A DNA stretch of 64,000 nt, taken from Candidatus Latescibacterota bacterium (GTDB lineage Bacteria; Latescibacterota; UBA2968; UBA8231). How positions within the stretch are numbered: the stretch's first letter is position 1; every line of letters starts with the position of its first letter. Location of the stretch: positions 992,001 to 1,056,000 of the forward strand of contig CBDFJF010000002.1 of assembly GCA_965248265.1 (NCBI GenBank), in the 5' to 3' direction. Shown in pieces: positions 1-64,000 of this stretch. Under the pieces are notes generated by a model. It was not told where the DNA came from. It made no database searches and worked only from the letters and a program-made list of their open reading frames with translations. The position numbers were made by a program, and so were the translations under genes.

Positions 1-1
1 T

Positions 2-145
2 CAGGTAACCGGTCGCATGCGCAGAGTGAGGGATGACTTCGGTCTTTCAGATGAGGAAAAGCAAGAATTGCGGTCGCGTTGGTACCGAAACTCGATAAAG
101 AAGGTTCACTTGTTGGAGGCGCGTTACCTGGCAGACCACGAGTGA
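2..145 (+). CDS. 3' end of a hypothetical protein (partial, runs off the left edge)
   Basis: Open frame QVTGRMRRVRDDFGLSDEEKQELRSRWYRNSIKKVHLLEARYLADHE ending at TGA 143-145, convergent with the next gene. Confidence 0.55.
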   Translation, partial: QVTGRMRRVRDDFGLSDEEKQELRSRWYRNSIKKVHLLEARYLADHE

Positions 146-157
146 GTCATAGAGCAC

Positions 158-2563
158 TCACTCCCCGTCGCCTTCCTCGGGAGCTTGATTGCTGGTAGCG
201 GTCGCAGTTTCCGGCGGTTCCACATGCTGCATCGTCCTCAGGCTATCCAGCAAGGCTCCTGAGCGCACTCTCAGGATGGGTCCCCGGCGGAGAAATTCGT
301 CCTGTCCGTGCGGACCGCGGTACTGGCCGTGGATGATCGCCCGGTAGTTCCCGCTCGGCAACCTTGCTTGCGCGCTCAAGAACAACTGCTCCTCCGCATC
401 TCCGCCGCCGAATGGCCACCATCGGCGGCGCTTTCCCTGACGAAGTTCGCCGAGGGGCCGCTTTTCTGCCCCATCCAGAGTCTGGATGCTGACAGCGCCG
501 GTGGACCAGGAGATGTCCTCGTCATCCACCAAGCGAAAAGAAAGGCTCAGGGGCTTTCCTTCCGCGTAGTAGGCGCGTCCGGCGATCGAGTCCGTGCTGG
601 CTGCAGCTGCCTTGGCGGTGAAGGTGACTGCTGGGCCGCGATGCGGGGGGGCGGTGGCCGACGATGTCGGTCCTCCGTGGAGGAGAGGCATGGTACGTTG
701 CGCGATCTCGCGGTCGAGTTGAAAGAGGGCGAAGCCGTCAGCACCTGAGCGCCGAGTCGATCTGATCTGATTCACCAGATCTTCCGGGTGCAATTGCCAG
801 GCGCCGATGCCGATGTAGAGGGGGGCTCGGCCGTCCATCCAGCTCACCTGACGCTGCACCAGGCTGTCGAACGCCGATTGGTCGGGCCTGTAGTCCATTG
901 GAATCACGAAATCGAGGTAGCCATCCTCGATCCACTGCACCCAGTCCTGACCGAGCGTGACCCGGGTGCGCGGCCAGTCAGGGAATACGGCAGCCGAGAT
1001 CTTGACGCCGGGGCGGCTGTCGCTCAGATGCGCGCTGATTTCACGGACCAGGGCGGTGACCTGCTCCATCCTCCAGGTGGCAAAGGCCTCCGAGAGGGGA
1101 CCGTCGATGACGTCACGCGGCCAATCGGAGATGCTGTGTCCTGTTTGCTCGGAAAAACGCACTCGGCAGCCGTTGTCGAAGCAGGCCCCGTCATGCGGGA
1201 AGCGTATATAGTCGAGATGAAGACCATCGATATCATACTCTTCCGCAACCTCGACGGCCGCTGCCAGCTCGAGTTGGCGATTGGCGGGATGGGAAGGGCA
1301 AAGCCAGGCGATCTCCCGGCCCCGGGCGTCGGTTTGCAGTCGGTTCTCGAGACGCATGACATCCACGAACACGGAATCGGCCGTCCTCAGTTTGTAACAC
1401 ACCTTCCAGACGTGGAGCTCCAGGTCCTGAGCGTGGCAGGCTCTGATGGCGGTTTGCAGACGGTCCTTTCCGGCCATCGAGAGACCGTCGGCGGACAGTA
1501 CGGCACTGGGGTAGCTCGCTTCCGCCGCCCCCAGGAATCGTGCGAGTATGGCATTGAAACCGTTGCGGGCTACCAGTCTTGCCGTCTGCGGCCAGCCGAA
1601 GCCAGACAGACCCTCGGAATCGGCCAGCCAGACGCCGCGAAACTCGCCACGACGACTCGGGAGCGCCGTGGCCATTGCGGTAACGGCGTGGTCTCGTGAT
1701 TGCAGGGCGAACTCCAGCGCTTGCGGGTAGCGCTCCTGCGCCAGTGCCTGTCGTGCCCTGGCACCTGCCCGCCGAGAGTCGTGCAACAGGTCGTCAGTGT
1801 CGTCGTGCACGGCAACAACGGCTTCTGCTGCATTCAGGGTGCCAACCACAGCTTGGGGCCACGTCTCCGGGAAGAAATGACCAAGCAAGGTGGCATACAA
1901 CCGTCCGGATTCACCAGAATCACCATCCAGGAGCACATGCGTGAGATGGGCGCCAGCCGGTCCGACCAGCAGGGCGGGAAAGCCGGTGTCCTGCCCCTCG
2001 AGGTTGTGCCACCGGGCTGCGACCATGACGGAGTCTCCCTGCGGTTCGACGCGGTAAATGTTCCAGGAGCTCTGGTGGACGACCGGAGGCAGGTTGGGCA
2101 CAACGTCGATGGTGCGGATCTGGGCAAACTGTCCGCGATACTTCGGCGACACAAATTCGAGCTGGCGGATGCCAGTGAGGTGCTGGATTTCAGGTGGGAG
2201 CAAGAAATACGTAAACAGACGACCACCGGAAGCGCGGAAAGTTTGCAGCCAGGTCACAACCTCGGGGTCATCCGATACGTCGTAGGCCAAGAACAGGGCG
2301 TCGACTGAATCGGAAGGGACATCGCTCAGCGCGCCGTCCTCGATGCGTGAGTGCTCGAGGCCGACGTAGTCGAGTGACCGAGAGACCTGCTCAAGGTAGG
2401 ATGATCCGTAGAGGGCGATGACCGGACCGGACTCGGCCGGGCACACGAAGCCCACGAGCGCGAGCACGATCGCGCAAGCGCGGGTCGCGTAAACGCGGAT
2501 CACGTAAACGCGGGTCGTGCAAATGCGGGCAGCGCACGCGGGCCGAATTAGACGGGATCTCAC
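158..2563 (-). CDS. Secreted GHL10/DUF187 (YddW-like) glycoside hydrolase with an N-terminal GATase-like domain
   Basis: Motifs EFRGVW, LELHVW, WLCPSHP, YDIDGLHLDYIRFP, QDWVQW..GYLDFVIPMDY; hydrophobic signal-like N-terminus; probable GTG start at 2563 overlapping the upstream TGA (the ORF track starts at 2614). Confidence 0.8.
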   Translation of the reverse strand: MRSRLIRPACAARICTTRVYVIRVYATRACAIVLALVGFVCPAESGPVIALYGSSYLEQVSRSLDYVGLEHSRIEDGALSDVPSDSVDALFLAYDVSDDPEVVTWLQTFRASGGRLFTYFLLPPEIQHLTGIRQLEFVSPKYRGQFAQIRTIDVVPNLPPVVHQSSWNIYRVEPQGDSVMVAARWHNLEGQDTGFPALLVGPAGAHLTHVLLDGDSGESGRLYATLLGHFFPETWPQAVVGTLNAAEAVVAVHDDTDDLLHDSRRAGARARQALAQERYPQALEFALQSRDHAVTAMATALPSRRGEFRGVWLADSEGLSGFGWPQTARLVARNGFNAILARFLGAAEASYPSAVLSADGLSMAGKDRLQTAIRACHAQDLELHVWKVCYKLRTADSVFVDVMRLENRLQTDARGREIAWLCPSHPANRQLELAAAVEVAEEYDIDGLHLDYIRFPHDGACFDNGCRVRFSEQTGHSISDWPRDVIDGPLSEAFATWRMEQVTALVREISAHLSDSRPGVKISAAVFPDWPRTRVTLGQDWVQWIEDGYLDFVIPMDYRPDQSAFDSLVQRQVSWMDGRAPLYIGIGAWQLHPEDLVNQIRSTRRSGADGFALFQLDREIAQRTMPLLHGGPTSSATAPPHRGPAVTFTAKAAAASTDSIAGRAYYAEGKPLSLSFRLVDDEDISWSTGAVSIQTLDGAEKRPLGELRQGKRRRWWPFGGGDAEEQLFLSAQARLPSGNYRAIIHGQYRGPHGQDEFLRRGPILRVRSGALLDSLRTMQHVEPPETATATSNQAPEEGDGE
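2471..2530. repeat. Four degenerate 15-bp tandem units inside the N-terminal coding region of the GHL10 gene
   Basis: cgcgcaagcgcgggt / cgcgtaaacgcggat / cacgtaaacgcgggt / cgtgcaaatgcgggc, encoding ARICT-TRVYV-IRVYA-TRACA. Confidence 0.75.
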
Positions 2564-3213
2564 TTGTCGATGACGAGCAGCCGGCCATGGATCAACGGCG
2601 CATCTCCCGGCCATGACAGCAGCGGTTCTTCCACTTGCCAGCTCATCTCGGTGGCACCGAGTTCGTCGACGCAGCGGGATGCCAGGTTTCTGAAGGCCAT
2701 GCGTCCCGGATCGGAAAGCACGATTCGCCCGGTGCCGGCGCGACAGGCCCTGGCAATGAGGTCGTACAGAGGTTGGACCATGCTGCTGCGGAAGCAGATA
2801 TCAGCGCCGATCACGACATCCTGCTTTTCCAGTATTGCCGTCTCCACCCGGTCGAAGCCGCCACTGAAATGCTGGATGTTTACCTCATTGACTTCCGCGT
2901 TGAGCTCCAGAAACGGAAACACCTGCGGGTCGAGATCCACGGATGTCACCGTTGCCGAACACACCCTCGCGCAATAGACGCTGGCCAGGCCCCAGCCGCA
3001 ACCAACTTCCATGATGTTGACCGGTTGTACCGGTTTGTGTTTCTCCAGATAGGACAGCAGCAGCCAGGTCGCGTTCCACAGTTTGTGACCCTGATAGGAA
3101 GGCGTATGGTGTCGGCGCAGCTCGCGAAGGCGTGGATGAGAGGAGCGCAGCACACGGATGCCGAAAACTTGACGCTCGTATGGCCCTGACTCAGTTTTCC
3201 GCGGTGCATCCAT
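2560..3213 (-). CDS. Class I SAM-dependent methyltransferase (Methyltransf_16-like)
   Basis: GHKLWNA, MEVGCGWGL motif I, DVVIGADI, LSDPGR. Confidence 0.8.
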   Translation of the reverse strand: MDAPRKTESGPYERQVFGIRVLRSSHPRLRELRRHHTPSYQGHKLWNATWLLLSYLEKHKPVQPVNIMEVGCGWGLASVYCARVCSATVTSVDLDPQVFPFLELNAEVNEVNIQHFSGGFDRVETAILEKQDVVIGADICFRSSMVQPLYDLIARACRAGTGRIVLSDPGRMAFRNLASRCVDELGATEMSWQVEEPLLSWPGDAPLIHGRLLVIDK

Positions 3214-3302
3214 CGGGTCGGTCCCATGTCTTTCGTCGTCGTGACGCAGGGGTCTCCGACAAAGATAGCATCAGTCGCGACGGCACGTTTCCCCTGCCAT
3301 GA

Positions 3303-4403
3303 ATGATGTCTGAGTCTCTGCCGCTCACCAGGATCGTTGCCGAGCTGCCCCCGATGACTCCGTTCGTCGGGCCTGAAACGCTCGAACGCAGGATGGGGCG
3401 AGCGTTCGATGTCCGGGTAGGTGCCAATGAGAGCGCCTTCGGAATCTCGCCGAAGGCGACAGAGGCGATGAGCCAGGCTGTCGAACGGGTAGCCTGGTAC
3501 AACGACCCGGACAATTTTGATCTGCGCACAGCCCTCGGTGACCGCCACGGCATCGAGCTCGACCAGATCTGCGTCAGTGCTGGCATCGATGACCTGCTCG
3601 GGCTCATCGTGCGTATTTTCGTGGAGCGTGGAGATCCCGTGGTCGCTTCGCAGGGGTCCTACCCTACCTTCGCCTTTCACGTAAGCGGTTTCGGTGGACG
3701 TGCCGAACTGGTGCCCTACGTCGACGACCGGGCGGACCTGGATGGACTGTTGGCGAGGGTCGTGCAAACCGGTGCCCACGTCGTTTACCTGGCCAATCCG
3801 GATAATCCGATGGGCAGGTGGCATGAGGCCGACGAGGTGGAGGGGTTTCTCCGTGCCCTGCCGACCGATTGCATCGCCATAATAGACGAAGCATACGCGG
3901 ATTTTGCCCCCGCCACAGCGATCCCGGCGATGGACCCAGCCGATCGGCGTACCATCCGGACACGCACGTTCTCCAAGGCGCACGGCATGGCGGGAGCCCG
4001 TATCGGCTACGCCCTGGCGCACACCGCTCTGGTGGCCGAACTGGAGAAGGTCCGCAATCACTTCGGTGTGAACCGCGTGGCACAAGCTGGTGCGCTGGCT
4101 TCCCTGAAGGACGAAATTTTCGTGCAGGATGTCGTCGCAGCGGTCGCGGAAGGCAGAGCAGACTACGCGCGCATGGCACAGGATCTCGGTCTGGCCACGG
4201 TCCCTTCCGCCACCAACTTCCTCTGCTTCGATATGGGTTCAAACGAGCACGCTGTGGCCACGCTTCAATCGTTGCAGGAACGCGGCGTCTTCGTGCGCAT
4301 GCCAAGCTCCCCTCCGCAGAACCGGTGCATTCGCGTTACGGTGGGCCTGCCGCAAGAGCGTCGCCGGTTTGAAGCCATTCTGAAGGAGGTGCTGCAGACG
4401 TGA
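3303..4403 (+). CDS. PLP-dependent aminotransferase class I/II, HisC-like
   Basis: GANES, YLANPDNPMG, IIDEAY, RTFSKAHGMAGARIGY. Confidence 0.85.
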   Translation: MMSESLPLTRIVAELPPMTPFVGPETLERRMGRAFDVRVGANESAFGISPKATEAMSQAVERVAWYNDPDNFDLRTALGDRHGIELDQICVSAGIDDLLGLIVRIFVERGDPVVASQGSYPTFAFHVSGFGGRAELVPYVDDRADLDGLLARVVQTGAHVVYLANPDNPMGRWHEADEVEGFLRALPTDCIAIIDEAYADFAPATAIPAMDPADRRTIRTRTFSKAHGMAGARIGYALAHTALVAELEKVRNHFGVNRVAQAGALASLKDEIFVQDVVAAVAEGRADYARMAQDLGLATVPSATNFLCFDMGSNEHAVATLQSLQERGVFVRMPSSPPQNRCIRVTVGLPQERRRFEAILKEVLQT

Positions 4404-5293
4404 AGATTCTGGTTTCCGGATCCACGGGCTTCGTCGGTTCCGCGCTGTGCACGGTCTTGCGGGGTCGTCGCCATCAGGTCGTTCCGCTGGTGCGGGGAGG
4501 CACCGACGTGGACGGGGCTGCTGTGCTCTGGGATCCGCTGACCGGTAGCCTTGACCATCAGCAGCTCGAGGGAATCGATGCCGTCATCCATCTGGCGGGT
4601 GAGAATGTGGCCTCCGGGCGCTGGAACGCAGCGCGGAAGGAACGCATCCGCGCCAGCCGCGTGGAGGGGACGCGGTTGCTGGCCACCAGGCTGAGTCTGC
4701 TCGACCGTCCACCAGCCGTCGCGGTCTGTGCTTCCGCCATCGGCTACTACGGCAATCGGGCGGATGAAGTGATGACGGAGGAGAGCACTCCGGGAACCGG
4801 GTTTTTGGCTGAGGTCGTGCAGGAATGGGAACAGGCCACGATGCCGATGCGGGACAAGGGCATCAGAGTCGTCAACATGCGAATTGGCGTGGTGTTGTCG
4901 CCGATCGGGGCAGCCCTCGAGCGCATGCTGCTGCCGTTCCGCCTGGGCTTGGGGGGGCGTATTGGGGACGGGCGTCAGTACATGAGCTGGATCACGCTGG
5001 AGGACGTCATTGAGGCGATCGCTCTTGCTCTGGATAACGAGTCACTGAGCGGTCCCGTGAACACGGTGTCACCCGGGCACGTGACGAACCGGCACTTCAC
5101 CCGGGCCCTGGGCCGTGCCGTGCGTCGGCCGACGCTGCTACCGGTGCCGGCGTGGCTGGTGCGTCTGGCCATGGGGGAGATGGGGGAGGATCTTCTGCTA
5201 TCCAGCACGCGGGTTGAGCCGGTGCGGTTGTTGCAGGCCGGTTACGAGTTTCACTGTCCGACTATCGAGTCGGCGTTCGAGCACATGCTGTGA
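4400..5293 (+). CDS. TIGR01777 (YfcH-like) NAD-dependent epimerase/oxidoreductase
   Basis: ILVSGSTGFVG, HLAGENV..RW, SAIGYYG, GRQYMSWI; GTGA overlap with the upstream gene. Confidence 0.9.
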   Translation: MKILVSGSTGFVGSALCTVLRGRRHQVVPLVRGGTDVDGAAVLWDPLTGSLDHQQLEGIDAVIHLAGENVASGRWNAARKERIRASRVEGTRLLATRLSLLDRPPAVAVCASAIGYYGNRADEVMTEESTPGTGFLAEVVQEWEQATMPMRDKGIRVVNMRIGVVLSPIGAALERMLLPFRLGLGGRIGDGRQYMSWITLEDVIEAIALALDNESLSGPVNTVSPGHVTNRHFTRALGRAVRRPTLLPVPAWLVRLAMGEMGEDLLLSSTRVEPVRLLQAGYEFHCPTIESAFEHML

Positions 5294-5329
5294 TATCGCC
5301 CAGTTCGGAGCCCCGCGAGTAGGTAAGCT

Positions 5330-6310
5330 ATGCGTGTCAGCTACACTCCCGATTACTACGTGGAACTCGCCTCAGGCCATCCCTTTCCGATGGGCAAGTT
5401 CCCTGCGTTCAAGCAGATTCTATGCGGTGAAGGACTGATCCGTCCACAGGATATCGTCGCGCCGGAGGAAGTTGGTTGGGATGCACTCGAACTGGTGCAC
5501 ACCAGGGACTACCTGCGCGAACTGCGGGATGGACAGATGAGCAAGTCGGCTGTGCGGCGCATGGGGTTGCCATGGTCTCAGGCGCTGGTACGACGGTCTC
5601 GTCTCGCCGTGCAGGGCACCCTTAGCGCCGCGCGTATGGCGCTGAAGGATGGAATAGCGGCCAACCTGGCGGGCGGTACTCATCATGCCTTTCCCGATCA
5701 CGCCGAGGGATTCTGCGTCCTCAATGACGTCGCGGTCACCATTCGCCTGTTGCAACGACAGCGCGAGATAGAGCGTGCTCTCGTCATCGATCTCGATGTT
5801 CATCAAGGCAACGGCAACGCGGCGGCCCTGCCGGATGGAACCGGCGCCTTCACCTTCTCCATGCACGGGGCGCACAACTATCCGTTCGACAAGGGGAAGT
5901 CGTCTCTGGATGTGCAGCTGGATGACGGTCTCACCGACGACGACTACATCGAGACCCTCGACCGCCACTTGCCGCTGGCATTGGATCGCGCGCGAGCCGA
6001 CATCGTCTTCTACCTCGCCGGGGTCGATCTGGTCGCCGGTGACCGCTATGGCCGGCTGGCGCTGAGCCGCGCGGGTCTGCACCGGCGTGACCGGGCCGTA
6101 CTGGAGGCCGTGCACGAGCGTGGACTCACCACGGTCCTGTTGATGTCGGGAGGGTACGCCCGGACACCTGAGGAGACCGCTGATCTGCACGCCATCGTAC
6201 ACCGGGAGGCCCACAGCCTGTCTTTCGCACCCATGCCAGGGCACGCGAGGGCTGCCAGCACTGATCTTGTCAAAAGTTTGTCTACGTCAGAAAGGGATCT
6301 GCTATCATGA
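5330..6310 (+). CDS. Histone deacetylase family protein
   Basis: HPFPMGKF, NLAGGTHHA, GFCVLND, IDLDVHQGNG, SGGY. Confidence 0.9.
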   Translation: MRVSYTPDYYVELASGHPFPMGKFPAFKQILCGEGLIRPQDIVAPEEVGWDALELVHTRDYLRELRDGQMSKSAVRRMGLPWSQALVRRSRLAVQGTLSAARMALKDGIAANLAGGTHHAFPDHAEGFCVLNDVAVTIRLLQRQREIERALVIDLDVHQGNGNAAALPDGTGAFTFSMHGAHNYPFDKGKSSLDVQLDDGLTDDDYIETLDRHLPLALDRARADIVFYLAGVDLVAGDRYGRLALSRAGLHRRDRAVLEAVHERGLTTVLLMSGGYARTPEETADLHAIVHREAHSLSFAPMPGHARAASTDLVKSLSTSERDLLS

Positions 6311-7092
6311 CCGACACACCAGAGGACCAGACGCTTCTGTGGTCCGCGTTGTGCCAGAGTCAGCGACTGGAACTGGTCGGCGAGACCACCGGCGGGATGA
6401 TCCACGAATTGAACAACGGACTCAGCGTCGTCAACGGCCTTGTCGAACTGCTGCTGGAAAAGCTCAACGATAGCCCAGACACGGAAAACCTGTCGACCGC
6501 TGGTTCAGAGGATTTGCTCGACGTGGCGCGGCGAGACCTGGCCAAGGTGGTGGTGTGGATGGACTCCAGCATGGCGAGCGCCGAGCGCCTGCTGGCATAC
6601 GCTCACCGGATGACGGGAAGAAACGCAAAATTGGATGTCAATGAACTATGCGCTGCCGCCTTCGATGAGTCACGCTACCGGTGTGGGCGCGAAGGCATCG
6701 ACATGAAGCTGGATTTGGCTGACGGTCTTCCGCGCGTCAATGGTCACGCTGGTCAACTGCTCTCGGTGCTGTCGAATGTGGTGCGCAACAGCAGGGAGGC
6801 CTATGCCCGCGATGCCACCGCGACTGATTCGCGGACAATCCATATATCGACACACATGGACGGTGCCAACGTCGTCATCCACATCGATGACGAAGGACCC
6901 GGCATACCTCAGGGTATGAGTGAGCGTGTCTTCGAGCTGGCTTTTTCAACGAAAACGGACACAGATGCAGTCGTGGGATCGGGTCTGCCCGTTGCCCGGA
7001 TGATGGTACGCTGCCATGGTGGCGATCTGCGCGTGGGGGAGCGCGCCACGGGTACGCGGATTGTCATCGAGCTGCCCAAGGTCAAAGACTGA
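6307..7092 (+). CDS. Sensor-less histidine kinase (HisKA + HATPase only)
   Basis: H-box MIHELNNGL, N-box NVVRNSREA, G1 DDEGPGI, G2 VGSGL; ATGA overlap with the HDAC gene. Confidence 0.8.
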   Translation: MTDTPEDQTLLWSALCQSQRLELVGETTGGMIHELNNGLSVVNGLVELLLEKLNDSPDTENLSTAGSEDLLDVARRDLAKVVVWMDSSMASAERLLAYAHRMTGRNAKLDVNELCAAAFDESRYRCGREGIDMKLDLADGLPRVNGHAGQLLSVLSNVVRNSREAYARDATATDSRTIHISTHMDGANVVIHIDDEGPGIPQGMSERVFELAFSTKTDTDAVVGSGLPVARMMVRCHGGDLRVGERATGTRIVIELPKVKD

Positions 7093-7477
7093 GGTTCAGT
7101 CTCCATGGGATCAGCAGACTGGCAGCCAACAGGGTCAACGTGTAAAGGGCAGCAGCCAGCAGGGAATAGAGCTGAACTCGTCCAGCCTTGGCCTTGATGC
7201 GATCGACGAGTTGTTGGTCTTCGATGGGCTCCGTTCCCTGCTCAGTGGTGCGCGCACCGCGCGCGGCGAGAAACACTCAGGTAGAGCTGAAGGCCTGAAA
7301 CAGGAAGAGCATGCACATCCAGGCTGGGATGAAGACGATGACGCGCACCGGCAGCGGGAAATCACTCACCGTGAACAGGCCCATGGAGCCGAGGCAGAAG
7401 AAAAACAGCAGAATTCCAAAAAACACTCTGAACCGACGGCCGTCCTCGGTGATATTCGAGGAGGAGATCTCAGCCAG
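7082..7477 (-). CDS. Candidate small membrane selenoprotein (about 131 aa, in-frame TGA read as Sec67)
   Basis: ORFs 7277..7501 and 7082..7276 are in the same frame and separated only by TGA (FQAFSST-U-VFLAARG); a hairpin follows the TGA; probable CTG start after GGAGGAGG, overlapping the AKR stop; three hydrophobic segments. Confidence 0.65.
7250..7264 (-). promoter_or_regulatory. Putative bacterial SECIS for the candidate selenoprotein
   Basis: UGA + 12 nt + GCGCGC-GGU-GCGCGC; spacing and GGU loop resemble the selD hairpin. Confidence 0.5.
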
Positions 7478-8372
7478 CGGGGGCCTCCTCCAGTATGGCA
7501 TCGATGCGGGTCAGCTCATCTTCTGTAAATTCGACCGTTATCGCTCCGAGGTGATCCCGAACCTGCTCCGTATTCTTGGCACCAACGAGCACGCAGGTCA
7601 CGGTCTCCTGTCTCAAGATCCAGGAGATCGCCAGCTGCACCATGTTGATGTCCTTAGCCTGAGCCACTTCAGCGAGCCGATCGGCAACGGCGATCTGGGC
7701 GGCGAAGGTGTCTCCGGCAAATCGGTCCCTGCGTTCATCGCCTTCGGGAAATTCGTGGCCGGGGCGGTAGCGCCCGCTTAACAGCCCCTTGCCCAGCGGA
7801 CTGTGCGCGAGGATGCCGATGCCGTGCTCCTCGCAGTACGGAATATCGGCTTCCTCGATCTTCCGGTTGAACATGTTGTAGGCAGGTTGGTTTGAACTGA
7901 AGGTGGCGATGGCGCTCGCCCGCTGCATTTGATCGGCGTTGAAGTTGGAGACGCCGATGAAGCGCACCTTGCCCTCTTCCTGCAGTTCGGCCATGGCTTC
8001 CATGCTCGCCTCCACCGGGTATTTCGCGTTCCAGCTGTGGATCTGGTAGAGGTCGACGTACTCGACGTCCAGCTTGCGCAGACTATCGTCGATGGACTTG
8101 TGGATGGCCTCGGGAGAGTAGTCGTGGCTGACTTTGGTGGCCAGAAAACAGCGGTCGCGATAGCCGTCCTTGAGGGCCTTGCCGACGCGTTCCTCGCTGA
8201 CGCGATAAGCCTGCGCCGTGTCGACGAGGGTGACGCCCTCATCGATTGCCGTACGCACGATGTCGATGGCCGTCTGTTCATCCATGTCACCCATGCCACC
8301 GCCCAGGGGCCAGGCCCCGAGGCCGATGACGGGTACTTCAGGTCCGTCCGTTCCCAGTTGTCTGTATTCCAT
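7470..8372 (-). CDS. Aldo/keto reductase
   Basis: IGLGAW, DTAQAY, LATKV, DLYQIH, IGVSNF, HSPLGKGLLSG. Confidence 0.92.
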   Translation of the reverse strand: MEYRQLGTDGPEVPVIGLGAWPLGGGMGDMDEQTAIDIVRTAIDEGVTLVDTAQAYRVSEERVGKALKDGYRDRCFLATKVSHDYSPEAIHKSIDDSLRKLDVEYVDLYQIHSWNAKYPVEASMEAMAELQEEGKVRFIGVSNFNADQMQRASAIATFSSNQPAYNMFNRKIEEADIPYCEEHGIGILAHSPLGKGLLSGRYRPGHEFPEGDERRDRFAGDTFAAQIAVADRLAEVAQAKDINMVQLAISWILRQETVTCVLVGAKNTEQVRDHLGAITVEFTEDELTRIDAILEEAPAG

Positions 8373-8403
8373 TGCCGTTTGGTTGATCTGTGGTGTGAAA
8401 GGA

Positions 8404-9132
8404 TCAGAGTGTTAGGGTAATTTTAAGCCAATCTTCGAGCAGAAACGATATGCGGCCGATGAGCAGGGACAGGCGTGCCATGATGGTATAGCCGAAGGAG
8501 GCGCCGAAGGCGACCATCAGGAAGTAGATGCCGACTTTGGAAACGCCACCCACGATGCCGGTATGCTCCACAGAAAAGAAGAAATAAACCAGCACAGACA
8601 CCACACCGATGAGGACGACGAGAACGTCGAACCCTTCCATCGTCAGCGATAGCGGCCGCAACGTCGGTTCGATCTGCTGCAGGATGAAGGAAGAGATATA
8701 GCGCGGGATGGTCAATCCGGCGCCGAAACCGACGAAAAATGCGAAGGAAATTCGGCTCAACCACGCCCAGCGGCGGGAAAAGCGGGTCAGCATTAACACG
8801 CCCAGGATGGTGGGTATGAGAAGCAGCCACTTGGTGTGCGCCTCCGCCTCTTCCTTCATGAAGACGGGTTCGATGAGCATGCCGAAGAAGCCGCCGAACC
8901 AGTACTGGCCGAAGATGTAGGCGGCAGCGACGCCGACGTAGATGTGCTCGGCGAACTTGAAGAGAGGATTGTCCTTGTAGAGGAAGCTGTATATCAGCAG
9001 CGTGAGTCCGGCTCCCACGATGATACCGAAACCAGTCCAATCCGCCTGCAGCCGCCCCGTACCAAGGAAGACGACGTTGAGTGCCGCAAAGGCCAGGATG
9101 AGGCCGCCAAAGATGTAGCTGTCTCTGCTCAT
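8404..9132 (-). CDS. Conserved multi-pass membrane protein of unknown function (GlmL-like operon)
   Basis: About 7 hydrophobic helices; YSFLYKDNPLFKFAEH and MVAFGASFGYTIMARLSLLIGR motifs; ATGA overlap with the upstream gene. Confidence 0.8.
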   Translation of the reverse strand: MSRDSYIFGGLILAFAALNVVFLGTGRLQADWTGFGIIVGAGLTLLIYSFLYKDNPLFKFAEHIYVGVAAAYIFGQYWFGGFFGMLIEPVFMKEEAEAHTKWLLLIPTILGVLMLTRFSRRWAWLSRISFAFFVGFGAGLTIPRYISSFILQQIEPTLRPLSLTMEGFDVLVVLIGVVSVLVYFFFSVEHTGIVGGVSKVGIYFLMVAFGASFGYTIMARLSLLIGRISFLLEDWLKITLTL

Positions 9133-9956
9133 GCGGTAGACGACCTGCGAGACAGGAAGAAGGTGATGTTGGCCAGCAGGATGAAGGCGATGATGATGAC
9201 GTGGGTGACTGATTGCGGTCGCATGCCCGACGAGGCTTTATCCGCCCGCCCGACTAAACTCTCGTATTCAGCGGCGCCGGCGAGGCCACCGATCATCCCT
9301 ACCATTTGGCCCGACTGGATGAAGGGAAACAGGTCAGGAGCCATGACGGCCGTGCATCCCCCTGCAAACGGGAATTTATAGCGCTCCTGCCCGTAGGGTA
9401 TCCACCAGTGGTCGATCGATTCACCGGCCGCGAGATCGAAGACGAAATCGAAGTCCGTGAGGCTGTGAACATCGCGGGTGATCGCCAAGGTGTCGGCGAG
9501 GGCGCCGAAGTTGTCCGTGGGATAGGTATTGTGAAAGTCCTGCCCCATACTCAAGATGACGGCGTAACCCCCTGGTTTGAACCCCATCAAGGCGTAGTCG
9601 ACGCCATATTTCCGGTCGGATTCCGCCCCGACCTCCTCCAATGCCGCCTGTGCCAGGCCGACGGCATCCGGCCAAAGACAGACGGCCACGACTTCGATCT
9701 CACGCTCGAACAGGTGTCGTAGCAGAGCGTGCGCCATTGGCTGCAATTCCGGTTCCGACCCTCCGCCATAGGCGAAGGAGAGCAGGACTTTGCCATCTTT
9801 CACAGCGGCGACGCGCTCGATCTGCTCATACACGGCACGCACGTTGTCCCTGGCCTGGATCGGGAATGAGAACTCCATCAGCAGCGGCACGGTAACACCG
9901 ACAAGGACGAACAGGAAGATGATGCGTCGATCGAAATTCATCAGGCGCTCGATCAT
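9129..9956 (-). CDS. Membrane-anchored protein of unknown function (GlmL-like operon)
   Basis: N- and C-terminal TM helices around an alpha/beta domain; GGCTAVMAP, GGLAGAAEYE. Confidence 0.8.
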   Translation of the reverse strand: MIERLMNFDRRIIFLFVLVGVTVPLLMEFSFPIQARDNVRAVYEQIERVAAVKDGKVLLSFAYGGGSEPELQPMAHALLRHLFEREIEVVAVCLWPDAVGLAQAALEEVGAESDRKYGVDYALMGFKPGGYAVILSMGQDFHNTYPTDNFGALADTLAITRDVHSLTDFDFVFDLAAGESIDHWWIPYGQERYKFPFAGGCTAVMAPDLFPFIQSGQMVGMIGGLAGAAEYESLVGRADKASSGMRPQSVTHVIIIAFILLANITFFLSRRSSTA

Positions 9957-10612
9957 TCCCCTTTACCTCCTCCGAGATAGGAACGCTCGATGCCAAAAAT
10001 GATGCGCAACGCTGTGGCGATCGCACCGAGGCTGACTCCCAGCAGGATGCCGCGCTTGGCCGCCATGTTCGGAACCGCCATCAGCCAATCGGAGAACTGA
10101 GGGATTATGTCGGATATGTAAGCGCCGATCGGGACCCGTCCAAGCATAACGACGATGCCCGCGATCAGTAGCAGAGCCGCTTCTGTGCTTCGTGCCCGGA
10201 AGGTGCGGTAGGCTGCCGAGGCGATGAAGAAGGCGAGAATGGAGAACATGGTCGAAGTGCACGGCACGTAGACATTCAAAAACAGCCACTGGTACCCGCC
10301 GGTCTTGGCCTGGGCGTGGAAAGGGCCGCTGCCGTCGTTGTAGATGACGAAGGCGATCATCAAGCCGAAACTGACGAAAGCGACCAGGCTGTATCCCCAG
10401 CCGGCCTGCCGGGCGCGGATGCGGCTCCAGTGCAGGTTCTTGAGGCTGTAGAGACCGAGAACATAGGCGAAGGCGGTGATGATCATGAACCACTTGGCGA
10501 GGTCGCGCTCAAGCCCCTGGGCGACCGAATGCGGCACGTAGAAGACGAGAATTCCTATCACGCCCGACACAAAAGCCAGGATGAGTGGGAAGGTCCGACG
10601 CAGAAAGAGCAT
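9953..10612 (-). CDS. Multi-pass membrane protein of unknown function (GlmL-like operon)
   Basis: About 6 TM; STMFSILAFFIASAAYRTFRARS, AAKRGI..G, LRIIFGIERSYLG. Confidence 0.8.
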   Translation of the reverse strand: MLFLRRTFPLILAFVSGVIGILVFYVPHSVAQGLERDLAKWFMIITAFAYVLGLYSLKNLHWSRIRARQAGWGYSLVAFVSFGLMIAFVIYNDGSGPFHAQAKTGGYQWLFLNVYVPCTSTMFSILAFFIASAAYRTFRARSTEAALLLIAGIVVMLGRVPIGAYISDIIPQFSDWLMAVPNMAAKRGILLGVSLGAIATALRIIFGIERSYLGGGKGE

Positions 10613-10622
10613 ATCGATTGCC

Positions 10623-11843
10623 TTAAAGGGCCTTCAACAACTGGCTCAGGAAACTGACGTCGAGGGTAGCCAGGATGACGCCGGCGATGAGGACGGCCAG
10701 GAATATGGCTTTGCCGATATCCTGTCCCTTCAGACTTCCGAGCAGTCTGGGCTCTTTGGAAAGGTAGGCGCTGGCCGCGTACAACTCCTCGCCCATCAGG
10801 GTGTAGTCGCAAGTGGTGATGAAGAATGGGAGTTGGGTGTAGGAATCAGTGCCCGCAATCTGAATAGCTCCGGTCGTGGATCCGGTTTCGGCGAACAGCA
10901 GTGACTCGGCGAAGAATCCTCCCATCATGATGTGTGCTGCCGGCCGGTCGCGCAGCATGATGCCCTGCACCGCCGCGGCGTAGCTGAACTGATCGGTGCC
11001 GGCGACAAACACGTCATCCACGTTGAAGGCGTCCGGTCGACCTGCCTCGAGATAGGCCTCCTTGACCGTCTCCTGGCTGACCGACATGACGATGGGGTCG
11101 TAGTTGGTGACGCGCAGGCGGGCGTCGAAATCGGCGGTGCGCCTGGCGACGCGACTGAGAATGTTGATGGCGGCGATCGTCGGTATCTGGGACATATCTC
11201 GGAGGCCGTGGATGAACATGACGGCCCTGCCCATCTCGGTAGCTCGTCCCAAGGCTTCGTCCAGCGCTTCCAACCCGGCGATGCGCCGGATGTAAAACTC
11301 CCGCCGTCGGGCCATCGAGATCGACAACAGTATGATGATGGAAAACACCGAGCCCAGGATGAAATTGTTGAGCTTTGACCACTTGAAGAGGTTCTCTGCT
11401 GCCGTTACTGGAGGGCTCACGGAACCGCGCAGTTCACCGGATGGAGAGCGCACAACCAGGCGCACGAAGTAGGGCCGGCCGGCGACGATCTTCGTGGAGG
11501 ATTCCCCGCCGCTGCCGTCATAGCTGTCAATATGAGCGTAATGGTAGTTGGTGTTGTCCCCGGCGAAGCCGAAAACGGCCGGGTCGTCAGATTTGAAGCT
11601 GGTGCCCGCTTCGACCTCAGCTGCCAGATGAAAGGGGCCCTTTGCCGATTCCGCCACGTAAACGCGGTAGACGGTACCCGCAGGCGCCTGGTCAGCCGGT
11701 GGCCAGGTAACGGTTATGCTGCCACCGGCGTCGTCTGGCGTGTCGGACACTTCTATCTCGGGTACCGAGGCGGCCAGTTGGGCCGACGCCGGGTGGATCA
11801 GGACGCCAGTTGCGATCAGGCCAACCAGTACGGCGAAAATCAT
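10623..11843 (-). CDS. Signal peptide + FN3-like domain + TM + DUF6754-like domain protein
   Basis: Signal ending ASA; DTPDDAGGSITVTW (FN3-like); IRRIAGLEALDEALGRATEMGR, QIAGT..QLPFFITTCDYTLMGEELYAASAYL (DUF6754 name recalled, unverified). Confidence 0.75.
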   Translation of the reverse strand: MIFAVLVGLIATGVLIHPASAQLAASVPEIEVSDTPDDAGGSITVTWPPADQAPAGTVYRVYVAESAKGPFHLAAEVEAGTSFKSDDPAVFGFAGDNTNYHYAHIDSYDGSGGESSTKIVAGRPYFVRLVVRSPSGELRGSVSPPVTAAENLFKWSKLNNFILGSVFSIIILLSISMARRREFYIRRIAGLEALDEALGRATEMGRAVMFIHGLRDMSQIPTIAAINILSRVARRTADFDARLRVTNYDPIVMSVSQETVKEAYLEAGRPDAFNVDDVFVAGTDQFSYAAAVQGIMLRDRPAAHIMMGGFFAESLLFAETGSTTGAIQIAGTDSYTQLPFFITTCDYTLMGEELYAASAYLSKEPRLLGSLKGQDIGKAIFLAVLIAGVILATLDVSFLSQLLKAL

Positions 11844-13003
11844 TCCTGGATCAGCTCCACGTTGGCACGCGGGACCACGGCCGTCGAACCATCTTCGAAT
11901 TTTACTCGCAACACGCGCACGCTGGCTTCCGTCTCGATTGCTTGAAGGTCGGCGATGAGCTCGTCGACCATGCCGATGCGGCCGAAGTAGGGGGCGCGGA
12001 TGGCCCGCAGGGGATCGCCGAGTGCCAGGCCTCCCTGGTGGCTTTCACCGGGACGCTCTGGCACGCGCCCTTCTGTGTCATCATCTGTTTTAACGGCGGC
12101 TCGATTCGAGTCGATATTTGGCACGATGATCTCAGGACGCAGCACCCCGGCACGGATCTGGGTGGCGCCCGAAACGGAGGCTTCCCGACCGTTACACGAA
12201 GATAGGATATCGAAGGTCCGTGGCGCCATCGCCATTTTGCCGAAGCCCTCGGTGATGACGACGCTGACGCCGATGTCCTCCGAGCCGGTGATGGCCACGC
12301 CGAGGTCGTATCCCAGCAGATGGTGCAGGTCGCTGTCATGGATGCCGCCACCGATCACGGCAACGGCTCCAACCTCGGCCGCTTTGGCGATGGCGTCACT
12401 GGTCACCAGGCCGCCCCCTACGACGATCTTGCCGTTGCACTCGGAGTCGATCTGATCGGGCAGCAGGTCATCGTCCCGACTCGCCGCAACCTGACGAAGA
12501 GTTCCCCAGCGTTCGCCACCGACACCAAAAATGCCCTGCACCAGCGCACCCTCAACTTCAACGTGAACGCCCTCATCCTCGATCAGTTCGGTGACGACGC
12601 CATCGACGTAGGCGGAGATTTCCACCGGAGCCGGCGGGCGTCGCAGTATCACCTGTCCTGTCACCGGTGAAATGCTTTCAACGACACCATCGACCTCCGA
12701 TTTTATCACCGTCTTGAACCACTTGATCAGAGGATGGGTCTCAGCTAACGGCTCACCCACGGCGACAGCGTCACCCTCCTCCTTCAGCATGTAGCGTGAC
12801 AACTCCTGCGGCGTGATTCCAAGGCGGTTCACCAGGTTCACGGTGACGACATCACCCGGCATTTCGGTGCGGGCAACGACTTGGTCGCGCTGAACGAGGT
12901 CGCCGACCGATACCAGGACTTCGCCAAGCAGTGGCAGCCGTCGCTCCTTGACCAACCGAGTGCGAGGGGTAACCCGGAGTCCGGGGGTGTAGGCGTGCGC
13001 CAT
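11840..13003 (-). CDS. Conserved cytoplasmic protein with barrel-sandwich-hybrid-like repeats and a C-terminal KOW/SH3-like module
   Basis: GEVLVSVGDLV and LKEEGDAVAVGEPLA..SEVDGVV hybrid-motif patterns; TEGFG, ATQIRAGVLRPE; RAPYFGRIGMV..VPRANVE. Confidence 0.75.
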   Translation of the reverse strand: MAHAYTPGLRVTPRTRLVKERRLPLLGEVLVSVGDLVQRDQVVARTEMPGDVVTVNLVNRLGITPQELSRYMLKEEGDAVAVGEPLAETHPLIKWFKTVIKSEVDGVVESISPVTGQVILRRPPAPVEISAYVDGVVTELIEDEGVHVEVEGALVQGIFGVGGERWGTLRQVAASRDDDLLPDQIDSECNGKIVVGGGLVTSDAIAKAAEVGAVAVIGGGIHDSDLHHLLGYDLGVAITGSEDIGVSVVITEGFGKMAMAPRTFDILSSCNGREASVSGATQIRAGVLRPEIIVPNIDSNRAAVKTDDDTEGRVPERPGESHQGGLALGDPLRAIRAPYFGRIGMVDELIADLQAIETEASVRVLRVKFEDGSTAVVPRANVELIQE

Positions 13004-13005
13004 GT

Positions 13006-14817
<1,812 letters not shown>

Positions 14818-14818
14818 A

Positions 14819-15157
14819 TCAGTCGTGGTGATGGTTCTCTCTCCGCTCAATGGTCTCGATGAGGAGATCCACGCTCCGGCGCTTTTCAAGCAATCCCACG
14901 AAGCGATCGTACTCGGTTGAAGCGAAGATCAGGGTGGCGAACGGAGACATGAACGCGAGAAGCTGGCTGCCGACGAAATTCAGGGGCCTGCCGCTTTCGA
15001 GCAGCATCAACGCCGGCGTCGTCAAGCGGCGCTCGACGACGAAATCAGCGAAACGACAGACCAGGTGCCGCTCCTCGTCGTCGAAGGAACCATCCCGCTC
15101 CTCGTCGATGGCGAAGGCGTGTGCCGCCCAGGCCTTAAAGCCGTCAAGAGCCGACAT
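14819..15157 (-). CDS. Small conserved hypothetical protein
   Basis: VERRLTTPALMLLESGRPLNFVGSQ motif; ATG at 15157 preceded by GGAG. Confidence 0.75.
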   Translation of the reverse strand: MSALDGFKAWAAHAFAIDEERDGSFDDEERHLVCRFADFVVERRLTTPALMLLESGRPLNFVGSQLLAFMSPFATLIFASTEYDRFVGLLEKRRSVDLLIETIERRENHHHD

Positions 15158-15557
15158 GCTGCTCCACGAATGACGATACGCTTTCCCGGTTGCCAGGGCA
15201 GCGGATGAACTCGCCACGGAAGGAATCGAGGCGGTGTGCATGTTCGAACGGACTCAGGAATAGGCCATCACGACGGATCCGGGCACGCCCGAAGTCGGAC
15301 CAGGTGCGGCGCTTCTTCCACAACAGGTGCTCCGTTTCGACGCCCGATGCGTCTAAACGGTAGCGCGTTGGAAACAGGTAGCGGGACATTGCGGTTATCA
15401 GAGTTATGAGGCTGATCACCCCGTAAACGACGCCACCGAAGCTGTGCGCCGCGAGCAAAGGAAAAGCCACCAATGCCAGGCACAGGGAGGCGGATTTAAA
15501 CCGTGTTTCTTCCACAAGGGGGTGGACGATCCACTGCAGTGTCTTGGCGTCGCTCAT
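15144..15557 (-). CDS. Two-TM protein with a bacterial PH-like C-terminal domain
   Basis: Two hydrophobic helices, then FPTRYRLDASGV..RRTWSDF..LSPF..RLDSFRG. Confidence 0.7.
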   Translation of the reverse strand: MSDAKTLQWIVHPLVEETRFKSASLCLALVAFPLLAAHSFGGVVYGVISLITLITAMSRYLFPTRYRLDASGVETEHLLWKKRRTWSDFGRARIRRDGLFLSPFEHAHRLDSFRGEFIRCPGNRESVSSFVEQHVGS

Positions 15558-16228
15558 TCGGCCGCGATGCTGTCCTCGGGCACGATCAGGATTTCCCGTC
15601 CCCGGCAGTGGATATACCCCTCGACCTCCAGCTGCTTGAGAGCCCGCGTGACCGTTTCTCTGGTTGTGCCGGCCATGTTGGCCAGTTGCTGGTGGGTCGG
15701 CCGGCGCTCGATCAGGATGCCGTCCGCCGTCTCGACGCCATCGTCGGTGGCCAATCGCAGGATCGTCTTGGCGACACGGCTGTACACGTTGAGCAACGCC
15801 AGCCCGCCGACCTGATCGTCAGTGCGTCGCAGTCTTCCGGCGAGCTCCTCGAGCAAGGTTACCGCGATAGCGGGAACGCGGTTGACGAGTTCCTGGAAAT
15901 CGGAGCGTTTGAGGATGATGAGCTCAGTATCTTCCGTGGCCACGACGTTGGCTGAGCGGGGACGGTCATCCAGCAGTGCCAGCTCGCCGAAGAACTCGCC
16001 TTCGCCCAACAGAGACAGAATAAACTCACGGCCGTCCTCGTGAAGCAGGCTGACCTTCACCTGCCCCTCGCGGATGATGAAGAGTGAATCCCCTGCCTCC
16101 GCTGCCAGAATGATGAGCTGGCCTTTGGTGAAGTTGCGTGTGAAGGAGAGCTCCGACAGCGCATCGATCTCGCTGTTACCGAGCGCATCGAACAGAGGAA
16201 CGCGGCGCAAAAAATCAGAGGTCGACAA
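15554..16228 (-). CDS. Crp/Fnr family transcriptional regulator
   Basis: cNMP-binding FFGELALLDDRPRSA; HTH THQQLANMAGTTRETVTR. Confidence 0.93.
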   Translation of the reverse strand: MSTSDFLRRVPLFDALGNSEIDALSELSFTRNFTKGQLIILAAEAGDSLFIIREGQVKVSLLHEDGREFILSLLGEGEFFGELALLDDRPRSANVVATEDTELIILKRSDFQELVNRVPAIAVTLLEELAGRLRRTDDQVGGLALLNVYSRVAKTILRLATDDGVETADGILIERRPTHQQLANMAGTTRETVTRALKQLEVEGYIHCRGREILIVPEDSIAAE

Positions 16229-16381
16229 CGGAACTCAACCTTTCAACGTGAACTGCGTCAACCGCACTGTTGGTCCCGCTGGTGCGTGCAAGTCACACAC
16301 GTGCGGGCCTTATGTCTGGCGGGTATTTGGTGGTTACTGACTAATATCGTCGCCATCACCCGTGATATCCAAGCATAGTGA

Positions 16382-17359
16382 TCAAGTTGTATCGGCGATC
16401 CCTCCGGCCTCGCGCACAAGAGCAGCCAGGTTGGCGCGTTCGTGCTGAGGATCCACCAGACCGCTCAGGTCCTTACAATGCTGTCTGAGGCTGTCGTAAA
16501 ACGCCGAATCCGTCTCCGTCCGCTGCAGCAACTCAGCAAGCGCCTGGGTGTCGGAGTACGGAAAATACCCAGAATAATCAGCTCCCAACAATCCCACGGA
16601 TCCGGATATTCGAGATGACAGTACGGGTGTGCCACAGGCCAGTGCTTCGCCGACGACATTGGCTCCTCCCTCCATCTGTGAAGACAGAATCAGCAAGCGG
16701 CTCTTCGCCAGCAGTCGCAAAGCGCGCCACCTGGGCAGCTCGCCGAGCCAGCGGTAGCGCGGGTTGGCCGCCTGCTCGTCGCGAGCCTGCGTCGCCATGG
16801 CCGTTTCGATCGCGCCGCCGGCATGCAGGATTCGAATCCTGGACGACGGCGGCAACAGTCGCGAGGCGGCGGCGGCCCGAAACGGATCCTTCACCGGCCT
16901 CAGGTGGCCCAACACGCAGGCGTCGAATGAACTGCCCCGCCTGGATGCCAGTGGGTCGTTGAGGACTGGTGGCCGCACCGACTGGAAGATCACCCGTGCA
17001 CGTCCACGGTGGCGCTGCGGCAGCTCGTCGATTCCGCACGGTTGCAAAACGATGAACAGATCGGCTAATTCCAGCGCCGTCCTGGCAGCCGCGTCGGAAT
17101 GAATGTCGCCGTAGAGATCGGTGCCGGTGAGGGCCAGTACCAATGGTCTGGTCGGATGCCGGTCGCGAAAATGCTGGATCGATTCGAAGCTGCGCCGTGC
17201 ATGCAGGGCGATGAGCAGATCGCATCGCTGCCGATCGAATGTCTGGGCGATGCGGACGGTGTGTCCCAACTCGCGCAGCAGGCGTGACCATCGCAAGGCG
17301 GTGACCCGATTGCCCGAACGCGAGCGTGGTGCCGCCGGCGTCACGATCAGGACGTTCAC
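16382..17359 (-). CDS. senB: Selenosugar synthase SenB (TIGR04348-type glycosyltransferase)
   Basis: IVTPA..SGNRVTALRW, IALHARRS, LTGTDLY, GHLRPVKDP, MEGGANV; overlaps the senA stop; lies next to selD. Confidence 0.9.
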   Translation of the reverse strand: MNVLIVTPAAPRSRSGNRVTALRWSRLLRELGHTVRIAQTFDRQRCDLLIALHARRSFESIQHFRDRHPTRPLVLALTGTDLYGDIHSDAAARTALELADLFIVLQPCGIDELPQRHRGRARVIFQSVRPPVLNDPLASRRGSSFDACVLGHLRPVKDPFRAAAASRLLPPSSRIRILHAGGAIETAMATQARDEQAANPRYRWLGELPRWRALRLLAKSRLLILSSQMEGGANVVGEALACGTPVLSSRISGSVGLLGADYSGYFPYSDTQALAELLQRTETDSAFYDSLRQHCKDLSGLVDPQHERANLAALVREAGGIADTT

Positions 17360-18675
17360 GGTACGGCACAGGTGCGGAATCCGGTCAGCACGTCGCGCCG
17401 GTCAGGCGTTTGGAAATTTCGATAGTTGGTGCGGATCAGCCGAGAACGCGTCGTCCAGCATCCGCCCCGCATCACCATGCGCGTAGCGAACCACGGTTCA
17501 GAATATTCCTTGTAGGAATCCACCTCGAAACCGGGAAAGGGTTCGAAGGTCGAGCTCGTCCATTCCCACACATTGCCGATCATCTGCCGGCAACCGAAGG
17601 CACTGTCCCCGTCGGGAAGGGCGCCGACATCGACGCAGCCCATGGCACGCCAGTCGAGGTTTGCGCGGGTCGGGTTGGGCACCTCATCACCCCATGGAAA
17701 GCGCCGTTTGACAGCGGCAAGCCCTCCCCCTGCAGCGGGTTCGGAGCTGGCTGCGGCTTCCCATTCTGCCTCACTGGGCAAACGACGGCCGGCCCAGCGA
17801 CAATAGGTGTCCGCCTCGAACCAGTTGACGTGAATGACAGGTTTGTCTGCCTCCAGTTCCACCCATTGATCGAAATTGCGCCGTTCCCAGCCACCGTCTG
17901 CTCTGCGTCGCCAATAGACATGACAATGCGCATTCTCCGCCTGCCGCCACTCCCAACCGGCATCGCTCCAACACGTGCGCTGGTCATAACCACCGTCGTC
18001 GATGAAGGCAGCGTACTCGGACTGGGTCACGGGGGCGTGGGCAATCCTGAACGGATTCAGTTCCACCGGATGGGCCCACTTCTCGTTGTCGAACACGAAC
18101 GGCTCCTCTGGAGTCGACCCCAGCAGGTAGGTGCCTCCAGGAACGTCGGCATCACCCGTGCATGGCCCGCCGCCGATGTCTCGGTCAGAGCGCGCAACAT
18201 TCAGCGCCGGCTCCGGATAAGACAGTGTCTGTCGCGTGTAGGTGAGGGCCTCCGTGTGCATGTCTTCATGCAGTACCGAGTACAGGGTGTGGTAAGCCAG
18301 GTTGTCATCCGGACCCTTGCTTTGTAGCTGTTCGATCAATTGATCACGGACGGTACGGACGTAATTGAGGGTTTCCTCACGTGATGGCAGCGGCAGGTCC
18401 CAGCGGGTGTCGTGTGCGATGGCGATCGAATCGTAGAGGGCGTCTTCGTCGTCTCTTACCGGGGCGAGGCCACAGGCATGGCGCAGGGCCCAGAAGGACT
18501 GGAACCAGGCGTGATGTCCGATCTCCCACAGCCCTGGGTTGACGGTCGGGAGCTGGGCACCGATGAGGTCTTCATTGGACAGGTCGGATACCAGCTCGAG
18601 GGTCCGCTCGCGGGCTTCAGCAACCCAATCGATCAAATCCTCGACGGAGACTGCTTTCGTTACGTCGGTAGTCAT
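17356..18675 (-). CDS. senA: Selenoneine synthase SenA (EgtB homolog: DinB + FGE-sulfatase domains)
   Basis: NPGLWEIGH, LYDS, HEDMHTEA iron-ligand motif (not the HEQQHQE of EgtB), FDNEKWAH, RLPSEAEWE, GNVWEW; senB/selD context. Confidence 0.88.
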   Translation of the reverse strand: MTTDVTKAVSVEDLIDWVAEARERTLELVSDLSNEDLIGAQLPTVNPGLWEIGHHAWFQSFWALRHACGLAPVRDDEDALYDSIAIAHDTRWDLPLPSREETLNYVRTVRDQLIEQLQSKGPDDNLAYHTLYSVLHEDMHTEALTYTRQTLSYPEPALNVARSDRDIGGGPCTGDADVPGGTYLLGSTPEEPFVFDNEKWAHPVELNPFRIAHAPVTQSEYAAFIDDGGYDQRTCWSDAGWEWRQAENAHCHVYWRRRADGGWERRNFDQWVELEADKPVIHVNWFEADTYCRWAGRRLPSEAEWEAAASSEPAAGGGLAAVKRRFPWGDEVPNPTRANLDWRAMGCVDVGALPDGDSAFGCRQMIGNVWEWTSSTFEPFPGFEVDSYKEYSEPWFATRMVMRGGCWTTRSRLIRTNYRNFQTPDRRDVLTGFRTCAVP

Positions 18676-18848
18676 GGCAATAACTCAGGATGATCGCCGT
18701 AAGGATTGAAAGTGCAGGGACGCTGGGACCGCCGAATAATAGGGCCAAGGTTGAGCCCGATCAATGATAAATGGCTGTACTTGCACGAATTAGGAGTTGT
18801 GCGATTTTCGTATGTCTACATCAACTGCTAACACATGATGGGGGCACA

Positions 18849-19904
18849 GTGGCACTATTTTCCAAGAAAAAGACGCTGACCGGACTCGCCAAGACCTGCG
18901 GGTGAGCAGCCAAGGTGAGTCCGGTCGGACTCGACAAGCTGCTCCAGGCATTACCAAAGAAAGTCGACCCGAATCTACTGGTGGGTTTCGAGACGAGCGA
19001 TGACGCGGGTGTGTACCGATTGACCGACGATGTGGCCCTCGTCGTCACCGCCGACATCATCACTCCACCGGTAGACGACCCCTTCGTGTTCGGGCAGATC
19101 GGCGCCGCGAACTCAATCAGCGACGTGTACGCCATGGGCGGCAAACCAGTCACCTGCCTGAATCTGCTCGGTTTTCCTACGACCGAATTGGGGCCGGAGG
19201 TTCTGCAGGGGATTGTCGAGGGGGCGCTGACTAAGATCACGGAAGCCGAGGCGGTCCTGGCGGGGGGGCACACGACGGAAGATGAGGAGCCCAAGTTCGG
19301 CCTGGCAGTGACCGGAGTCGTGCATCCGAAAAAATACTGGCACAACAAGGGGGCCAGGCAGGGTGAGGTGTTGATTCTGACCAAGCGAATCGGCAGCGGC
19401 GTCTTGTTCAATGCCAATCTCAAGGGCTTGGTGCCGGAGGCGGCGATGAAGGCATGCATCGATTCGCTGATAACGCTGAACAAGTCGGCGGCGGAGGTGC
19501 TCCAGCACTACGACGTCAGTGCGGTCACGGACATAACCGGATTCGGCCTTGCCGGCCACGCTCTGGAAATGGCCAAGGGGTCGGATGTGACGCTGGAGAT
19601 CGACATCGATGCGATTCCGGTGATGGCAGAAGCTGCGAACATGTACGACAAGGGGGTTACTACCGGGTCCAATTTGAACAACCGCGCCCTGATCACCGGC
19701 CATACCCATTTCGATCGCGAGCTGCCCGGCAACAGCGGGGAGATTTTCGTGGACCCGCAGACCAGCGGCGGTTTACTGGCGGCGCTACCGGAGTCCCAGG
19801 CACAGGAGGCCCTTAGTAGAATGCACGACGCTGGGTTGGACGCCGCCTGCATCATTGGGCATGTTCGTCCACCCTCGGCGCCAGACTATCTGGTCTTCAA
19901 ATAA
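18849..19904 (+). CDS. selD: Selenide, water dikinase (SelD/SenC), selenocysteine-containing
   Basis: GTG 18849 gives MALFSKKKTLTGLAKTCG-TGA(18903)-AAKVSP, the U-x-x-K active site; DDAGVY, ANSISDVYAMGG, GGHT, TDITGFGL, DPQTSGGLL. Confidence 0.95.
18917..18932 (+). promoter_or_regulatory. SECIS element of selD
   Basis: UGA + 11 nt + perfect stem GAGUCC-(GGUC loop)-GGACUC. Confidence 0.8.
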
Positions 19905-19909
19905 TCATC

Positions 19910-19970
19910 AACATCAATCTTAAACACCAATCATAAAACACCAATTATAAACACCAACTATAAACACCAG
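19910..19970 (+). repeat. Five 13-14-bp tandem repeats (core AACACCAA) in the selD-transporter intergenic region
   Basis: Cores at 19910 (AACATCAA), 19923, 19937, 19950 and 19963 (AACACCAG); no G on the + strand from 19894 to 19969. Confidence 0.85.
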
Positions 19971-19984
19971 GGAGAGCGTTCTAC

Positions 19985-20839
19985 ATGAAGTGGATTTCCT
20001 TGCTGTCGTTGTTGCTGACCATCTCCACCGCCACCGCTGAACAGGCTTTTCGCTTCACCGCCATACCGGATCAAGACACTACCCGCCTGCAGGAGCGCTT
20101 TGACGGCATCGCCACCTATCTGTCCGGCAGGCTTGGGGTCACGGTCGGTTACATTCCTGTAAAGTCATACGCCGCTTCCGTGCAGGCTTTCAAAAACGAT
20201 GAAGTGCAGCTTGCATGGTTCGGGGGCCTGTCAGGCGTCAAGGCTCGCCGTGCAGTGCCCGGATCAAAGGCGATCGCGCAGGGGCAGGAGGATCTCGCCT
20301 TCGTGTCCTATTTCATCGCCCACGCCAGCACGGGACTGAAGGAGTCTGAGGAGTTCCCAGAGGGGATTCGGGGCAAGACCTTCACCTTTGGATCGAAAGG
20401 CTCGACCTCCGGCCGTCTGATGCCGGAATTCTACCTGCGCAAGCACCTGGGTGGCGCCCCCACCGAGGTCTTCGAGCGCCACGGCTTCAGCGGTGATCAC
20501 TCCAAGACCATCGCGCTGGTGCAATCGGGAAGCTGGCAGGTGGGCGCTCTCAACTACAAGGTGTGGGACACCGAGCTCAAGGAAGGCAAGATCGATACCA
20601 GCAAAGTCAGCGTCATCTGGCGGACACCGACGTACCCGGATTACAACTGGTCCATACGCGGGGATGTGGAGGGAAAGTACGGCAAGGGTTTTATCGATCG
20701 CGTCCAACAGGCGCTGTTGCAGATGGAAGATCGCAGCCTGCTGGATCGTTTCCCACGCACCAAGTTCGTACCCGCGAACAATGATATGTACGGTCCGATC
20801 CTCAGCACGGGCACGGCCATCGGCCTGTTCGAGAAATGA
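19985..20839 (+). CDS. Putative selenate ABC transporter substrate-binding protein (PhnD-like, TIGR04553-type)
   Basis: Signal peptide; FTAIPDQD, LAWFGGLSGV.AR, FTFGSKGSTSGRLMP, FSGDHSKT, YPDYNW; directly follows selD. Confidence 0.85.
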   Translation: MKWISLLSLLLTISTATAEQAFRFTAIPDQDTTRLQERFDGIATYLSGRLGVTVGYIPVKSYAASVQAFKNDEVQLAWFGGLSGVKARRAVPGSKAIAQGQEDLAFVSYFIAHASTGLKESEEFPEGIRGKTFTFGSKGSTSGRLMPEFYLRKHLGGAPTEVFERHGFSGDHSKTIALVQSGSWQVGALNYKVWDTELKEGKIDTSKVSVIWRTPTYPDYNWSIRGDVEGKYGKGFIDRVQQALLQMEDRSLLDRFPRTKFVPANNDMYGPILSTGTAIGLFEK

Positions 20840-20862
20840 CCCTCCGACACACGTAGACCATT

Positions 20863-21516
20863 GTGTACGACATAGAAAACCTGACCGTCGCCTATGACGA
20901 AGCGCCCGTCCTGGAGAACATCTCCCTCCGCATCCGTGCGGGGGAGAAAGCCGTCATCATCGGTCCCAGCGGTGCAGGCAAGTCGACGCTGCTGAAGAAG
21001 CTCTATGAACTGAGGCAGGAGCACTGCGCTTTCATCCACCAGGACTACGCCTTGATCCCGCAGTTGTCCGCCTTCCACAATGTCTACGCCGGGAGGCTGG
21101 ACACGACGGCGACTTTCTCAAATCTGCTGAATCTGATACGCCCGCGGGACCACGCACTGGAGGAGATTCAGCCGATTTTCCAGGCGCTGGAGATGGGGGA
21201 CAAAATCAACGAGCGAGTCAGCAATCTGTCCGGTGGTCAGCAGCAGCGGGTAGCCGTCGGTCGCGCCATCTACCGACGCAGTGACATCCTACTGGGCGAT
21301 GAGCCGGTCTCATCCATTGACCCTCACCAGGCCGGCTCAGTGCTGCAACTCATCAAGGACAGTTCGCCGACCGTGGTCCTGGCCATGCACGATGTGCGGC
21401 TGGCGCTTGAGCACTTCCCCCGGGTGATTGGGCTGCGTGAGAAGTGCGTGGCCTTCGACCTCCCGGCCGCGGAAGTGGACGAGTCCGTACTGCGGGACCT
21501 GTACGCTGGTGAGTGA
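20863..21516 (+). CDS. ABC transporter ATP-binding protein (PhnC-like)
   Basis: Walker A GPSGAGKST, signature LSGGQQQR, Walker B LLGDEP. Confidence 0.9.
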   Translation: MYDIENLTVAYDEAPVLENISLRIRAGEKAVIIGPSGAGKSTLLKKLYELRQEHCAFIHQDYALIPQLSAFHNVYAGRLDTTATFSNLLNLIRPRDHALEEIQPIFQALEMGDKINERVSNLSGGQQQRVAVGRAIYRRSDILLGDEPVSSIDPHQAGSVLQLIKDSSPTVVLAMHDVRLALEHFPRVIGLREKCVAFDLPAAEVDESVLRDLYAGE

Positions 21517-21570
21517 TGGAATCGCCGGCAGGCATCCTGGTAAGTCGAGCTGGCGCAGATCGGTAGCCGC

Positions 21571-23061
21571 ATGCTGAAGGTGAGTCTGTCGTTTCTGGCT
21601 GTCGCCCTGCTGTGTCTTGGACTGGCTGATGTTGAGGTAACGACGCTCGATCCCTGGCAGGAGATCGAGCGCATCGCCACGGGATTCGTTACCCCCGACC
21701 TGCCCGTTCTACTGGGGTTTCGCGAGGCCTTACTCAACACCGTCACCTTCGCCTTCTGCGGCATCGCCATCGGGCTCGGGTTCGGCTCCATTCTAGCCCT
21801 GTTCTTTCAATACACGGCCGTACGTCTGTTTTGCGCCTTCATCCGCGCCATACACGAGATCTTCTGGGCCTTCCTGTTCCTGCCCCTGGTGGGGCTGAAC
21901 CCCGTTTGCGGAGTGCTGGCCATCGGCATTCCGTACGCAGGGGTTTTCGGCAAGGTATTCGCCGAGATCCTACAGGAGGCGGACCAGAGACCGCTGGAGG
22001 GACTACCCGCAAACACCAGTCGCATGAGTCGCTTCCTGTACGGGGTGCTCCCCGTCATCTACCACGACCTCAAGAGCTACACGTCCTATCGTTTTGAGTG
22101 CGCCCTACGCTCAAGCGCCATTCTCGGATTTATCGGCTTGCCTACGCTCGGATTTCACCTGGAGACGGCATTCCGTGAGGGCCTGTACTCGGAGGCGCCG
22201 GCTCTCCTCTACGCCTTCTACCTGTTGATCGCGTCCCTGCGCTACTGGGTAAAGCCGAAACTCGTTCTCGTCTACGTGGCCGCTTCGTTCGCGCTGATCT
22301 CGACCGAAGTCAATATATCACTGCAGAACATCACGCGGTTTCTGACCTATGAGATCCTGCCATGGCCGATGCGGCGAGAGGGTTTTCTCAGCGGCAGCCG
22401 TGAGGTGTCCTTCCCCATTGAGCAGGTCTGGCAATGGGGCGTCGACCTCTTTACCAGCGAGGCGCTGCCCGGGATGTGGAACACGGTCATACTGACGCAG
22501 GTCGTGCTCGCAGGCACTGCCATCTTTACGCTGGTATTCTTCGGTGGGATCTGCCGGCACCTGACGTCACAGCGGCCAGCGCGCGGGTTGGCGCACTACG
22601 GGCTCATCGTTCTGAGGACAACGCCGGAGTACATCATGGCCTACGTGTTCTTGCAGATGTGGGGGCCGTCGATGCTGCCGGCGATTCTGGCGATTACTCT
22701 CCATAACGGCGCCATACTGGCCTACCTTACAGGTAAGAACGCCGATCTGGTGGAGCTGCGAATGGACGCCCCGAGCAAGCGGCGCAATCGCTATCTGTTC
22801 GAGATTCTGCCAAGGGTCTACGGCCAGTTCCTGGCCTTCCTGTTCTATCGCTGGGAGGTGATGATGAGGGAATCGGCCATGCTCGGAATCCTGGGCATAT
22901 TCACGATCGGTTTTTTCATCGACAGTGCGATCGCTGACGACAAGCTGGACAAGGCGGTGTTCCTCATCGCCCTGACGGCTCTCTTGAACATGGGTATCGA
23001 TTCCATTTCACAGCTGATTCGCAAACGTCTGCGCGTAACCACCGGGGCCGTGTACACTTGA
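21571..23061 (+). CDS. ABC transporter permease with two fused PhnE-like halves
   Basis: RAIHEIFWA and YRFECALRSSAILGFIG; second half LRTTPEY and YRWEVMMRESAMLG. Confidence 0.88.
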   Translation: MLKVSLSFLAVALLCLGLADVEVTTLDPWQEIERIATGFVTPDLPVLLGFREALLNTVTFAFCGIAIGLGFGSILALFFQYTAVRLFCAFIRAIHEIFWAFLFLPLVGLNPVCGVLAIGIPYAGVFGKVFAEILQEADQRPLEGLPANTSRMSRFLYGVLPVIYHDLKSYTSYRFECALRSSAILGFIGLPTLGFHLETAFREGLYSEAPALLYAFYLLIASLRYWVKPKLVLVYVAASFALISTEVNISLQNITRFLTYEILPWPMRREGFLSGSREVSFPIEQVWQWGVDLFTSEALPGMWNTVILTQVVLAGTAIFTLVFFGGICRHLTSQRPARGLAHYGLIVLRTTPEYIMAYVFLQMWGPSMLPAILAITLHNGAILAYLTGKNADLVELRMDAPSKRRNRYLFEILPRVYGQFLAFLFYRWEVMMRESAMLGILGIFTIGFFIDSAIADDKLDKAVFLIALTALLNMGIDSISQLIRKRLRVTTGAVYT

Positions 23062-23104
23062 TCCACTCACTTGTTTCTGTAATTGGGAGGAGAAGCATCA
23101 ACGT

Positions 23105-24100
23105 ATGAAAAGGGCAATTTTCTTTTTCGCGGTAGCGGGCCTGCTGGCCGCTGCTGACGGAGCTGCAGCTGAAAGCAAGCTTTCGGGCAACACCTTCGGT
23201 GACTACTACTGGTTCGCCGCAAACCACGACGCGGCCACGGAAGATCAGAATGGTCTGTGGATCCGGCGGGTATACCTGACCTATGACATGAACAAGAGTG
23301 ACAATGTGTCCCTGCGCTTTCGTCTGGAATCAGGGAGTCCCGGTGTTGGCGGCGCGGGCAAAATGGAGCCGTTCGCGAAGGACGCCTATTTGAAGTGGAC
23401 CCCTGGCGGGGGAAGCCGCACGTGGTACATCGGCCTGTCAGGAGCGCCGACCTTCACGGGAGTCGAAAAGGCCTGGGGTTACCGGCATGTCGAGAAAACG
23501 CCCGTCGACCTCTACAAGCTCGGCTCCACGCGGGACTTCGGCATTGGAGTCAAACACAAACTGAGTGAAAAAGCTGACCTCCACCTGATGATCGGTAACG
23601 GCAACAGCACGGGAGCCGAGAACAACAAGGGCAAGAAATACATGGCTTCCGCCGGGCTGGCGCTCACCGACGACATCACCGTGCGCGGGAACCTCGATTT
23701 CGACGACCAGGCGGGCGAGGCCACCTTCATGACCGCCCAGGTGCTGCTGTTTCAGAAGACGGATACCTACCGGTGGGGTCTGCAATACGTACTCAACAAT
23801 CAGGATAACGGCACGACCGACCAGAGCGTTAACGTGGCTGCCGGCTACGTCGTTTTCTATTTGAACGAGGGCACGTCCGCGCTGGTGAGGGTTGACGCGT
23901 TGCTGGACGAGAGTCCGAAGGTGGGCGGCGGTTACCTGCCGCTGGTCAATACCTCAAAGCACTACTTCATTCTGGCGGGTGTCGACTTTTCGCCCGAAGA
24001 GAATTTCCACGTGATCCCGAATGCTGAAATCGTCGTCTACGATCAGGGTGGCGTGGATACCGACATTGTGCCGCGGGTGACGTTCTCCTACACGTTCTAA
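23105..24100 (+). CDS. Outer-membrane porin-like beta-barrel
   Basis: Signal peptide, IRRVYLTYD, KDAYLKW, alternating beta strands, C-terminal Phe (TFSYTF); strong GGGAGG RBS. Confidence 0.75.
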   Translation: MKRAIFFFAVAGLLAAADGAAAESKLSGNTFGDYYWFAANHDAATEDQNGLWIRRVYLTYDMNKSDNVSLRFRLESGSPGVGGAGKMEPFAKDAYLKWTPGGGSRTWYIGLSGAPTFTGVEKAWGYRHVEKTPVDLYKLGSTRDFGIGVKHKLSEKADLHLMIGNGNSTGAENNKGKKYMASAGLALTDDITVRGNLDFDDQAGEATFMTAQVLLFQKTDTYRWGLQYVLNNQDNGTTDQSVNVAAGYVVFYLNEGTSALVRVDALLDESPKVGGGYLPLVNTSKHYFILAGVDFSPEENFHVIPNAEIVVYDQGGVDTDIVPRVTFSYTF

Positions 24101-24145
24101 ACGCGAGGTGCTTGGCCTCCGATTGAACGGCGCCTGCTCACGATC

Positions 24146-25663
24146 TCACTTCGGGGTTTCGTCGGGGGACAGGATTCTGGCGACCAGACGTCTGAGATCT
24201 TTGCCTCTGACTGGTTTGGTGACGAAAGGCACGCGCGTTCGGTCCATGAACTCGCGCGCACGTGGAGTAAAGACTCCGCCGGTTATGACGACGAAACGGC
24301 CGTCCTTGTTGGCTGCTCCTGAGCAGAAGGCTTCATAGATATCGATGCCGTCTGCATTCGGCATCATCATGTCGCACAATACGAGATCAAAGGCCTCCTG
24401 CTTTACCAGGGCCATGGCCGCGGCGCCGTCAGTCTCGGCAATGACCTCGTGCTCGGCGAGGACGAGGGTGATGATACGGCAGATCTCCGGCTCATCGTCG
24501 ATAACGAGGATCTTCGCTCCTGTGACCGGTACTTCAGGCGATTGCTCTTCCCCCTGTGCGGTTGGTATGTCGACGGCCGGCAGTGCTGCCCGGAACGTGC
24601 TCCCACGACCGTGGGTGGATTCGACCTGCAAATCTCCGCCAAATTCGCGCATGGTTTGACGCGAGATGGACAGACCGAGTCCAGCGCCCTCATTGGGTCT
24701 ACGGGTGCTGAAAAAGGCGTCGAAGATGAGCTCGAGATCTGCGGCCGGGATGCCGACGCCGTTGTCGCTAACCTCGATCACGGCCTGTGAGTTCTCAAGC
24801 CTCGTGGCAACGCTGATGCAGTTGCTGGCCAGAGACGCTGTTTCGAAGGCCAGAGAGGCGTTCTGGACCAGATTGATGACTACCTGGCCCAGCCTCGCGG
24901 CATCGGCACACACGGTGAGTTCGTCTCGATGCGTACATGATAATTGAGCCCGGTGCGACACCACATTCTGCACCATACGCAGTGAAGAGTCGACGGTCTG
25001 ACAGAGGTCGATGACTGTGTTGACAGGGCGTTCGTCAGGCGCCAACTCCCTCAGACTGTCAACGATGCTCGCCATGCGATCGATGCCGGTCACCGCTTCC
25101 TTCAGGCTTTCCACGAGAGCAGTAAAACGGCCACCGTCGTCCTCTTTATCGAGATTATCGAGCGCATCCTGAACATGCTCCACATTCATCAGGGTGAACG
25201 TGAGGGGATTGTTGAGCTCGTGGGCGACACCCGCGGCCAGGGTTGAGATCGCAGAAAGCCGTCCCGTGGCGCGAGTGTGGGCCTCTCGCTCGATCTGCTC
25301 TCGTTGCTGCCGCAGATCAGTGATGAGCCCACCGATTTCCTCGCCGCCGGCATTCACCTGGAAAGCGAGAACGTCGGAGGGTGAGCCGTCCAAGCGGCGG
25401 GTTGCCTGGGAGCTGAAGTCGCCGGCAGCATGCCTGGACAGGACCTCTCCGAGTTCGAGCACGGTCTCCTCGAGACTTGCCCTCGAACGGTCGCGCTCAG
25501 CGAACAGTTCAGTGAGCTCCTCGGCGAGCACATTGACCAGGTAGGCGATGATGTCCTCGGTGTCGCGCCGGCCGTTGCGGGGCAGGCGGGCCGTCAGGTC
25601 TCCCTGCGACAAGCTGATGAATACGGAGACCAGCTGTTCATGGAAGCTGCTGGCATCACTCAT
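24146..25663 (-). CDS. Cytoplasmic hybrid histidine kinase (two HAMP-like repeats, HisKA, HATPase, REC)
   Basis: GVAHELNNPL, NLVQNA, DNGVGI, GAGLGL; REC LVIDDE..LCDMMMP..TKP; no TM helix. Confidence 0.9.
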   Translation of the reverse strand: MSDASSFHEQLVSVFISLSQGDLTARLPRNGRRDTEDIIAYLVNVLAEELTELFAERDRSRASLEETVLELGEVLSRHAAGDFSSQATRRLDGSPSDVLAFQVNAGGEEIGGLITDLRQQREQIEREAHTRATGRLSAISTLAAGVAHELNNPLTFTLMNVEHVQDALDNLDKEDDGGRFTALVESLKEAVTGIDRMASIVDSLRELAPDERPVNTVIDLCQTVDSSLRMVQNVVSHRAQLSCTHRDELTVCADAARLGQVVINLVQNASLAFETASLASNCISVATRLENSQAVIEVSDNGVGIPAADLELIFDAFFSTRRPNEGAGLGLSISRQTMREFGGDLQVESTHGRGSTFRAALPAVDIPTAQGEEQSPEVPVTGAKILVIDDEPEICRIITLVLAEHEVIAETDGAAAMALVKQEAFDLVLCDMMMPNADGIDIYEAFCSGAANKDGRFVVITGGVFTPRAREFMDRTRVPFVTKPVRGKDLRRLVARILSPDETPK

Positions 25664-26093
25664 CGTTCGTCACCGACCGCGCAGTGTTGTGCTGGCGAGC
25701 CCAAACCAGGGCCGCATCGAGCTCCGCGAACATCCTCGTTGGCACCGGCGGTTTTGCGAGTCCCAGGAAGATCGAGGCTATGGCGCGTCCGAACATCGAA
25801 CTCGTGACCAGCGCCACGCAGGTATACCAATCGGCATCGATTTCGTGCTGATAGACCCGCCGAGCGCCGGCTTCCTGATGCGAGATCGGGTCCATCAGCA
25901 CGATCGACGCGCCAGCATGTCCCGCGCGCTTCCAGTGATCGACCTGCAGGGCGATGGCCGCTCGTGCGGTCTGGGCCGTGTCGACGCAGTTGTCGTGTGG
26001 GATGACGACGATGATCCCGTTCTCGGGGGTGAAATACCGGGCCGAATCATTTTCGCCGACTTCGGACCACGTGTCCACTGCCGGCAGGTTCAT
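25656..26093 (-). CDS. STAS/SEC14 (SpoIIAA)-like small protein, paralog 2
   Basis: ARRVY..VALV.SSMFGRAIASIFLGLAKPPVPTRMF..AALVW; ATGA overlap with paralog 1. Confidence 0.7.
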   Translation of the reverse strand: MNLPAVDTWSEVGENDSARYFTPENGIIVVIPHDNCVDTAQTARAAIALQVDHWKRAGHAGASIVLMDPISHQEAGARRVYQHEIDADWYTCVALVTSSMFGRAIASIFLGLAKPPVPTRMFAELDAALVWARQHNTARSVTNDE

Positions 26094-26563
26094 GTATCGG
26101 TCCCCAGCCGTTCCTGGATCCACGGTGCGGCCGCTTCGGCTGAAGCGAACAACCGTGTGGGCACCGACGGCTTGTTCAAGCCCATGAAGAACGCACCCAA
26201 GGCACGCGTCAACAGCGAACCACCTATCAGGGCAATGCCCTCCGCCCAACTGGCGTCTGTCCTGGCGGCGTAGACCTGCCTTGCGTCGCGATCTTGTCCG
26301 AGGAGACGGTCGAAGTAGATGACGACGACCCCCGTCATACCAAGCTCGTTGAAGTAGCGAATCTGGTAGTCCATGTTTTCGGTGGCGGATTCACCTGTGT
26401 CCTGCGTGCCCGCATCTGGCCAGGCTATCAGACAACGCTCCGCGCCGGCATAGTACCTGGTGTTGACGGTGCGGCCCAAGTAGCTGCCCAGATCGCCGTT
26501 CGGGACCGCATTCTGACTGTTATTGTCTTCCGACAACTCAGTGTCTCCGAGGGATTGAATCAC
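26090..26563 (-). CDS. STAS/SEC14 (SpoIIAA)-like small protein, paralog 1
   Basis: ARQVY..IALIGGSLLTRALGAFFMGLNKPSVPTRLF..AAAPW; start position uncertain. Confidence 0.7.
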   Translation of the reverse strand: MIQSLGDTELSEDNNSQNAVPNGDLGSYLGRTVNTRYYAGAERCLIAWPDAGTQDTGESATENMDYQIRYFNELGMTGVVVIYFDRLLGQDRDARQVYAARTDASWAEGIALIGGSLLTRALGAFFMGLNKPSVPTRLFASAEAAAPWIQERLGTDT

Positions 26564-26622
26564 AGAAGCTAAAACAACAATGCGAAAAGATCACGGTGGA
26601 CTACGAGCCGTGGTCGCCGCGG

Positions 26623-27627
26623 TCAGGGGACGGTGAGATTCTCGTCCCAAATGCGACGCCAGACCCAGCCGACCGTCATCAGGTCGGGTCCTGAATCCAG
26701 GCGCTGGTTGCCGACGGCGACGGTGCGGTCGCCACGCCTCTCGCCGACGAGGAAGCTGAATACGTAGGCCGGCTCGAAGCCCATGCGTAGATCGACGACG
26801 TGAATCTGCGCTCCGACCTGCCTGACCGCGTAGAACCCCTTCGTGAACCACTGGAGCCGCCGAATGGCATCGTCATCCTTGATGTCATCCACAAGCTCGT
26901 AGTTGCCGGCATAGCGCCCGAAGGTGATATCATCAGAGTCGTCAAACAGCGAGTAGTACCCCTCATAGTAACCGTCGTCGTCTACGACGACGACGACCCG
27001 CCACAGCAAGGCGTTGAACGGGCTGGCGATGGACAGGTAGTTTCGGTGCTCGATGGATTGAGCTGCAAGGGTACGCTCGGTCATCTGGTCCACGTACACC
27101 TTGGCCACGACAGTAAACAGCAGGTAGGCCGTACTGACCACCAATCCGAGGGTGTTGAGCCTGAACCCCCTGTTCCGCTTCCAGATCAGGGCGCCGGCGA
27201 TGCCGACGAGTAGTGGCGCAGTGTAGGCGGGGTCGATGATGAAGATGGTCGACCAGGTCGTCGGAGGCACCTTCAGGGGCCACCACAGCTGGGTGCCGTA
27301 CACGGTAAGGGCATCCAGCAGGGAGTGCGTGATCAAGCACAAATAGGTGAGTGCCAGCCGACCTCGCAAGAAGGGACGCGATGAGCCCTGGACGCGTCCT
27401 ATAACCCAGGCCAGGACAGGGGCCGCGAAGGCCTGTACGACGAGAGAGTGGCTGAAGCTGCGGTGTCCGGTAAAGTTTGCGACATCATCGCCCAGCGAAA
27501 CGAAGACATCGAGGTCCGGAAGAGTAGCGACAAGGGCCCCCCAGGCGAGCGCTTTGCCCCCCATCTGGCGGCCGAGCACGGTGTGGCCGACCGCGGCTCC
27601 GAGGGCTGCTTGCGTTACCGAGTCCAC
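26623..27627 (-). CDS. Membrane metal-dependent hydrolase (YdjM-like)
   Basis: MDSVTQAALG, LPDLD, HRSFSHS, THSLLDALTVYGT. Confidence 0.88.
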   Translation of the reverse strand: MDSVTQAALGAAVGHTVLGRQMGGKALAWGALVATLPDLDVFVSLGDDVANFTGHRSFSHSLVVQAFAAPVLAWVIGRVQGSSRPFLRGRLALTYLCLITHSLLDALTVYGTQLWWPLKVPPTTWSTIFIIDPAYTAPLLVGIAGALIWKRNRGFRLNTLGLVVSTAYLLFTVVAKVYVDQMTERTLAAQSIEHRNYLSIASPFNALLWRVVVVVDDDGYYEGYYSLFDDSDDITFGRYAGNYELVDDIKDDDAIRRLQWFTKGFYAVRQVGAQIHVVDLRMGFEPAYVFSFLVGERRGDRTVAVGNQRLDSGPDLMTVGWVWRRIWDENLTVP

Positions 27628-27655
27628 GATCGATCCACCGCACTATCGCTGACGA

Positions 27656-28387
27656 CTAAAGAAAACACAGTGCCCCCGCGACGATGAGCAACGCGCACAC
27701 GACACTCCGGAAGACTCGTTCGTCGAGGCGCGGGTGGATGAAGTGGCCGCCGACGGCGGCTGCCACAACCGCCGGCGCCAACCAGAGTGAGAATTCCAAT
27801 TCTGTTATCGTGTACAATCCGGCCCTGACAAACAGTGCCAGGCGCCAGGTGTACTCGATTGCGAAGAGGGTGATGAGGGTGGCTCGGAACACCTGCTTGT
27901 CCGATGTCTGGTACGCCAGGTAGGCCACATAGGCCGGGCCCGATGTGCCGAACACGCCACCCAGAACGCCGCCGATAACACCGGCAACGAGGCCCCACGC
28001 GCGAGAGATCGGCGGCGCTTCGCCGGACCGGTTTCTGTGCAGCAAATGGAGGCCGGCCAGAATGACGAAAACCCCGAGCGCGCTCTTCAGCGATCCATCC
28101 GTCACTGATTGCAATAACCTGACGCCAATGATGCTGCCTGCCAGAGCGCCAATCAGAAGGACAGCCAGATTTCGGCAGTCGACCAGTCGCCAAACACGGG
28201 GAACGAGGATCAGGCTGAGGACAACTTCGAGGGAGCATTCAACCGGGACGACGAACTGCATGTCGAAAAACAGCGCCAACAGGGGGACACACAGAAGCGC
28301 GCCGCCGAATCCGGTGAGGGCACGAGTAAAAAAGGCGAAAAGGACGATCAGGTTGGCGGCGAGTAGAACCGTGGTCGATGCTTCCAA
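27656..28387 (-). CDS. Sulfite exporter TauE/SafE family protein
   Basis: TGFGGALL..PLL and GGVFGTSGP half-repeats; about 8 TM. Confidence 0.85.
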   Translation of the reverse strand: MEASTTVLLAANLIVLFAFFTRALTGFGGALLCVPLLALFFDMQFVVPVECSLEVVLSLILVPRVWRLVDCRNLAVLLIGALAGSIIGVRLLQSVTDGSLKSALGVFVILAGLHLLHRNRSGEAPPISRAWGLVAGVIGGVLGGVFGTSGPAYVAYLAYQTSDKQVFRATLITLFAIEYTWRLALFVRAGLYTITELEFSLWLAPAVVAAAVGGHFIHPRLDERVFRSVVCALLIVAGALCFL

Positions 28388-28539
28388 GTTGCCTGTCGTG
28401 TGGGTAGGGGTGAGTGAGATCGGCCGTCATGCTCAGACGGTAGACGTGACGCTACAAGCTTCGATCGCCAGCGACTGCAAGATCAAGTTACTCTACTAGA
28501 GCGGGTCGTAGGCCTCTAGGACGATGACGACGATTTTTC

Positions 28540-29274
28540 CTACAGCGAAACAATGGCGTGGATCATCGTGTAACCGGATGCCCGGCGCGGAACGACCATG
28601 AGCCGTCGGCCACTCTTGTTTCGGCCAACCGTCGACCTGGTCACTGCCAACCCCGCCACGGTACCGAGGATGGCCCCACCGACGACGTCCGAGAAGTAGT
28701 GTTTCTCGCGCTCGATGCGAGCCGGTGGCACGAAGGCAGCAAGTGTGTATAGTGGCAATCCCAGGCGCCACCCATAGCGACGTGTCAGGACTGTAGTGAG
28801 TGCGAAGGCGTTGGCGGTATGTCCCGAAGGGAATGAGAGCTTGTTGCTGGCATCGGGGCGTTCCCGGCCAACACCGACTTTCAGTGGCGTCACGAGAACG
28901 TTGGCCAGCAGGATTGCCCGCAGTGTTTCGGAGGCTACGGGCCGCAGCGGACGAAGGTCGGCAGCACTGGCCACAGCCCACAAACCACCCGTTGCCAACA
29001 GACCATAGGTGGTCGAGCCGTAGATGTTGCCGACGTCCATCAGGCGCTGGATCGGCGCGGCGTCGCTGAGGTCTCCTCGAAACTCGTCGTCCCACCGGTG
29101 CCCGAGTAGGGCGCTGCCTATGCCGAGGACGACGAGTCCCACACCGCGAGGTTGGACCAGGTTGCGCAGGTCCTGGCGCAGGACATCCAGCTCGGAGGCC
29201 GCGCTGCCGGGCAGGAAGGGATTCATCCAACTCAGGCAGAGAGCACAACACAGGAATGGAATCCGAATTGCCAT
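28540..29274 (-). CDS. PAP2 family phosphatase
   Basis: KVGVGRERP, SFPSGH, RIEREKHYFSD. Confidence 0.88.
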   Translation of the reverse strand: MAIRIPFLCCALCLSWMNPFLPGSAASELDVLRQDLRNLVQPRGVGLVVLGIGSALLGHRWDDEFRGDLSDAAPIQRLMDVGNIYGSTTYGLLATGGLWAVASAADLRPLRPVASETLRAILLANVLVTPLKVGVGRERPDASNKLSFPSGHTANAFALTTVLTRRYGWRLGLPLYTLAAFVPPARIEREKHYFSDVVGGAILGTVAGLAVTRSTVGRNKSGRRLMVVPRRASGYTMIHAIVSL

Positions 29275-29296
29275 TATACATCGATTGAGAGGATTC

Positions 29297-30037
29297 TCAT
29301 CGGTCCGCCTCGAGCATTTGTCTGAGTTGGTTCGCCACCCAGTCGATGGCTACGTCCGCCATCACGCGTCCCTTCTTCGCGGTGGCGTGGTCACGGGCGG
29401 CTTTGTGGTAGACCGGATCCGCGTCTCGGTATGATTCGCTCTTTATGTCGAACTGCTCAGCGTCGTAATCGACCCCCTCCCAATGGACGTTTTCGGGAAA
29501 CAATGCTTGCGCGAAGGAGGTCTCGAACTCGGCTGCATGGGCGGGGCAGTCATTGGATTCCATCTGCTCCTTCACCAACGCCGCGCTGTAGGCTTCCCAG
29601 TAACTGTGGAAGCGGACATCGATGTTCATTGTCTTGCCGAACTCGTCCATGTGTTCGCGCAGTGGGCTGTTGCCGGCGTGTCCATTGCAGATGAAGATGC
29701 AGTCGATGCCATGGCGCCGCAGGCTGTCACAGATTTCGCCAGCGACGGCGGCAAAGGTCTCCGGTTTCAACGTCAATGTCCCCGGCCACTCCATCCAGTG
29801 TTCGGAGATGCCGACGGGGATGGGGGTGGCTACGACCACCTGAGGATAGAGTGCCAGTGCCGCTTGCCACGCTACGTGTAAGGCGCTGACAGTATCGTGC
29901 TCGATCGCCAGGTGCTCATTGTGCTGCTCCGTACTTCCGGTTGGCAGGATGGCCGCTTTGAAGTGGCCCTGTCGCAGATGCTCGCGAATCTGCTTCCTTG
30001 TCAACTTCCACAACCTGACTTCACCGGTAATCATCAT
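29297..30037 (-). CDS. Creatininase family amidohydrolase
   Basis: LPTGSTEQH..HL..D, SEHW..PGT, NGHAGN, HAAEFETS; ATG at 30037 with GGAG RBS. Confidence 0.88.
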   Translation of the reverse strand: MMITGEVRLWKLTRKQIREHLRQGHFKAAILPTGSTEQHNEHLAIEHDTVSALHVAWQAALALYPQVVVATPIPVGISEHWMEWPGTLTLKPETFAAVAGEICDSLRRHGIDCIFICNGHAGNSPLREHMDEFGKTMNIDVRFHSYWEAYSAALVKEQMESNDCPAHAAEFETSFAQALFPENVHWEGVDYDAEQFDIKSESYRDADPVYHKAARDHATAKKGRVMADVAIDWVANQLRQMLEADR

Positions 30038-30224
30038 GCTCTCCTGGAGCCGCGTTTGGTCCACTTTCGGGCAGTATAAGGTCATCACCGAATTGCGGCG
30101 ATTCCAAGGCTGCCACAGGGTCTCAACAGCATGGCTTCTCCTCGTCGGTGGCTGAAACTATGTTTGACTCCCTGTTGTCGGTGGCGCTTCGACCGCAAGC
30201 GTATTCTCTAACAACGAGCTGATC

Positions 30225-30536
30225 ATGAATTCATTCTCGCACATAGACGTGGATGTCGCCAGGGAAAAACTGGATGCCGACGAGGCCATCTTCGTCGACA
30301 TCAGGGACGGCGACTCGCGCCGGGACGGACACATCGCCGGCTCGGTGCATCTGACGGACGAGACCGTCGAAGGGTTTTTGAGTGCCACTGATACGGAGCG
30401 GCCCGTCATCGTCTACTGTTACCATGGCAACAGCAGCCAGATGGCTGCGCAGTTCCTGGTAGAGCGCGGCTTTTCGGAGGTGTACAGCATGGACGGCGGT
30501 TATGAGGCATGGGCGAGCAGGCATCCCGAGCTGTAA
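30225..30536 (+). CDS. glpE: Thiosulfate sulfurtransferase (single rhodanese domain)
   Basis: VDIRD, GHIAG, VYCYHGNSSQ, YSMDGGYEAW. Confidence 0.88.
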   Translation: MNSFSHIDVDVAREKLDADEAIFVDIRDGDSRRDGHIAGSVHLTDETVEGFLSATDTERPVIVYCYHGNSSQMAAQFLVERGFSEVYSMDGGYEAWASRHPEL

Positions 30537-33500
30537 TGAGCTCCTCGCCTCCAATGGATTCGAGCCGAGGATTGCGCATCGCCCGTCGGTACCGGGCCAC
30601 TGATGCCGTAGTGCCGTGGCTCACCGCGGCTCTGGTCTTGCTCGGAGCCCCATTGGGTGCACAGCACGCCGGCACTGGAGTCAGCATCCAGATTCTGGAA
30701 CAGCACCCTGACCGTCTGCGGTTGGTCTACTCCGTCGGATCTTCCGTAAACGACGCGATGCAGGAAGGTGGCCCGATTTCGGCCGGGTTGTTGGGGTCCC
30801 TGTGTGAGACCAGTGTGGTCGGGATCCCACTTGCTGGAGAGGTTGAGCTGGAGATCGTCGAGGTGAGTCCGGCCGGCACCTTCGGCATGCCTGTGTTACC
30901 TGACGGGGAATGGGATCTGCGACTGGATGGGCCGGTCTCCCTGGGCGAACCGGGCTTCGTGCGCAACCAACGCGTTGTCCAGGTGAATTTTACCCCCCGT
31001 GCCGCGGATGGTGGTAGTCAGGTGCAACTGTTCACGAGAGTGGTTGCAGACCTGCGTTTCGCCGTCGGGTCTCATCGTGCGGGCTATCGCCATCCGGTAT
31101 CCAGCTGGGAGGAGCAATTCTACAAACATGCACTCATCAACTACGAGCAGGCCATCGCCTGGCGGCAGACACCGGCAGTGGCCAAGCCAGTTGCCGAGGA
31201 AGGCACAGCCCCGGATCGAGTCAGAATCACCGTGCGGCAACAGGGGATTCACCGACTCACGGGAGAGGATCTGGCCGACGCTGGGGTCTCGCTGAGCGAG
31301 ATCGACCCTGACGCAATCCGCATGTGGTACGGAGGCGGAGTCACCCTCGGGTTATCCAGACAGCCCCATTTTGGCGCCCGCCTGCGCGAGATCCCGATCG
31401 CCGTGGACGATGACGACGGCCGTTTCGACAGCGCTGACGCCGTCATGTTTTACGGCGAGCCGACCGAACGCTGGGTGTTCTCCAGCAGCAACGGCGGTGA
31501 GTACTCCTGGCGGCAAAACCCCTACACTCGGGACAACGTGTACTTCCTGGAGTGGGCGGTTGAGGGCAGTGGCTTTCGCGCCGGAACCGTTTCCGGGGCT
31601 CTGTCGGAGCCGGATGTGATTCAGTCGGACCGCTACCGCGAGCGTGTCCATGAGGAGGATGACGGGGATACGATCATCGAACTGTTGGGTATCAAGTCCG
31701 GCTATGACTGGTATTGGGAAACATTTCGGGGCAACGTCAAGGAGTTCTCCTCGTCCCTTTGGGACGTGGTGCCGGAGCAACCGGTCGATGTCAACGTCAG
31801 CTTCTGGGGCTTCAGTGAGGGCAGGCACCAGTTCGAGATTAAGTGGAACGACAGGTCGATCGGCGTTCACAGCTTTTCGGGATCGGGTGTCGGGACCCTG
31901 ACTGCCATCGCCACACGGGGCACGCTGGAGGGGGCGAACCAGCTCAGCCTGTCTCACCGGGACAACACGGCGACCCGGCTGGATTGGTACGAACTGGAAT
32001 ACAGCCGCGCGTTGCGTGCTCGCGACGGTGCGGTGTCCTTTGACTGGTTGAGCGCGACCGGTTTGACGAGTGATGAAGTGTCCAGCGCCAACTCCACAGC
32101 CCAATTCCTGCTGTCCGGCTTCGAGGATGGCCGACCCAGGATCTTCGAGTTCAGGGCACTCCGTACCCTGAAAGAAATCGTCGATTTCGAATACGACGAC
32201 GCGACCGGTTCTGCAACCTTTCAAGGTCTGTACACCGGTTCTGGCACACCACCCCAGTTCCTCGCGATGGGCGATGACGGCTGGAAACGCCCTGCAACGG
32301 TCGAGGCGAAGAGTCATGCCCGGTTGAAGACGTCCGACAACGGAGCCGAGTACGTCATCATCACACACGAGGACTTCCGTGCGGCGGCCGACAGGTTGGC
32401 AGCCTGGCGCGCTGTCGATGACCGCTTTGGACCGCCGCTGACGACGCACGTGGCTGACGTAGAGGATATCTACGACGAGTTTTCCGCCGGCCTGCTCGAC
32501 CCCATGGCGATTCGCAGCTTTGTCAACTTCGCAGTCGACAACTGGGATCCCGCCCCCGTTTTCATCCTGCTGATGGGGGACGGCACCTACGATTACAAGA
32601 ATAACTTCGGGAACAGCCACACCAACTGGATACCCCCTTATCAGGATGGCGCTAGCATGTACGACGAGTGGTACGTCCGTATCGAGGGGGACGATGATCT
32701 GCCCGATCTCGCCATCGGTAGGCTGCCGGTCGGCTCGACGAGCGAAGCGGATGCAGTCGTCGACAAACTCATCTCATACGATCGAGATCCCGAAATCGGA
32801 CCGTGGCAAGCGCGGGTGCTGCTGGTGTCCGACGACCGGGTGAATCCGACCTCCAAAAAGGACGAGCCTTTCTTCGTCCGTGACGCAGAGAGGTTGGCAG
32901 CATTCTCTGTGCCGCTGGATATGGATATCTCGAAGCTCTACTTCGGTGAATTCCACCTCGAGGGACGGACAAAGCCCGCAGCACGCGAAGCCTTTGTCAA
33001 GCGGTTCAACGAGGGGGCTCTAATCCTGACCTACGTGGGCCACGGCAATCCTGAGACGATCGCACACGAGCAGGTGTTCGTACTGTCCCGCGACATCGAG
33101 AGCATCGACAACGGCCGTCGACTCCCGCTGGTGTACACCGCAGCCAGTCAGGTCGGGGTGTTCGACGAACCATCGCGGCGGTCGATGCCCGAAGTCTTCA
33201 TCAACGATCCGGATGGAGGTGTCATCGGTTTCATTTCCGCCACTCGAGTGGGCATCCACATCAGCAACATGAACCTGGCCAGGGAGTTTCACAAGATCAT
33301 GTACAGGAGTGGGGATGACCGGGTCCCGGTGGGATTGGCGTTGACCATTGCCAAGCAACGCGCCCCGGCTTCGATAAAAGATCGCATCAACATTCAACGT
33401 TATTCGTTGCTCGGCGATCCGGCGCAGATCCTCAACCGACCCTTCCTCAAGGTGCAGATCGAGGCGCCCGACTCGCTCAACGCGTTTCAGGAAGTCCATG

Positions 33501-34432
33501 TTCAAGGGCAGGTGCAGGACGCATCTGGGAGAGCGCTTACAGACTACGAGGGCGAAGCGCTGGTTCAGGTATTCGACTCCGCTGCGTTGAGCCTGACCGA
33601 AGGGAGACGATGGGAAAAGCCGGGGGCACCGATCTTCCGCTCACTGACTCCTGTCAGAGACGGCGTGTTCGAGGCCGTGTTCCGGGTGCCAAGGGATATC
33701 AGCTACCGGGAATCCAAGGGTCGTATCAGTGCGTACGTCTGGGGTGAGGGAATGCCGACCGCCTTCGGATCGGCGAGCGGTATCGCCGTAGGCGGTGCCT
33801 TGCCGGGCATCACCCCCGACGGCGACGGTCCGGCAGTGACGCTGGCCTTCAATGGGGTAGAGTTTCGGGAAGGGGGCGTTGTTCCCAACCGGGCGGTCCT
33901 CACAGCGTCGATCGAAGACGAGAGCGGCATCAATATCACGGGAGACGTCGGACACGAGATCGAGCTTGAGATCGACGACGACCTGTTTACGGTGACCGAT
34001 TCATACAACAGCCAACATGGCAACTACCAGACTGGCATGCTCAAGTTCGAGTTGCCGGAACTGGAGCCGGGAAGTCACGATCTCAGCCTGAGGATCTGGG
34101 ACAACTCCAACAATTCTTCGCGGGTAGAGGCGGTCTTTGTGGTTGCCGAGCAGGCTCTTTCGTCAGTGGTTTTCCATCCCAACCCCATGCAGACTCAGGG
34201 GCACTTCACCTACGTGCTGAAGTCGGACGTGCACGCCGTCAGCATAAAGGTCTTCACCTTGTCGGGCAGGCTTATAGGCGAGATTGGCGGCAGCGGGAAG
34301 GGCGGCTACAACCAGGTTTCCTGGGAGCTGCCGGCGGGGCTGGCAAATGGCGTCTACCTGTATCGAATCCAGGTTACTAGTGAAGATGGGTTCGAGTTCG
34401 AGGCGACCTCCGCAATGCAGGTTCTGCGTTGA
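30536..34432 (+). CDS. PorU-like C25 (gingipain family) protein with a C-terminal CTD/FlgD-Ig sorting domain; nucleophile position is Ser
   Basis: Propeptide-like N-terminus, EYVIITH, DIYDEFSAG, LLMGDGTYD, AIGRLP, YVGHG, LLGDP; tail HPNPM..IKVFTLSGRLI..ANGVYLYRI; start uncertain (30509 or 30536). Confidence 0.85.
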   Translation: MSSSPPMDSSRGLRIARRYRATDAVVPWLTAALVLLGAPLGAQHAGTGVSIQILEQHPDRLRLVYSVGSSVNDAMQEGGPISAGLLGSLCETSVVGIPLAGEVELEIVEVSPAGTFGMPVLPDGEWDLRLDGPVSLGEPGFVRNQRVVQVNFTPRAADGGSQVQLFTRVVADLRFAVGSHRAGYRHPVSSWEEQFYKHALINYEQAIAWRQTPAVAKPVAEEGTAPDRVRITVRQQGIHRLTGEDLADAGVSLSEIDPDAIRMWYGGGVTLGLSRQPHFGARLREIPIAVDDDDGRFDSADAVMFYGEPTERWVFSSSNGGEYSWRQNPYTRDNVYFLEWAVEGSGFRAGTVSGALSEPDVIQSDRYRERVHEEDDGDTIIELLGIKSGYDWYWETFRGNVKEFSSSLWDVVPEQPVDVNVSFWGFSEGRHQFEIKWNDRSIGVHSFSGSGVGTLTAIATRGTLEGANQLSLSHRDNTATRLDWYELEYSRALRARDGAVSFDWLSATGLTSDEVSSANSTAQFLLSGFEDGRPRIFEFRALRTLKEIVDFEYDDATGSATFQGLYTGSGTPPQFLAMGDDGWKRPATVEAKSHARLKTSDNGAEYVIITHEDFRAAADRLAAWRAVDDRFGPPLTTHVADVEDIYDEFSAGLLDPMAIRSFVNFAVDNWDPAPVFILLMGDGTYDYKNNFGNSHTNWIPPYQDGASMYDEWYVRIEGDDDLPDLAIGRLPVGSTSEADAVVDKLISYDRDPEIGPWQARVLLVSDDRVNPTSKKDEPFFVRDAERLAAFSVPLDMDISKLYFGEFHLEGRTKPAAREAFVKRFNEGALILTYVGHGNPETIAHEQVFVLSRDIESIDNGRRLPLVYTAASQVGVFDEPSRRSMPEVFINDPDGGVIGFISATRVGIHISNMNLAREFHKIMYRSGDDRVPVGLALTIAKQRAPASIKDRINIQRYSLLGDPAQILNRPFLKVQIEAPDSLNAFQEVHVQGQVQDASGRALTDYEGEALVQVFDSAALSLTEGRRWEKPGAPIFRSLTPVRDGVFEAVFRVPRDISYRESKGRISAYVWGEGMPTAFGSASGIAVGGALPGITPDGDGPAVTLAFNGVEFREGGVVPNRAVLTASIEDESGINITGDVGHEIELEIDDDLFTVTDSYNSQHGNYQTGMLKFELPELEPGSHDLSLRIWDNSNNSSRVEAVFVVAEQALSSVVFHPNPMQTQGHFTYVLKSDVHAVSIKVFTLSGRLIGEIGGSGKGGYNQVSWELPAGLANGVYLYRIQVTSEDGFEFEATSAMQVLR

Positions 34433-34472
34433 TTTGAGGAGCAGCGTCCCGACGGTCAGGCACGGATTTTCA

Positions 34473-35939
34473 TCAGGGGAGGGTGAACTGGTTCATGTCG
34501 TTGGTACCCTGCCAGTAGTCCGGGTGATGCGGGCCATTGGTTTCACCCCATTGATGTAGCAACGGAGTGTATTGCTTACGCTTCCTGGTCACTTCCTGCT
34601 GAATCCAACCCCCATCCCATCCGCGCCGGACTTTTTCGAGCAACCGTTCACGTACCTGCGCGTGCGCGGGGTCACTGGCCAGATCGTTGAATTCCTCCGG
34701 ATCTTCAGCCACGTTGAACAGCATCGGGGTATCGTTGCCGTGATAATGAACCAGCTTCCACTGGTCCTCGCGAATCATGCGCCCCGGGGGAACGTTCAGT
34801 GTGTTGTAGTGTTCGGAATAGGTTTCATTCTCCCAATCGTCGCAGGCACCGTTGGCGAGAAAGCCGTGCAGGCTGCGGCCGCGAATGTGGTGGGGGAAGT
34901 GCTCGATGCCAGCCAAATCCAGCAAGGTCGGGGCGATGTCGACGAGATTCACGATGCGGTCTATGGTGAGGCCTTCAGAGAACTGGCCGGGCCAAGAGGC
35001 CATCAACGGCACTCTCACTGAGCCTTCGAAGAAGTTGCTCTTCCAGAACATGCCATGCTCACCCGCCATTTCGCCGTGATCGGAGCAGTAGATGACGATG
35101 GTGTTGTCGGCGATGGCTGATCGCTGCAGCGACTCGAGCATGCGCCCCACCAGGTTGTCCAAGTAGGTGACCATACCGTAGTAGGCTTCGCGCACCCGCT
35201 TGGTGATCACCGGGTCGATACAGGTGATGCCGCGATCGGCTATCCATTGATTGATCAGCGGGTGGAGCTGTTCGAAATAGTCCTCTGGGAGACGCGGCGG
35301 GGAAGGTACCTTGTCGTGGTAGGAGTCGAATAGGTCTTCGTCGATGACGAACGGACAGTGGGGTAGAAAGGTCCCGACGACCATGCACAACGGCCGTTCG
35401 TCCTGGCGCGTGTCGAGGAAATCGACACAGGCATCCGTCACCTGGTCGTCGTAGTCGAGAGCGTAGGAACGTCCCGGGCCCGAGAAACTGGCGGCATGCA
35501 ATGACTGCCCCATGGCCTCCCACATGTCTTTCATCAGCTGGTCGGCATCCGGACGCAGCTGGCGATGGTGGACACCAGTGATATCACCGACGAGTCGCTT
35601 TTCGAAGCCGTGGCGCTGGTCGGGGCCGCAAAAGTGCATGCGACCGCACAGCACGGTCTCATAGCCACCAATCCCGAGTGCATGAGCGAAGGTCGGGATG
35701 TCTGAACCCAGGATATCCTCGTTGCACCAGGCTCGAGTGTCGGACGGGTACTGCCCGGTCATGAAGGCCATACGCGCCGGAACGCACAGCGGCGAGGCGG
35801 TGTAGCATTGATCGAAGCGCACACCCCCCGTGGCGAGCCGGTCCAGGTTTGGGGTACGGATGACGTCATCGCCAGCGCATCCGATGGTGCCGGCGTGGTG
35901 TTGGTCAGACATGATGATGAGGAAATTCGGTCGCTCCAT
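34473..35939 (-). CDS. Formylglycine-dependent sulfatase (choline-sulfatase-like)
   Basis: RPNFLIIMSDQH, CVPAR motif, GRMH, SDHGEM.GEHG..WK. Confidence 0.92.
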   Translation of the reverse strand: MERPNFLIIMSDQHHAGTIGCAGDDVIRTPNLDRLATGGVRFDQCYTASPLCVPARMAFMTGQYPSDTRAWCNEDILGSDIPTFAHALGIGGYETVLCGRMHFCGPDQRHGFEKRLVGDITGVHHRQLRPDADQLMKDMWEAMGQSLHAASFSGPGRSYALDYDDQVTDACVDFLDTRQDERPLCMVVGTFLPHCPFVIDEDLFDSYHDKVPSPPRLPEDYFEQLHPLINQWIADRGITCIDPVITKRVREAYYGMVTYLDNLVGRMLESLQRSAIADNTIVIYCSDHGEMAGEHGMFWKSNFFEGSVRVPLMASWPGQFSEGLTIDRIVNLVDIAPTLLDLAGIEHFPHHIRGRSLHGFLANGACDDWENETYSEHYNTLNVPPGRMIREDQWKLVHYHGNDTPMLFNVAEDPEEFNDLASDPAHAQVRERLLEKVRRGWDGGWIQQEVTRKRKQYTPLLHQWGETNGPHHPDYWQGTNDMNQFTLP

Positions 35940-36018
35940 GTATGCTCTTTCTCCGTTTGCTGTGATTATAGGACAGCCCCACGCCCCGAAACAGTTTGAC
36001 TTTTTATCGCTCAGCCTA

Positions 36019-36055
36019 TTGCGCCACAAGCGAAAGTAAGTTATCGTTTACTTAC
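36019..36055 (+). promoter_or_regulatory. Sigma70-like promoter overlapped by a palindromic TetR-type operator
   Basis: TTGCGC-17 nt-TATCGT; inverted repeat GTAAGT-N8-ACTTAC (36036-36055) directly before the tetR ATG. Confidence 0.55.
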
Positions 36056-36056
36056 C

Positions 36057-36647
36057 ATGAGGCCGAGCCGAAAAAAAGAGATAATCGCCGCCGCCATTCA
36101 GGAGCTTGCCAGGCACGGGGTCAACGGATCAACCGTGCGTCGCATCGCCGCTTCTGCAGGTGTCACAGAGGGGGCCATTTACCGGCATTTTGCCAGCAAG
36201 GAAGAGCTGTGCGATGAGGCCTACAGCCAGATCGTTGCCGAAATGGCCGAACAGAAGAAGGAGATCCTGGAGAGCGGCGATCCAGTCGAAGAAAAGTTGC
36301 GAAATTGGGTCCGGGTTACTTACGAGTATTTCGATCTATATCCAGAGGCCTTCAGCTATGTCTTGCTCGCAACCCACGACTTCTCGCCAACTCTTCAGGA
36401 GATCGCCACCAGGCAAGGGCACCTGATGATGCAGTTGATGGAGAAAGTGGTCGCCGCAGGCGACAAGCCGGCCAGGTCTGCCTCGATTGCCTGGAGCCAC
36501 TTCATCGGAATCATGCTCAACATACCGCGGTCGATAAACGAATCGATTCTGCAGGGTCCTGCTGTACATTACGTCGATGACGTGATGCTGGCTGTCGGCA
36601 GCATTTTCGGTCTGCCGCAGTCAACGGAGGTCGAGGAGGGGGTCTGA
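36057..36647 (+). CDS. TetR/AcrR family transcriptional regulator
   Basis: N-terminal HTH TVRRIAASAGVTEGAIYRHFASKEEL. Confidence 0.92.
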   Translation: MRPSRKKEIIAAAIQELARHGVNGSTVRRIAASAGVTEGAIYRHFASKEELCDEAYSQIVAEMAEQKKEILESGDPVEEKLRNWVRVTYEYFDLYPEAFSYVLLATHDFSPTLQEIATRQGHLMMQLMEKVVAAGDKPARSASIAWSHFIGIMLNIPRSINESILQGPAVHYVDDVMLAVGSIFGLPQSTEVEEGV

Positions 36648-36648
36648 T

Positions 36649-37479
36649 TTGATAAAACCAATTCTGCTCAGTGCCGTCGTATTTGCGACGATGCTGGCGC
36701 TGCCACAGCAGGCGGCGGCAGGGGCGTGGACGCAGAGCGAGCGCGGCTACTACCTCAAGCTTGCCGGCCTGTCCTTTACGACAACGGAGGAGCTGGATGC
36801 GGATGGCGAAAGTCTGCCGCGGCCCGGTGATGACGAGTTGACCGATGTCGGCCTTAGCGCCTATCTCGAGTACGGACTCACCGACAGACTGACACTCGTC
36901 GCCAGCCTACCCTACAAACAGGTCGAGGAGACTCGTGTCATCGGCGGCCGTCCATTTGGGGCGAGCTCCAGCGGATTCGGGGATCTCGAAACCCGTCTGC
37001 GTTGGCTGCTGAGGACTGATCCAGTGGTGCTGTCCGTCGCTCTCGGCGGCAAGCTACCCACTGGGTACGAGGTTTCTGACCGTGTACCTCTGGGCACCGG
37101 CGAGGCCGACGCTGATGTGCGTCTGCTGGCGGGACGCTCATTCTACCCGTTGCCATTGTACACGACTGGTGAACTCGGGTATCGGAAGCGAGGAGGACGC
37201 TTCAGCGACGAGGTCCTGTTTGCGGCTGAGGCCGGGTACACCATCGATAAACTGATGCTGAAGGCCAACCTGTCCGGTGTGCGCACGCTGGGAGACTGCG
37301 GCGACGCCAGTCAGGGCGGTGGGCTGATCGGCGATCAGAATACCTTCAAGTTGTCCCCGGGGCTCATTTACAGCGTGCGCCCTCAATGGCAGTTGAGTCT
37401 CGATACGATCAGCGTTGCACACGGATGCAACACCGCGACCGGAACGACTTTCATCGTCGGCGCGGCCTACAAACGATAA
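36649..37479 (+). CDS. Exported, probable outer-membrane beta-barrel protein
   Basis: Signal ending AAAGAWT, YLEYGLTDRLT, GFGDLE, KLPTGY, amphipathic strands. Confidence 0.65.
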   Translation: MIKPILLSAVVFATMLALPQQAAAGAWTQSERGYYLKLAGLSFTTTEELDADGESLPRPGDDELTDVGLSAYLEYGLTDRLTLVASLPYKQVEETRVIGGRPFGASSSGFGDLETRLRWLLRTDPVVLSVALGGKLPTGYEVSDRVPLGTGEADADVRLLAGRSFYPLPLYTTGELGYRKRGGRFSDEVLFAAEAGYTIDKLMLKANLSGVRTLGDCGDASQGGGLIGDQNTFKLSPGLIYSVRPQWQLSLDTISVAHGCNTATGTTFIVGAAYKR

Positions 37480-37505
37480 GGATCGCTGGATAAACGAGTG
37501 GAGGA

Positions 37506-38516
37506 ATGATCATGCCCAAGAGAGGTTGGGAAATCCCGGAGCGAGAGGCGACACCAGAGGAAGTGTTTCTCAATCGCCGCAAGTTCATACGGTCGGTGGG
37601 ACTGGCCAGTATCGGCGCTGTCGCAGGCTGCAGTAGCGGCAATAACGGCACCGGCCCGGTCGACGACACTGGAGATCCTGTTGTGATCGATGAGGGCCCC
37701 GGTGACATCACCACGCAGCTGTACCCGGCGGCGACCAACTCTGCTTTCGAGACGCTGGACCGTCCCCTCACGGACGAGACTATTGCGGGCCAATACAACA
37801 ATTTCTGGGAATTCACCATCAACAAGGACGTCCACCGGCACATCGATGACTTCGAATCTCGCCCCTGGACGATGGAGGTTAGGGGGTTGGTCCAGAATCC
37901 CCAGACCTACGATATCGATGCCTTGACAAGGGCGATGCCCCTCGAGGAACGTCTGTACCGGCATCGGTGCGTCGAGGCCTGGTCCATGGCCTTTCCGTGG
38001 ACGGGCTTTCCGATGAAGGCATTGATGGACGTGGTGCAACCGCTGTCGGCCGCTCGCTACGTCAAGATGACCTCGTTCTTGAGGCCCGAGCAGGCAAAGG
38101 GTCAGTGGGACCGGCCGCAATATCCCTGGGCCTACACCGAAGCACTCACCATCGACGAGGCGGCCAACGAACTGACCCTGCTGGCCACCGGTATTTACGG
38201 TCACGAGCTGCCCGACGTGCACGGCGCTCCCATCCGTCTGGTGGTTCCGTGGAAATACGGATTCAAAGGGGTCAAGTCGATCGTGCGGATGGAGTTCACG
38301 AGAATAAAGCCCGCCACGTTCTGGAACGAGCTGCAGCCGAACGAGTACGGCTTCTTCTCCAACGTCAATCCCGACTCACCCCACCGGCGCTGGCCACAGG
38401 ACGAAGAGCGCTTCTACGAAAAAACATGGACCCACAGGCCGACGCTGTTGTTCAACGGCTACGCCGACTACGTGGGCCACCTGTACAACGACGACCAGCT
38501 GGACGCCCTGGCGTAA
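37506..38516 (+). CDS. msrP: Protein-methionine-sulfoxide reductase catalytic subunit (Tat lipoprotein)
   Basis: TPEEVFLNRRKF Tat motif with lipobox-like VAGC; YNNFWEF, RHRCVEAWSM, HGAPIRLVVPWKYGFK, YGFFSNVNP, TLLFNGY. Confidence 0.92.
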   Translation: MIMPKRGWEIPEREATPEEVFLNRRKFIRSVGLASIGAVAGCSSGNNGTGPVDDTGDPVVIDEGPGDITTQLYPAATNSAFETLDRPLTDETIAGQYNNFWEFTINKDVHRHIDDFESRPWTMEVRGLVQNPQTYDIDALTRAMPLEERLYRHRCVEAWSMAFPWTGFPMKALMDVVQPLSAARYVKMTSFLRPEQAKGQWDRPQYPWAYTEALTIDEAANELTLLATGIYGHELPDVHGAPIRLVVPWKYGFKGVKSIVRMEFTRIKPATFWNELQPNEYGFFSNVNPDSPHRRWPQDEERFYEKTWTHRPTLLFNGYADYVGHLYNDDQLDALA

Positions 38517-38539
38517 CGAGGCAGTGTGAAAGCAAGCCG

Positions 38540-40249
38540 CTAAGAAAACGCTTGTTTCTTGGAAGCCAGAAATGGTCCGAGGATGAGGTGATTCAGGCCC
38601 GAATTCACGAGCACGTGCACGGCCTCGGCAGGTGAACCGACGATCGGAGAGCCGTGCAGGTTGAAGGAGGTATTGAGCAGCACACTGCGGCCGGTAAGTT
38701 CCCGAAAACGGACCAGGATATCCTCGTACTCCTGATTCTGTCCCGGTTCGAGCAACTGCGGCCTGGCTGTCAGATCCGCATTGTGGACGGCCGCCATCAG
38801 TTCGTCGCGTTTGTCGGTGGAGTCGAAGGTGTTCATCATGTAGGGCGAAGGCAGGTCCTTCGCATTGACGAAATAGCGCTCGCCCTCCGAGCGCAGGACG
38901 ACCGGCGCGAACGGCATCCAGAAATCCCGTTTCTTGATCATCTGATTGATGACGCGGACGACATCCTGGTTGATGGGATCGGCGAGGATGGAACGGTTGC
39001 CCAGCGCTCGCGCACCGAATTCCATCCCTCCCGTGGCGCGTGCGATCACCTCGCCCGAAGCCAGCAACTGCGCCGCTCGCTGCGCCATATCAGCAGGCTC
39101 TTCAACCGCGATGTCCTCTGTCTCCCGCAGCGCCGCCTGGCAGTCGTTCCGCAGGAAGTCCGGCCCCAAGTAGAAATGCTTCAGCGGCTGGATCTGCTCA
39201 CCCTTTTCCGCTGCGGCCAGGTAACAGGCACCCAACGACAGGGTCTCGTCCGAACATGAGGGAAACGCCTGGAAATAGTCGACCTGATCCAACTCCGAGA
39301 GCACCTTGTTGGCCTTGACGTTCATGAAGACACCGCCGGCCGCCAGAATTCTGCCGATCTTGAGCTTCTCTACGCATGCGGTTGCCCAGGCGGCCATTGC
39401 TCTCTCGGTGAACGACTGCAACCCGGCGCAGATGTTGTCGAAGCGCTGTCGCACCAGGGCTTTTTCCAGGCGGGGTCCCAGCTGAGCCAGGGGCTCGGGC
39501 ACCCTGCGTTTGAAGCGCAACGGATTACCGGGGTCCAGGCCGAGGTAGGATTCCAACAGCCGGGCCACTTCCTCGCCGTACCCGGATGCCGCGTAGGGGG
39601 CCATACCCATAAGCTTGTACTCATGCTCCAGCGGCATGAAGCCGAGCAGATGGGTGGTGACGGCATAGATTTCACCGAGGCTGTCCGCCTGGGGAATCGT
39701 CTCAACCAGTTCAAGCTCTCCCGCTCGTCCTATCCAGACCGATCCAGAGAGCCCGTCGCCGCCGCCGTCCAGGGTGAGGACTAGGTAGGGATCATCATCC
39801 TGGCGCAAGCCGTAATAGGCGGTGGCCGCATGGGTTCGGTGGTGGTCGTAGAACACGATCCTGTCGTCGGGAAATCCCCACGAGGCGACCGCCTCCCGTC
39901 GCTGCTCCATGCGCTGATTCGTCCGCAGCTTGCGGTAAGAGCTGCTGCCGGCCATGGATCGAGCCAGGCGTTGCGTGAGGGGTGGATGGTAGCGCTGCTC
40001 GAAGGCCTTTTTCATGTAGCCGGGCGGTTGCGGAGTTTGGAGGTATTTCGAGGCGATGCAGACGGCGTCGAAGTCACCGGGTTGGGCGCCCGCGGCGGCC
40101 ATGCTGGCCAGGACCGCCCTTTCAGGAAGACCGAAGTAGTTCTTGACTCCCGTCAGGCGTTCCTCCTGAATGGCGGTATGAATGCGTCCGTCGCGGAAAA
40201 CGGCCGCAGAGGCGTTGTGACCGTCGTAGATGCCCAGGTACGACATCAA
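38540..40249 (-). CDS. O-carbamoyltransferase (NodU/CmcH family)
   Basis: GHNASAA..QEERL, HHRTHA, LDGGGD, EYKLMGMAPY, GGVFMNVKAN, EFGARALGNRSIL, LLNTSFNLHG. Confidence 0.92.
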   Translation of the reverse strand: MMSYLGIYDGHNASAAVFRDGRIHTAIQEERLTGVKNYFGLPERAVLASMAAAGAQPGDFDAVCIASKYLQTPQPPGYMKKAFEQRYHPPLTQRLARSMAGSSSYRKLRTNQRMEQRREAVASWGFPDDRIVFYDHHRTHAATAYYGLRQDDDPYLVLTLDGGGDGLSGSVWIGRAGELELVETIPQADSLGEIYAVTTHLLGFMPLEHEYKLMGMAPYAASGYGEEVARLLESYLGLDPGNPLRFKRRVPEPLAQLGPRLEKALVRQRFDNICAGLQSFTERAMAAWATACVEKLKIGRILAAGGVFMNVKANKVLSELDQVDYFQAFPSCSDETLSLGACYLAAAEKGEQIQPLKHFYLGPDFLRNDCQAALRETEDIAVEEPADMAQRAAQLLASGEVIARATGGMEFGARALGNRSILADPINQDVVRVINQMIKKRDFWMPFAPVVLRSEGERYFVNAKDLPSPYMMNTFDSTDKRDELMAAVHNADLTARPQLLEPGQNQEYEDILVRFRELTGRSVLLNTSFNLHGSPIVGSPAEAVHVLVNSGLNHLILGPFLASKKQAFS

Positions 40250-40671
40250 TCCGTGCTGGGGACCATATGCGCGGCAAAGGTCTGGGCAACAATCCGGCCA
40301 TCACGAATGATGAAGGTGTCTGTGCCGAGGGGAAACGCAGGTTCGGAGGACCACACTATGTAGGCGATCTCGCCTTCGGTATCCTGGCGAACCATCTTGA
40401 AGTTTTCCCAGAAGCCGGGCGGCAGAATGTCCGGCAAGATAGTGAAGAAATCCCGAATTTCGGCGGTCCCGCGCATCGGACCATCCGGGGTGTAGAGGAC
40501 CGCGTCTGCCGTATAGTCGGCCATGATCTCGTCCAGATTGCCTTCGCCGACGGATTGCAGATGGTGTTCCAGGACGGCGCTGGCGCTTGCCGAGCTTCCC
40601 GGTTGACCGCAAGTCAACAACAGAATTGCTGGCAGGATGGCGACTAGGGTGAGAATTCGTCTGCGTCTCAT
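40246..40671 (-). CDS. SnoaL/NTF2-like protein with a signal peptide (possible lipoprotein)
   Basis: MRRRRILTL..LLLTCG; VLEHHL..GNLDEIMADY, GTDTFIIRDGRIVAQTF. Confidence 0.75.
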   Translation of the reverse strand: MRRRRILTLVAILPAILLLTCGQPGSSASASAVLEHHLQSVGEGNLDEIMADYTADAVLYTPDGPMRGTAEIRDFFTILPDILPPGFWENFKMVRQDTEGEIAYIVWSSEPAFPLGTDTFIIRDGRIVAQTFAAHMVPSTD

Positions 40672-40705
40672 GGATCCTCTCTTGTTGTGAATGTCCATTG
40701 CGTGA

Positions 40706-41473
40706 TCACGCGCTGACCGTGGCCAGTGTTTCAGCGTACAGCTGCGCGTGGGTGTTGTAGTAGGCCTCATCAATCGTCGAAACGGAGCTGACCACGTCCG
40801 AGCTTGCCCAGTGGGTGGCAAAGCCGCGACGCCAACGATCGGAGTCATTGCGATGCGACGTGTGCAGGGTATGGCTGTGGTGGAGGACGACGGCACCCTT
40901 GCCGGCACAGGCCGGTGCTTCTGATTTCAGGTCGATCAGTTCAGGCGGCGGAATCTTGTTGTGGGGCTCGTCGGGAATCGGTATGTGTTCGAGCACGGGG
41001 CCGCGGTGGGAGCCGTCTATGTAGCGCAGGCAGCCGTTGGTTTCATTCACGTCGTCGAGGGCGATCCAGGCGGTGATGGTCTCGTCACCCGGGTCGCACA
41101 TGAAATAGGCATTGTCCTGATGATAGGGTTTGGCCGAACCGAATCTCGGTGGTTTCATCAGGATCTGGTCGGTTACGAGTCTCGCCGGCTTGCCGATGAC
41201 TCCGTTAACGAGGAAATTCAATCGGGGGTCCAGCTCGAAGCGGCGCAGATCCTCATGCGCGAGAAAAGGGGCGTTCAGCTTTCGCGGTGCAATTTCTCCC
41301 GTTTCCGAACGGTCGGTGACGACGAAGCTGGCCTTTTCCGGCGTGAGTCGCTCCATGCAGATCGTCGTCGCCAATTCAGCGATGGCCTCAGCTTCATCCT
41401 CGGTAAACACGCCTTCGACGACGGTCCAACCACGGCGCCAGAATTCCTCGTACCGTGCGGGATCGAGATCCAT
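40706..41473 (-). CDS. Phytanoyl-CoA dioxygenase (PhyH) family Fe/2OG dioxygenase
   Basis: KPYHQDNAY (HxD), WIALDD..NGCL, HTSHRNDSDRWRR. Confidence 0.9.
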   Translation of the reverse strand: MDLDPARYEEFWRRGWTVVEGVFTEDEAEAIAELATTICMERLTPEKASFVVTDRSETGEIAPRKLNAPFLAHEDLRRFELDPRLNFLVNGVIGKPARLVTDQILMKPPRFGSAKPYHQDNAYFMCDPGDETITAWIALDDVNETNGCLRYIDGSHRGPVLEHIPIPDEPHNKIPPPELIDLKSEAPACAGKGAVVLHHSHTLHTSHRNDSDRWRRGFATHWASSDVVSSVSTIDEAYYNTHAQLYAETLATVSA

Positions 41474-41687
41474 CGATTCGCTCTCTCAGTTCAAGGTCGT
41501 GGGTCGGTGACTCCAGGAGGCAAATTACCGCAGGCACAAACCTCAATGCAACCTTCTCCGGTCATACCCCCTCGATGATTTGACCCCAGGCACGCAAAAG
41601 GCGTCGTTGATCTTCCACACTCTAACACTGTTTTACTACAATTCAATCGAGCTGCGACGCCCGGTGATGTAGTCCACGACGGAGGAA

Positions 41688-42284
41688 ATGATGGCGGATA
41701 TCCATGCGAGCTGGAAGCGGGATTTTGATGTGTACGATCGAATAAAGGAGGTGGGGATCGATTTGGGGGAAAAGTCGGGTACGATCTCGGATCCCAAGGG
41801 AAGGCGTATCTGTTCGCTGACGTTCACGCCGTCCGGTCTGGTGTTTTCATCCGGAACCGGTGGCGGCACGGGGGCCGTGACGAACGACGACGACGACGTC
41901 GAACGGGGTTACGAAGCCGGACGGACAGCCGGTATGAGCCACATCCGCTCCCTGCACTGGGGACTGGATGGCTACGGCACCCTCAATGATGTGTGGTACT
42001 GCGTCAAGTGCATCGGCATGATCAACTCGCATGGTGGCGGCTCCTTCTCCAAGACCCCACGGGTCGTCGACGGGTACACAACTGTCTTCCACGACGTCTT
42101 CGGGGGGCCGTTGTCGCAGTTTGCCCATGACGGAACCGACTCCTCACTGTCGGGATGGCATACCCGCAGCGCTGTTGCCGGTTTTGACCTGCCTGGCCAT
42201 TGCACGATCGAGCCCGAGATGATCTACCAGATCGATCCCGATCTGGCGTTGAGGATCGTGCGCGAGCGCGGACCCCATATTTAG
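41688..42284 (+). CDS. Divergent RidA/YjgF-like protein
   Basis: C-terminal HTRSAVAGFDLPGH.TIEPE resembles the HARSAVG..LP...VE motif of the RidA family; GGAGG RBS. Confidence 0.55.
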   Translation: MMADIHASWKRDFDVYDRIKEVGIDLGEKSGTISDPKGRRICSLTFTPSGLVFSSGTGGGTGAVTNDDDDVERGYEAGRTAGMSHIRSLHWGLDGYGTLNDVWYCVKCIGMINSHGGGSFSKTPRVVDGYTTVFHDVFGGPLSQFAHDGTDSSLSGWHTRSAVAGFDLPGHCTIEPEMIYQIDPDLALRIVRERGPHI

Positions 42285-42356
42285 CGCCCTGTCACGAAAG
42301 TATTCCCCTCCGTATTCGGCGCCCATTTCCAAGCCTACTTCCGTGGAGGGCACTAA
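42281..42356. mobile_element. MITE-like 76-bp element with imperfect terminal inverted repeats
   Basis: Left end TTAGCGCCCTGTCACGAAAGTA; reverse complement of right end TTAGTGCCCTC-CACGGAAGTA. Confidence 0.4.
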
Positions 42357-42389
42357 CGGGGGTTTGAGCGCGGCCTGTTTGTCTTGATA

Positions 42390-42418
42390 TTGACAACTAG
42401 CCGGACGACTAATAGAAC
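42390..42418 (+). promoter_or_regulatory. Sigma70-like promoter
   Basis: TTGACA-17 nt-TAGAAC upstream of the GAF gene. Confidence 0.5.
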
Positions 42419-42441
42419 GAACACCATATCACTGGAGTAAT

Positions 42442-43470
42442 GTGATGGGCCCACCTTGCGTGATCCTCATCGGGTTTGATGCAGCCGTACTCGCATCCCA
42501 GGCAACGCAGGCGGGTTGGCCAGCCTGTGAGATCGTGCGGATGGCGAGCGGTGGCGAGGCCGTCGACCACGTACGCAGGGATACGGACGCCGCGGTGGTC
42601 GTGGCGCGCACAAAGCTGAGCGACATGTCCGGGCTGGAGGCATTGAGTCGAGTCGCCGATGAGGTCCCTGCGGCGCGGCGCATCCTGGCCACGGGGGAGT
42701 TGTCGGAGGATGTCAGGCAAGCGTTGGATGGCGCGAAGGTGCACGCGATCGCACCAGAGGATGAAGAAGCCCTGCTCGCGGCGGCGGTGCGTGACGCTCT
42801 CGAACACAGTGTCCTTGAAGCCAATCTCAGGTCCACCACCACCCAGATGGAGTTGCTCCGCTCCGAGCTCGAGGACCGGGTTACTGAACGCACCGATCAG
42901 CTTGAAATGAAGATCCGCGAGCTGGAAGGCCGCAGTCGCATCGCCCAGCACCTTCTGCGCGTCCACACGATGGATGGAACGCTGGAGGAGGTGCTGAAGG
43001 TGCTTACCCAGACCCTGAGGCTGGAACGGGCGGTCGTCCACCTCGCGCAGGGAAACCAGCTGCATCCGAGCGCGGCCATCCGTCTCCACGACCACGAAGA
43101 GGCGGAAGTCTACGATCCGGGGGAGGTCGAGTCGTCGGCGCTGGTCCGGCAAACACTGGAGGAGGCTCGTTCCAGCCGGCAGAGCCAGAATGTGGTAGAT
43201 CCCCAGACCCCGTTCGTGTCGCCGTTCGCAGTCGTGCCCATCCTGCGTCAGGACGAATTGCTCGGGTTGATCGAGGTCGAGAATTTTCGCAGCCAACGGA
43301 GCATCACCGAGGCGGAGATCGAGGTTCTTTCCAACCTCGCGGTGGAAGTGGCCGTGGCCATACAGGACGTGCGCTATCACGAAAGCTTCGAACGCTGGAA
43401 ACACCAGCTTGAACGGATTCTGACCGAAGTCGAGCGGGTTGACTCGTTTGGCGAAGATCGACCGGTTTGA
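42442..43470 (+). CDS. Pseudo-receiver + coiled coil + GAF domain protein
   Basis: REC-like ASGGEAV..VVARTKLSDMSGLEAL..RILATG lacking the phospho-Asp; LEDRVTERTDQL coil; GAF VVPIL..LLGLIEVEN. Confidence 0.7.
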   Translation: MMGPPCVILIGFDAAVLASQATQAGWPACEIVRMASGGEAVDHVRRDTDAAVVVARTKLSDMSGLEALSRVADEVPAARRILATGELSEDVRQALDGAKVHAIAPEDEEALLAAAVRDALEHSVLEANLRSTTTQMELLRSELEDRVTERTDQLEMKIRELEGRSRIAQHLLRVHTMDGTLEEVLKVLTQTLRLERAVVHLAQGNQLHPSAAIRLHDHEEAEVYDPGEVESSALVRQTLEEARSSRQSQNVVDPQTPFVSPFAVVPILRQDELLGLIEVENFRSQRSITEAEIEVLSNLAVEVAVAIQDVRYHESFERWKHQLERILTEVERVDSFGEDRPV

Positions 43471-43493
43471 GGCAATAGATTCGGTAACCAGCC

Positions 43494-45704
43494 ATGGCTA
43501 CTGACGGCAGGAGAAAGCGAGGCGGCAAGCAGCGGGGGAGTCATGGCGCCAGCCGCCGACGACCCCGAGAGGGGGCTCTCGACAAAGCCTATCTCGAAGC
43601 CCTGAAGGATGTGCAAGGGGAGGAGGGGGCCCTTCCCGAGGCGTCTCCTGAGGCGGGTGGTGCAGAGGGAGCCGGGACCGCAGATCCGGGGGGGCGCAGT
43701 CACTTTGGTGAACAGCAGCAGGCCTGGGTGGTGGTGCAGGCGGCCAAAGACGGCTCCGAAGCACGACTGCTGGAACTCAGCCTGGGCGGCGACCTGACGG
43801 TCAATCTGCAGTCTTTGATGGACGCTCTGCGGGATCTCTACGGTATCACAGCCGGAATTAATGAGGAGTTGCTGGGGCAGCTGTTCGGTCGGGCAACCAA
43901 GGCTCCGGCCAGTGTCGTGCGCGGCAATTTTCCGATCGCTCGATCGGATTCCCCGCAGCAGTCAGTCGAAGAGGAGGTCGAATTCCTATTCGCGCCTGCG
44001 GGTGACATCACCGCGCTGACCTTTCCGCAGTTGACGGCCGCTCTGGGCGAGGATGATCTGCAGAAGGTCGTCAGCCAGGATGTGCTGACCCAGCTGGTGA
44101 CCCCGGAACAGGAGCTGGCCCGGTTGCCGGCTGCAAGTGGAGACACGGCAGTGAACATATACGGCAAGCCGATCACGGCGGAGCCGAGTGAGCCTCCCCT
44201 CGTGGCTGGTGGCAACGCCCGTGTCGCCGCCGGCATCATTATCTCCGAGATATACGGGTACGTCTGCCTGGAAGATGGCCGGCTTTCCGTGCTGTCGCCG
44301 CTCTGGGTTTCCGGTGACAACATGGAGGCTTTCTTTGTCCGTTTCCCGCAAGGTCAAACTCCCCCTCGCCCGCAGTCCGACTGGTTGTTGAAGCTGCTGG
44401 AGATGAGGAGTATCAACAGCGGTATCGACGAACCCGCCGTCGAGAAGCTGTGCCGGCAGGACTTGCCGGCCTCCAAGCGCACGGCGGTGCGCATCGCCAG
44501 TGCCAAAGAGCCCGTCAACGGGAGGGATGCCCGCGTCGACTACGAGTTCGATCCAGTCAAGAAGGCCGGACTGGTACTGGAAGACGGCTCGATCGACCTG
44601 CGGGAGCGCAACGTCAGTATCTCGGTCGCCGCTGGCGATATGCTCGGAGAATTCGTGCCTCGTTCGACGGGAGAGGCCGGGGTCGATCTGTCGGGCAAAG
44701 AGCTTCCGGCCAATGACGGCGCTGAGCGCACCTTCGTGGCCGGTGAGAACGTCCGAGTGGAAGAGGAGGGCGAGGACACTCAGAAGTTCTACGCCGAGAT
44801 AGCCGGCCACGTCGCCATCGACGGAGACACCCTCCATGTGCGCACGGTCTTCGATGTTCGGGGCGACCTGGACTACGACGTCGGCAACCTCGACGTGCCT
44901 GGTGATGTGCACATCAGCGGTTCTGTAAAGCCAGGTTTTGTCGTCAACGCCGGCGGCAGCGTCACGGTCGGAGGCGCTGTTGAGCTCGGCGCTTCCATCC
45001 ACGCCAAGGGCGACGTTGCGGTGTCGCAGGGAATCCTCGGCGACACCACCAGGGTGGTCGCCCTCGGAGACGTGGAGACCAAGCATATACAGAATAGCTC
45101 GGTCATGGCCAAGGGCACCATCACGGTCGGCAGCTATATCTTCAATGCCCGCGTCCGGGCCGGTGTCCAGGTTGTCGTCAAGACCGGGGGGGGCGAGCGT
45201 GGGGGCAGCATCGTCGGTGGCGAAGTCATCGCCTCACAGGGGATCCAGGCACGACTCCTGGGATCGTCTTCGACCGACCGCACCGTCGTGGGCATTGGCG
45301 CGAACCCGGAAGATGGCGCTCATCTGGCGCAGCTGGAGAAGTCTCAACAACACGTTTCGTCAGAGACCATGCGTCTTTTGCGTACCCTTGGTGCTGATAC
45401 CGTGGATGTCGAGGAACTCAAGGAACGCATCCGCAAGACGCCTCAGCCGCGGCGTGAGCGGGTGCTGGAGATGATGCGAAAGTTGCAAGAGCTGGAGGGC
45501 AAGAAGAAGGAGATCCTCGAGTCCAGAAGCGAGTTACAGGGACGAGTTGAGGCCGGGCTGTCGAAAGCCAAGATCACGATAACGGAGGCGGTCTACACCG
45601 ATGTCCATTTTCGTTTCGGTGACACGACCCAAATCGTCAACGCGGATCTCGGGCCGAGCGTGTTCCTGTGGTCCAACGGGAAGATCGGCTACCGGCTTCC
45701 GTGA
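43494..45704 (+). CDS. FapA/DUF342 family protein
   Basis: PVNGRDA, GSIDLRE, VRGDLDYDVGNL, beta-helix G-x-V repeats, SIVGG, C-terminal coiled coil. Confidence 0.85.
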   Translation: MATDGRRKRGGKQRGSHGASRRRPREGALDKAYLEALKDVQGEEGALPEASPEAGGAEGAGTADPGGRSHFGEQQQAWVVVQAAKDGSEARLLELSLGGDLTVNLQSLMDALRDLYGITAGINEELLGQLFGRATKAPASVVRGNFPIARSDSPQQSVEEEVEFLFAPAGDITALTFPQLTAALGEDDLQKVVSQDVLTQLVTPEQELARLPAASGDTAVNIYGKPITAEPSEPPLVAGGNARVAAGIIISEIYGYVCLEDGRLSVLSPLWVSGDNMEAFFVRFPQGQTPPRPQSDWLLKLLEMRSINSGIDEPAVEKLCRQDLPASKRTAVRIASAKEPVNGRDARVDYEFDPVKKAGLVLEDGSIDLRERNVSISVAAGDMLGEFVPRSTGEAGVDLSGKELPANDGAERTFVAGENVRVEEEGEDTQKFYAEIAGHVAIDGDTLHVRTVFDVRGDLDYDVGNLDVPGDVHISGSVKPGFVVNAGGSVTVGGAVELGASIHAKGDVAVSQGILGDTTRVVALGDVETKHIQNSSVMAKGTITVGSYIFNARVRAGVQVVVKTGGGERGGSIVGGEVIASQGIQARLLGSSSTDRTVVGIGANPEDGAHLAQLEKSQQHVSSETMRLLRTLGADTVDVEELKERIRKTPQPRRERVLEMMRKLQELEGKKKEILESRSELQGRVEAGLSKAKITITEAVYTDVHFRFGDTTQIVNADLGPSVFLWSNGKIGYRLP

Positions 45705-45754
45705 TCCTGCACTCTATTGACTGATCCACAAAAAGCCCTTCGCTGGCCGACTCC

Positions 45755-46729
45755 ATGATGAAACAAGGCAACGTTGTACCCGACTCGTACATCCGCGTGA
45801 TGCCGGACAAGCTAAATATCTTCGTCCGATCGGCATTTTTGAAGGCCGGTCTGGGTGAAGAGATGGCTCAGCTCATGGCCGATGCCCTGGTAGCGGCAGA
45901 TCTGCGTGGTGTCTTCAGCCATGGTACGAGGATGACGGGGGGCTACGCGCGGAGTTTCATGGACGGTAAACTGAACCCGCGAGCGCAGATCGCAGTTGAG
46001 CGCGAAACGGCGACCATGGTCCATGTCGACGGCGACGGAGGCCTGGGGTACGCACCGTCGTTCAAGGCCGTTGGCATGGCGGTAGAAAAGGCCCGCTGTC
46101 AGGGCCTGGCTGTCGCGACCACCTGCAACCATGGGCATTTCGGGGCGGCCGGTCACTACACCCGAGTGGCAGTGGACGCTGGTTGCATCGGCCTGGCCGT
46201 ATCGTCCCATCATCGAGATTACACCTCCGACACCTCCATACTTCATGCGGGTGGTGCGTCTCCCATCAGCATCGGTGTGCCGGCTGGCGTGCAGCCACCC
46301 CTGGTCATCGACATGGCCACGGCGGGCAAACAGGCGTTGGAGCTGTTCACCGAGATGCAGGGCACTTTCTTCAAGATGCTCGGTTTCAGCCTCGTCTGTC
46401 ACGCGCTGGGTGGGATTGCATCCAGCATGGTATCCCGGGAGGAGTCCGGACCGCGCCAGTGGGAAGGAGTAAATCAGGGCGCTTTCTTCCTCGTCATCGA
46501 TCTCGGGCAGCTGATCGACCCGGAGACCCACCGGCGGCAGATGGATGAGTTTATCGCGGGGTTACGGCAGTTGCAGCCCGCTCCCGGTCTCGATCGCGCC
46601 GATGCTCCGGGTGGGTTGGAGCACGAACATGAGCGCGAATGGGTGCGCGAAGGTATTCCAGTAGGCGAGGAGCATCAGGAAATACTGGAGAAGGCGGGCA
46701 CGGATCTCGGCCTTCCCACCCCCTGGTGA
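45755..46729 (+). CDS. Ldh_2 family (malate/L-lactate/sulfolactate-type) oxidoreductase
   Basis: ADLRGVFSHG, VDGDGGLG, HGHFGAAGHY, VIDMAT. Confidence 0.88.
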   Translation: MMKQGNVVPDSYIRVMPDKLNIFVRSAFLKAGLGEEMAQLMADALVAADLRGVFSHGTRMTGGYARSFMDGKLNPRAQIAVERETATMVHVDGDGGLGYAPSFKAVGMAVEKARCQGLAVATTCNHGHFGAAGHYTRVAVDAGCIGLAVSSHHRDYTSDTSILHAGGASPISIGVPAGVQPPLVIDMATAGKQALELFTEMQGTFFKMLGFSLVCHALGGIASSMVSREESGPRQWEGVNQGAFFLVIDLGQLIDPETHRRQMDEFIAGLRQLQPAPGLDRADAPGGLEHEHEREWVREGIPVGEEHQEILEKAGTDLGLPTPW

Positions 46730-46819
46730 GACCATTTGACGCCATCCGATTTGGCCGTAGCGTTTATCGGAGCCAGGCGAGTCACTGATACTACCCCGAA
46801 ACACGGAGCAGGAGGCTAC

Positions 46820-47491
46820 ATGAAGGTCCTTCTCACAGGCGCAGACCGGCCGCTGGGAGCTCTGGCGGCAACGCGTCTGAGCGAAACTCATCACTTGCGG
46901 CTAACGGGTTCGGCGTCGGCCCTCGAGGGCAAGCTATCGGCGATGGACTACCGAGCGGCCGATCTCAGGGTGCCTGAAGAAGCTGCGCCTCTGATCGAAG
47001 GTATGGATGCGATCGTCCATCTCGATCCCTACGATCCCGCCCCAATCACCGGCGCAGACGCCGAGCAGGAACGACTCGATATTGCCGGACGGGGCACCTA
47101 CGTGCTGCTGCAAGCCGCGAGTCAGGCCGGCATCACGAGGGTCGTCGTCGCCAGTACCATGGCCCTGTTCGACAGCTATTCCGACGATTACGTCATCGAT
47201 GAGACCTGGCAGCCGCGACCGGCTGCGCAGGCCGAATCCCTGGCCCCGATGATGAGTGAGCTCAGCGCGCGGGAATTCGCGCGGCAGGGGGAGCTTTCCA
47301 TTGTCTGTCTCCGTTTTGGCGCCCTATCCGGAACAGAGGGTACCACCGAAGATGATGCTGTGGGCGCGCTGGCAGAAGCGTTGACGATGGAGTTCAATCA
47401 ACCGGGTTACCTCTGGCATCTGTTTCATGTGGTCTCGACCGGCCGCTTCGCCAACCAGGGCAATCCACTTCCACTGAAATCGTTTCACTAG
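46820..47491 (+). CDS. Atypical NAD-dependent epimerase/dehydratase (SDR)
   Basis: MKVLLTGAD..LG, GTYVLLQAA..RVVVAST, CLRFG; no canonical YxxxK; GGAGG RBS. Confidence 0.7.
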   Translation: MKVLLTGADRPLGALAATRLSETHHLRLTGSASALEGKLSAMDYRAADLRVPEEAAPLIEGMDAIVHLDPYDPAPITGADAEQERLDIAGRGTYVLLQAASQAGITRVVVASTMALFDSYSDDYVIDETWQPRPAAQAESLAPMMSELSAREFARQGELSIVCLRFGALSGTEGTTEDDAVGALAEALTMEFNQPGYLWHLFHVVSTGRFANQGNPLPLKSFH

Positions 47492-47496
47492 GCTGA

Positions 47497-48300
47497 TTGA
47501 TGACTGCAATCAACCATGGCAACGTCTGCATCTACGGGGCCGGCGGTCCGGTCGGCACCGTAGCTGCCGACTCACTGCGGGATCATTACACGCTCCGGCT
47601 GACCGACTTGCGAGCGGTTGAAGACATCACGACGCCGCAGAAAGCAGCGGCTCCGAGACCGGTCCCCCCAGAATCGCCACACGAGTGGCGCCAGGTCGAC
47701 ATAACCAACTACCAGCAAGTTCTGGAGGCGGCCAGAGGCATGGACGCGTTGATCAACGTCTCGGTGCTGCGCAGCGAACTGGTCCCGGCCTTCCGGGTGA
47801 ACATGATCGGCGCATACAACGTCATGAAGGCAGCCGTTGAATGTGGAATTACCCGCGTCATTCACACCGGGCCACGTCACATCTCGCTGCGACACGAGGG
47901 TGATTACCGGCATGATTTTGACGTCACAGACGATGCTCCTCTCCATCCTGGCACCGATCTGTACGCCCTGTCAAAATACCTCGGCGGCCAGATTGTCCGG
48001 GTATTCGCAGAGGAACACGGGCTCGAGGTCATCACTTTCCTCTACTGCCACTTCAAGCCCGCGGACGGCGGCGAGGCCGAGGACGGCACTGGTATCTACC
48101 CCTTTTCGACCTCATGGGAGGACACGGGAGAGGCCTTCCGCTACGGTCTGCGAGCGACAAATTTACCAACGCCACACGAAGTTTTTGACATCGTTGCGAC
48201 GTTGCCGCACGGTAAGTTCAGCAACGAGAAGGCACAACGCCTGTTGGGGTGGACACCGAAGCACAACTTCGAACGGCTGTATCGACGTTCCCGCAGCTGA
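47497..48300 (+). CDS. NAD-dependent epimerase/dehydrogenase (uronate dehydrogenase-like SDR)
   Basis: [29 protein letters not shown] (YxxxK). Confidence 0.8.
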
Positions 48301-48320
48301 AACCAAACGATAGGTGGGGC

Positions 48321-49238
48321 ATGACAGAATCTGACGCTGCGGAGAGGCGCACGCTGCTGTATTCCCTCTTGGGTGATCTGCCGGACGCAGAACGACCGAT
48401 CGGAGTCGAGAAGGTCTGCGAGGAAGAGGTCGATGGCGAGTACAGGCTGGAGACCCTGGTTCTGGATCTCAATGGCATCGAGGCGGTGCCGGCCTATCTG
48501 GCTACCCCTCTGCACACGACGGGGGGTGTTCCCGCCGTGTTGTATAACCACGCACACGGCGGAGACTACAAACTGGGCAAGAGGGAGTTCACCGTCGGCC
48601 GGCCGGCGCTGCAAAGGCCTGCCTACGCTCAAGAGCTCACGCACCGGGGGTACTGCGCGCTCTGTATTGATCACTGGCTGTTCGGGGAGCGTCGCGGCCG
48701 CACGGAATCCGAGCTGTTCACGCAGATGCTGTGGGAAGGGCGGGTCCTGTGGGGGATGATGGTATACGACAGCCTGCGCACACTGGACTACCTGGCGTCA
48801 CGGCCCGAAGTCGATCCGAATAGGATCGCTACCCTCGGCATCTCGATGGGCAGCACCATGGCGTGGTGGCTTGCCGCCCTGGACACCCGGATCAAGGTCA
48901 CCGTGGATCTGTGCTGCATGACGGATTTTCAAGCGTTGATCGAGAGCCGGGGCTTGGACGGGCACGGTCTCTACTACTACGTGCCTGCTCTCCTCAAACA
49001 TTTCACGACAAGCCAGATCAACCAGCTGATCGCGCCTCGCGCTCATCTGAGTATCGCTGGTAATTACGACGTACTCACGCCACCGGCAGGATTGGATCGC
49101 ATCGACGCACAATTGACCCAGACCTACGACAAGGCTGGCGTCGCGGATCGCTGGAAGCTGCTGCGCTACGAAACCGGTCACTTTGAAACGGCTCACATGC
49201 GTGCCGAGGTGACGAAGTTTCTGTTGAGATTTCTGTAG
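48321..49238 (+). CDS. Alpha/beta hydrolase (dienelactone hydrolase/YtaP-like)
   Basis: YNHAHGG, GISMG nucleophile elbow, IAPR, TGHFET. Confidence 0.85.
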
Positions 49239-49252
49239 GAGGTGGATCTCAC

Positions 49253-50317
49253 TTGATTCCGCGAGACGATCCTCTTTTTCCGACCATGGTTATCGGCAGC
49301 CTGCCGCGGCCGGAGTGGGTCGTCGACTTGATCGACGAGCGCACCAGGGGGCGCGTCAGTGAGGCCGAAGCGGACCGATTGCTCGACGACGCTATTCCGT
49401 CAGTCATCCGCATGCAGGAGCGCGCGGGGTTGGACTACATCTCGGACGGTGAGTGGCGCCGCGAGAATTACGCACGCGTTTTCGCCGACAAGGTAGGCGG
49501 TTTCGTGCGCGAGCAGGCAAAGCGTGGTCGACTGACATTGAGCGCCGTCGTCGTCGGTAAGCTCGAAAGACGGGGACCGATCGTCAGCGACGAGGCCGAG
49601 TTTCTGCGGCAGCACACGGATCGCAAGACCATAGTCGCCCTGCCCACTCCGTCCACGATCGCCGACTTGACGTGGCATCCGCAGCGCAGCGCCTCGGTTT
49701 ACCCCACGCGGGAGGCGTTCGCCCGGGCCTGCGTTCCCATCCTGCGGGACGAAATCACAGCTCTGATAGGGCTCGGGGTAAACGCGGTGCAGCTGGATGA
49801 ACCCCTTTTGCATCGCCTGGTCAAGCCAGGGTACTATGACGTAACGGGCCAGCTCGAGGCCACGGTTGATCTTGCGGTGGAAACCGTGAACATGGTGACG
49901 GAAGGTTTTAAGGAGGCATTCATTACTGTCCATCTGTGCCACGCCCACGGGGTCAAGGAACCCGAAACCCCCGTAACTTCTGAACTGATGGGTCGCGCTG
50001 TTCGAGAAATGCGCTCGGATCGCCTGGCGATGGAATTCAACAGCCATGCGGCGCAGGAGCTGCAGGCGCTGACTGATTTTCCGCCGGACAAGCTTCTGGG
50101 ATTGGGCGTAATTCATCCTTCCTGCGACGAAATCGAGACGCCGGAGCTTGTCGTCGAGCGGGCACAGCGAGCATTGGCGTTTATCGACAAGGAAAGATTG
50201 GTATTGAATCCGGACTGTGGACTGTCCACGACGGCGCGCATCGCCGGGGCCGACCGCGCCTATACCAAGCTCGTCGCGATGTGTCAGGGCGCCCAGTTGC
50301 TTCGGCAGATGTTTTGA
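49253..50317 (+). CDS. Cobalamin-independent methionine synthase II family protein (single barrel)
   Basis: IGSLPRP, SDGEWRR, VQLDEP, Zn ligands HLC and NPDCG. Confidence 0.85.
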   Translation: MIPRDDPLFPTMVIGSLPRPEWVVDLIDERTRGRVSEAEADRLLDDAIPSVIRMQERAGLDYISDGEWRRENYARVFADKVGGFVREQAKRGRLTLSAVVVGKLERRGPIVSDEAEFLRQHTDRKTIVALPTPSTIADLTWHPQRSASVYPTREAFARACVPILRDEITALIGLGVNAVQLDEPLLHRLVKPGYYDVTGQLEATVDLAVETVNMVTEGFKEAFITVHLCHAHGVKEPETPVTSELMGRAVREMRSDRLAMEFNSHAAQELQALTDFPPDKLLGLGVIHPSCDEIETPELVVERAQRALAFIDKERLVLNPDCGLSTTARIAGADRAYTKLVAMCQGAQLLRQMF

Positions 50318-50520
50318 GTGCAGCATCAACGGCTGCGTGAACGGGGAATCGGACTCTCGCTCTTGACGGCAACCTCCATATCAATTTTTATCGCCTCAAC
50401 CCTCGCCCCCAGGAGGCTCCCATGATATTCAGCTTAGCTCAGCTCACTTCCGACCAGCTCCATTCCATAAGGGATCTGGCTGTGAATGATGGATAACCGC
50501 GGTAACTGCACGATGGAGGA

Positions 50521-51963
50521 ATGATGACGGACCAGAAGACGGAAGCCTACTTCGAAGAGTGGGTCGAGCGCGAGGCCGTGGCGGAGAGGATGATTCCCAT
50601 CATCGGGAAATTGTACCGTGAGCACGGCGTCGTGATCACGGTCTTCGATCGCTCACTGGTACTGAGTTCGCCCGTGGACATTCTATCGGCGCATCGGTAC
50701 TCCCGCCGGATCCACGAACTCAGTATTCAGTTTGGCGCCACCATCGTTGAGGAACTCAACAAGCTGAACCTGGCTTCATCCCGGATAGACATAGGAAAAC
50801 TCGCCCAGCGCTTTCAGGCTCAACCGCAAGGTACGGTCCTGGCAGACTTCGTACGCTCTGAGCTGGCCGATATCAACGTCGGCAAGCGCCGCGTGCAGGA
50901 AGATCCGCAGGACATCGTCCTCTACGGCTTCGGCCGCGTCGGCCGCATGTTGGCCCGCATTCTCATCGAGCGCAGTGGCGGGGGCGATAAATGGCGCTTG
51001 CGGGCGGTTGTCGTCCGCCGGCATTACGCGGGCGATCTACCGAAGAGAGCAAGTCTGCTGCGCAGGGATTCAGTCCACGGGCCGTTCAAGGGAACGATTC
51101 AGCTCGACGAAGAGGAAAACGGCCTGGTCGTCAACGGCAACCTGATGCGCATTCTCTACGCCGAGGCGCCGGATCAAATCGACTACACTCAATTCGGCAT
51201 CAAGAACGCGATTGTTCTGGACAACTCAGGGGCATGGGACGACAGGGAGGGTTTGGAGACGCACTTCGAGGCCAAGGGAGTCTCCAAGGTTATTCTGACC
51301 GCACCCGGGAAAGGGGACATTCCCAACATCATTTACGGGGTCAACAACGCCGACATTCGGCCGGAAGAGCGGCTGTACTCCGCTGCCAGCTGCACGACCA
51401 ACGCCATCGTGCCAGTGCTCAAGGTCATGGATGACCGCTTCGGAATCGAGCATGGCCATATCGACAGCTGCCACTCCTACACCAACGACCAGAACCTGAT
51501 TGACAATTTTCACCCCAAGAGCCGGCGTGGCCGCGGTGCGCCGTTGAACATGGTGATCACGGAGACGGGCGCGGCGCGTGCCGTGGCTAAATCGCTGCCC
51601 CAACTCGAGGGCAAGCTCACCGCTAATGCAATCCGCGTGCCGACACCGAACGTGTCCCTGGCCATCCTCAAGCTGAACCTCGGCCAGTCGACGACACAGG
51701 AAGAGGTCAACGAATACCTAAGAGGAATTGCGCTCGATTCGCCCCTGCAAGGCCAGATCGACTACACCACTTCTACCGAGGTCGTGTCGAGTGATTTCAT
51801 CGGCTCATTGAATACGGGCATCGTCGATGGAACGTCGACGATCGTACAGGAAAATCACTGCGTGATATATGTGTGGTACGACAACGAGTTTGGCTACGCC
51901 TGTCAGGTTGTGCGCATCGTCCAGCACATATCCGGCCTGGAACTGCCGTCCTACCCACACTAA
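50521..51963 (+). CDS. gap: Glyceraldehyde-3-phosphate dehydrogenase, long form with N-terminal extension
   Basis: YGFGRVGR, DSVHG, AASCTTN, AIRVPT, WYDNEFGY. Confidence 0.92.
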   Translation: MMTDQKTEAYFEEWVEREAVAERMIPIIGKLYREHGVVITVFDRSLVLSSPVDILSAHRYSRRIHELSIQFGATIVEELNKLNLASSRIDIGKLAQRFQAQPQGTVLADFVRSELADINVGKRRVQEDPQDIVLYGFGRVGRMLARILIERSGGGDKWRLRAVVVRRHYAGDLPKRASLLRRDSVHGPFKGTIQLDEEENGLVVNGNLMRILYAEAPDQIDYTQFGIKNAIVLDNSGAWDDREGLETHFEAKGVSKVILTAPGKGDIPNIIYGVNNADIRPEERLYSAASCTTNAIVPVLKVMDDRFGIEHGHIDSCHSYTNDQNLIDNFHPKSRRGRGAPLNMVITETGAARAVAKSLPQLEGKLTANAIRVPTPNVSLAILKLNLGQSTTQEEVNEYLRGIALDSPLQGQIDYTTSTEVVSSDFIGSLNTGIVDGTSTIVQENHCVIYVWYDNEFGYACQVVRIVQHISGLELPSYPH

Positions 51964-51983
51964 TCAGGTTACTTCAGTCAGAT

Positions 51984-52526
51984 CTACTTTTTCTTCGGCC
52001 GAAAGGCCACGAGGCGGGCCTCATCCGTTGTCAGAAAAGGACCGCCGATGAGGTCGATACAATACGGCACGGCCGGGAACACGGCGTCCAGGCACTCACC
52101 GATGGCCCTGGGTTGGCCGGGTAGATTGATGATGAGACTGCCGCCACGGATGCCGGCGGTCTGTCGCGACAGGATCGCCGTCGGAACTTTTTCGAGTGAT
52201 ATCTTCCGCATCAACTCGCCGAATCCGGGCATCAACTTCTCGCTCACGTCTTCCGTCACCTCCGGCGTGACGTCCCGGACGGCCGGTCCGGTGCCACCCG
52301 TCGTGATCACCAGGGCGCAATGATCGTCGTCGCACAGTTGGATGAGGGCCTGTCGCAGCTCATCTACGTCATCGGAGACGATCCTGGCCACGGCTTCCCA
52401 CGGCGAGGTCAGGACCTGGTCGAGGTACTCTTGTATGGCGGGGCCTCCCCGGTCTTCGTACTCGCCGCGACTGGCGCGGTCTGAGACCGTGAGGATGCCT
52501 ATTTGTGGGACTGTGTCGTCGGTCAT
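51984..52526 (-). CDS. mog: Molybdopterin adenylyltransferase
   Basis: TVSDRAS.G.YED, TTGGTGP..RDVTPE, PTAILSRQ, INLPGQP, AVPYCIDLI. Confidence 0.93.
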   Translation of the reverse strand: MTDDTVPQIGILTVSDRASRGEYEDRGGPAIQEYLDQVLTSPWEAVARIVSDDVDELRQALIQLCDDDHCALVITTGGTGPAVRDVTPEVTEDVSEKLMPGFGELMRKISLEKVPTAILSRQTAGIRGGSLIINLPGQPRAIGECLDAVFPAVPYCIDLIGGPFLTTDEARLVAFRPKKK

Positions 52527-52682
52527 GGTCGCTCCTGTTTAGATCCGTGGAATCTATGGCCAGTGACAAGGCCCGTCTATTGACCCACCAACGACTATGA
52601 CCGTTTATCCTCCGTCACCGTCCTGCGGCAGCTCCGGCCTAGGGGTCGGAATCGGTATGAAACCACCCTGCGAGTTGATGCC

Positions 52683-53495
52683 TTGAATGAATCCGAGAAG
52701 TACCTCTTCGACGTCCACGGGTTCTTGCTGATCGAAGATGTGCTCACAGCGGAGGAGCTGGCCGCCGCAAACGCGGCCGTCGACGCTCACGCCCACGAAA
52801 TTCAGTACAAGTTTACCGACCTCGCCCGCGGATCCAGCACCCTCGTGGGCGAAAGGGGGCGCGGGGACCTGCTCGGCATGCTGACGTGGGAGCAACCTCA
52901 TTGCCAGGTGTTCAGGGACATGATCGCCCATCCGCGATTGGCACCCTACCTGAAGGAACTCCTGGGACCCGGATTCCGGCTCGCGCAGATCGATGCTGTC
53001 ATCATGGACCAGGGGACGGAAGGCTTCTTCTTTCACGAGGGCGGTGAGCCCCGCGATCGTTCCCGGGCATTCCACTATCACAACGGGCGCATGTTCTGCG
53101 GTTTGACCAACGTCGCCATTCAGCTCACCGATGTCGGTCCGCAGGACGGCGGTTTCGCCTTTCTGCCCGGGAGCCACAAAGCGAACTTCCCCTGTCCGGA
53201 CGATATCCGCCTGTACCAGACGCATCAAGAGCGCATGGTACAACCAGCGGCGAAAGCGGGAGACGCCATTCTTTTCGTCGAGACTCTCATGCACGGCTCC
53301 TTGCCGTGGGTGGCCAGCCACCAGCGGCGAACGGCGCTTGTCCGGTTCAACACGGCGGTTGCCGCCGAAACCCTGATGGGGACCTACACCCCGCCTCCCT
53401 ACTACGACGAGCTGACCGAATCGCAGCAGTCGGTGCTGGCGGCGCCGGCCTATCAATACGAGGACAAGGGCTCGGAACTCTACCGGGAAGATTGA
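52683..53495 (+). CDS. PhyH family Fe/2OG dioxygenase
   Basis: EKYLFDVHGF, FHEGG, DGGF..LPGSHK, ETLMHGSLPW..RR. Confidence 0.85.
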   Translation: MNESEKYLFDVHGFLLIEDVLTAEELAAANAAVDAHAHEIQYKFTDLARGSSTLVGERGRGDLLGMLTWEQPHCQVFRDMIAHPRLAPYLKELLGPGFRLAQIDAVIMDQGTEGFFFHEGGEPRDRSRAFHYHNGRMFCGLTNVAIQLTDVGPQDGGFAFLPGSHKANFPCPDDIRLYQTHQERMVQPAAKAGDAILFVETLMHGSLPWVASHQRRTALVRFNTAVAAETLMGTYTPPPYYDELTESQQSVLAAPAYQYEDKGSELYRED

Positions 53496-53612
53496 CGTAG
53501 CGTGGGCGGGACCGAGTATTCATGCTCGCAGCATCTCGCCCGGCGCATCTGATGCGTCGACGTGCCGTCCCGTTCTCGATCGGATCCCGAAAAACACTGG
53601 AAGGAAGCGAAC

Positions 53613-54800
53613 ATGACCGGCCTGGGCGAACGTGCAGAGAGTGAACGCGGACGTGTGTGCATCACCGGCGTGACGGCGATGCAGTTACAGAATGCCACCG
53701 GCCAAAGTCTGGTGCGCGTGGACACGGATTCCGGGTTGTACGGCATCGGCGAAGCGGGAGTGAATGGTCGGATCTGCAGAGCGAACCTGGGATGGCTGGG
53801 CCCCAAAGTGCTCCTCGGAGCTGATCCGCTCAATATCGACAAGTTGTATCACGAGATGATGGGGCTTCAACACACCTACCAGGCGCATGTGCCGACGGTC
53901 AGCGGCATCGACATCGCGCTGTGGGACCTGGCCGGCAAGATCCTGAATGTTTCGGTCAGCGAGCTGCTGACGGGCCGCTTTCGCGAGCGCGTCGACATGT
54001 ACTTCAACGGGGATCCATCCGACTGGAGCGATCGCTCCGTCATCGACGAATTCGTGGCCGAATTCCGTGCCCATCCCTACGGGTTCCGCACGCTCAAATG
54101 CAGCTTCCCGATGCCGGACGACGCGCATCTGTCGCGGCCGTTCGCGGGAGCCGTGGTGAATCAATCGATGAAGTCGAGTTCCCTGAAGGTCATACGCGAT
54201 GGTGTCGAGATGATGCGGGATGCCCTGGGGTGGGATCTCGATTTCATCACGCACTGTCACAACGAGTGGGATGTACCGACAGCGATCGGTCTGTGTCAGG
54301 CGGTAGAGGAATCGCGTCCCGTCTGGATAGAGGATCCGCTTCAGGTGTGGTCCGCCGACGCTTACCGGGGCCTCAGGTCGGCATCGCGTGTGCCCATCTG
54401 CACCGGGGAAAAGATCCATGGGTACCGCGATTTCTTCCCCTTCGTCGTCGATGGCGCCATCGACGTTCTGCACCCCGACCTGTGCTGGTGCGGTGGCATC
54501 AGTGGTGGCCGCAAGATTGCCGAGCTGGCCGATCAATTCGGCCTGCCAGTGGCACTCCACAACTGCGGCACCCTCGTCCACAACATGGCCAACGTCCATT
54601 TCGGAGCCAGCGTGCGCAATTTCAGCATGACGGAAACGCGACTCTACGAACGTGATTACATCGCCCAGATGGGGGGACTGGACGGTTTTGATATTGTTGA
54701 CGGCAAAATAGCCGTACCTGATGGACCGGGATTGGGTATCGAGCTGGTACCCGAGGTGCTGCGCGCCGAGCTCCCGGAGAATGAGCCCTTCTGGGAGTAA
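53613..54800 (+). CDS. Enolase superfamily (mandelate racemase/MLE subgroup) dehydratase
   Basis: YGIGEA, SGIDIALWDLAGK, WIEDP, ICTGE, HPDL..GG, ALHN. Confidence 0.9.
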   Translation: MTGLGERAESERGRVCITGVTAMQLQNATGQSLVRVDTDSGLYGIGEAGVNGRICRANLGWLGPKVLLGADPLNIDKLYHEMMGLQHTYQAHVPTVSGIDIALWDLAGKILNVSVSELLTGRFRERVDMYFNGDPSDWSDRSVIDEFVAEFRAHPYGFRTLKCSFPMPDDAHLSRPFAGAVVNQSMKSSSLKVIRDGVEMMRDALGWDLDFITHCHNEWDVPTAIGLCQAVEESRPVWIEDPLQVWSADAYRGLRSASRVPICTGEKIHGYRDFFPFVVDGAIDVLHPDLCWCGGISGGRKIAELADQFGLPVALHNCGTLVHNMANVHFGASVRNFSMTETRLYERDYIAQMGGLDGFDIVDGKIAVPDGPGLGIELVPEVLRAELPENEPFWE

Positions 54801-54820
54801 CCCTTCGCCCTACTCTGCCG

Positions 54821-55999
54821 ATGCTGACGGTAACCCGAGATCTTCTACTGCCGACGACGATCGTCGGCTCCTACCCGCGTCCACACTGGTTCGCCGAAAG
54901 CCTGCGTGGCCGTCCCTTCAAGATTGCCCTCGCCGACGCCGTGTTTCGAGAGCAGTACCTCGATGCGGTGGCGTGCATCCTCAACGACCAGGCTCGCGCC
55001 GGACTCGATATCCTCACGGACGGAGACGCACGATTCGATCGCGATGTTGGCGGCCGCTCCTGGTTCTCTTATCCCCTGGAGCGCCTGGGCGGTGTGGCGG
55101 GACACCGCGATCACGCGCCGGGATGGTCGCGTCGCATGGATCTGAAGCCCGGGCAGATCCTGTGGGAAGTGGAGGAAGCGTACCAGGCTCCTGTCGCCGT
55201 CGACAAGCTGGCAGCAGGTCCCATCGACTACGACGCGGTGTGGAAGAGCGCACAGCGTCTGACCGATCGCCCTGTCAAGTTCGGGGCCATCAGCGCGCAG
55301 ACGCTCCCGAGCATGTTGTGGAATGAAGCCTACGACACCGATGAGGAGATGATTCTGGCGCTGTGCGATATCATGAACGCGCAACTGAAGGCTGTCGCTG
55401 CGTCAGGGTGCCGCGTCATCCAGATCGAAGAGCCGCTGCACCACTTCATGTCGCTCAACCCCGACACCACCGATGCCGATCTCGCCTTCTTGACCGAGGC
55501 CTTCAACCGCGAAGTCGCCGGCGTCGACGCTGAGATCTGGGTCCACACATGCTGGGGCAATCCGAACCAGCAGGCCTTGCACTGGAATCGGCCATCCTAC
55601 GAGCGCGCCCTTCCCCATCTTCTGCATCTGGATGCTGATGTGATCACATTCGAATGCGCGAGTACCTCCGGGAAGGACCTGCCCTTGTTCGCGTCTCATG
55701 AAACCGACAAGAAAATCGCCATCGGCGTGGTCAGCCACACCAATACCACCGTCGAGCCCGTCGAGGTGGTGGCCGGCTTGATCCGAAAAGCCCTCGAGAC
55801 CGTGCCACCGGAACGCCTCGTCATCACCAGTGACTGCGGGTTCGGCCGTGAAGGGCTGTCTCGGCGGATCGCGTTCTACAAATGCGTCGCACTGGTCCAG
55901 GGGACCAACGTCGTTCGACGCGAGCTGGGCCTGCCCGAGGCTGAGGTCCGCGCCGCCGATGCAGACTTGGCGTTTTCGCCTCCCCGAGATTCAGCGTGA
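54821..55999 (+). CDS. Cobalamin-independent methionine synthase II family protein
   Basis: VGSYPRP, TDGD, IQIEEP, HTCWGN, FECA, SDCGFG. Confidence 0.85.
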   Translation: MLTVTRDLLLPTTIVGSYPRPHWFAESLRGRPFKIALADAVFREQYLDAVACILNDQARAGLDILTDGDARFDRDVGGRSWFSYPLERLGGVAGHRDHAPGWSRRMDLKPGQILWEVEEAYQAPVAVDKLAAGPIDYDAVWKSAQRLTDRPVKFGAISAQTLPSMLWNEAYDTDEEMILALCDIMNAQLKAVAASGCRVIQIEEPLHHFMSLNPDTTDADLAFLTEAFNREVAGVDAEIWVHTCWGNPNQQALHWNRPSYERALPHLLHLDADVITFECASTSGKDLPLFASHETDKKIAIGVVSHTNTTVEPVEVVAGLIRKALETVPPERLVITSDCGFGREGLSRRIAFYKCVALVQGTNVVRRELGLPEAEVRAADADLAFSPPRDSA

Positions 56000-56829
56000 T
56001 TCTCGGTCTCGCCCTGCCTACGTATAGTGGCGTACTTCCGGCCGATCGTCCCCTCGGATGGCTACTGGATCGATGCCGGGATCACGGCTTTCGCGCCCTC
56101 GAGGCGTCCCTGCCGGAGCCGGACGGCGAGGATCCGGAACAGATCGGGAAGCGATGTGAGGACGAGGGAGTTACTTGGATCGGCTATTGGAGCGACGACT
56201 TCGTGACGCCGGATGGTGGCATGGATGGGTTGCTGGTCAGGGCGCGTGAGTCATTCGAGGCGGCTGTACGGGCAAGAATCGAGAAACTCGTCATCTTCGG
56301 GCGGGGGGATGTTCACAACCGGTTCTCGAAGAAGCCGCCTCTCGAGGATCAACTAAGCAAGGCCGCGGATCACCTCGCCCCCGTGGCCGAGTCCGCCGCC
56401 GAGCACGGACTCGTCCTCGGTTACCTGCCCCACCTGGATTACCGAGCGCGGGAAGCATTGCAGATCGTGGAAAGCGTGGCGTCGAAATCGTTGCGCCTGG
56501 CCTACGACACCACCAATGCCTTTCCTGTGTGCGAGGATCCCGTCGACGCCGCCAAGGTGGCGCTGCCGCACGCCATTGCCGTCGCTCTCAAGGACGTCCA
56601 GATATTCCCGCACCGATCGAACGATGTCACCATCTGGGGCACGCCGATCGGTGAGGGTTCGGTCGACTTCGCGACGATCTTCGAGCTGCTGCCCACCACG
56701 CTTCCCGATCCGGATCAGACCACCGTCTGCGTGAAGCTCAGGCTACCTCCCGAGTCCCAGGATCACGAAGCCTGGATGGGGCGGAGTCTCGACTTCATCC
56801 GTGGAAACGGCCTGTTTCCATCCGCGTAG
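55996..56829 (+). CDS. Sugar phosphate isomerase/epimerase (AP_endonuc_2 TIM barrel)
   Basis: LAYDTTN..EDP, LKD, PIGEGSVDF; GTGA overlap with the upstream gene. Confidence 0.7.
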   Translation: MILGLALPTYSGVLPADRPLGWLLDRCRDHGFRALEASLPEPDGEDPEQIGKRCEDEGVTWIGYWSDDFVTPDGGMDGLLVRARESFEAAVRARIEKLVIFGRGDVHNRFSKKPPLEDQLSKAADHLAPVAESAAEHGLVLGYLPHLDYRAREALQIVESVASKSLRLAYDTTNAFPVCEDPVDAAKVALPHAIAVALKDVQIFPHRSNDVTIWGTPIGEGSVDFATIFELLPTTLPDPDQTTVCVKLRLPPESQDHEAWMGRSLDFIRGNGLFPSA

Positions 56830-56844
56830 GACTCGGGGCCCTCC

Positions 56845-57591
56845 CTAGGCCAGATGAAGATCAGACGCATGCAGTGCACCCAGGCCCCGGTGCATGCGCA
56901 GCAGTTCCTTCTGGCGAGGGGATAGGCGGTCGAACCATTCTGCGGGGAAATCATCATGGGGGTCGAGCTGGAACATGAGCATGGATTTGCGATAGTGGGC
57001 GAATAGGGCATAGCGGTTGCGGTCGCTGCTGTTCGTACCGCCGGCGTGCCAGCATTGTCCGTTGAATATCAGCACACTACCGGCCTTGGCTTCCGGTTGA
57101 AATTCATGCTTGACGACCATTCCCTCCGGTGGTCCTGCGAGGCCACTCTTGTGGGAACCCGGCACGATGCGCGTGCCGCCGATCTGCGGACTGAAGTCCT
57201 CCAGCATCCATACCGTATTCATCATCACGGGGGAAACCGGGTTGAGCATGTTCTGGCCGACGTCGCTGTGAAAATCCTGCTGGCCGTCACCCGGACGAAC
57301 GATGCGGGAGCTGAGACTACCCAGGATCATTGTTGAGTCCAGAAAATGCTCCAGAATCGGCAAGGTCGCCGGATGATCGATCACTTGGAAGAATTCCGGA
57401 TCCAGTATGGGCAAGTTGAGGACCACCGTAGAGGTCCCGTTGCGGTTGACATAGTCCGGCTTGCCCGCTGTTTCCGCACAACGCACTAAGGCTTCTTTCA
57501 GTGTATCTATCTCATCCGGTTCGAGTACATCCGGAATCAGCGTAAAACCGTACAGCTCGATTTCCGTGATGGCTTGCTCTAAGGGTGTCAT
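56845..57591 (-). CDS. PhyH family Fe/2OG dioxygenase
   Basis: QDFHSD (HxD), GGTRIVPGSH, WHAGG.NSSDRNR. Confidence 0.88.
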   Translation of the reverse strand: MTPLEQAITEIELYGFTLIPDVLEPDEIDTLKEALVRCAETAGKPDYVNRNGTSTVVLNLPILDPEFFQVIDHPATLPILEHFLDSTMILGSLSSRIVRPGDGQQDFHSDVGQNMLNPVSPVMMNTVWMLEDFSPQIGGTRIVPGSHKSGLAGPPEGMVVKHEFQPEAKAGSVLIFNGQCWHAGGTNSSDRNRYALFAHYRKSMLMFQLDPHDDFPAEWFDRLSPRQKELLRMHRGLGALHASDLHLA

Positions 57592-57698
57592 CTGTATTTC
57601 CTTCTTGTGGAACGGCGTGTGCGCATAGTATCCGTTGAAGATGGGGTCATGTCGAGGATGGGGGAGTAGCGCGACTATCCGAATACACCGAAGAAGGG

Positions 57699-58751
57699 AT
57701 GGAGATTATGGCCTTGGCACCAGCCCCATTGTTCCTCGTCAGCACCCACACAGACGACGAAGGAATCTTCGTCTATCGCCTCGCTGACGGGGACGGCCAT
57801 CTGGAGTTGCTGCACCAATACCGGGAAATCGGCAATCCGTTCTTAATTGATATTCACCCCAACGGCCGCGTCGTCTACAGCATCTCCACTCCGGACAATG
57901 CAGCGGCCCTCTCCCTGGATCGATCCAGCGGCGAGTTGGAGCTCATCAACACCCAGCCGACCCGGGGGGGACCATGCTACATCGAGGTTGATCCCAGCGG
58001 TCGGATGGTGGTGGTAGCCAACTATACAGATGGTAGCGTGATTTCGTTTCCGTTGGGGAAAGATGGCGCCTTGGGTGAGGCGGGGTCGTTCATCCAACAC
58101 GTAGGCAACAGCGTTCACTGGCGCCGTCAGACCGAACCCCACGCCCATTGCATCAAGGTGTCGGGCGATGGCCGATTCGCGTTCGCCGCCGATCTGGGCA
58201 CCGACAGAATCAACATCTACGCCCTCGATCCGGCTGCCGGCCGCTTGAGTCCCGCAGAGCAGCCCTTCGCTCGCGTTCCACCCGAAAGCGGCCCCCGGCA
58301 TTTCACCTTTTCACCCGATCACCGACACGGCTATGTCATCAATGAGATAGGGAACACGATCACGGCGTTCGCCTATGATGCTGAACGGGGGTTGCTGCTG
58401 GAGCGGGACACGGTACCAACGCTGCCCGCCGACTTCGACGGCGAGAGCGGTACGGCCGATCTAGCGCTTACCCCCGACGGGCGATTCCTCTACGGAACCA
58501 ATCGCGGCCACGACAGCATCGCCATGTTCAAGGTGGACGCAGACAGCGGCACCCTGTCACCGAACGGTTTCGAGCCGAGCCGCGGTGAGATGCCGCAGAA
58601 TCTGACGATGACGCCGGACGGAAAACTGCTCTTCGTCACCAATACCAAGGGCAACCAGGTTGTGGCCTTTCATATCGAAGAACAATCAGGTAAGCTCGAA
58701 TTCAGCTGTGAGACCCAGATGCCGGCACCGGGGTCTGCGGTACTCGGATGA
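57699..58751 (+). CDS. Lactonase family 7-bladed beta-propeller (Pgl/YbhE-like)
   Basis: VANY, RQTEPHAH, AADLGTD, GPRH, INE, TNRGHDSI. Confidence 0.9.
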   Translation: MEIMALAPAPLFLVSTHTDDEGIFVYRLADGDGHLELLHQYREIGNPFLIDIHPNGRVVYSISTPDNAAALSLDRSSGELELINTQPTRGGPCYIEVDPSGRMVVVANYTDGSVISFPLGKDGALGEAGSFIQHVGNSVHWRRQTEPHAHCIKVSGDGRFAFAADLGTDRINIYALDPAAGRLSPAEQPFARVPPESGPRHFTFSPDHRHGYVINEIGNTITAFAYDAERGLLLERDTVPTLPADFDGESGTADLALTPDGRFLYGTNRGHDSIAMFKVDADSGTLSPNGFEPSRGEMPQNLTMTPDGKLLFVTNTKGNQVVAFHIEEQSGKLEFSCETQMPAPGSAVLG

Positions 58752-58763
58752 GGGGGGTACGAG

Positions 58764-60401
58764 ATGAGTGTGGATCAAGCACGACATGACGCCCGCTGGC
58801 GCCGCCGCCGGATCATCTACAACAACGACGGCGACGATGCGCTGTTTGCCCGCGACGGTCTCGAACATGAACACGATGTCGCCGAGGCCCTGGCCGTGCG
58901 CACCTCCGGAGAGTTGGTGGACGATTTTCTCAATGCCCGCAGCACTCCGTTGATCGGCTCGCAGGTGGACAGCAACTGGTACGCCAGCTGCATGGCCGGC
59001 CTGACCTTCTCCCATCACACCAAGCTGGGTGGTTTTTACGGCAAGGAGCTGCCACAGGAGCTGGTGCACCGATACGGTCGCGACACGCTGGAGGTTCAGC
59101 TGGATTTCAGTCGCGAGAACTCGATGGAGGCGGTCTGGGCCCTGCGCATGAACGATACCCACGACGCCTATCCCATGGGGACGCGGCGCTGGAACTACGG
59201 ATTGGCGGCGTTCAAGGTCGAGCATCCCGAGTGCATGATGGGCGAAGAAAGCGATTGGGAGCGCTTCGAGGGCAACGGCAGGAAGGCGCATTGGACGAAG
59301 CTCGATTTCGCCATGCCGATCGTACGCGACCACATCTTCTCCATAATCCAGGAAGTGGCCCACAACTACGACGTCGACGCCATCGGGATGGAATTCTTCA
59401 AGTATTTCCCGTTTTTCCGTGAGTCACGAGAGGAAGAGCCGGTCACGGCGGAGCACGTGGAGATGATGACGGACCTGCTGCGCCGGATCCGCAAGATGGC
59501 GGACGAAGAAGGCGACAGGCGGGGCCGGCCCATCCTGCTGGCGGCACACACGGCACCCAGCATCGAGTTTTCCCTGTCCGTCGGACTCGACCTGGAAACC
59601 TGGCTTGCCGAAGGGCTCATTGATCAGCTGATGCCCGGCGGTCTGAACGAGTCCGTGTTCAGCCATTCGCACGCCGAGATGATCGAATTCGGGCATCGCC
59701 ACGATATCCCCGTCTACCCCTGCCTGTCGTGGGGATTCTGGGACAAGTGGGCGTACCTGGACCTGGCGCGTGGCCAGCATCGATCTCAGGCGTCGTACCT
59801 CGAAACGGTATATGGCGGACAGCCGGATCGCCTTGGCAAACCTTCCTACATCCTGGAATTCAATGGTTGGGAGGGCACCTTCGCAGCCTGGCGCGGTACG
59901 GCCATGAACCTGTTCGATGCCGGGGCCGATGGTCTCTACATTTTCAATCCAGGCCTGGGCAGGCCCGAATGGTGGCGGGAAATCGGCGAGACTGCCACCA
60001 TGGCGGGTAAGGACAAGCTGTTCGGGGTGGATGCATTCCCAGGTGAGTCCGGAAACGTTGATCAGGTGGAACTGATTCAGGGAACGCCCGTGCGGTTGAG
60101 TTTTCTGGTGGGCGAAGACATCGACACTGCAAGGATTTCCCGGCTCCGGTTCCGCGCCCATTTGTGGGATCTGTCCAACGAGGATGAAATCGCACTACAA
60201 TTCAATGGCCGACCGTTGGCAGGGCTGGAGCTCACCGATGCGTTTGCCTCACCCGATCAGGGGCAATGGCTGGAATGCGACGTTGACGCCAACCAGGTTG
60301 AACGGGGAAGGAACTCGGTCGAACTGCTGTTGAGCAAGCGAGCCGAGTCGCAGCAGGTTGCACTGTTGCTGAATGCCATTCAGCTGGTGGTGCGCTACTA
60401 A
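58764..60401 (+). CDS. Uncharacterised GHL10-like TIM-barrel protein, paralog A
   Basis: RRIIYNNDGDD, LRMNDTHD, LDFA.P.VR, YDVDAIGMEF, GADGLYIFN; C-terminal beta-sandwich. Confidence 0.7.
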   Translation: MSVDQARHDARWRRRRIIYNNDGDDALFARDGLEHEHDVAEALAVRTSGELVDDFLNARSTPLIGSQVDSNWYASCMAGLTFSHHTKLGGFYGKELPQELVHRYGRDTLEVQLDFSRENSMEAVWALRMNDTHDAYPMGTRRWNYGLAAFKVEHPECMMGEESDWERFEGNGRKAHWTKLDFAMPIVRDHIFSIIQEVAHNYDVDAIGMEFFKYFPFFRESREEEPVTAEHVEMMTDLLRRIRKMADEEGDRRGRPILLAAHTAPSIEFSLSVGLDLETWLAEGLIDQLMPGGLNESVFSHSHAEMIEFGHRHDIPVYPCLSWGFWDKWAYLDLARGQHRSQASYLETVYGGQPDRLGKPSYILEFNGWEGTFAAWRGTAMNLFDAGADGLYIFNPGLGRPEWWREIGETATMAGKDKLFGVDAFPGESGNVDQVELIQGTPVRLSFLVGEDIDTARISRLRFRAHLWDLSNEDEIALQFNGRPLAGLELTDAFASPDQGQWLECDVDANQVERGRNSVELLLSKRAESQQVALLLNAIQLVVRY

Positions 60402-60449
60402 GTTGAGAGGGGACACTCCCAGCACTTCCACGCCATCATCGCTGGCCCG

Positions 60450-61934
60450 TCACAGGCCCTGTGCTTTCCATTCCGCCAGATCGTCCAGGGGGAAGAGCGG
60501 ACGCGGAGCCTTGGTGAAGTCGAGAATCCGCAAGTCCGACGGTGACAATCCCGGACAGTCCGCGAGGATGGCGGCCACGGATATCTCGCTGTAGGCCAGG
60601 CGGAATCCCACCGGCGTTTTGACGACGACGATCTTTGCTGTCGTTGGCTCGAGACCGAGGTGGCGATAGACCATGGGATCGTGGCCAGCGCCCACCTGTT
60701 CGCTCAATACAACCTTGACCTCCCCGGTGTCAACGACAACGGTGCGTCCCATATCGATATCACTGCCCAGATGGCCGCCGATGGTGAAACGCCCGTCCGA
60801 GATCCGGGTGACCCGGCCCGTCACCGACACCGGTTTGCTGAAGATCCGATCCCGTTTCCCGCCGACCGAGAGTGTGACCACCTCGCCGATACCCGCGACC
60901 ACGGCTTGCTCCACGGCAAGGGGATCCACGACTGTGACGAAGGCTGGCCCTCCAAGCGATTGCCCCAGCATGGCCCTGAGTAGATGGGTGCTGTCGCCAG
61001 GAGCACCGGAGTTTACGCTGTCGGAGCCGTCGGCGATGATGACGGGACCTCCCTCGATGGCGAGGGCCTGGCGGATGGCCTCAGGGGGCGGCACCTTCTG
61101 TTCGAAAAACTCCTCTCGAAGATTCCAGGCCATCTGTGCCAACTGATCAGCCAATTTCTGGGCCAATTCGATGTCACCCCTGGTAGTAACTACCGTGGTC
61201 CAGCCCAGTTCGGGAACGTCGAGCCAGGGTTGGACGGGGAACAGGGAGACGGACAGCACATCTGTTTGCTCCTCCAGCTCTCGCGCAGCATCGAACCACG
61301 TCTTCATCGGTTCTGTAGTGGTAAAAAACCTGTCCGCCGGCGCGATCATGGGGATTTTTCGCCATGCAATAATCGGCGTCATTTCCCCTCGAAGATGGGA
61401 GAACAGCAGCTCTGCCGTCCGTTTTCCGGTCTCGAACATGTCGATGTGGGGCAGTGACCGATATCCAACCAGGATGTCACAGTGGTCGATTATGCGCCGG
61501 GTGATGTTGGCGTGATGGTCCAGGGAGATCGCGATCGGCACCTGCGGGCCAACACTCATTCTGATCTGGCTCAAAAGTTGACCCTCCACATCGTCCATGG
61601 TCTCGGCGACCATTGAACCGTGGAGGGAGAGCAGGACCGCGTCCACGGGCAGCGCCGCGACCAGTTCGTTCAAGAGGGTTTCCTCCAGGTGGGTCATGAC
61701 GTTAGCTGCCACTGTGCCACCCGGCCACGCCCCTGCCGCCAGGATCGGTACAAGCTCAACGTCACCGGCGGCCTCTGCCGCAGCGACAAAGCCACCGATC
61801 TCCTGCCCATCGCGACAGTTGGGGAGGACCTCCTCCCCGACATGAAGTCGATAGGCCTGGAAGTCTTCGAGTTCACAGCGGACAGGAGAGAAGGTGTTGG
61901 TCTCCTGCCAGATCTGAGCGATGGCGATTCTCAT
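60450..61934 (-). CDS. M81 family metallopeptidase (MlrC-like)
   Basis: QETNTFSP, LSLHGSMV..DDVEG, LDHHAN, PHIDM, DSVNSGAPGD, VVKT. Confidence 0.9.
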   Translation of the reverse strand: MRIAIAQIWQETNTFSPVRCELEDFQAYRLHVGEEVLPNCRDGQEIGGFVAAAEAAGDVELVPILAAGAWPGGTVAANVMTHLEETLLNELVAALPVDAVLLSLHGSMVAETMDDVEGQLLSQIRMSVGPQVPIAISLDHHANITRRIIDHCDILVGYRSLPHIDMFETGKRTAELLFSHLRGEMTPIIAWRKIPMIAPADRFFTTTEPMKTWFDAARELEEQTDVLSVSLFPVQPWLDVPELGWTTVVTTRGDIELAQKLADQLAQMAWNLREEFFEQKVPPPEAIRQALAIEGGPVIIADGSDSVNSGAPGDSTHLLRAMLGQSLGGPAFVTVVDPLAVEQAVVAGIGEVVTLSVGGKRDRIFSKPVSVTGRVTRISDGRFTIGGHLGSDIDMGRTVVVDTGEVKVVLSEQVGAGHDPMVYRHLGLEPTTAKIVVVKTPVGFRLAYSEISVAAILADCPGLSPSDLRILDFTKAPRPLFPLDDLAEWKAQGL

Positions 61935-62077
61935 GGATTAGATTACCCCTCCCGCTGATTCGACGTCTCGCGGGCACTTTCAATTCGGTGGTGGGGAGCG
62001 ACGGTCCCTGTCTCGCGAATTGCACAATGTAATTCGCTCGGCAACGGGGGCGAAAGCTGAAAAGGAGTAAGGACTTC

Positions 62078-63685
62078 ATGGATCAAGAACGGAAAGCAGC
62101 CCGCTGGCGAAAGCGACGCATCATCTACAACAACGACGGCGACGACATCATCGAGACCAACAACCATTTAGGCGTCATTTCCGGACTGATGCAGCGCACG
62201 GACGGCGAGTTGATCGATGACTTTCTTCAGGCGCGCAGCAAGCCGCTGGCGGAAACCCAGGTGGACAGCATCTGGTATGCAACGTGTATGTCCGGACTCA
62301 CCTTCACCCACCAAACCAGGCTGGGTGGATTTCACAACAAGGGGATCCCTCAACAGCTGATTGAGCAGTACGGGCGCGACAACCTCCAGATTCAACTCGA
62401 CTTCTATCGTGAGCAGGAGATGGAGGGTTTCTGGTCATTGCGCATGAACGATACCCACGATTCGTGGCCCGGGGGGTCTGCCTTCCAGGTAGATGGCCTG
62501 GCTCCCTTCAAGCGGGAGCATCCGGAATGCTTGATGGGTGAGCCGCCCGACCCGGAGAATCCCGAGAAGGTAATCTGGACTGCCGTCGATTTCAGCTATC
62601 CTCAGGTCCGGGAGCACGTGTTCTCGTTGATCCAGGAAGTCTGTCAGGGATACAACGTGGATGGGGTGGAGCTCGATTTTCTCCGGTCCCCCTCCTATTT
62701 CGTGCCGACGGAAAACGGACTTGCGGTGGAGGAGGAACACCTGGACGCCATGACTGACCTGGTGCGGCGGGTCAGCGCGATGGCCGCGGAAGTAAGTCGG
62801 CAGCGAGGGCGTCCGCTGCTGCTGGCAGCACGCACGCCATTTTCCGTCGAGGATTCCAGATTCGTCGGACTCGACATAGAGCTGTGGCTGCAGGAAGATT
62901 TCATCGATATCTGGGTACCGGGCGGTCTTCAGGAATCGATTATGACCCAGTCGTTCAAGCCAATCGTCGACCTGGGACACCGCTACGATGTGCCGGTCTA
63001 TCCCTGTATCGCATGGGCCTTCTGGCAGAACTGGGCTTTCCTCGACGACGGAGCTGGAAGCAGCCGGACACGAGAGTTGTGGACGAAAGCCCTGCGCAGC
63101 GAGGGCACGGCCAATTTCGTGGCGCTCAATTCATGGGAAGGAGCGATGGCGGCATGGCGGAGTGGGGCGGTAAATCTGTGGAATGCCGGCGCGGACGGGA
63201 TCTACGTCTTCAATGGTTTTCACGGCGCCCCCGTCGATGTGTACGGGGAGATCGGGGATCTCGAAACGATGGCGAACAAGGACAAGATCTTCGGCGTAGA
63301 CCGTTTTGAGGGAGGCTCCAGCTTCTCAGACGCTCGCGAAGTGGAACTGCCGCAAGGGGAGCTCGTCACAACGGAGTTTCAGGTCGGCGAGGATATCGCG
63401 TCGTCGGGGAATGCCAGTGAGTTGCTGTTCCGTGTACATGTGTGGGACTTCTCGGGGGACGACGATATCTCCGTGAAGCTCAACGACCAATCACTGGATG
63501 ACCTGAAGCCAGCCGGCCCTGAGCAGGAATCGGGCGGGCAATGGCTCGAATGCCTCCTCCTCGACCCCGGTCAGGTCGCGAGGGGGAACAATAAGGTCGA
63601 GATGACGGTTACAAAGCGCGATGAATCGATACAGACGCCGCTCATTCTGGATGGCGTGCAACTGCGGGTTCATTACACGCACTGA
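62078..63685 (+). CDS. Uncharacterised GHL10-like TIM-barrel protein, paralog B
   Basis: RRIIYNNDGDD, LRMNDTHD, VDFSYPQVR, YNVDGVELDFLR, GADGIYVFN; collinear with 58764..60401. Confidence 0.7.
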   Translation: MDQERKAARWRKRRIIYNNDGDDIIETNNHLGVISGLMQRTDGELIDDFLQARSKPLAETQVDSIWYATCMSGLTFTHQTRLGGFHNKGIPQQLIEQYGRDNLQIQLDFYREQEMEGFWSLRMNDTHDSWPGGSAFQVDGLAPFKREHPECLMGEPPDPENPEKVIWTAVDFSYPQVREHVFSLIQEVCQGYNVDGVELDFLRSPSYFVPTENGLAVEEEHLDAMTDLVRRVSAMAAEVSRQRGRPLLLAARTPFSVEDSRFVGLDIELWLQEDFIDIWVPGGLQESIMTQSFKPIVDLGHRYDVPVYPCIAWAFWQNWAFLDDGAGSSRTRELWTKALRSEGTANFVALNSWEGAMAAWRSGAVNLWNAGADGIYVFNGFHGAPVDVYGEIGDLETMANKDKIFGVDRFEGGSSFSDAREVELPQGELVTTEFQVGEDIASSGNASELLFRVHVWDFSGDDDISVKLNDQSLDDLKPAGPEQESGGQWLECLLLDPGQVARGNNKVEMTVTKRDESIQTPLILDGVQLRVHYTH

Positions 63686-63889
63686 CGTCGGGTTGTCAGT
63701 CGACGATCCGGGTGCCGCGCTACTGATACGGCACGGGTTTAGCACCTTTGTGCGGGCCGATGCGCGTTACAACCATCCTTGCCGGGCCTCCCTTCGACGA
63801 ACAGTCGGGCGGCATCTTCTTCCGGCAATTCATCTGGATGATCTGAAGTGCCGACAATCTGCTCTGCGCTCGTCATTCAGCCGGCAATC

Positions 63890-64000
63890 CTAAGCTTCGT
63901 CGCGGAGAGCCCTCGCCTTGTGGACATATTCGAGGAGGAAAGCGAGGAAGATGGAGACGACGAGCCCGACCGCCCCGCTGACGAGAGATTTCTGGACCGG
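63890..64000 (-). CDS. 3' end of a probable Wzz/GNVR-type polysaccharide chain-length protein (partial)
   Basis: PVQKSLVSGAVGLVVSIFLAFLLEYVHKARALRDEA-stop, a typical C-terminal TM with G..G...FL.E. Confidence 0.55.
   Translation of the reverse strand, partial: PVQKSLVSGAVGLVVSIFLAFLLEYVHKARALRDEA

What the first reader, a model, noticed from the sequence alone, without database searches (positions are those of the whole stretch)
7082..7477. Hidden membrane selenoprotein split by TGA, with its own SECIS-like hairpin
Seen: two ORFs in the same frame (7277..7501 and 7082..7276) are separated by a single TGA at 7277-7279. Joined, they give one coherent ~131-aa protein with three hydrophobic helices (…LFQAFSST-U-VFLAARG…). 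Twelve nt after the UGA is GCGCGC-GGU-GCGCGC, which puts the loop G at +19; the selD SECIS in this window has a GGUC loop at +18. Established: bacterial Sec insertion uses a G-containing loop just downstream of the UGA, and a TGA-containing selD implies that this genome decodes Sec. Inference: this is an unannotated selenoprotein with Sec just after the second TM helix, perhaps a membrane redox or Se/metal-handling protein. I recall similar small proteins with Cys at this position (Q-A-x-x-x-x-C-V), but I have not verified that. Caveat: an overlapping palindrome, GGTGCGCGCACC, could form a competing fold.
Basis: partly seen in the sequence, partly recalled or inferred. Interest (0 to 1): 0.85.

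Follow-up and report, generated by a model that had tools for sequence, protein, structure and literature searches.

The report
Hidden membrane selenoprotein gene confirmed
A small three-helix membrane protein gene that public gene calls cut short at an in-frame TGA is almost certainly a real selenocysteine-containing protein from a large uncharacterised family, which would add a new family to the bacterial selenoproteins.

Summary
On the minus strand, 7085-7501 is one 139-codon frame interrupted only by TGA at 7277-7279. In 34 homologous genes from two phyla, that codon is TGA in 10 and Cys (TGC/TGT) in 24. In a profile search of 1.84 billion proteins, the site is Cys in 143 of the 150 best hits. 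Identity to the window's protein is the same on both sides of the site (43.0% and 43.0%). The genome has tRNA-Sec(TCA), selA, selB and a TGA-containing selD. The hairpin GCGCGC-GGU-GCGCGC starts 13 nt after the UGA and meets the published bacterial SECIS constraints. All 10 Sec forms have a G-loop hairpin at this position, built from different, mutually compensating stem sequences. Some Cys forms also have such a hairpin, so the hairpin alone does not prove the case. Public gene calls stop at the TGA: the 74-aa N-terminal piece is on record and the C-terminal piece is not. No Pfam, NCBIfam or PDB family matches. The resemblance to the YgaP-like TM domain is weak and unproven. The function is unknown; the lone Sec most likely sits at the cytoplasmic membrane surface. 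No experimental evidence was available.

The parts
7085..7501 (-). Coding sequence of the selenoprotein: 139 codons from ATG 7501, with the stop TGA at 7082-7084. It overlaps the end of the upstream aldo/keto reductase gene by 32 nt.
   Evidence: Full-length homologues in 27 other genomes of the same phylum and 6 Acidobacteriota genomes. The start is uncertain: ATG 7501 is the only canonical start before the conserved N16, and public gene calls use it.
7277..7279 (-). In-frame TGA, read as selenocysteine (residue 75).
   Evidence: It aligns with TGA in 9 other genes and with TGC/TGT in 24. The column is one of five invariant columns in the 19-sequence alignment A1. It is Cys in 143 of the 150 best profile hits.
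7250..7264 (-). SECIS-like hairpin GCGCGC-GGU-GCGCGC: 6-bp stem, 3-nt loop starting 18 nt after the UGA.
   Evidence: dG is -9.6 kcal/mol. It meets the four bSECIS constraints quoted in PMC13188914 (Fig. 2 legend).
7367..7447 (-). Predicted helix 1 (residues 19-45), preceded by the conserved N-I-x-x-x-G-R-R-x-R motif.
   Evidence: AlphaFold2 model. N16 and R25 are invariant.
7286..7354 (-). Predicted helix 2 (residues 50-72), ending in the conserved Q69 just before T74-U75.
7112..7216 (-). Predicted helix 3 (residues 96-130), encoded after the TGA. A short helix (76-80) and a beta-hairpin (83-92) lie between the Sec and this helix.
   Evidence: Conservation downstream of the site equals that upstream.
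7470..8372 (-). Upstream aldo/keto reductase gene, probably co-transcribed. This is context, not a conserved partner.
   Evidence: Pfam Aldo_ket_red, E 6.9e-79. The upstream neighbour is a different gene in the other loci examined.
18876..19799 (+). selD (selenophosphate synthetase) with its own in-frame TGA at 18903-18905 and SECIS hairpin at 18917-18932. It is part of the Sec machinery and the local reference for SECIS geometry.
   Evidence: (352.2 bits, 1 TGA).

Best explanation
Window 7085-7501 (minus strand) is one gene for a 139-aa, three-helix inner-membrane selenoprotein. The UGA at codon 75 is recoded to selenocysteine by SelB and Sec-tRNA(Sec). These are recruited by a small GC-rich hairpin with a GGU loop that begins 13 nt downstream, inside the coding sequence. 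The protein belongs to a large family with no Pfam, NCBIfam or PDB match (about 1,840 clusters at 50% identity). Its one nearly universal Cys is replaced by Sec in scattered lineages. Shown: the reading frame, the Sec/Cys alignment, the Sec machinery and the hairpin. Inferred from the positive-inside rule and the model: the N-terminus and the loop between helices 2 and 3 are cytoplasmic, which places Sec75 at the cytoplasmic membrane surface at the start of a short helix. Inferred from the Sec/Cys exchange, which is typical of catalytic or ligand residues: Sec75 is the working residue, a redox-active or chalcogen/metal-binding nucleophile. I favour a thiol/selenol redox or sulfur/selenium-relay role, but hold that part at only about 0.3.
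For: (1) It is one frame with one TGA.
(2) I examined 34 family genes: 28 of the 168 genomes of the window's phylum and 6 Acidobacteriota genomes. The aligned codon is TGA in 10 and TGC/TGT in 24. The TGA genomes are G000; G015, G026 and G032; G001; G013 and G024; G098, from another family-rank group; and the Acidobacteriota G440 and G417.
(3) In the profile search of 1.84e9 proteins, 1,840 hits have E<=1e-3 and 503 have E<=1e-10. Among the best 150, the site is C in 143, another residue in 5, and 2 proteins end just before it.
(4) Identity to the window's protein is 43.0% upstream and 43.0% downstream of the site, as means over 18 homologues. V76 and G82 downstream are invariant.
(5) The Sec machinery is present: tRNA-Sec at 68.9 bits, anticodon TCA; selA at 560.9 bits; selB at 332.8 bits; selD with 1 TGA. 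selA is present in 131 of 168 genomes of the phylum, including all 28 that hold the family.
(6) All 10 Sec forms have a 5-8 bp hairpin whose G-containing loop starts 16-19 nt after the UGA. The stem sequences differ and compensate: GCGCGC/GCGCGC, GCGCGUG/CACGCGC, CGCCUC/GAGGCG, GUUGCGUG/CACGCAAU, GCACG/CGUGC. By the published bSECIS constraints, 7 of 10 Sec forms pass against 5 of 24 Cys forms. With spacing restricted to 16-20 nt, it is 7 of 10 against 3 of 24.
(7) On the tree, the Sec label needs 5 changes, at least 3 of them forced by well-supported branches. The window's protein is sister to a Cys form with 100/98 support. This is the usual pattern of Sec/Cys interconversion.
(8) An independent assembly of runs X1 and X3 covers 6900-7417 with 0 differences.
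(9) TGA is an ordinary stop in this genome: this gene and the upstream reductase both end in TGA.
(10) Public gene calls stop at the site. All 8 members of the window's 90% cluster are 74 aa long.
Against: There is no experimental evidence of selenium incorporation or of translation past the UGA, and no RNA run was listed.

The hairpin is not decisive on its own. The generic folding energy of +10..+42 does not separate Sec from Cys forms (means -13.8 and -11.2 kcal/mol). Excess stability over synonymous recodings does not separate them either (mean z -1.12 and -0.72, Mann-Whitney p 0.25). For the window itself, z is only -1.0.

Several Cys forms (G023, G034, G168 and others) keep a similar hairpin, so part of it follows from coding A-A-R-G-x-R in GC-rich codons.

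Three of the 10 Sec forms (G024, G440, G417) fall short of -7.5 kcal/mol when only contiguous stems are counted.

The genomes are related, so the Fisher and Mann-Whitney figures overstate independence.

The functional part has no support from gene neighbourhood, which is not conserved across phyla, nor from any known fold.
Confidence: 0.85

Rival explanations
1. The gene is a recently inactivated pseudogene: a Cys codon (TGC/TGT) mutated to TGA, and the downstream half is decaying.
For: A single base change turns TGC or TGT into TGA. The closest full-length relative in the databases (P0003, 80% identical) has Cys.
Against: The same codon is TGA in 10 genes from at least seven genus-level lineages in two phyla. 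All 8 members of the window's 90% cluster end at the same site. There are no further stops or frameshifts, and conservation downstream equals that upstream. All TGA holders examined in the window's phylum have selA.
Confidence: 0.04
2. The gene is split. UGA terminates a 74-aa two-helix protein, and the adjacent GTG at 7276-7274 restarts translation of a separate 64-aa protein.
For: In the window, GTG follows the TGA directly. Six of the 10 TGA forms have GTG there.
Against: Four of the 10 TGA forms have GTA (two), ATT or CTG after the TGA, and these are not usual start codons. That codon encodes the invariant Val/Ile of the family. No free-standing C-terminal half turned up among the best 150 profile hits, although lengths below about 0.55x were not searched separately with the search for homologous proteins. 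The AlphaFold2 model packs helix 3 with helices 1-2 at pLDDT 91.
Confidence: 0.05
3. The UGA is read through, but by a near-cognate tRNA (Trp or Cys) or by general leakiness rather than by Sec-tRNA(Sec).
For: None specific. Read-through would also keep the downstream half under selection.
Against: A full Sec system is present. The site is a nearly invariant Cys in the family. There is a hairpin of bSECIS geometry at the right distance in all 10 TGA forms. The selD in the same window uses the same geometry.
Confidence: 0.04
4. The TGA is a sequencing or assembly error in this genome.
For: None.
Against: Logan contigs of runs X1 and X3 cover 6900-7417 with 0 differences. Those runs may be the genome's own source sample, so this is an independent assembly, not an independent sample. 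Seven other protein sequences in the same 90% cluster, held by NCBI, ENA, JGI/IMG and Logan, also end at 74 aa.
Confidence: 0.01

Closest known systems
YgaP-like transmembrane domain (Pfam PF11127, DUF2892)
   Same: Both have a basic motif before helix 1 (family N-I-G-x-x-x-R-R-x-R; DUF2892 E-R-x-I-R-L-I-A-G), then two helices, then a conserved Q/S...T-x-x-C just after helix 2 (compare). When hhalign is forced to extend the alignment, the two conserved Cys residues align colinearly. PF11127 is the commonest weak Pfam hit: 3 of 19 members with best E 0.029, and P0016 with E 0.0043.
   Different: All scores are below the Pfam cut-off (best 17.6 bits against 25.3). hhalign gives P 0.0098 and probability 4%. 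This family has an added short helix, a beta-hairpin and a third helix, making it about 120-140 aa against 66. No YgaP structure appeared in the PDB profile search at E<=10 or in Foldseek. What I say about YgaP's biology is recalled, not tested.
[quoted passage not shown]
   Same: These are integral membrane proteins in which a conserved Cys is Sec in some lineages (PMC13188914, Table 1; I read section 7, parts 1-2).
   Different: There is no sequence match to those models. This protein has a lone Sec with no CxxU/UxxC-type partner in most members; a second Cys at +9 occurs in 30 of the 150 best hits.
selD of the same window (18876-19799)
   Same: It has an in-frame TGA followed after 11 nt by a 6-bp GC-rich stem with a GGUC loop at +18. 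The new gene has 12 nt, a 6-bp stem and a GGU loop at +19.
   Different: It is an unrelated soluble enzyme, used here only as the organism's own SECIS reference.
Hypothetical protein GOS_A (PMC2398784, Table 4; 2 Sec sequences, 155 Cys homologues, no conserved domain)
   Same: It is a marine, domain-less Sec/Cys family.
   Different: I cannot tell. Its sequence appears only in a figure and a supplementary dataset that I could not see, and it is not in the 2026 inventory (PMC13188914, Table 1). I read only passages of PMC2398784.

Membership tests
Bacterial selenoprotein gene (UGA-Sec with coding-region SECIS) | In-frame UGA that aligns with Cys in homologues | tested here: met
   24 Cys and 10 TGA among the 34 genes examined. 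C in 143 of the 150 best profile hits.
Bacterial selenoprotein gene (UGA-Sec with coding-region SECIS) | Sequence conservation on both sides of the UGA | tested here: met
   43.0% upstream and 43.0% downstream, mean over 18 homologues. Invariant V76 and G82.
Bacterial selenoprotein gene (UGA-Sec with coding-region SECIS) | TGA-containing orthologues in other Sec-using organisms | tested here: met
   Nine further TGA forms. The seven in the window's phylum all have selA. selA was not checked in the two Acidobacteriota genomes.
Bacterial selenoprotein gene (UGA-Sec with coding-region SECIS) | The genome encodes tRNA-Sec, SelA, SelB and SelD | tested here: met
Bacterial selenoprotein gene (UGA-Sec with coding-region SECIS) | bSECIS consensus: 3-9 nt loop, 4-16 bp stem, G in the first two loop positions, 16-37 nt from UGA to loop, energy <= -7.5 kcal/mol (PMC13188914, Fig. 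2 legend) | tested here: met
   Window: 3-nt GGU loop, 6-bp stem, spacing 18, -9.6 kcal/mol. Family-wide, 7 of 10 Sec forms and 5 of 24 Cys forms pass, so specificity is moderate. bSECISearch and deep-Sep themselves were not available.
Bacterial selenoprotein gene (UGA-Sec with coding-region SECIS) | Selenium shown in the protein (75Se labelling or mass spectrometry) | not testable with these tools
   This needs an experiment.
YgaP-like_TM (PF11127, DUF2892) | Score at or above Pfam's gathering cut-off (25.3 bits) | tested here: not met
   No hit for the window's protein. 3 of 19 members hit with best E 0.029. The best single hit is 17.6 bits.
YgaP-like_TM (PF11127, DUF2892) | Profile-profile similarity to bona fide DUF2892 proteins | tested here: inconclusive
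   hhalign of 154 family sequences against 9 DUF2892 sequences from related genomes gave P 0.0098, probability 4.2% and 15 confidently aligned columns. The Cys residues align only when the alignment is forced.
Any of the 119 prokaryotic selenoprotein families/subfamilies listed in PMC13188914, Table 1 | Match to the Pfam, TIGRFAM or NCBIfam model given for the family | tested here: not met
   Pfam and NCBIfam r20.0 give no relevant hit for the window's protein, for the 19 members in Pfam, or for 60 Cys members in NCBIfam. The few families defined only by cd or PTHR identifiers were not scanned; the table names them as soluble thioredoxin-like, CopZ-like, BtuF or Fe-S proteins.
Hypothetical protein GOS_A (PMC2398784) | Sequence identity with the published GOS_A reads | not testable with these tools
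   The sequences are only in Figure 6E and Dataset S2.

The most novel reading that the evidence does not exclude
This is the first recognised Sec-containing member of an undescribed, widespread family of three-helix inner-membrane proteins (about 1,800 clusters at 50% identity, in at least two phyla). In this reading, a lone Sec/Cys at the cytoplasmic membrane surface is the catalytic or ligand residue. That would make it a membrane-embedded selenol enzyme or a sulfur/selenium/metal relay, possibly an elaborated descendant of the YgaP-like TM domain, acting on lipid-phase or membrane-delivered substrates.
Probability: 0.3. Interest if true: 0.7.

Novelty: new member of a known kind. Interest (0 to 1): 0.55.

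Why it matters
Selenocysteine is costly to insert. Where it replaces a conserved Cys, it reliably marks the residue that does the chemistry. Here it marks one residue in a family of about 1,800 clusters that has no Pfam, NCBIfam or structural assignment, which gives an entry point to its function.

Few of the listed bacterial selenoprotein families are integral membrane proteins, and this one has no CxxU/UxxC partner motif.

In practice, public gene calls truncate the protein at 74 aa. Annotation and selenoproteome counts for this phylum and for Acidobacteriota therefore miss it. A family model with a Sec-aware rule would fix many records at once.

Tried and rejected
- Homodimer prediction with natural Cys homologues (alignment A3, 2 copies) gave 'no answer' (score 0.00). 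This is not evidence either way.
- No RNA holder was listed for the stretch, so nothing can be said about expression.
- Foldseek of the model against the PDB gave no match with E<=0.001; the best was E 1.5.
- The PDB sequence-profile search gave only chance hits at E 2.9-3.9.
- The ESM Atlas search with the Cys orthologue P0003 returned 30 of 30 best hits as 'hypothetical protein' with no common Pfam.
It found nothing with the single protein. It found 2 Acidobacteriota loci with A2.
- The search for homologous proteins, which is word-indexed, gave only 3 full-length hits, all Cys and all unnamed or 'hypothetical'.
- Generic folding energy and a synonymous-recoding test did not separate Sec from Cys forms. 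I replaced them with a position-specific hairpin test. The first version of that test had one locus, L083, misplaced by a regex error, which one search corrects.
- Gene neighbourhood was not informative. An alpha/beta hydrolase lies upstream in 16 of 28 loci of the window's phylum, and another ~490-aa gene in 8. The window has an aldo/keto reductase instead, and the Acidobacteriota loci have unrelated neighbours. I therefore read the hydrolase as local synteny, not a functional partner.
- The Haft and Tolstoy 2025 paper (PMC12013261) is not held. I know its families only through the review's table.
- Literature searches for 'selenoprotein' with 'DUF2892' found 0 papers. Two broader searches found nothing describing this family.

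Full report
**Observation.** The minus strand of 7082-7501 carries two ORFs in one frame, 7277..7501 (74 aa) and 7082..7276 (64 aa). They are separated only by TGA at 7277-7279. Read through, the frame gives 139 aa from ATG 7501 with ...LFQAFSST-U-VFLAARG... at the junction, and it ends at TGA 7082-7084. ATG 7501 is the only ATG/GTG/TTG upstream of the conserved N-terminal motif, and it overlaps the end of the upstream aldo/keto reductase gene (7470..8372; Pfam E 6.9e-79) by 32 nt. Twelve nt after the UGA lies GCGCGC(7264-7259)-GGU(7258-7256)-GCGCGC(7255-7250). The selD gene of the window (18876-19799) has an in-frame TGA at 18903-18905, followed after 11 nt by GAGUCC-GGUC-GGACUC.

**Homologues.** A six-frame search of 60 related genomes found full-length relatives that span both halves, some with "1 TGA" inside and some with none. 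Translation showed the TGA in register with Cys in the motif LQAxxxT[C/U]VFLAARG.
- In the 19-sequence alignment A1, the site is one of five invariant columns (N16, R25, C/U75, V76, G82).
- A profile search of the whole phylum found the family in 28 of the 168 genomes held. The site is TGA in 8 of them: G000; G015, G026 and G032; G001; G013 and G024; and G098 from another family-rank group.
- Two Acidobacteriota MAG loci were found with alignment A2. A sample of 401 genomes of that phylum had the family in 5, two of them (G440, G417) with TGA at the same site. Only 11 candidates per genome were scored in that search, so 5 is a lower bound.
- In total I examined 34 genes: 10 Sec forms and 24 Cys forms.
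- A profile search of 1.84 billion cluster representatives gave 1,840 hits at E<=1e-3 and 503 at E<=1e-10, mostly about 120 aa long. Among the best 150, the site is C in 143 and S, D or G in 5. Two proteins, P0121 and P0128, end immediately before it.
- Identity to the window's protein is 43.0% upstream and 43.0% downstream of the site, as means over 18 homologues.
- On a maximum-likelihood tree of 41 rows, the Sec label needs 5 changes, at least 3 of them forced by well-supported branches. The window's protein is sister to the Cys form P0003 with 100/98 support.

**Sec machinery.** The genome has:
- tRNA-Sec (68.9 bits; ARAGORN tRNA-SeC, anticodon TCA);
- selA (560.9 bits);
- selB (332.8 bits);
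- selD with one TGA.

selA is present in 131 of the 168 genomes of the phylum, including all 28 that hold the family. TGA is otherwise a normal stop here: this gene and the reductase both end in TGA.

**SECIS.** The published bacterial model asks for a 3-9 nt apical loop, a 4-16 bp stem, a G in the first two loop positions, 16-37 nt between UGA and loop, and an energy of -7.5 kcal/mol or lower (PMC13188914, Fig. 2 legend; I read passages).
- The window's hairpin has a GGU loop, a 6-bp stem, spacing 18 and -9.6 kcal/mol, so it meets all four constraints.
- All 10 Sec forms have a 5-8 bp hairpin whose loop (GUG, GGU, GGA, GGG or CGGGA) starts 16-19 nt after the UGA. The stems differ yet stay complementary: GCGCGC/GCGCGC, GCGCGUG/CACGCGC, CGCCUC/GAGGCG, GUUGCGUG/CACGCAAU, GCGCG/CGCGC, GCACG/CGUGC.
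- Counting contiguous stems only, 7 of 10 Sec forms and 5 of 24 Cys forms pass (Fisher 0.015). With spacing 16-20, it is 7 of 10 against 3 of 24 (Fisher 0.0019). These genomes are related, so the p-values are generous.

Results against the hairpin as evidence:
- The plain folding energy of +10..+42 does not separate the groups (-13.8 against -11.2 kcal/mol).
- Stability relative to synonymous recodings does not separate them either (mean z -1.12 against -0.72, p 0.25; the window's own z is -1.0).
- Part of the hairpin is therefore a by-product of encoding A-A-R-G-x-R in GC-rich codons, and some Cys lineages keep it.

The hairpin is consistent with a SECIS and is enriched in Sec forms, but the case rests mainly on the Sec/Cys alignment.

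**Is the TGA real, and how is the gene annotated?** Logan contigs of runs X1 and X3 cover 6900-7417 with no difference. Those runs may be the genome's own source sample. The window's 74-aa N-terminal ORF is on record as a predicted protein in NCBI and ENA, on a contig of 4,141,828 nt. It belongs to a 90%-identity cluster of 8 sequences, all 74 aa long. The 64-aa C-terminal ORF is not on record. So current gene calls truncate the protein at the Sec codon, in this genome and in its close relatives.

**What the protein is.**
- AlphaFold2 on A1 gives a confident model (pLDDT 91.1, pTM 0.80) with helices 19-45 and 50-72, then Sec75, a short helix 76-80, a beta-hairpin 83-92 and a long helix 96-130.
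- Lys and Arg cluster before helix 1 (R5, R6, R22, R23, R25) and in the 73-108 loop. By the positive-inside rule, I infer that the N-terminus and that loop are cytoplasmic, which puts Sec75 at the cytoplasmic membrane surface.
- The nearly invariant positions are N16, R25, R53, Q69, T74, C/U75, V76 and G82, plus an Asp in the hairpin.
- A second Cys nine residues after the site occurs in 30 of the 150 best hits and in one Sec form (G417). It is Arg in the window.
- No Pfam or NCBIfam model matches, no PDB sequence or fold matches, and the Atlas look-alikes are all unnamed.
- The only recurrent weak signal is the YgaP-like TM domain PF11127. Three of 19 members hit it with best E 0.029, and one hit has E 0.0043, all below the cut-off. 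By eye, the basic motif before helix 1 and the Q...T-x-x-C after helix 2 look alike.
- hhalign against nine DUF2892 sequences gives only P 0.0098 and probability 4%. I treat this relationship as a lead, not a finding.

**Function.** Neighbourhood does not help. An alpha/beta hydrolase lies upstream in 16 of 28 loci of this phylum, and another gene in 8. The window has the reductase instead, and the Acidobacteriota loci have a HlyD-like gene, CstA, DoxX, a methylase or a transposase. From general knowledge of selenoproteins (PMC13188914, section 7), Sec/Cys exchange marks redox-active or ligand residues. I therefore commit, at about 0.3, to a selenol/thiol nucleophile working at the inner face of the membrane, in redox chemistry or sulfur/selenium/metal relay.

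**Comparison with what is known.** The 2026 inventory lists 119 prokaryotic selenoprotein families and subfamilies, each with a domain identifier (PMC13188914, Table 1; I read section 7, parts 1-2). None of the Pfam, TIGRFAM or NCBIfam models matches this protein or 60 of its Cys relatives.
- BSepDB is built by homology to known families (PMC13326102; I read passages).
- deep-Sep's nine new families are different (PMC12013277; I read passages).
- The Sargasso Sea "hypothetical protein 1" has a CxxU motif, which this family lacks (PMC1088965; I read passages).
- The one published candidate I cannot exclude is "hypothetical protein GOS_A": 2 Sec sequences, 155 Cys homologues, no domain. Its sequence is only in a figure and a supplement that I could not see (PMC2398784, passages).
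- Supplementary tables of these papers were closed and could list it.
- Searches for 'selenoprotein' with 'DUF2892' found no paper, and two broader searches found nothing on this family.

**Verdict.** It is a previously unrecognised (or at least unmodelled) selenoprotein family, and the gene is truncated in public annotation.

Noticed in passing
window 18876-19799 (+), TGA at 18903-18905: selD is itself a selenoprotein here. Its SECIS is GAGUCC-GGUC-GGACUC at 18917-18932, about 11.4 kb from the new gene. The proximity is not seen in the one other genome checked: in G015 the family gene and selA are megabases apart.
   Followed up: partly
window 7082-7417, runs X1 and X3: Besides the identical contig, the same runs hold a second contig about 82% identical (62 differences in 336 nt). 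It fits only from the gene's stop codon at 7082 upward and has unrelated sequence beyond. This is either a diverged second copy or a related organism carrying the gene in another context. It may correspond to the 80%-identical Cys form P0003.
   Followed up: no
L016-L033 and L051-L067 (family loci of the window's phylum): An alpha/beta hydrolase (Abhydrolase_1, E down to 1.5e-32) lies immediately upstream on the same strand in 16 of 28 loci, for both Sec and Cys forms. Another ~490-aa gene takes that place in 8 loci. The window has an aldo/keto reductase there instead.
   Followed up: partly
family alignment, residue 84 of the window's protein (site +9): A second Cys nine residues after the Sec/Cys site (C-x8-C) occurs in 30 of the 150 best profile hits, in two genus-level groups of the window's phylum and in one Sec form (G417, U-x8-C). 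It is Arg in most others (77 of 150). It could be a facultative resolving Cys.
   Followed up: partly
window 6307-7092 (+) and 8404-9132 (-): A histidine kinase (HATPase_c, E 3.9e-17) converges on the 3' end of the selenoprotein gene and overlaps it by 11 nt (7082-7092). Upstream of the reductase lies a 242-aa polytopic membrane protein with only a weak DoxX_3 hit (E 0.015). A DoxX_2 gene also sits next to the Sec form in Acidobacteriota genome G417.
   Followed up: no
P0004 (identical to the G163 protein): NCBI labels one Cys-form member 'MAG: hypothetical protein [Gemmatimonadaceae bacterium]', although the genome collection used here places its holder in a phylum with only 168 species. The public taxonomic label may be loose.
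   Followed up: no

Follow-up and report, generated by a model that had tools for sequence, protein, structure and literature searches.

Layout of the locus

Does the locus analysed here join the synthesis of a selenium metabolite to the uptake of selenium, and does that uptake begin at the outer membrane? Seven genes are concerned. In the ORF list of the window (the whole stretch of DNA under analysis, 64 kb long), all seven were found at exactly the coordinates where an initial annotation had placed them, and together they constitute a real selenium cluster, in which selenoneine synthesis lies next to an oxyanion importer. The single new feature of this cluster is an outer-membrane porin, through which selenium oxyanions may enter the cell. 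An uncultured FCB-type lineage, as initially proposed, is a plausible source of the DNA, given that MAGs of Gemmatimonadota and Latescibacterota are its nearest named relatives and that the FCB group of NCBI includes Gemmatimonadota.

The genes are arranged divergently, with senA-senB on the minus strand and selD, a substrate-binding protein gene, an ATPase gene, a permease gene and the porin gene on the plus strand. The intergenic region between senA and selD (18676..18848), put at about 170 bp in the initial annotation, measures 173 bp, and the same divergent layout of senAB and selD is found at a locus from another lineage (L001). Neither repeats nor a block conserved between the window and L001 were found in this region; its single sigma-70-like match (minus strand, 18764-18736) does not exceed the expectation from shuffled sequences. 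The gaps between the plus-strand genes, from selD to the porin gene, are 80, 23, 54 and 43 bp. On the same strand as senB, and 153 bp downstream of it, is a gene for a Crp/Fnr-family regulator (15554..16228, minus strand; Pfam cNMP_binding and HTH_Crp_2); its membership in the selenium unit is possible but unproven.

A sen cluster with an adjacent transporter is already in print. The preprint of Kayrouz et al. (10.1101/2022.04.13.486033) describes clustered senA, senB and senC families and, near many such clusters, a putative selenate transporter gene; the window resembles the published cluster in both respects. It differs in that senAB is divergent from selD, that SelD is a selenoprotein, that the genes of a full ABC trio run in the direction of selD, that a porin gene ends the operon, and that egtD is not nearby. 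The main text of the preprint nowhere uses the word “porin”. The initial view that a porin is new to sen clusters is thus maintained for the porin alone, and not for the combination of sen genes and transporter.

Probable enzymes of selenoneine synthesis

The gene senB (16382..17359, minus strand) encodes a GT4 glycosyltransferase of 325 aa (Pfam Glycos_transf_1), a putative selenosugar synthase, which scores 398.5 bits against the curated NCBIfam equivalog TIGR04348 (cut-off 300). Its reading frame and that of senA share 4 bp, and the divergent selD lies 173 bp away, so that senB has both a SelD homolog and an EgtB-like gene as neighbors. The product of senA (17356..18675, minus strand; 439 aa, DinB and FGE-sulfatase domains) is a candidate non-heme-iron selenoxide synthase. 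It reaches 493.6 bits with the SenA profile NF041186 (cut-off 420) and, with 339.2 bits, falls under the cut-off of 360 for EgtB (TIGR03440). The profile searches suggested initially (TIGR04348, TIGR04553 and SenA versus EgtB) thereby bear out the proposed gene identities, as SenB and SenA as well as SelD and the TIGR04553 binding protein (see below) score above the curated NCBI cut-offs.

An alignment with the SenA of V. paradoxus places three histidine ligands (GH..., LHEDMH) and the catalytic tyrosine with the next tyrosine (SYKEY) in the window enzyme; the roles of the His triad and the catalytic Tyr are taken from PMC11237966. At the hercynine-binding positions the window enzyme reads SYKEY and YRNF, V. 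paradoxus SenA reads PYRDY and YRNF, and OvsA reads YPFM and YRQA. According to the alignment, the window enzyme has the SenA-type Tyr366/Asn395/Phe396 and not Met401/Gln430/Ala431 of OvsA, and these are the three residues which, following section 5 of PMC11030361, determine whether the enzyme takes histidine or hercynine. The best matches among solved proteins are OvsA (319 and 309 bits) and V. paradoxus SenA (243 bits). Judged by these scores, the SenA candidate is closer to OvsA overall, yet it carries the hercynine-binding residues of SenA. By family assignment, senA and senB probably encode the two C-Se bond-forming enzymes of selenoneine synthesis.

The third enzyme is SelD (SenC), a selenophosphate synthetase. 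A plain selD ORF covers 18915-19904. If TGA 18903-18905 is read as selenocysteine, it extends upstream to GTG 18849, giving a gene at 18849..19904 (plus strand) for a protein of 351 aa with Sec at position 19. The part after the TGA scores 338 bits against TIGR00476 (cut-off 125). When TGA is translated as U (...LAKTCGUAAKVSPVGL...), this residue occupies the catalytic Cys/Sec position of G-U-x-x-K. The same TGA is present in L001 and in a further locus from another lineage (L047), and the 18 residues upstream of it are conserved in both. Of the best 120 SelD relatives listed, 118 have lengths of 308-333 aa and are without the N-terminus; the remaining two are full-length, were called with another genetic code and read W at the Sec codon.

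Directly after the Sec codon, and beginning inside the UGA, lies a SECIS-like hairpin (18904..18944, plus strand). It consists of a lower stem (18904-18910/18938-18944), an upper stem (18916-18922/18927-18933) and the loop GGUC (18923-18926), and the 66-nt stretch holding it (18895-18960) has a folding energy of -27.6 kcal/mol (z -2.56). No Rfam match was obtained for the hairpin. In the three loci (window, L001 and L047), 92.9% of cells pair, whereas slid controls give 26-48%. Compensatory changes occur at two pairs, and the loop sequence is the same in all three loci. With just three sequences, the shuffle control for this covariation is weak, the observed value being reached in 47 of 500 shuffles.

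Two alternatives concern these enzymes. The TGA might be a true stop or a lesion, in which case SelD would lack its catalytic loop and start at GTG 18915. Standard gene callers give exactly this ORF of 329 aa. However, the three loci keep an open reading frame 5′ of the TGA, conserved at the protein level, the TGA falls on the catalytic Cys/Sec position, the conserved hairpin comes after it, and two relatives read through it under another genetic code. Hence, a stop or lesion is highly improbable, and the selenocysteine codon recognized in the initial annotation is substantiated. The SenA-like enzyme, for its part, might be an OvsA-like or novel selenoxide synthase with histidine or another acceptor, and its product would not be selenoneine. 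The higher scores of OvsA among the solved matches point in this direction, and so does the failure to find egtD among the 58 ORFs scanned in the window, as absence of egtD is given as a trait of ovs organisms in PMC11030361. Nevertheless, we consider this quite unlikely. The residues setting histidine versus hercynine are of the SenA type, an engineered OvsA-YNF outscores wild-type OvsA against the candidate, the score with NF041186 exceeds its cut-off, and the scan for egtD covered 64 kb of a contig of approximately 4.14 Mb. The ovoselenol pathway, as described in PMC11030361, contains in OvsA the best solved sequence match to the SenA candidate, with the same fold and the same selenosugar donor. 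It differs in the Met/Gln/Ala of OvsA and in its associated methyltransferase OvsM; no OvsM-like methyltransferase adjoins senA or lies beside the cluster.

Sec-containing SelD is a known form (described in PMC4561486). What distinguishes the window is that here the Sec form would act as the synthetase of a sen cluster and, consequently, selenoneine synthesis would depend on the Sec-decoding trait.

The ABC importer

The periplasmic substrate-binding protein (19985..20839, plus strand; 284 aa, PhnD-like) scores 370.3 bits against TIGR04553 (cut-off 250), a family named “putative selenate ABC transporter” and typed only as a hypothetical equivalog. For the ABC ATPase (20863..21516, plus strand; 217 aa, Pfam ABC_tran), the best NCBIfam match is PhnC, with 169.8 bits below the equivalog cut-off of 266.1. 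The permease (21571..23061, plus strand; 496 aa) is of double length and has two PhnE-like halves, which match PhnE (TIGR01097) in two stretches with 203.9 bits, below the cut-off of 216.7. In three Rhodobacterales loci, too, the genes for the same binding protein and ATPase are followed by one for a permease of approximately 500 aa.

PhnD1 (7s6g) is the best solved relative of the binding protein, with 232 bits. The binding protein has the same seven direct ligand-binding residues as Synechococcus PhnD1 (Tyr, Ser-Thr-Ser, His, Asp-Tyr), and all seven recur in four other TIGR04553 proteins. When compared to PhnD1 of PhnD1C1E1 (PDB 7s6g, 5lq5; PMC10284923), two further pocket residues (Asp, Asn) are identical as well, whereas two water-contacting residues differ (Thr to Ser, Ser to Gly); in addition, the gene for PhnD1 does not have selD or sen genes as neighbors. 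According to PMC10284923, picocyanobacterial PhnD1 binds phosphite, then phosphate, then methylphosphonate. The string “selen” has no occurrence in the main text of that paper and, therefore, its assays do not exclude selenium oxyanions. By homology alone, the importer reads as a phosphorus-oxyanion system. The selenate label given to it initially derives from context alone and finds no residue-level support, since the ligand residues are those of a phosphite/phosphate binder. These residues include an Asp hydrogen-bond acceptor, which disfavors a fully deprotonated anion such as selenate. Hydrogen selenite is more plausible than selenate as the selenium ligand of the binding protein.

The link of the importer to selenium is provided by its neighbors. 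The binding-protein gene follows selD after 80 bp in the window, and L001 has the same order. In L047 the order is selD, porin gene and binding-protein gene, with gaps of 1-2 bp. On a Paracoccus chromid, the same transporter trio lies next to fdh, selA and selB.

The outer-membrane porin

The last gene of the plus-strand group (23105..24100), with GGGAGGAG upstream, encodes a protein of 331 aa with a signal peptide and a C-terminal Phe, predicted to form an outer-membrane beta-barrel. The AF2 model (pLDDT 89.0, pTM 0.83) has 16 strands, and Foldseek retrieved trimeric porins with it, including Omp32 (TMq 0.72) and OprP (TMq 0.74, the highest listed), but also the general porins OmpC and OmpF. 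A helical loop (residues 115-136 of the model), which is the inward-folded third loop, bears the most conserved motif of the family, and at ten basic residues conservation over 88 sequences reaches 90% or more. At the sequence level, the porin reaches 22.8 bits with Pfam BBP2, which is sub-threshold (cut-off 26.2), and the profile of its family has no match among solved structures. The phosphate-selective porins OprP and OprO (PF07396, Porin_O_P; PDB 2o4v) share the 16-strand barrel. The window porin itself has no match to PF07396 at E ≤ 0.01; 15 of 37 members of its family match PF07396 weakly (best E 1.5e-6). The window porin, a 16-strand barrel judging from the model, is thus a member of a large uncharacterised family.

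A functional parallel, likened by description, is the porin-like protein ExtI of Geobacter sulfurreducens, which PMC5877670 implicates in selenite and tellurite reduction. It, too, is a channel of the outer membrane with a link to a selenium oxyanion, but belongs to a cytochrome (ext) cluster for dissimilatory reduction and is not next to assimilation genes.

The genomic context was compared for 80 porin relatives. For 56 of them, a system of the molybdoenzyme, pst or selenium kind is encoded no more than 5 kb away (37 loci beside DMSO-reductase-family molybdoenzymes, 17 beside pst genes and two linked to selenium). Proximity to such systems points to dedicated rather than housekeeping porins. 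The two selenium-linked relatives are those of L001 and L047. In L001 the porin is syntenic (57% identity) and falls into the clade of the window porin, which a stem of 1.25 (SH-aLRT 100) sets apart from the other family members; both clade members with known context are selenium-linked. The porin of L047 comes from an unrelated branch, is located between selD and the binding-protein gene, and thus represents an independent recruitment into a sen cluster. The porin was absent from the three of 16 proteobacterial TIGR04553 loci and from the three of four sen loci which were examined. The porin-selenium linkage expected from the initial annotation therefore holds for the window clade (two of two) plus one independent case; it does not extend to the whole family, as 78 of the 80 relatives are found elsewhere.

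The binding protein, ATPase, permease and porin might instead form a PhnD1CE-type operon for phosphite/phosphate uptake, with selD as a mere neighbor and selenium entering by another way. PhnD1 as the best solved relative, the seven phosphate-binding residues shared with it by the window and four other TIGR04553 proteins, the binding of phosphite and phosphate by PhnD1 proteins, the 17 porin relatives in pst operons and the hypothetical status of TIGR04553 all speak for this. On the other hand, selD and the transporter are adjacent in three distant lineages with differing gene orders, the transporter also occurs beside selA and selB in Paracoccus and is reported near many sen clusters in the preprint cited above, no phosphite dehydrogenase or pho gene is present in the cluster, and the main text on PhnD1, being silent on selenium oxyanions, leaves them possible as ligands. 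We regard a phosphorus operon as unlikely, but as a serious rival. Another alternative takes the porin to be a general or phosphate-type diffusion porin, standing at the end of the operon by chance and without a selenium-specific role. The 78 relatives in non-selenium contexts, a fold resembling OmpC and OmpF as well as OprP, and the finding of only two selenium-linked relatives agree with it. However, the porin gene follows the permease gene by 43 bp on the same strand, with no terminator-like site between them, synteny is kept in L001 within a clade on a long and fully supported branch, a second, independent insertion occurred in L047, and 56 of 80 relatives are near a molybdoenzyme, pst or selenium system. 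A chance position of the porin is doubtful, albeit a serious contender.

Proposed route and its meaning

Based on these results, a two-operon selenium unit, in which senA-senB (minus strand) and selD, binding protein, ATPase, permease and porin genes (plus strand) feed selenoneine synthesis, is the reading we favor, with moderate confidence. The analysis establishes what the genes are, the Sec codon and its conserved hairpin, the conserved linkage, the fold of the porin and the genomic contexts of its family; from these we infer every ligand and every flux of the following scheme. A selenium oxyanion, rather hydrogen selenite than selenate, would cross the outer membrane via the porin, bind to the substrate-binding protein in the periplasm and then be imported by the ABC system. 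Cellular thiols may reduce it to selenide, a step for which the cluster has no gene. SelD would convert selenide to selenophosphate, SenB would form a selenosugar from selenophosphate and a UDP-sugar, and SenA would combine the selenosugar with hercynine to yield selenoneine. Hercynine would have to be supplied by an egtD elsewhere in the genome or by uptake; the Sec-decoding machinery needed for the synthesis of SelD would likewise be encoded elsewhere. Besides egtD, no gene for the reduction of a selenium oxyanion to selenide was found among the 58 ORFs of the window, nor were selA, selB or tRNA-Sec found within its 64 kb. Due to these gaps in hercynine supply, oxyanion reduction and Sec machinery, the locus is not the complete route from uptake to selenometabolite that was claimed at first.

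Concerning the porin, we tentatively propose, fully aware that the odds are against it, that the window clade is a dedicated outer-membrane channel for hydrogen selenite and part of a modular “substrate-entry” porin family in the FCB group, Gemmatimonadota and Acidobacteriota. If true, these porins would each be paired with a periplasmic anion system which needs to be fed, i.e., pst, ArrA/TtrA-like reductases or a selenium importer, and the window porin would be the first outer-membrane component of any selenium-assimilation pathway. As a corollary, selenite would be the ligand of the PhnD1/TIGR04553 site, which combines three trigonally arranged oxygens with a small cap and an Asp acceptor; this would explain the tight binding of phosphite by picocyanobacterial PhnD1 in strains unable to use phosphite.

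Gene content and layout of the selenium unit

The seven genes that the initial annotation placed in the selenium unit (16382–24100) were all recovered by the ORF table and family scans. On the minus strand, senB (16382–17359) and senA (17356–18675) overlap by 4 bp. On the plus strand, selD is followed by the genes for a PhnD-like binding protein, an ABC ATPase, a permease (496 aa, two PhnE-like halves) and a porin (331 aa, carrying a signal peptide and ending in Phe), with intergenic gaps of 80, 23, 54 and 43 bp. With the start of selD at GTG 18849, the divergent region between both strands measures 173 bp (18676–18848), in agreement with the approximately 170 bp first estimated. Family models establish the gene identities: SenB reached 398.5 bits with TIGR04348 (cut-off 300), SenA 493.6 bits with NF041186 (cut-off 420) and the binding protein 370.3 bits with TIGR04553, NCBI's “putative selenate ABC transporter” model (cut-off 250), whereas the EgtB model stayed under its cut-off of 360 on the SenA product (339.2 bits).

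The term “island”, taken as foreign DNA, was not retained: GC content over the region is 0.58–0.61, the same as in the flanks, and gives no compositional sign. No mobile-element families were found among the window ORFs scanned.

selD encodes a selenoprotein

Reading TGA 18903–18905 of selD as Sec yields the translation ...LAKTCGUAAKVSPVGL..., in which Sec falls on the catalytic Cys/Sec position of the SelD G-(C/U)-x-x-K loop. The surrounding 66 nt (18895–18960) fold at −27.6 kcal/mol (z −2.56), forming a two-stemmed hairpin capped by a GGUC loop; its loop sequence and spacing resemble those of the E. coli fdhF element. Two further loci with sen genes, L001 from a Gemmatimonadetes-labelled MAG and L047 from a Deferribacteres-labelled MAG, have the same selD TGA, a conserved peptide 5′ of it and the same hairpin. 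In the alignment of the three sequences, 92.9% of cells pair, compared to 26–48% with slid partners. The loop is invariant, and two upper-stem pairs vary on both sides (U-A to C-G, G-C to C-G), the compensatory changes sitting at synonymous or conservative codon positions. With three sequences only, the shuffle control is weak, the observed value being reached by 47 of 500 shuffles. Searched over the whole window, Rfam returned no family that reached its gathering score, and a search at E ≤ 10 around the TGA gave nothing relevant, so the SECIS call is based on folding and covariation.

Among the best 120 SelD relatives listed, 118 have a length of 308–333 aa and cover 87–94% of the query, which is what a gene caller yields on stopping at the TGA, and both full-length relatives carry W at this codon. 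Judged from these short and W-reading relatives, the SelD clade appears to be uniformly of the Sec type. We conclude that selD encodes a selenoprotein. Sec-containing SelD is already well known (PMC4561486); PMC11929427, on SenC, as SelD is also called, says nothing of Sec or Cys forms. The 64-kb window has no tRNAs at all, and so no tRNA-Sec, nor any Sec-decoding genes among the ORFs scanned. With a Sec-containing SelD, the pathway relies on such genes encoded outside the window.

The closest named SelD relatives within the same 120 belong to Gemmatimonadota and Latescibacterota MAGs (63–66% identity), followed by KSB1, Acidobacteriota and Desulfobacterales (61–65%). They are compatible with the FCB lineage initially guessed, without establishing it.

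SenA or OvsA, selenium or phosphorus

Among solved structures, the SenA candidate scored best against engineered OvsA-YNF (319 bits) and wild-type OvsA (309 bits), and lower against EgtB (259 bits) and V. paradoxus SenA (243 bits). The choice between histidine and hercynine is, however, decided by three residues, namely Met401, Gln430 and Ala431 for histidine in OvsA versus Tyr366, Asn395 and Phe396 for hercynine in SenA (PMC11030361). In our alignments the corresponding stretches of the window enzyme, SYKEY and YRNF, are of the type of V. paradoxus SenA (PYRDY, YRNF) and unlike the YPFM and YRQA of OvsA. The His triad and the catalytic Tyr, with roles taken from PMC11237966, are kept as well. 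Because of these SenA-type residues the assignment as a probable SenA was kept, and such an enzyme would need hercynine. No EgtD-type family was detected among the 58 window ORFs scanned, the window covering 64 kb of a contig of about 4.14 Mb, or among six L047 ORFs.

The sen preprint (Kayrouz et al., 10.1101/2022.04.13.486033) mentions that many sen clusters have a gene for a putative selenate transporter nearby; the combination of sen genes and transporter is, therefore, not new. It recurs in L001, where senA, selD, binding protein, ATPase, permease and porin (57% identity) follow the gene order of the window, and, in a different order, in L047 (senA, senB, selD, porin, binding protein). On a plasmid/chromid locus of Paracoccus liaowanqingii (L082), a like binding protein, an ATPase of about 220 aa and a permease of about 500 aa lie beside fdh, selA and selB. 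Thus, the selenium link of the importer is contextual but recurrent. Within L082 (locus 1–11000), the TIGR04553 trio adjoins formate dehydrogenase subunits, fdhE, selA and selB, and an unannotated gap of 3.4 kb occupies the place where a Sec-containing catalytic subunit would be.

This recurrence beside selenium genes in L001, L047 and L082 has to be weighed against a real rival, an importer moving phosphite or phosphate. Synechococcus PhnD1 (7s6g) is the closest solved relative of the binding protein (232 bits). Its direct phosphate ligands are Tyr44, Ser124-Thr125-Ser126, His156, Asp203 and the capping Tyr204; phosphite is bound more strongly than phosphate or methylphosphonate, hypophosphite is not bound, and a trigonal arrangement of three oxygens was concluded to be required (PMC10284923). 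The string “selen” is absent from the main text of that paper. All seven direct ligand residues of this phosphite- and phosphate-binding protein are identical in the window protein, which favors the rival, and they are likewise identical in four other TIGR04553 proteins (L001 and three Rhodobacterales plasmid/chromid records). The window protein differs from PhnD1 in two residues contacting buried water (Thr to Ser, Ser to Gly). To our knowledge, the annotation label “selenate transporter” has never been tested. An Asp acceptor favors a protonated oxyanion, as in PstS versus sulfate, and at neutral pH selenate is fully deprotonated, whereas selenite is largely HSeO3−. Given the Asp acceptor and this chemistry, hydrogen selenite would be the better candidate for a selenium ligand, and a likelier one than selenate.

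Fold and family of the porin

A confident AlphaFold2 model of the porin, built with 37 relatives, has 16 strands (pLDDT 89.0, pTM 0.83). Foldseek matched it to trimeric general and anion porins (Omp-Pst2, E 6e-12; Omp32, TMq 0.72; OprP, TMq 0.74, the highest TMq among the matches listed), which establishes the porin fold, and a search for solved relatives by sequence profile gave chance-level matches only. The phosphate-selective family Porin_O_P matches 15 of 37 family members weakly and the window porin not at all. Within the length band searched, the family has 209 members after clustering at 90%; at 50% identity, 2142, 1343 and 530 clusters were obtained for E ≤ 1e-3, 1e-10 and 1e-30, respectively. 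Its most conserved motif, WGYRxVEKT, sits in a helical loop after strand 5.

Genomic contexts and phylogeny of the porin

Species-representative genomes were scanned with a 15-sequence porin alignment as query, which gave 547 confirmed relatives; contexts were taken from the best 80 of these, with flanks. Within 5 kb of the porin, DMSO-reductase-family operons were found in 37 of the 80 loci, pst genes in 17 and selenium genes in two, while the remaining 24, several of them on short contigs, had none of these. In tblastn with six selenium-cluster proteins against the same 80 loci, L001 and L047 were the only ones with matches.

A quick maximum-likelihood tree built from 88 porins groups the window porin, that of L001 and seven metagenome proteins (53–86% identical) into a clade (SH-aLRT 100, stem 1.25). 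The L047 porin falls elsewhere, next to one porin labelled Cytophagia and three from Balneolaceae that are pst-linked (SH-aLRT 93, 87). Tree and contexts together therefore assign the selenium link to one narrow clade and one independent recruitment, and not to the porin family at large. The expected co-occurrence of the porin clade with selD or sen genes thus stands for the narrow clade (two of two members of known context) and falls for the family as a whole. At residue 194 of the window porin (gene 23105–24100), placed in a β-strand by the model, eight of nine members of the selenium-linked clade have Arg; in the other 79 porins the position is Glu (67) or Gln (12), and this is the sole charge reversal marking the clade.

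Outside these loci, three plasmid/chromid records out of 16 were examined and have no annotated porin within 8 kb on either side of the transporter genes; three out of four records examined for senB have none within 7 kb of it. The plasmid gene tables are incomplete. With tblastn, no match to the porin was found in 72,556 plasmid records.

For the molybdoenzyme loci, 29 of 33 catalytic subunits were scanned, the four omitted being fragments. The best models were TtrA (17), ArrA (9) and PhsA (2), with none for one subunit. As all models remained under their equivalog cut-offs, substrates were left unassigned; the porin-linked enzymes of FCB, Gemmatimonadota and Acidobacteriota lineages may be reductases not yet characterised. 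The TtrA-like proteins measure about 1050 aa and the ArrA-like ones about 860 aa, and these, like the two PhsA-like proteins, score far under the cut-offs. No porin in arr or arx clusters is evident in the titles or abstract openings of the papers considered. At ten molybdoenzyme loci (L002, L007, L009, L012, L022, L025, L028, L032, L042, L059), a PhnD-like binding-protein gene precedes the porin; this PhnD-like member reaches just 56 bits on TIGR04553. Eight of the ten also encode a histidine kinase together with a sigma-54 response regulator, with the kinase only in L012 and the regulator only in L032. These sets resemble the AioXSR/ArxXSR oxyanion sensor triads.

Regulation and neighboring DNA

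The senA–selD intergenic region contains one sigma-70-like match, not above shuffles. No repeats were found there by the repeat search, and no conservation with the corresponding region of L001. A TGGC...TTGC motif, noticed by eye, was dropped as a sigma-54 site due to wrong spacing. An imperfect inverted repeat (18781–18804, plus strand; TTGCAC...GTGCGA) followed by T-rich sequence was flagged as terminator-like by the scan; it is not conserved in L001 and could be an operator instead. A gene for a Crp/Fnr-family regulator (15554–16228, minus strand) follows senB in the same orientation after 153 bp and may regulate the selenium cluster or be unrelated. L047 encodes a sigma-54-dependent activator without receiver domain (3359–4474, plus strand) upstream of senA, and has an unassigned ORF of 378 aa, in opposite orientation, between senA and senB.

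Just upstream of the selenium unit, seven same-strand ORFs (8404–14889, minus strand) form an unassigned operon, including PF13941 “MutL” (429 bits) and DUF6754 (377 bits); the other five have no Pfam match at E ≤ 1e-8. Further along, 30509–34432 (plus strand) encodes a protein of 1307 aa whose peptidase domain is of the C25 (gingipain) type, and such proteins are common in FCB-group bacteria. At 50521–51963 (plus strand), a 480-aa GAPDH-like protein has an N-terminal extension of about 130 residues; its family of approximately 481 aa is widely distributed (at least 8000 matches, all with E ≤ 1e-50). Used as a taxonomic marker from outside the cluster, it did not point to one lineage: its closest matches reach 72–98% identity, and the named ones (63–70%) scatter over Poribacteria, a Moanabacter MAG and Desulfuromonadales.

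Discussion

The conserved linkage of these genes is best read as a feed line, its genes presumably co-transcribed within each operon. The porin, if selective for it, would admit a selenium oxyanion, which the binding protein and ABC system would import. Cellular thiols would then reduce it, SelD would activate the selenium, and SenB and SenA would build selenoneine, the predicted product, on hercynine made elsewhere. The two-operon locus offers a compact, testable unit from uptake to metabolite.

The sen clusters, Sec-containing SelD and the TIGR04553 neighborhood are already known. The sen preprint (10.1101/2022.04.13.486033) does not mention the porin in its main text. Among the titles listed on porins and selenite or selenate uptake, the only selenium-linked porin is ExtI of Geobacter, which belongs to a dissimilatory setting.

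Specific selenium uptake by bacteria is poorly defined, and the locus gives a concrete reason to test selenite over selenate, against phosphite and phosphate. The porin result draws attention to a family, so far unstudied, that counts about 2,100 clusters at 50% identity and whose genes accompany periplasmic anion systems in phyla of little-known outer-membrane transport. If the prediction for the binding protein is true, it may be necessary to reconsider how PhnD1-like transporters of marine cyanobacteria are annotated.
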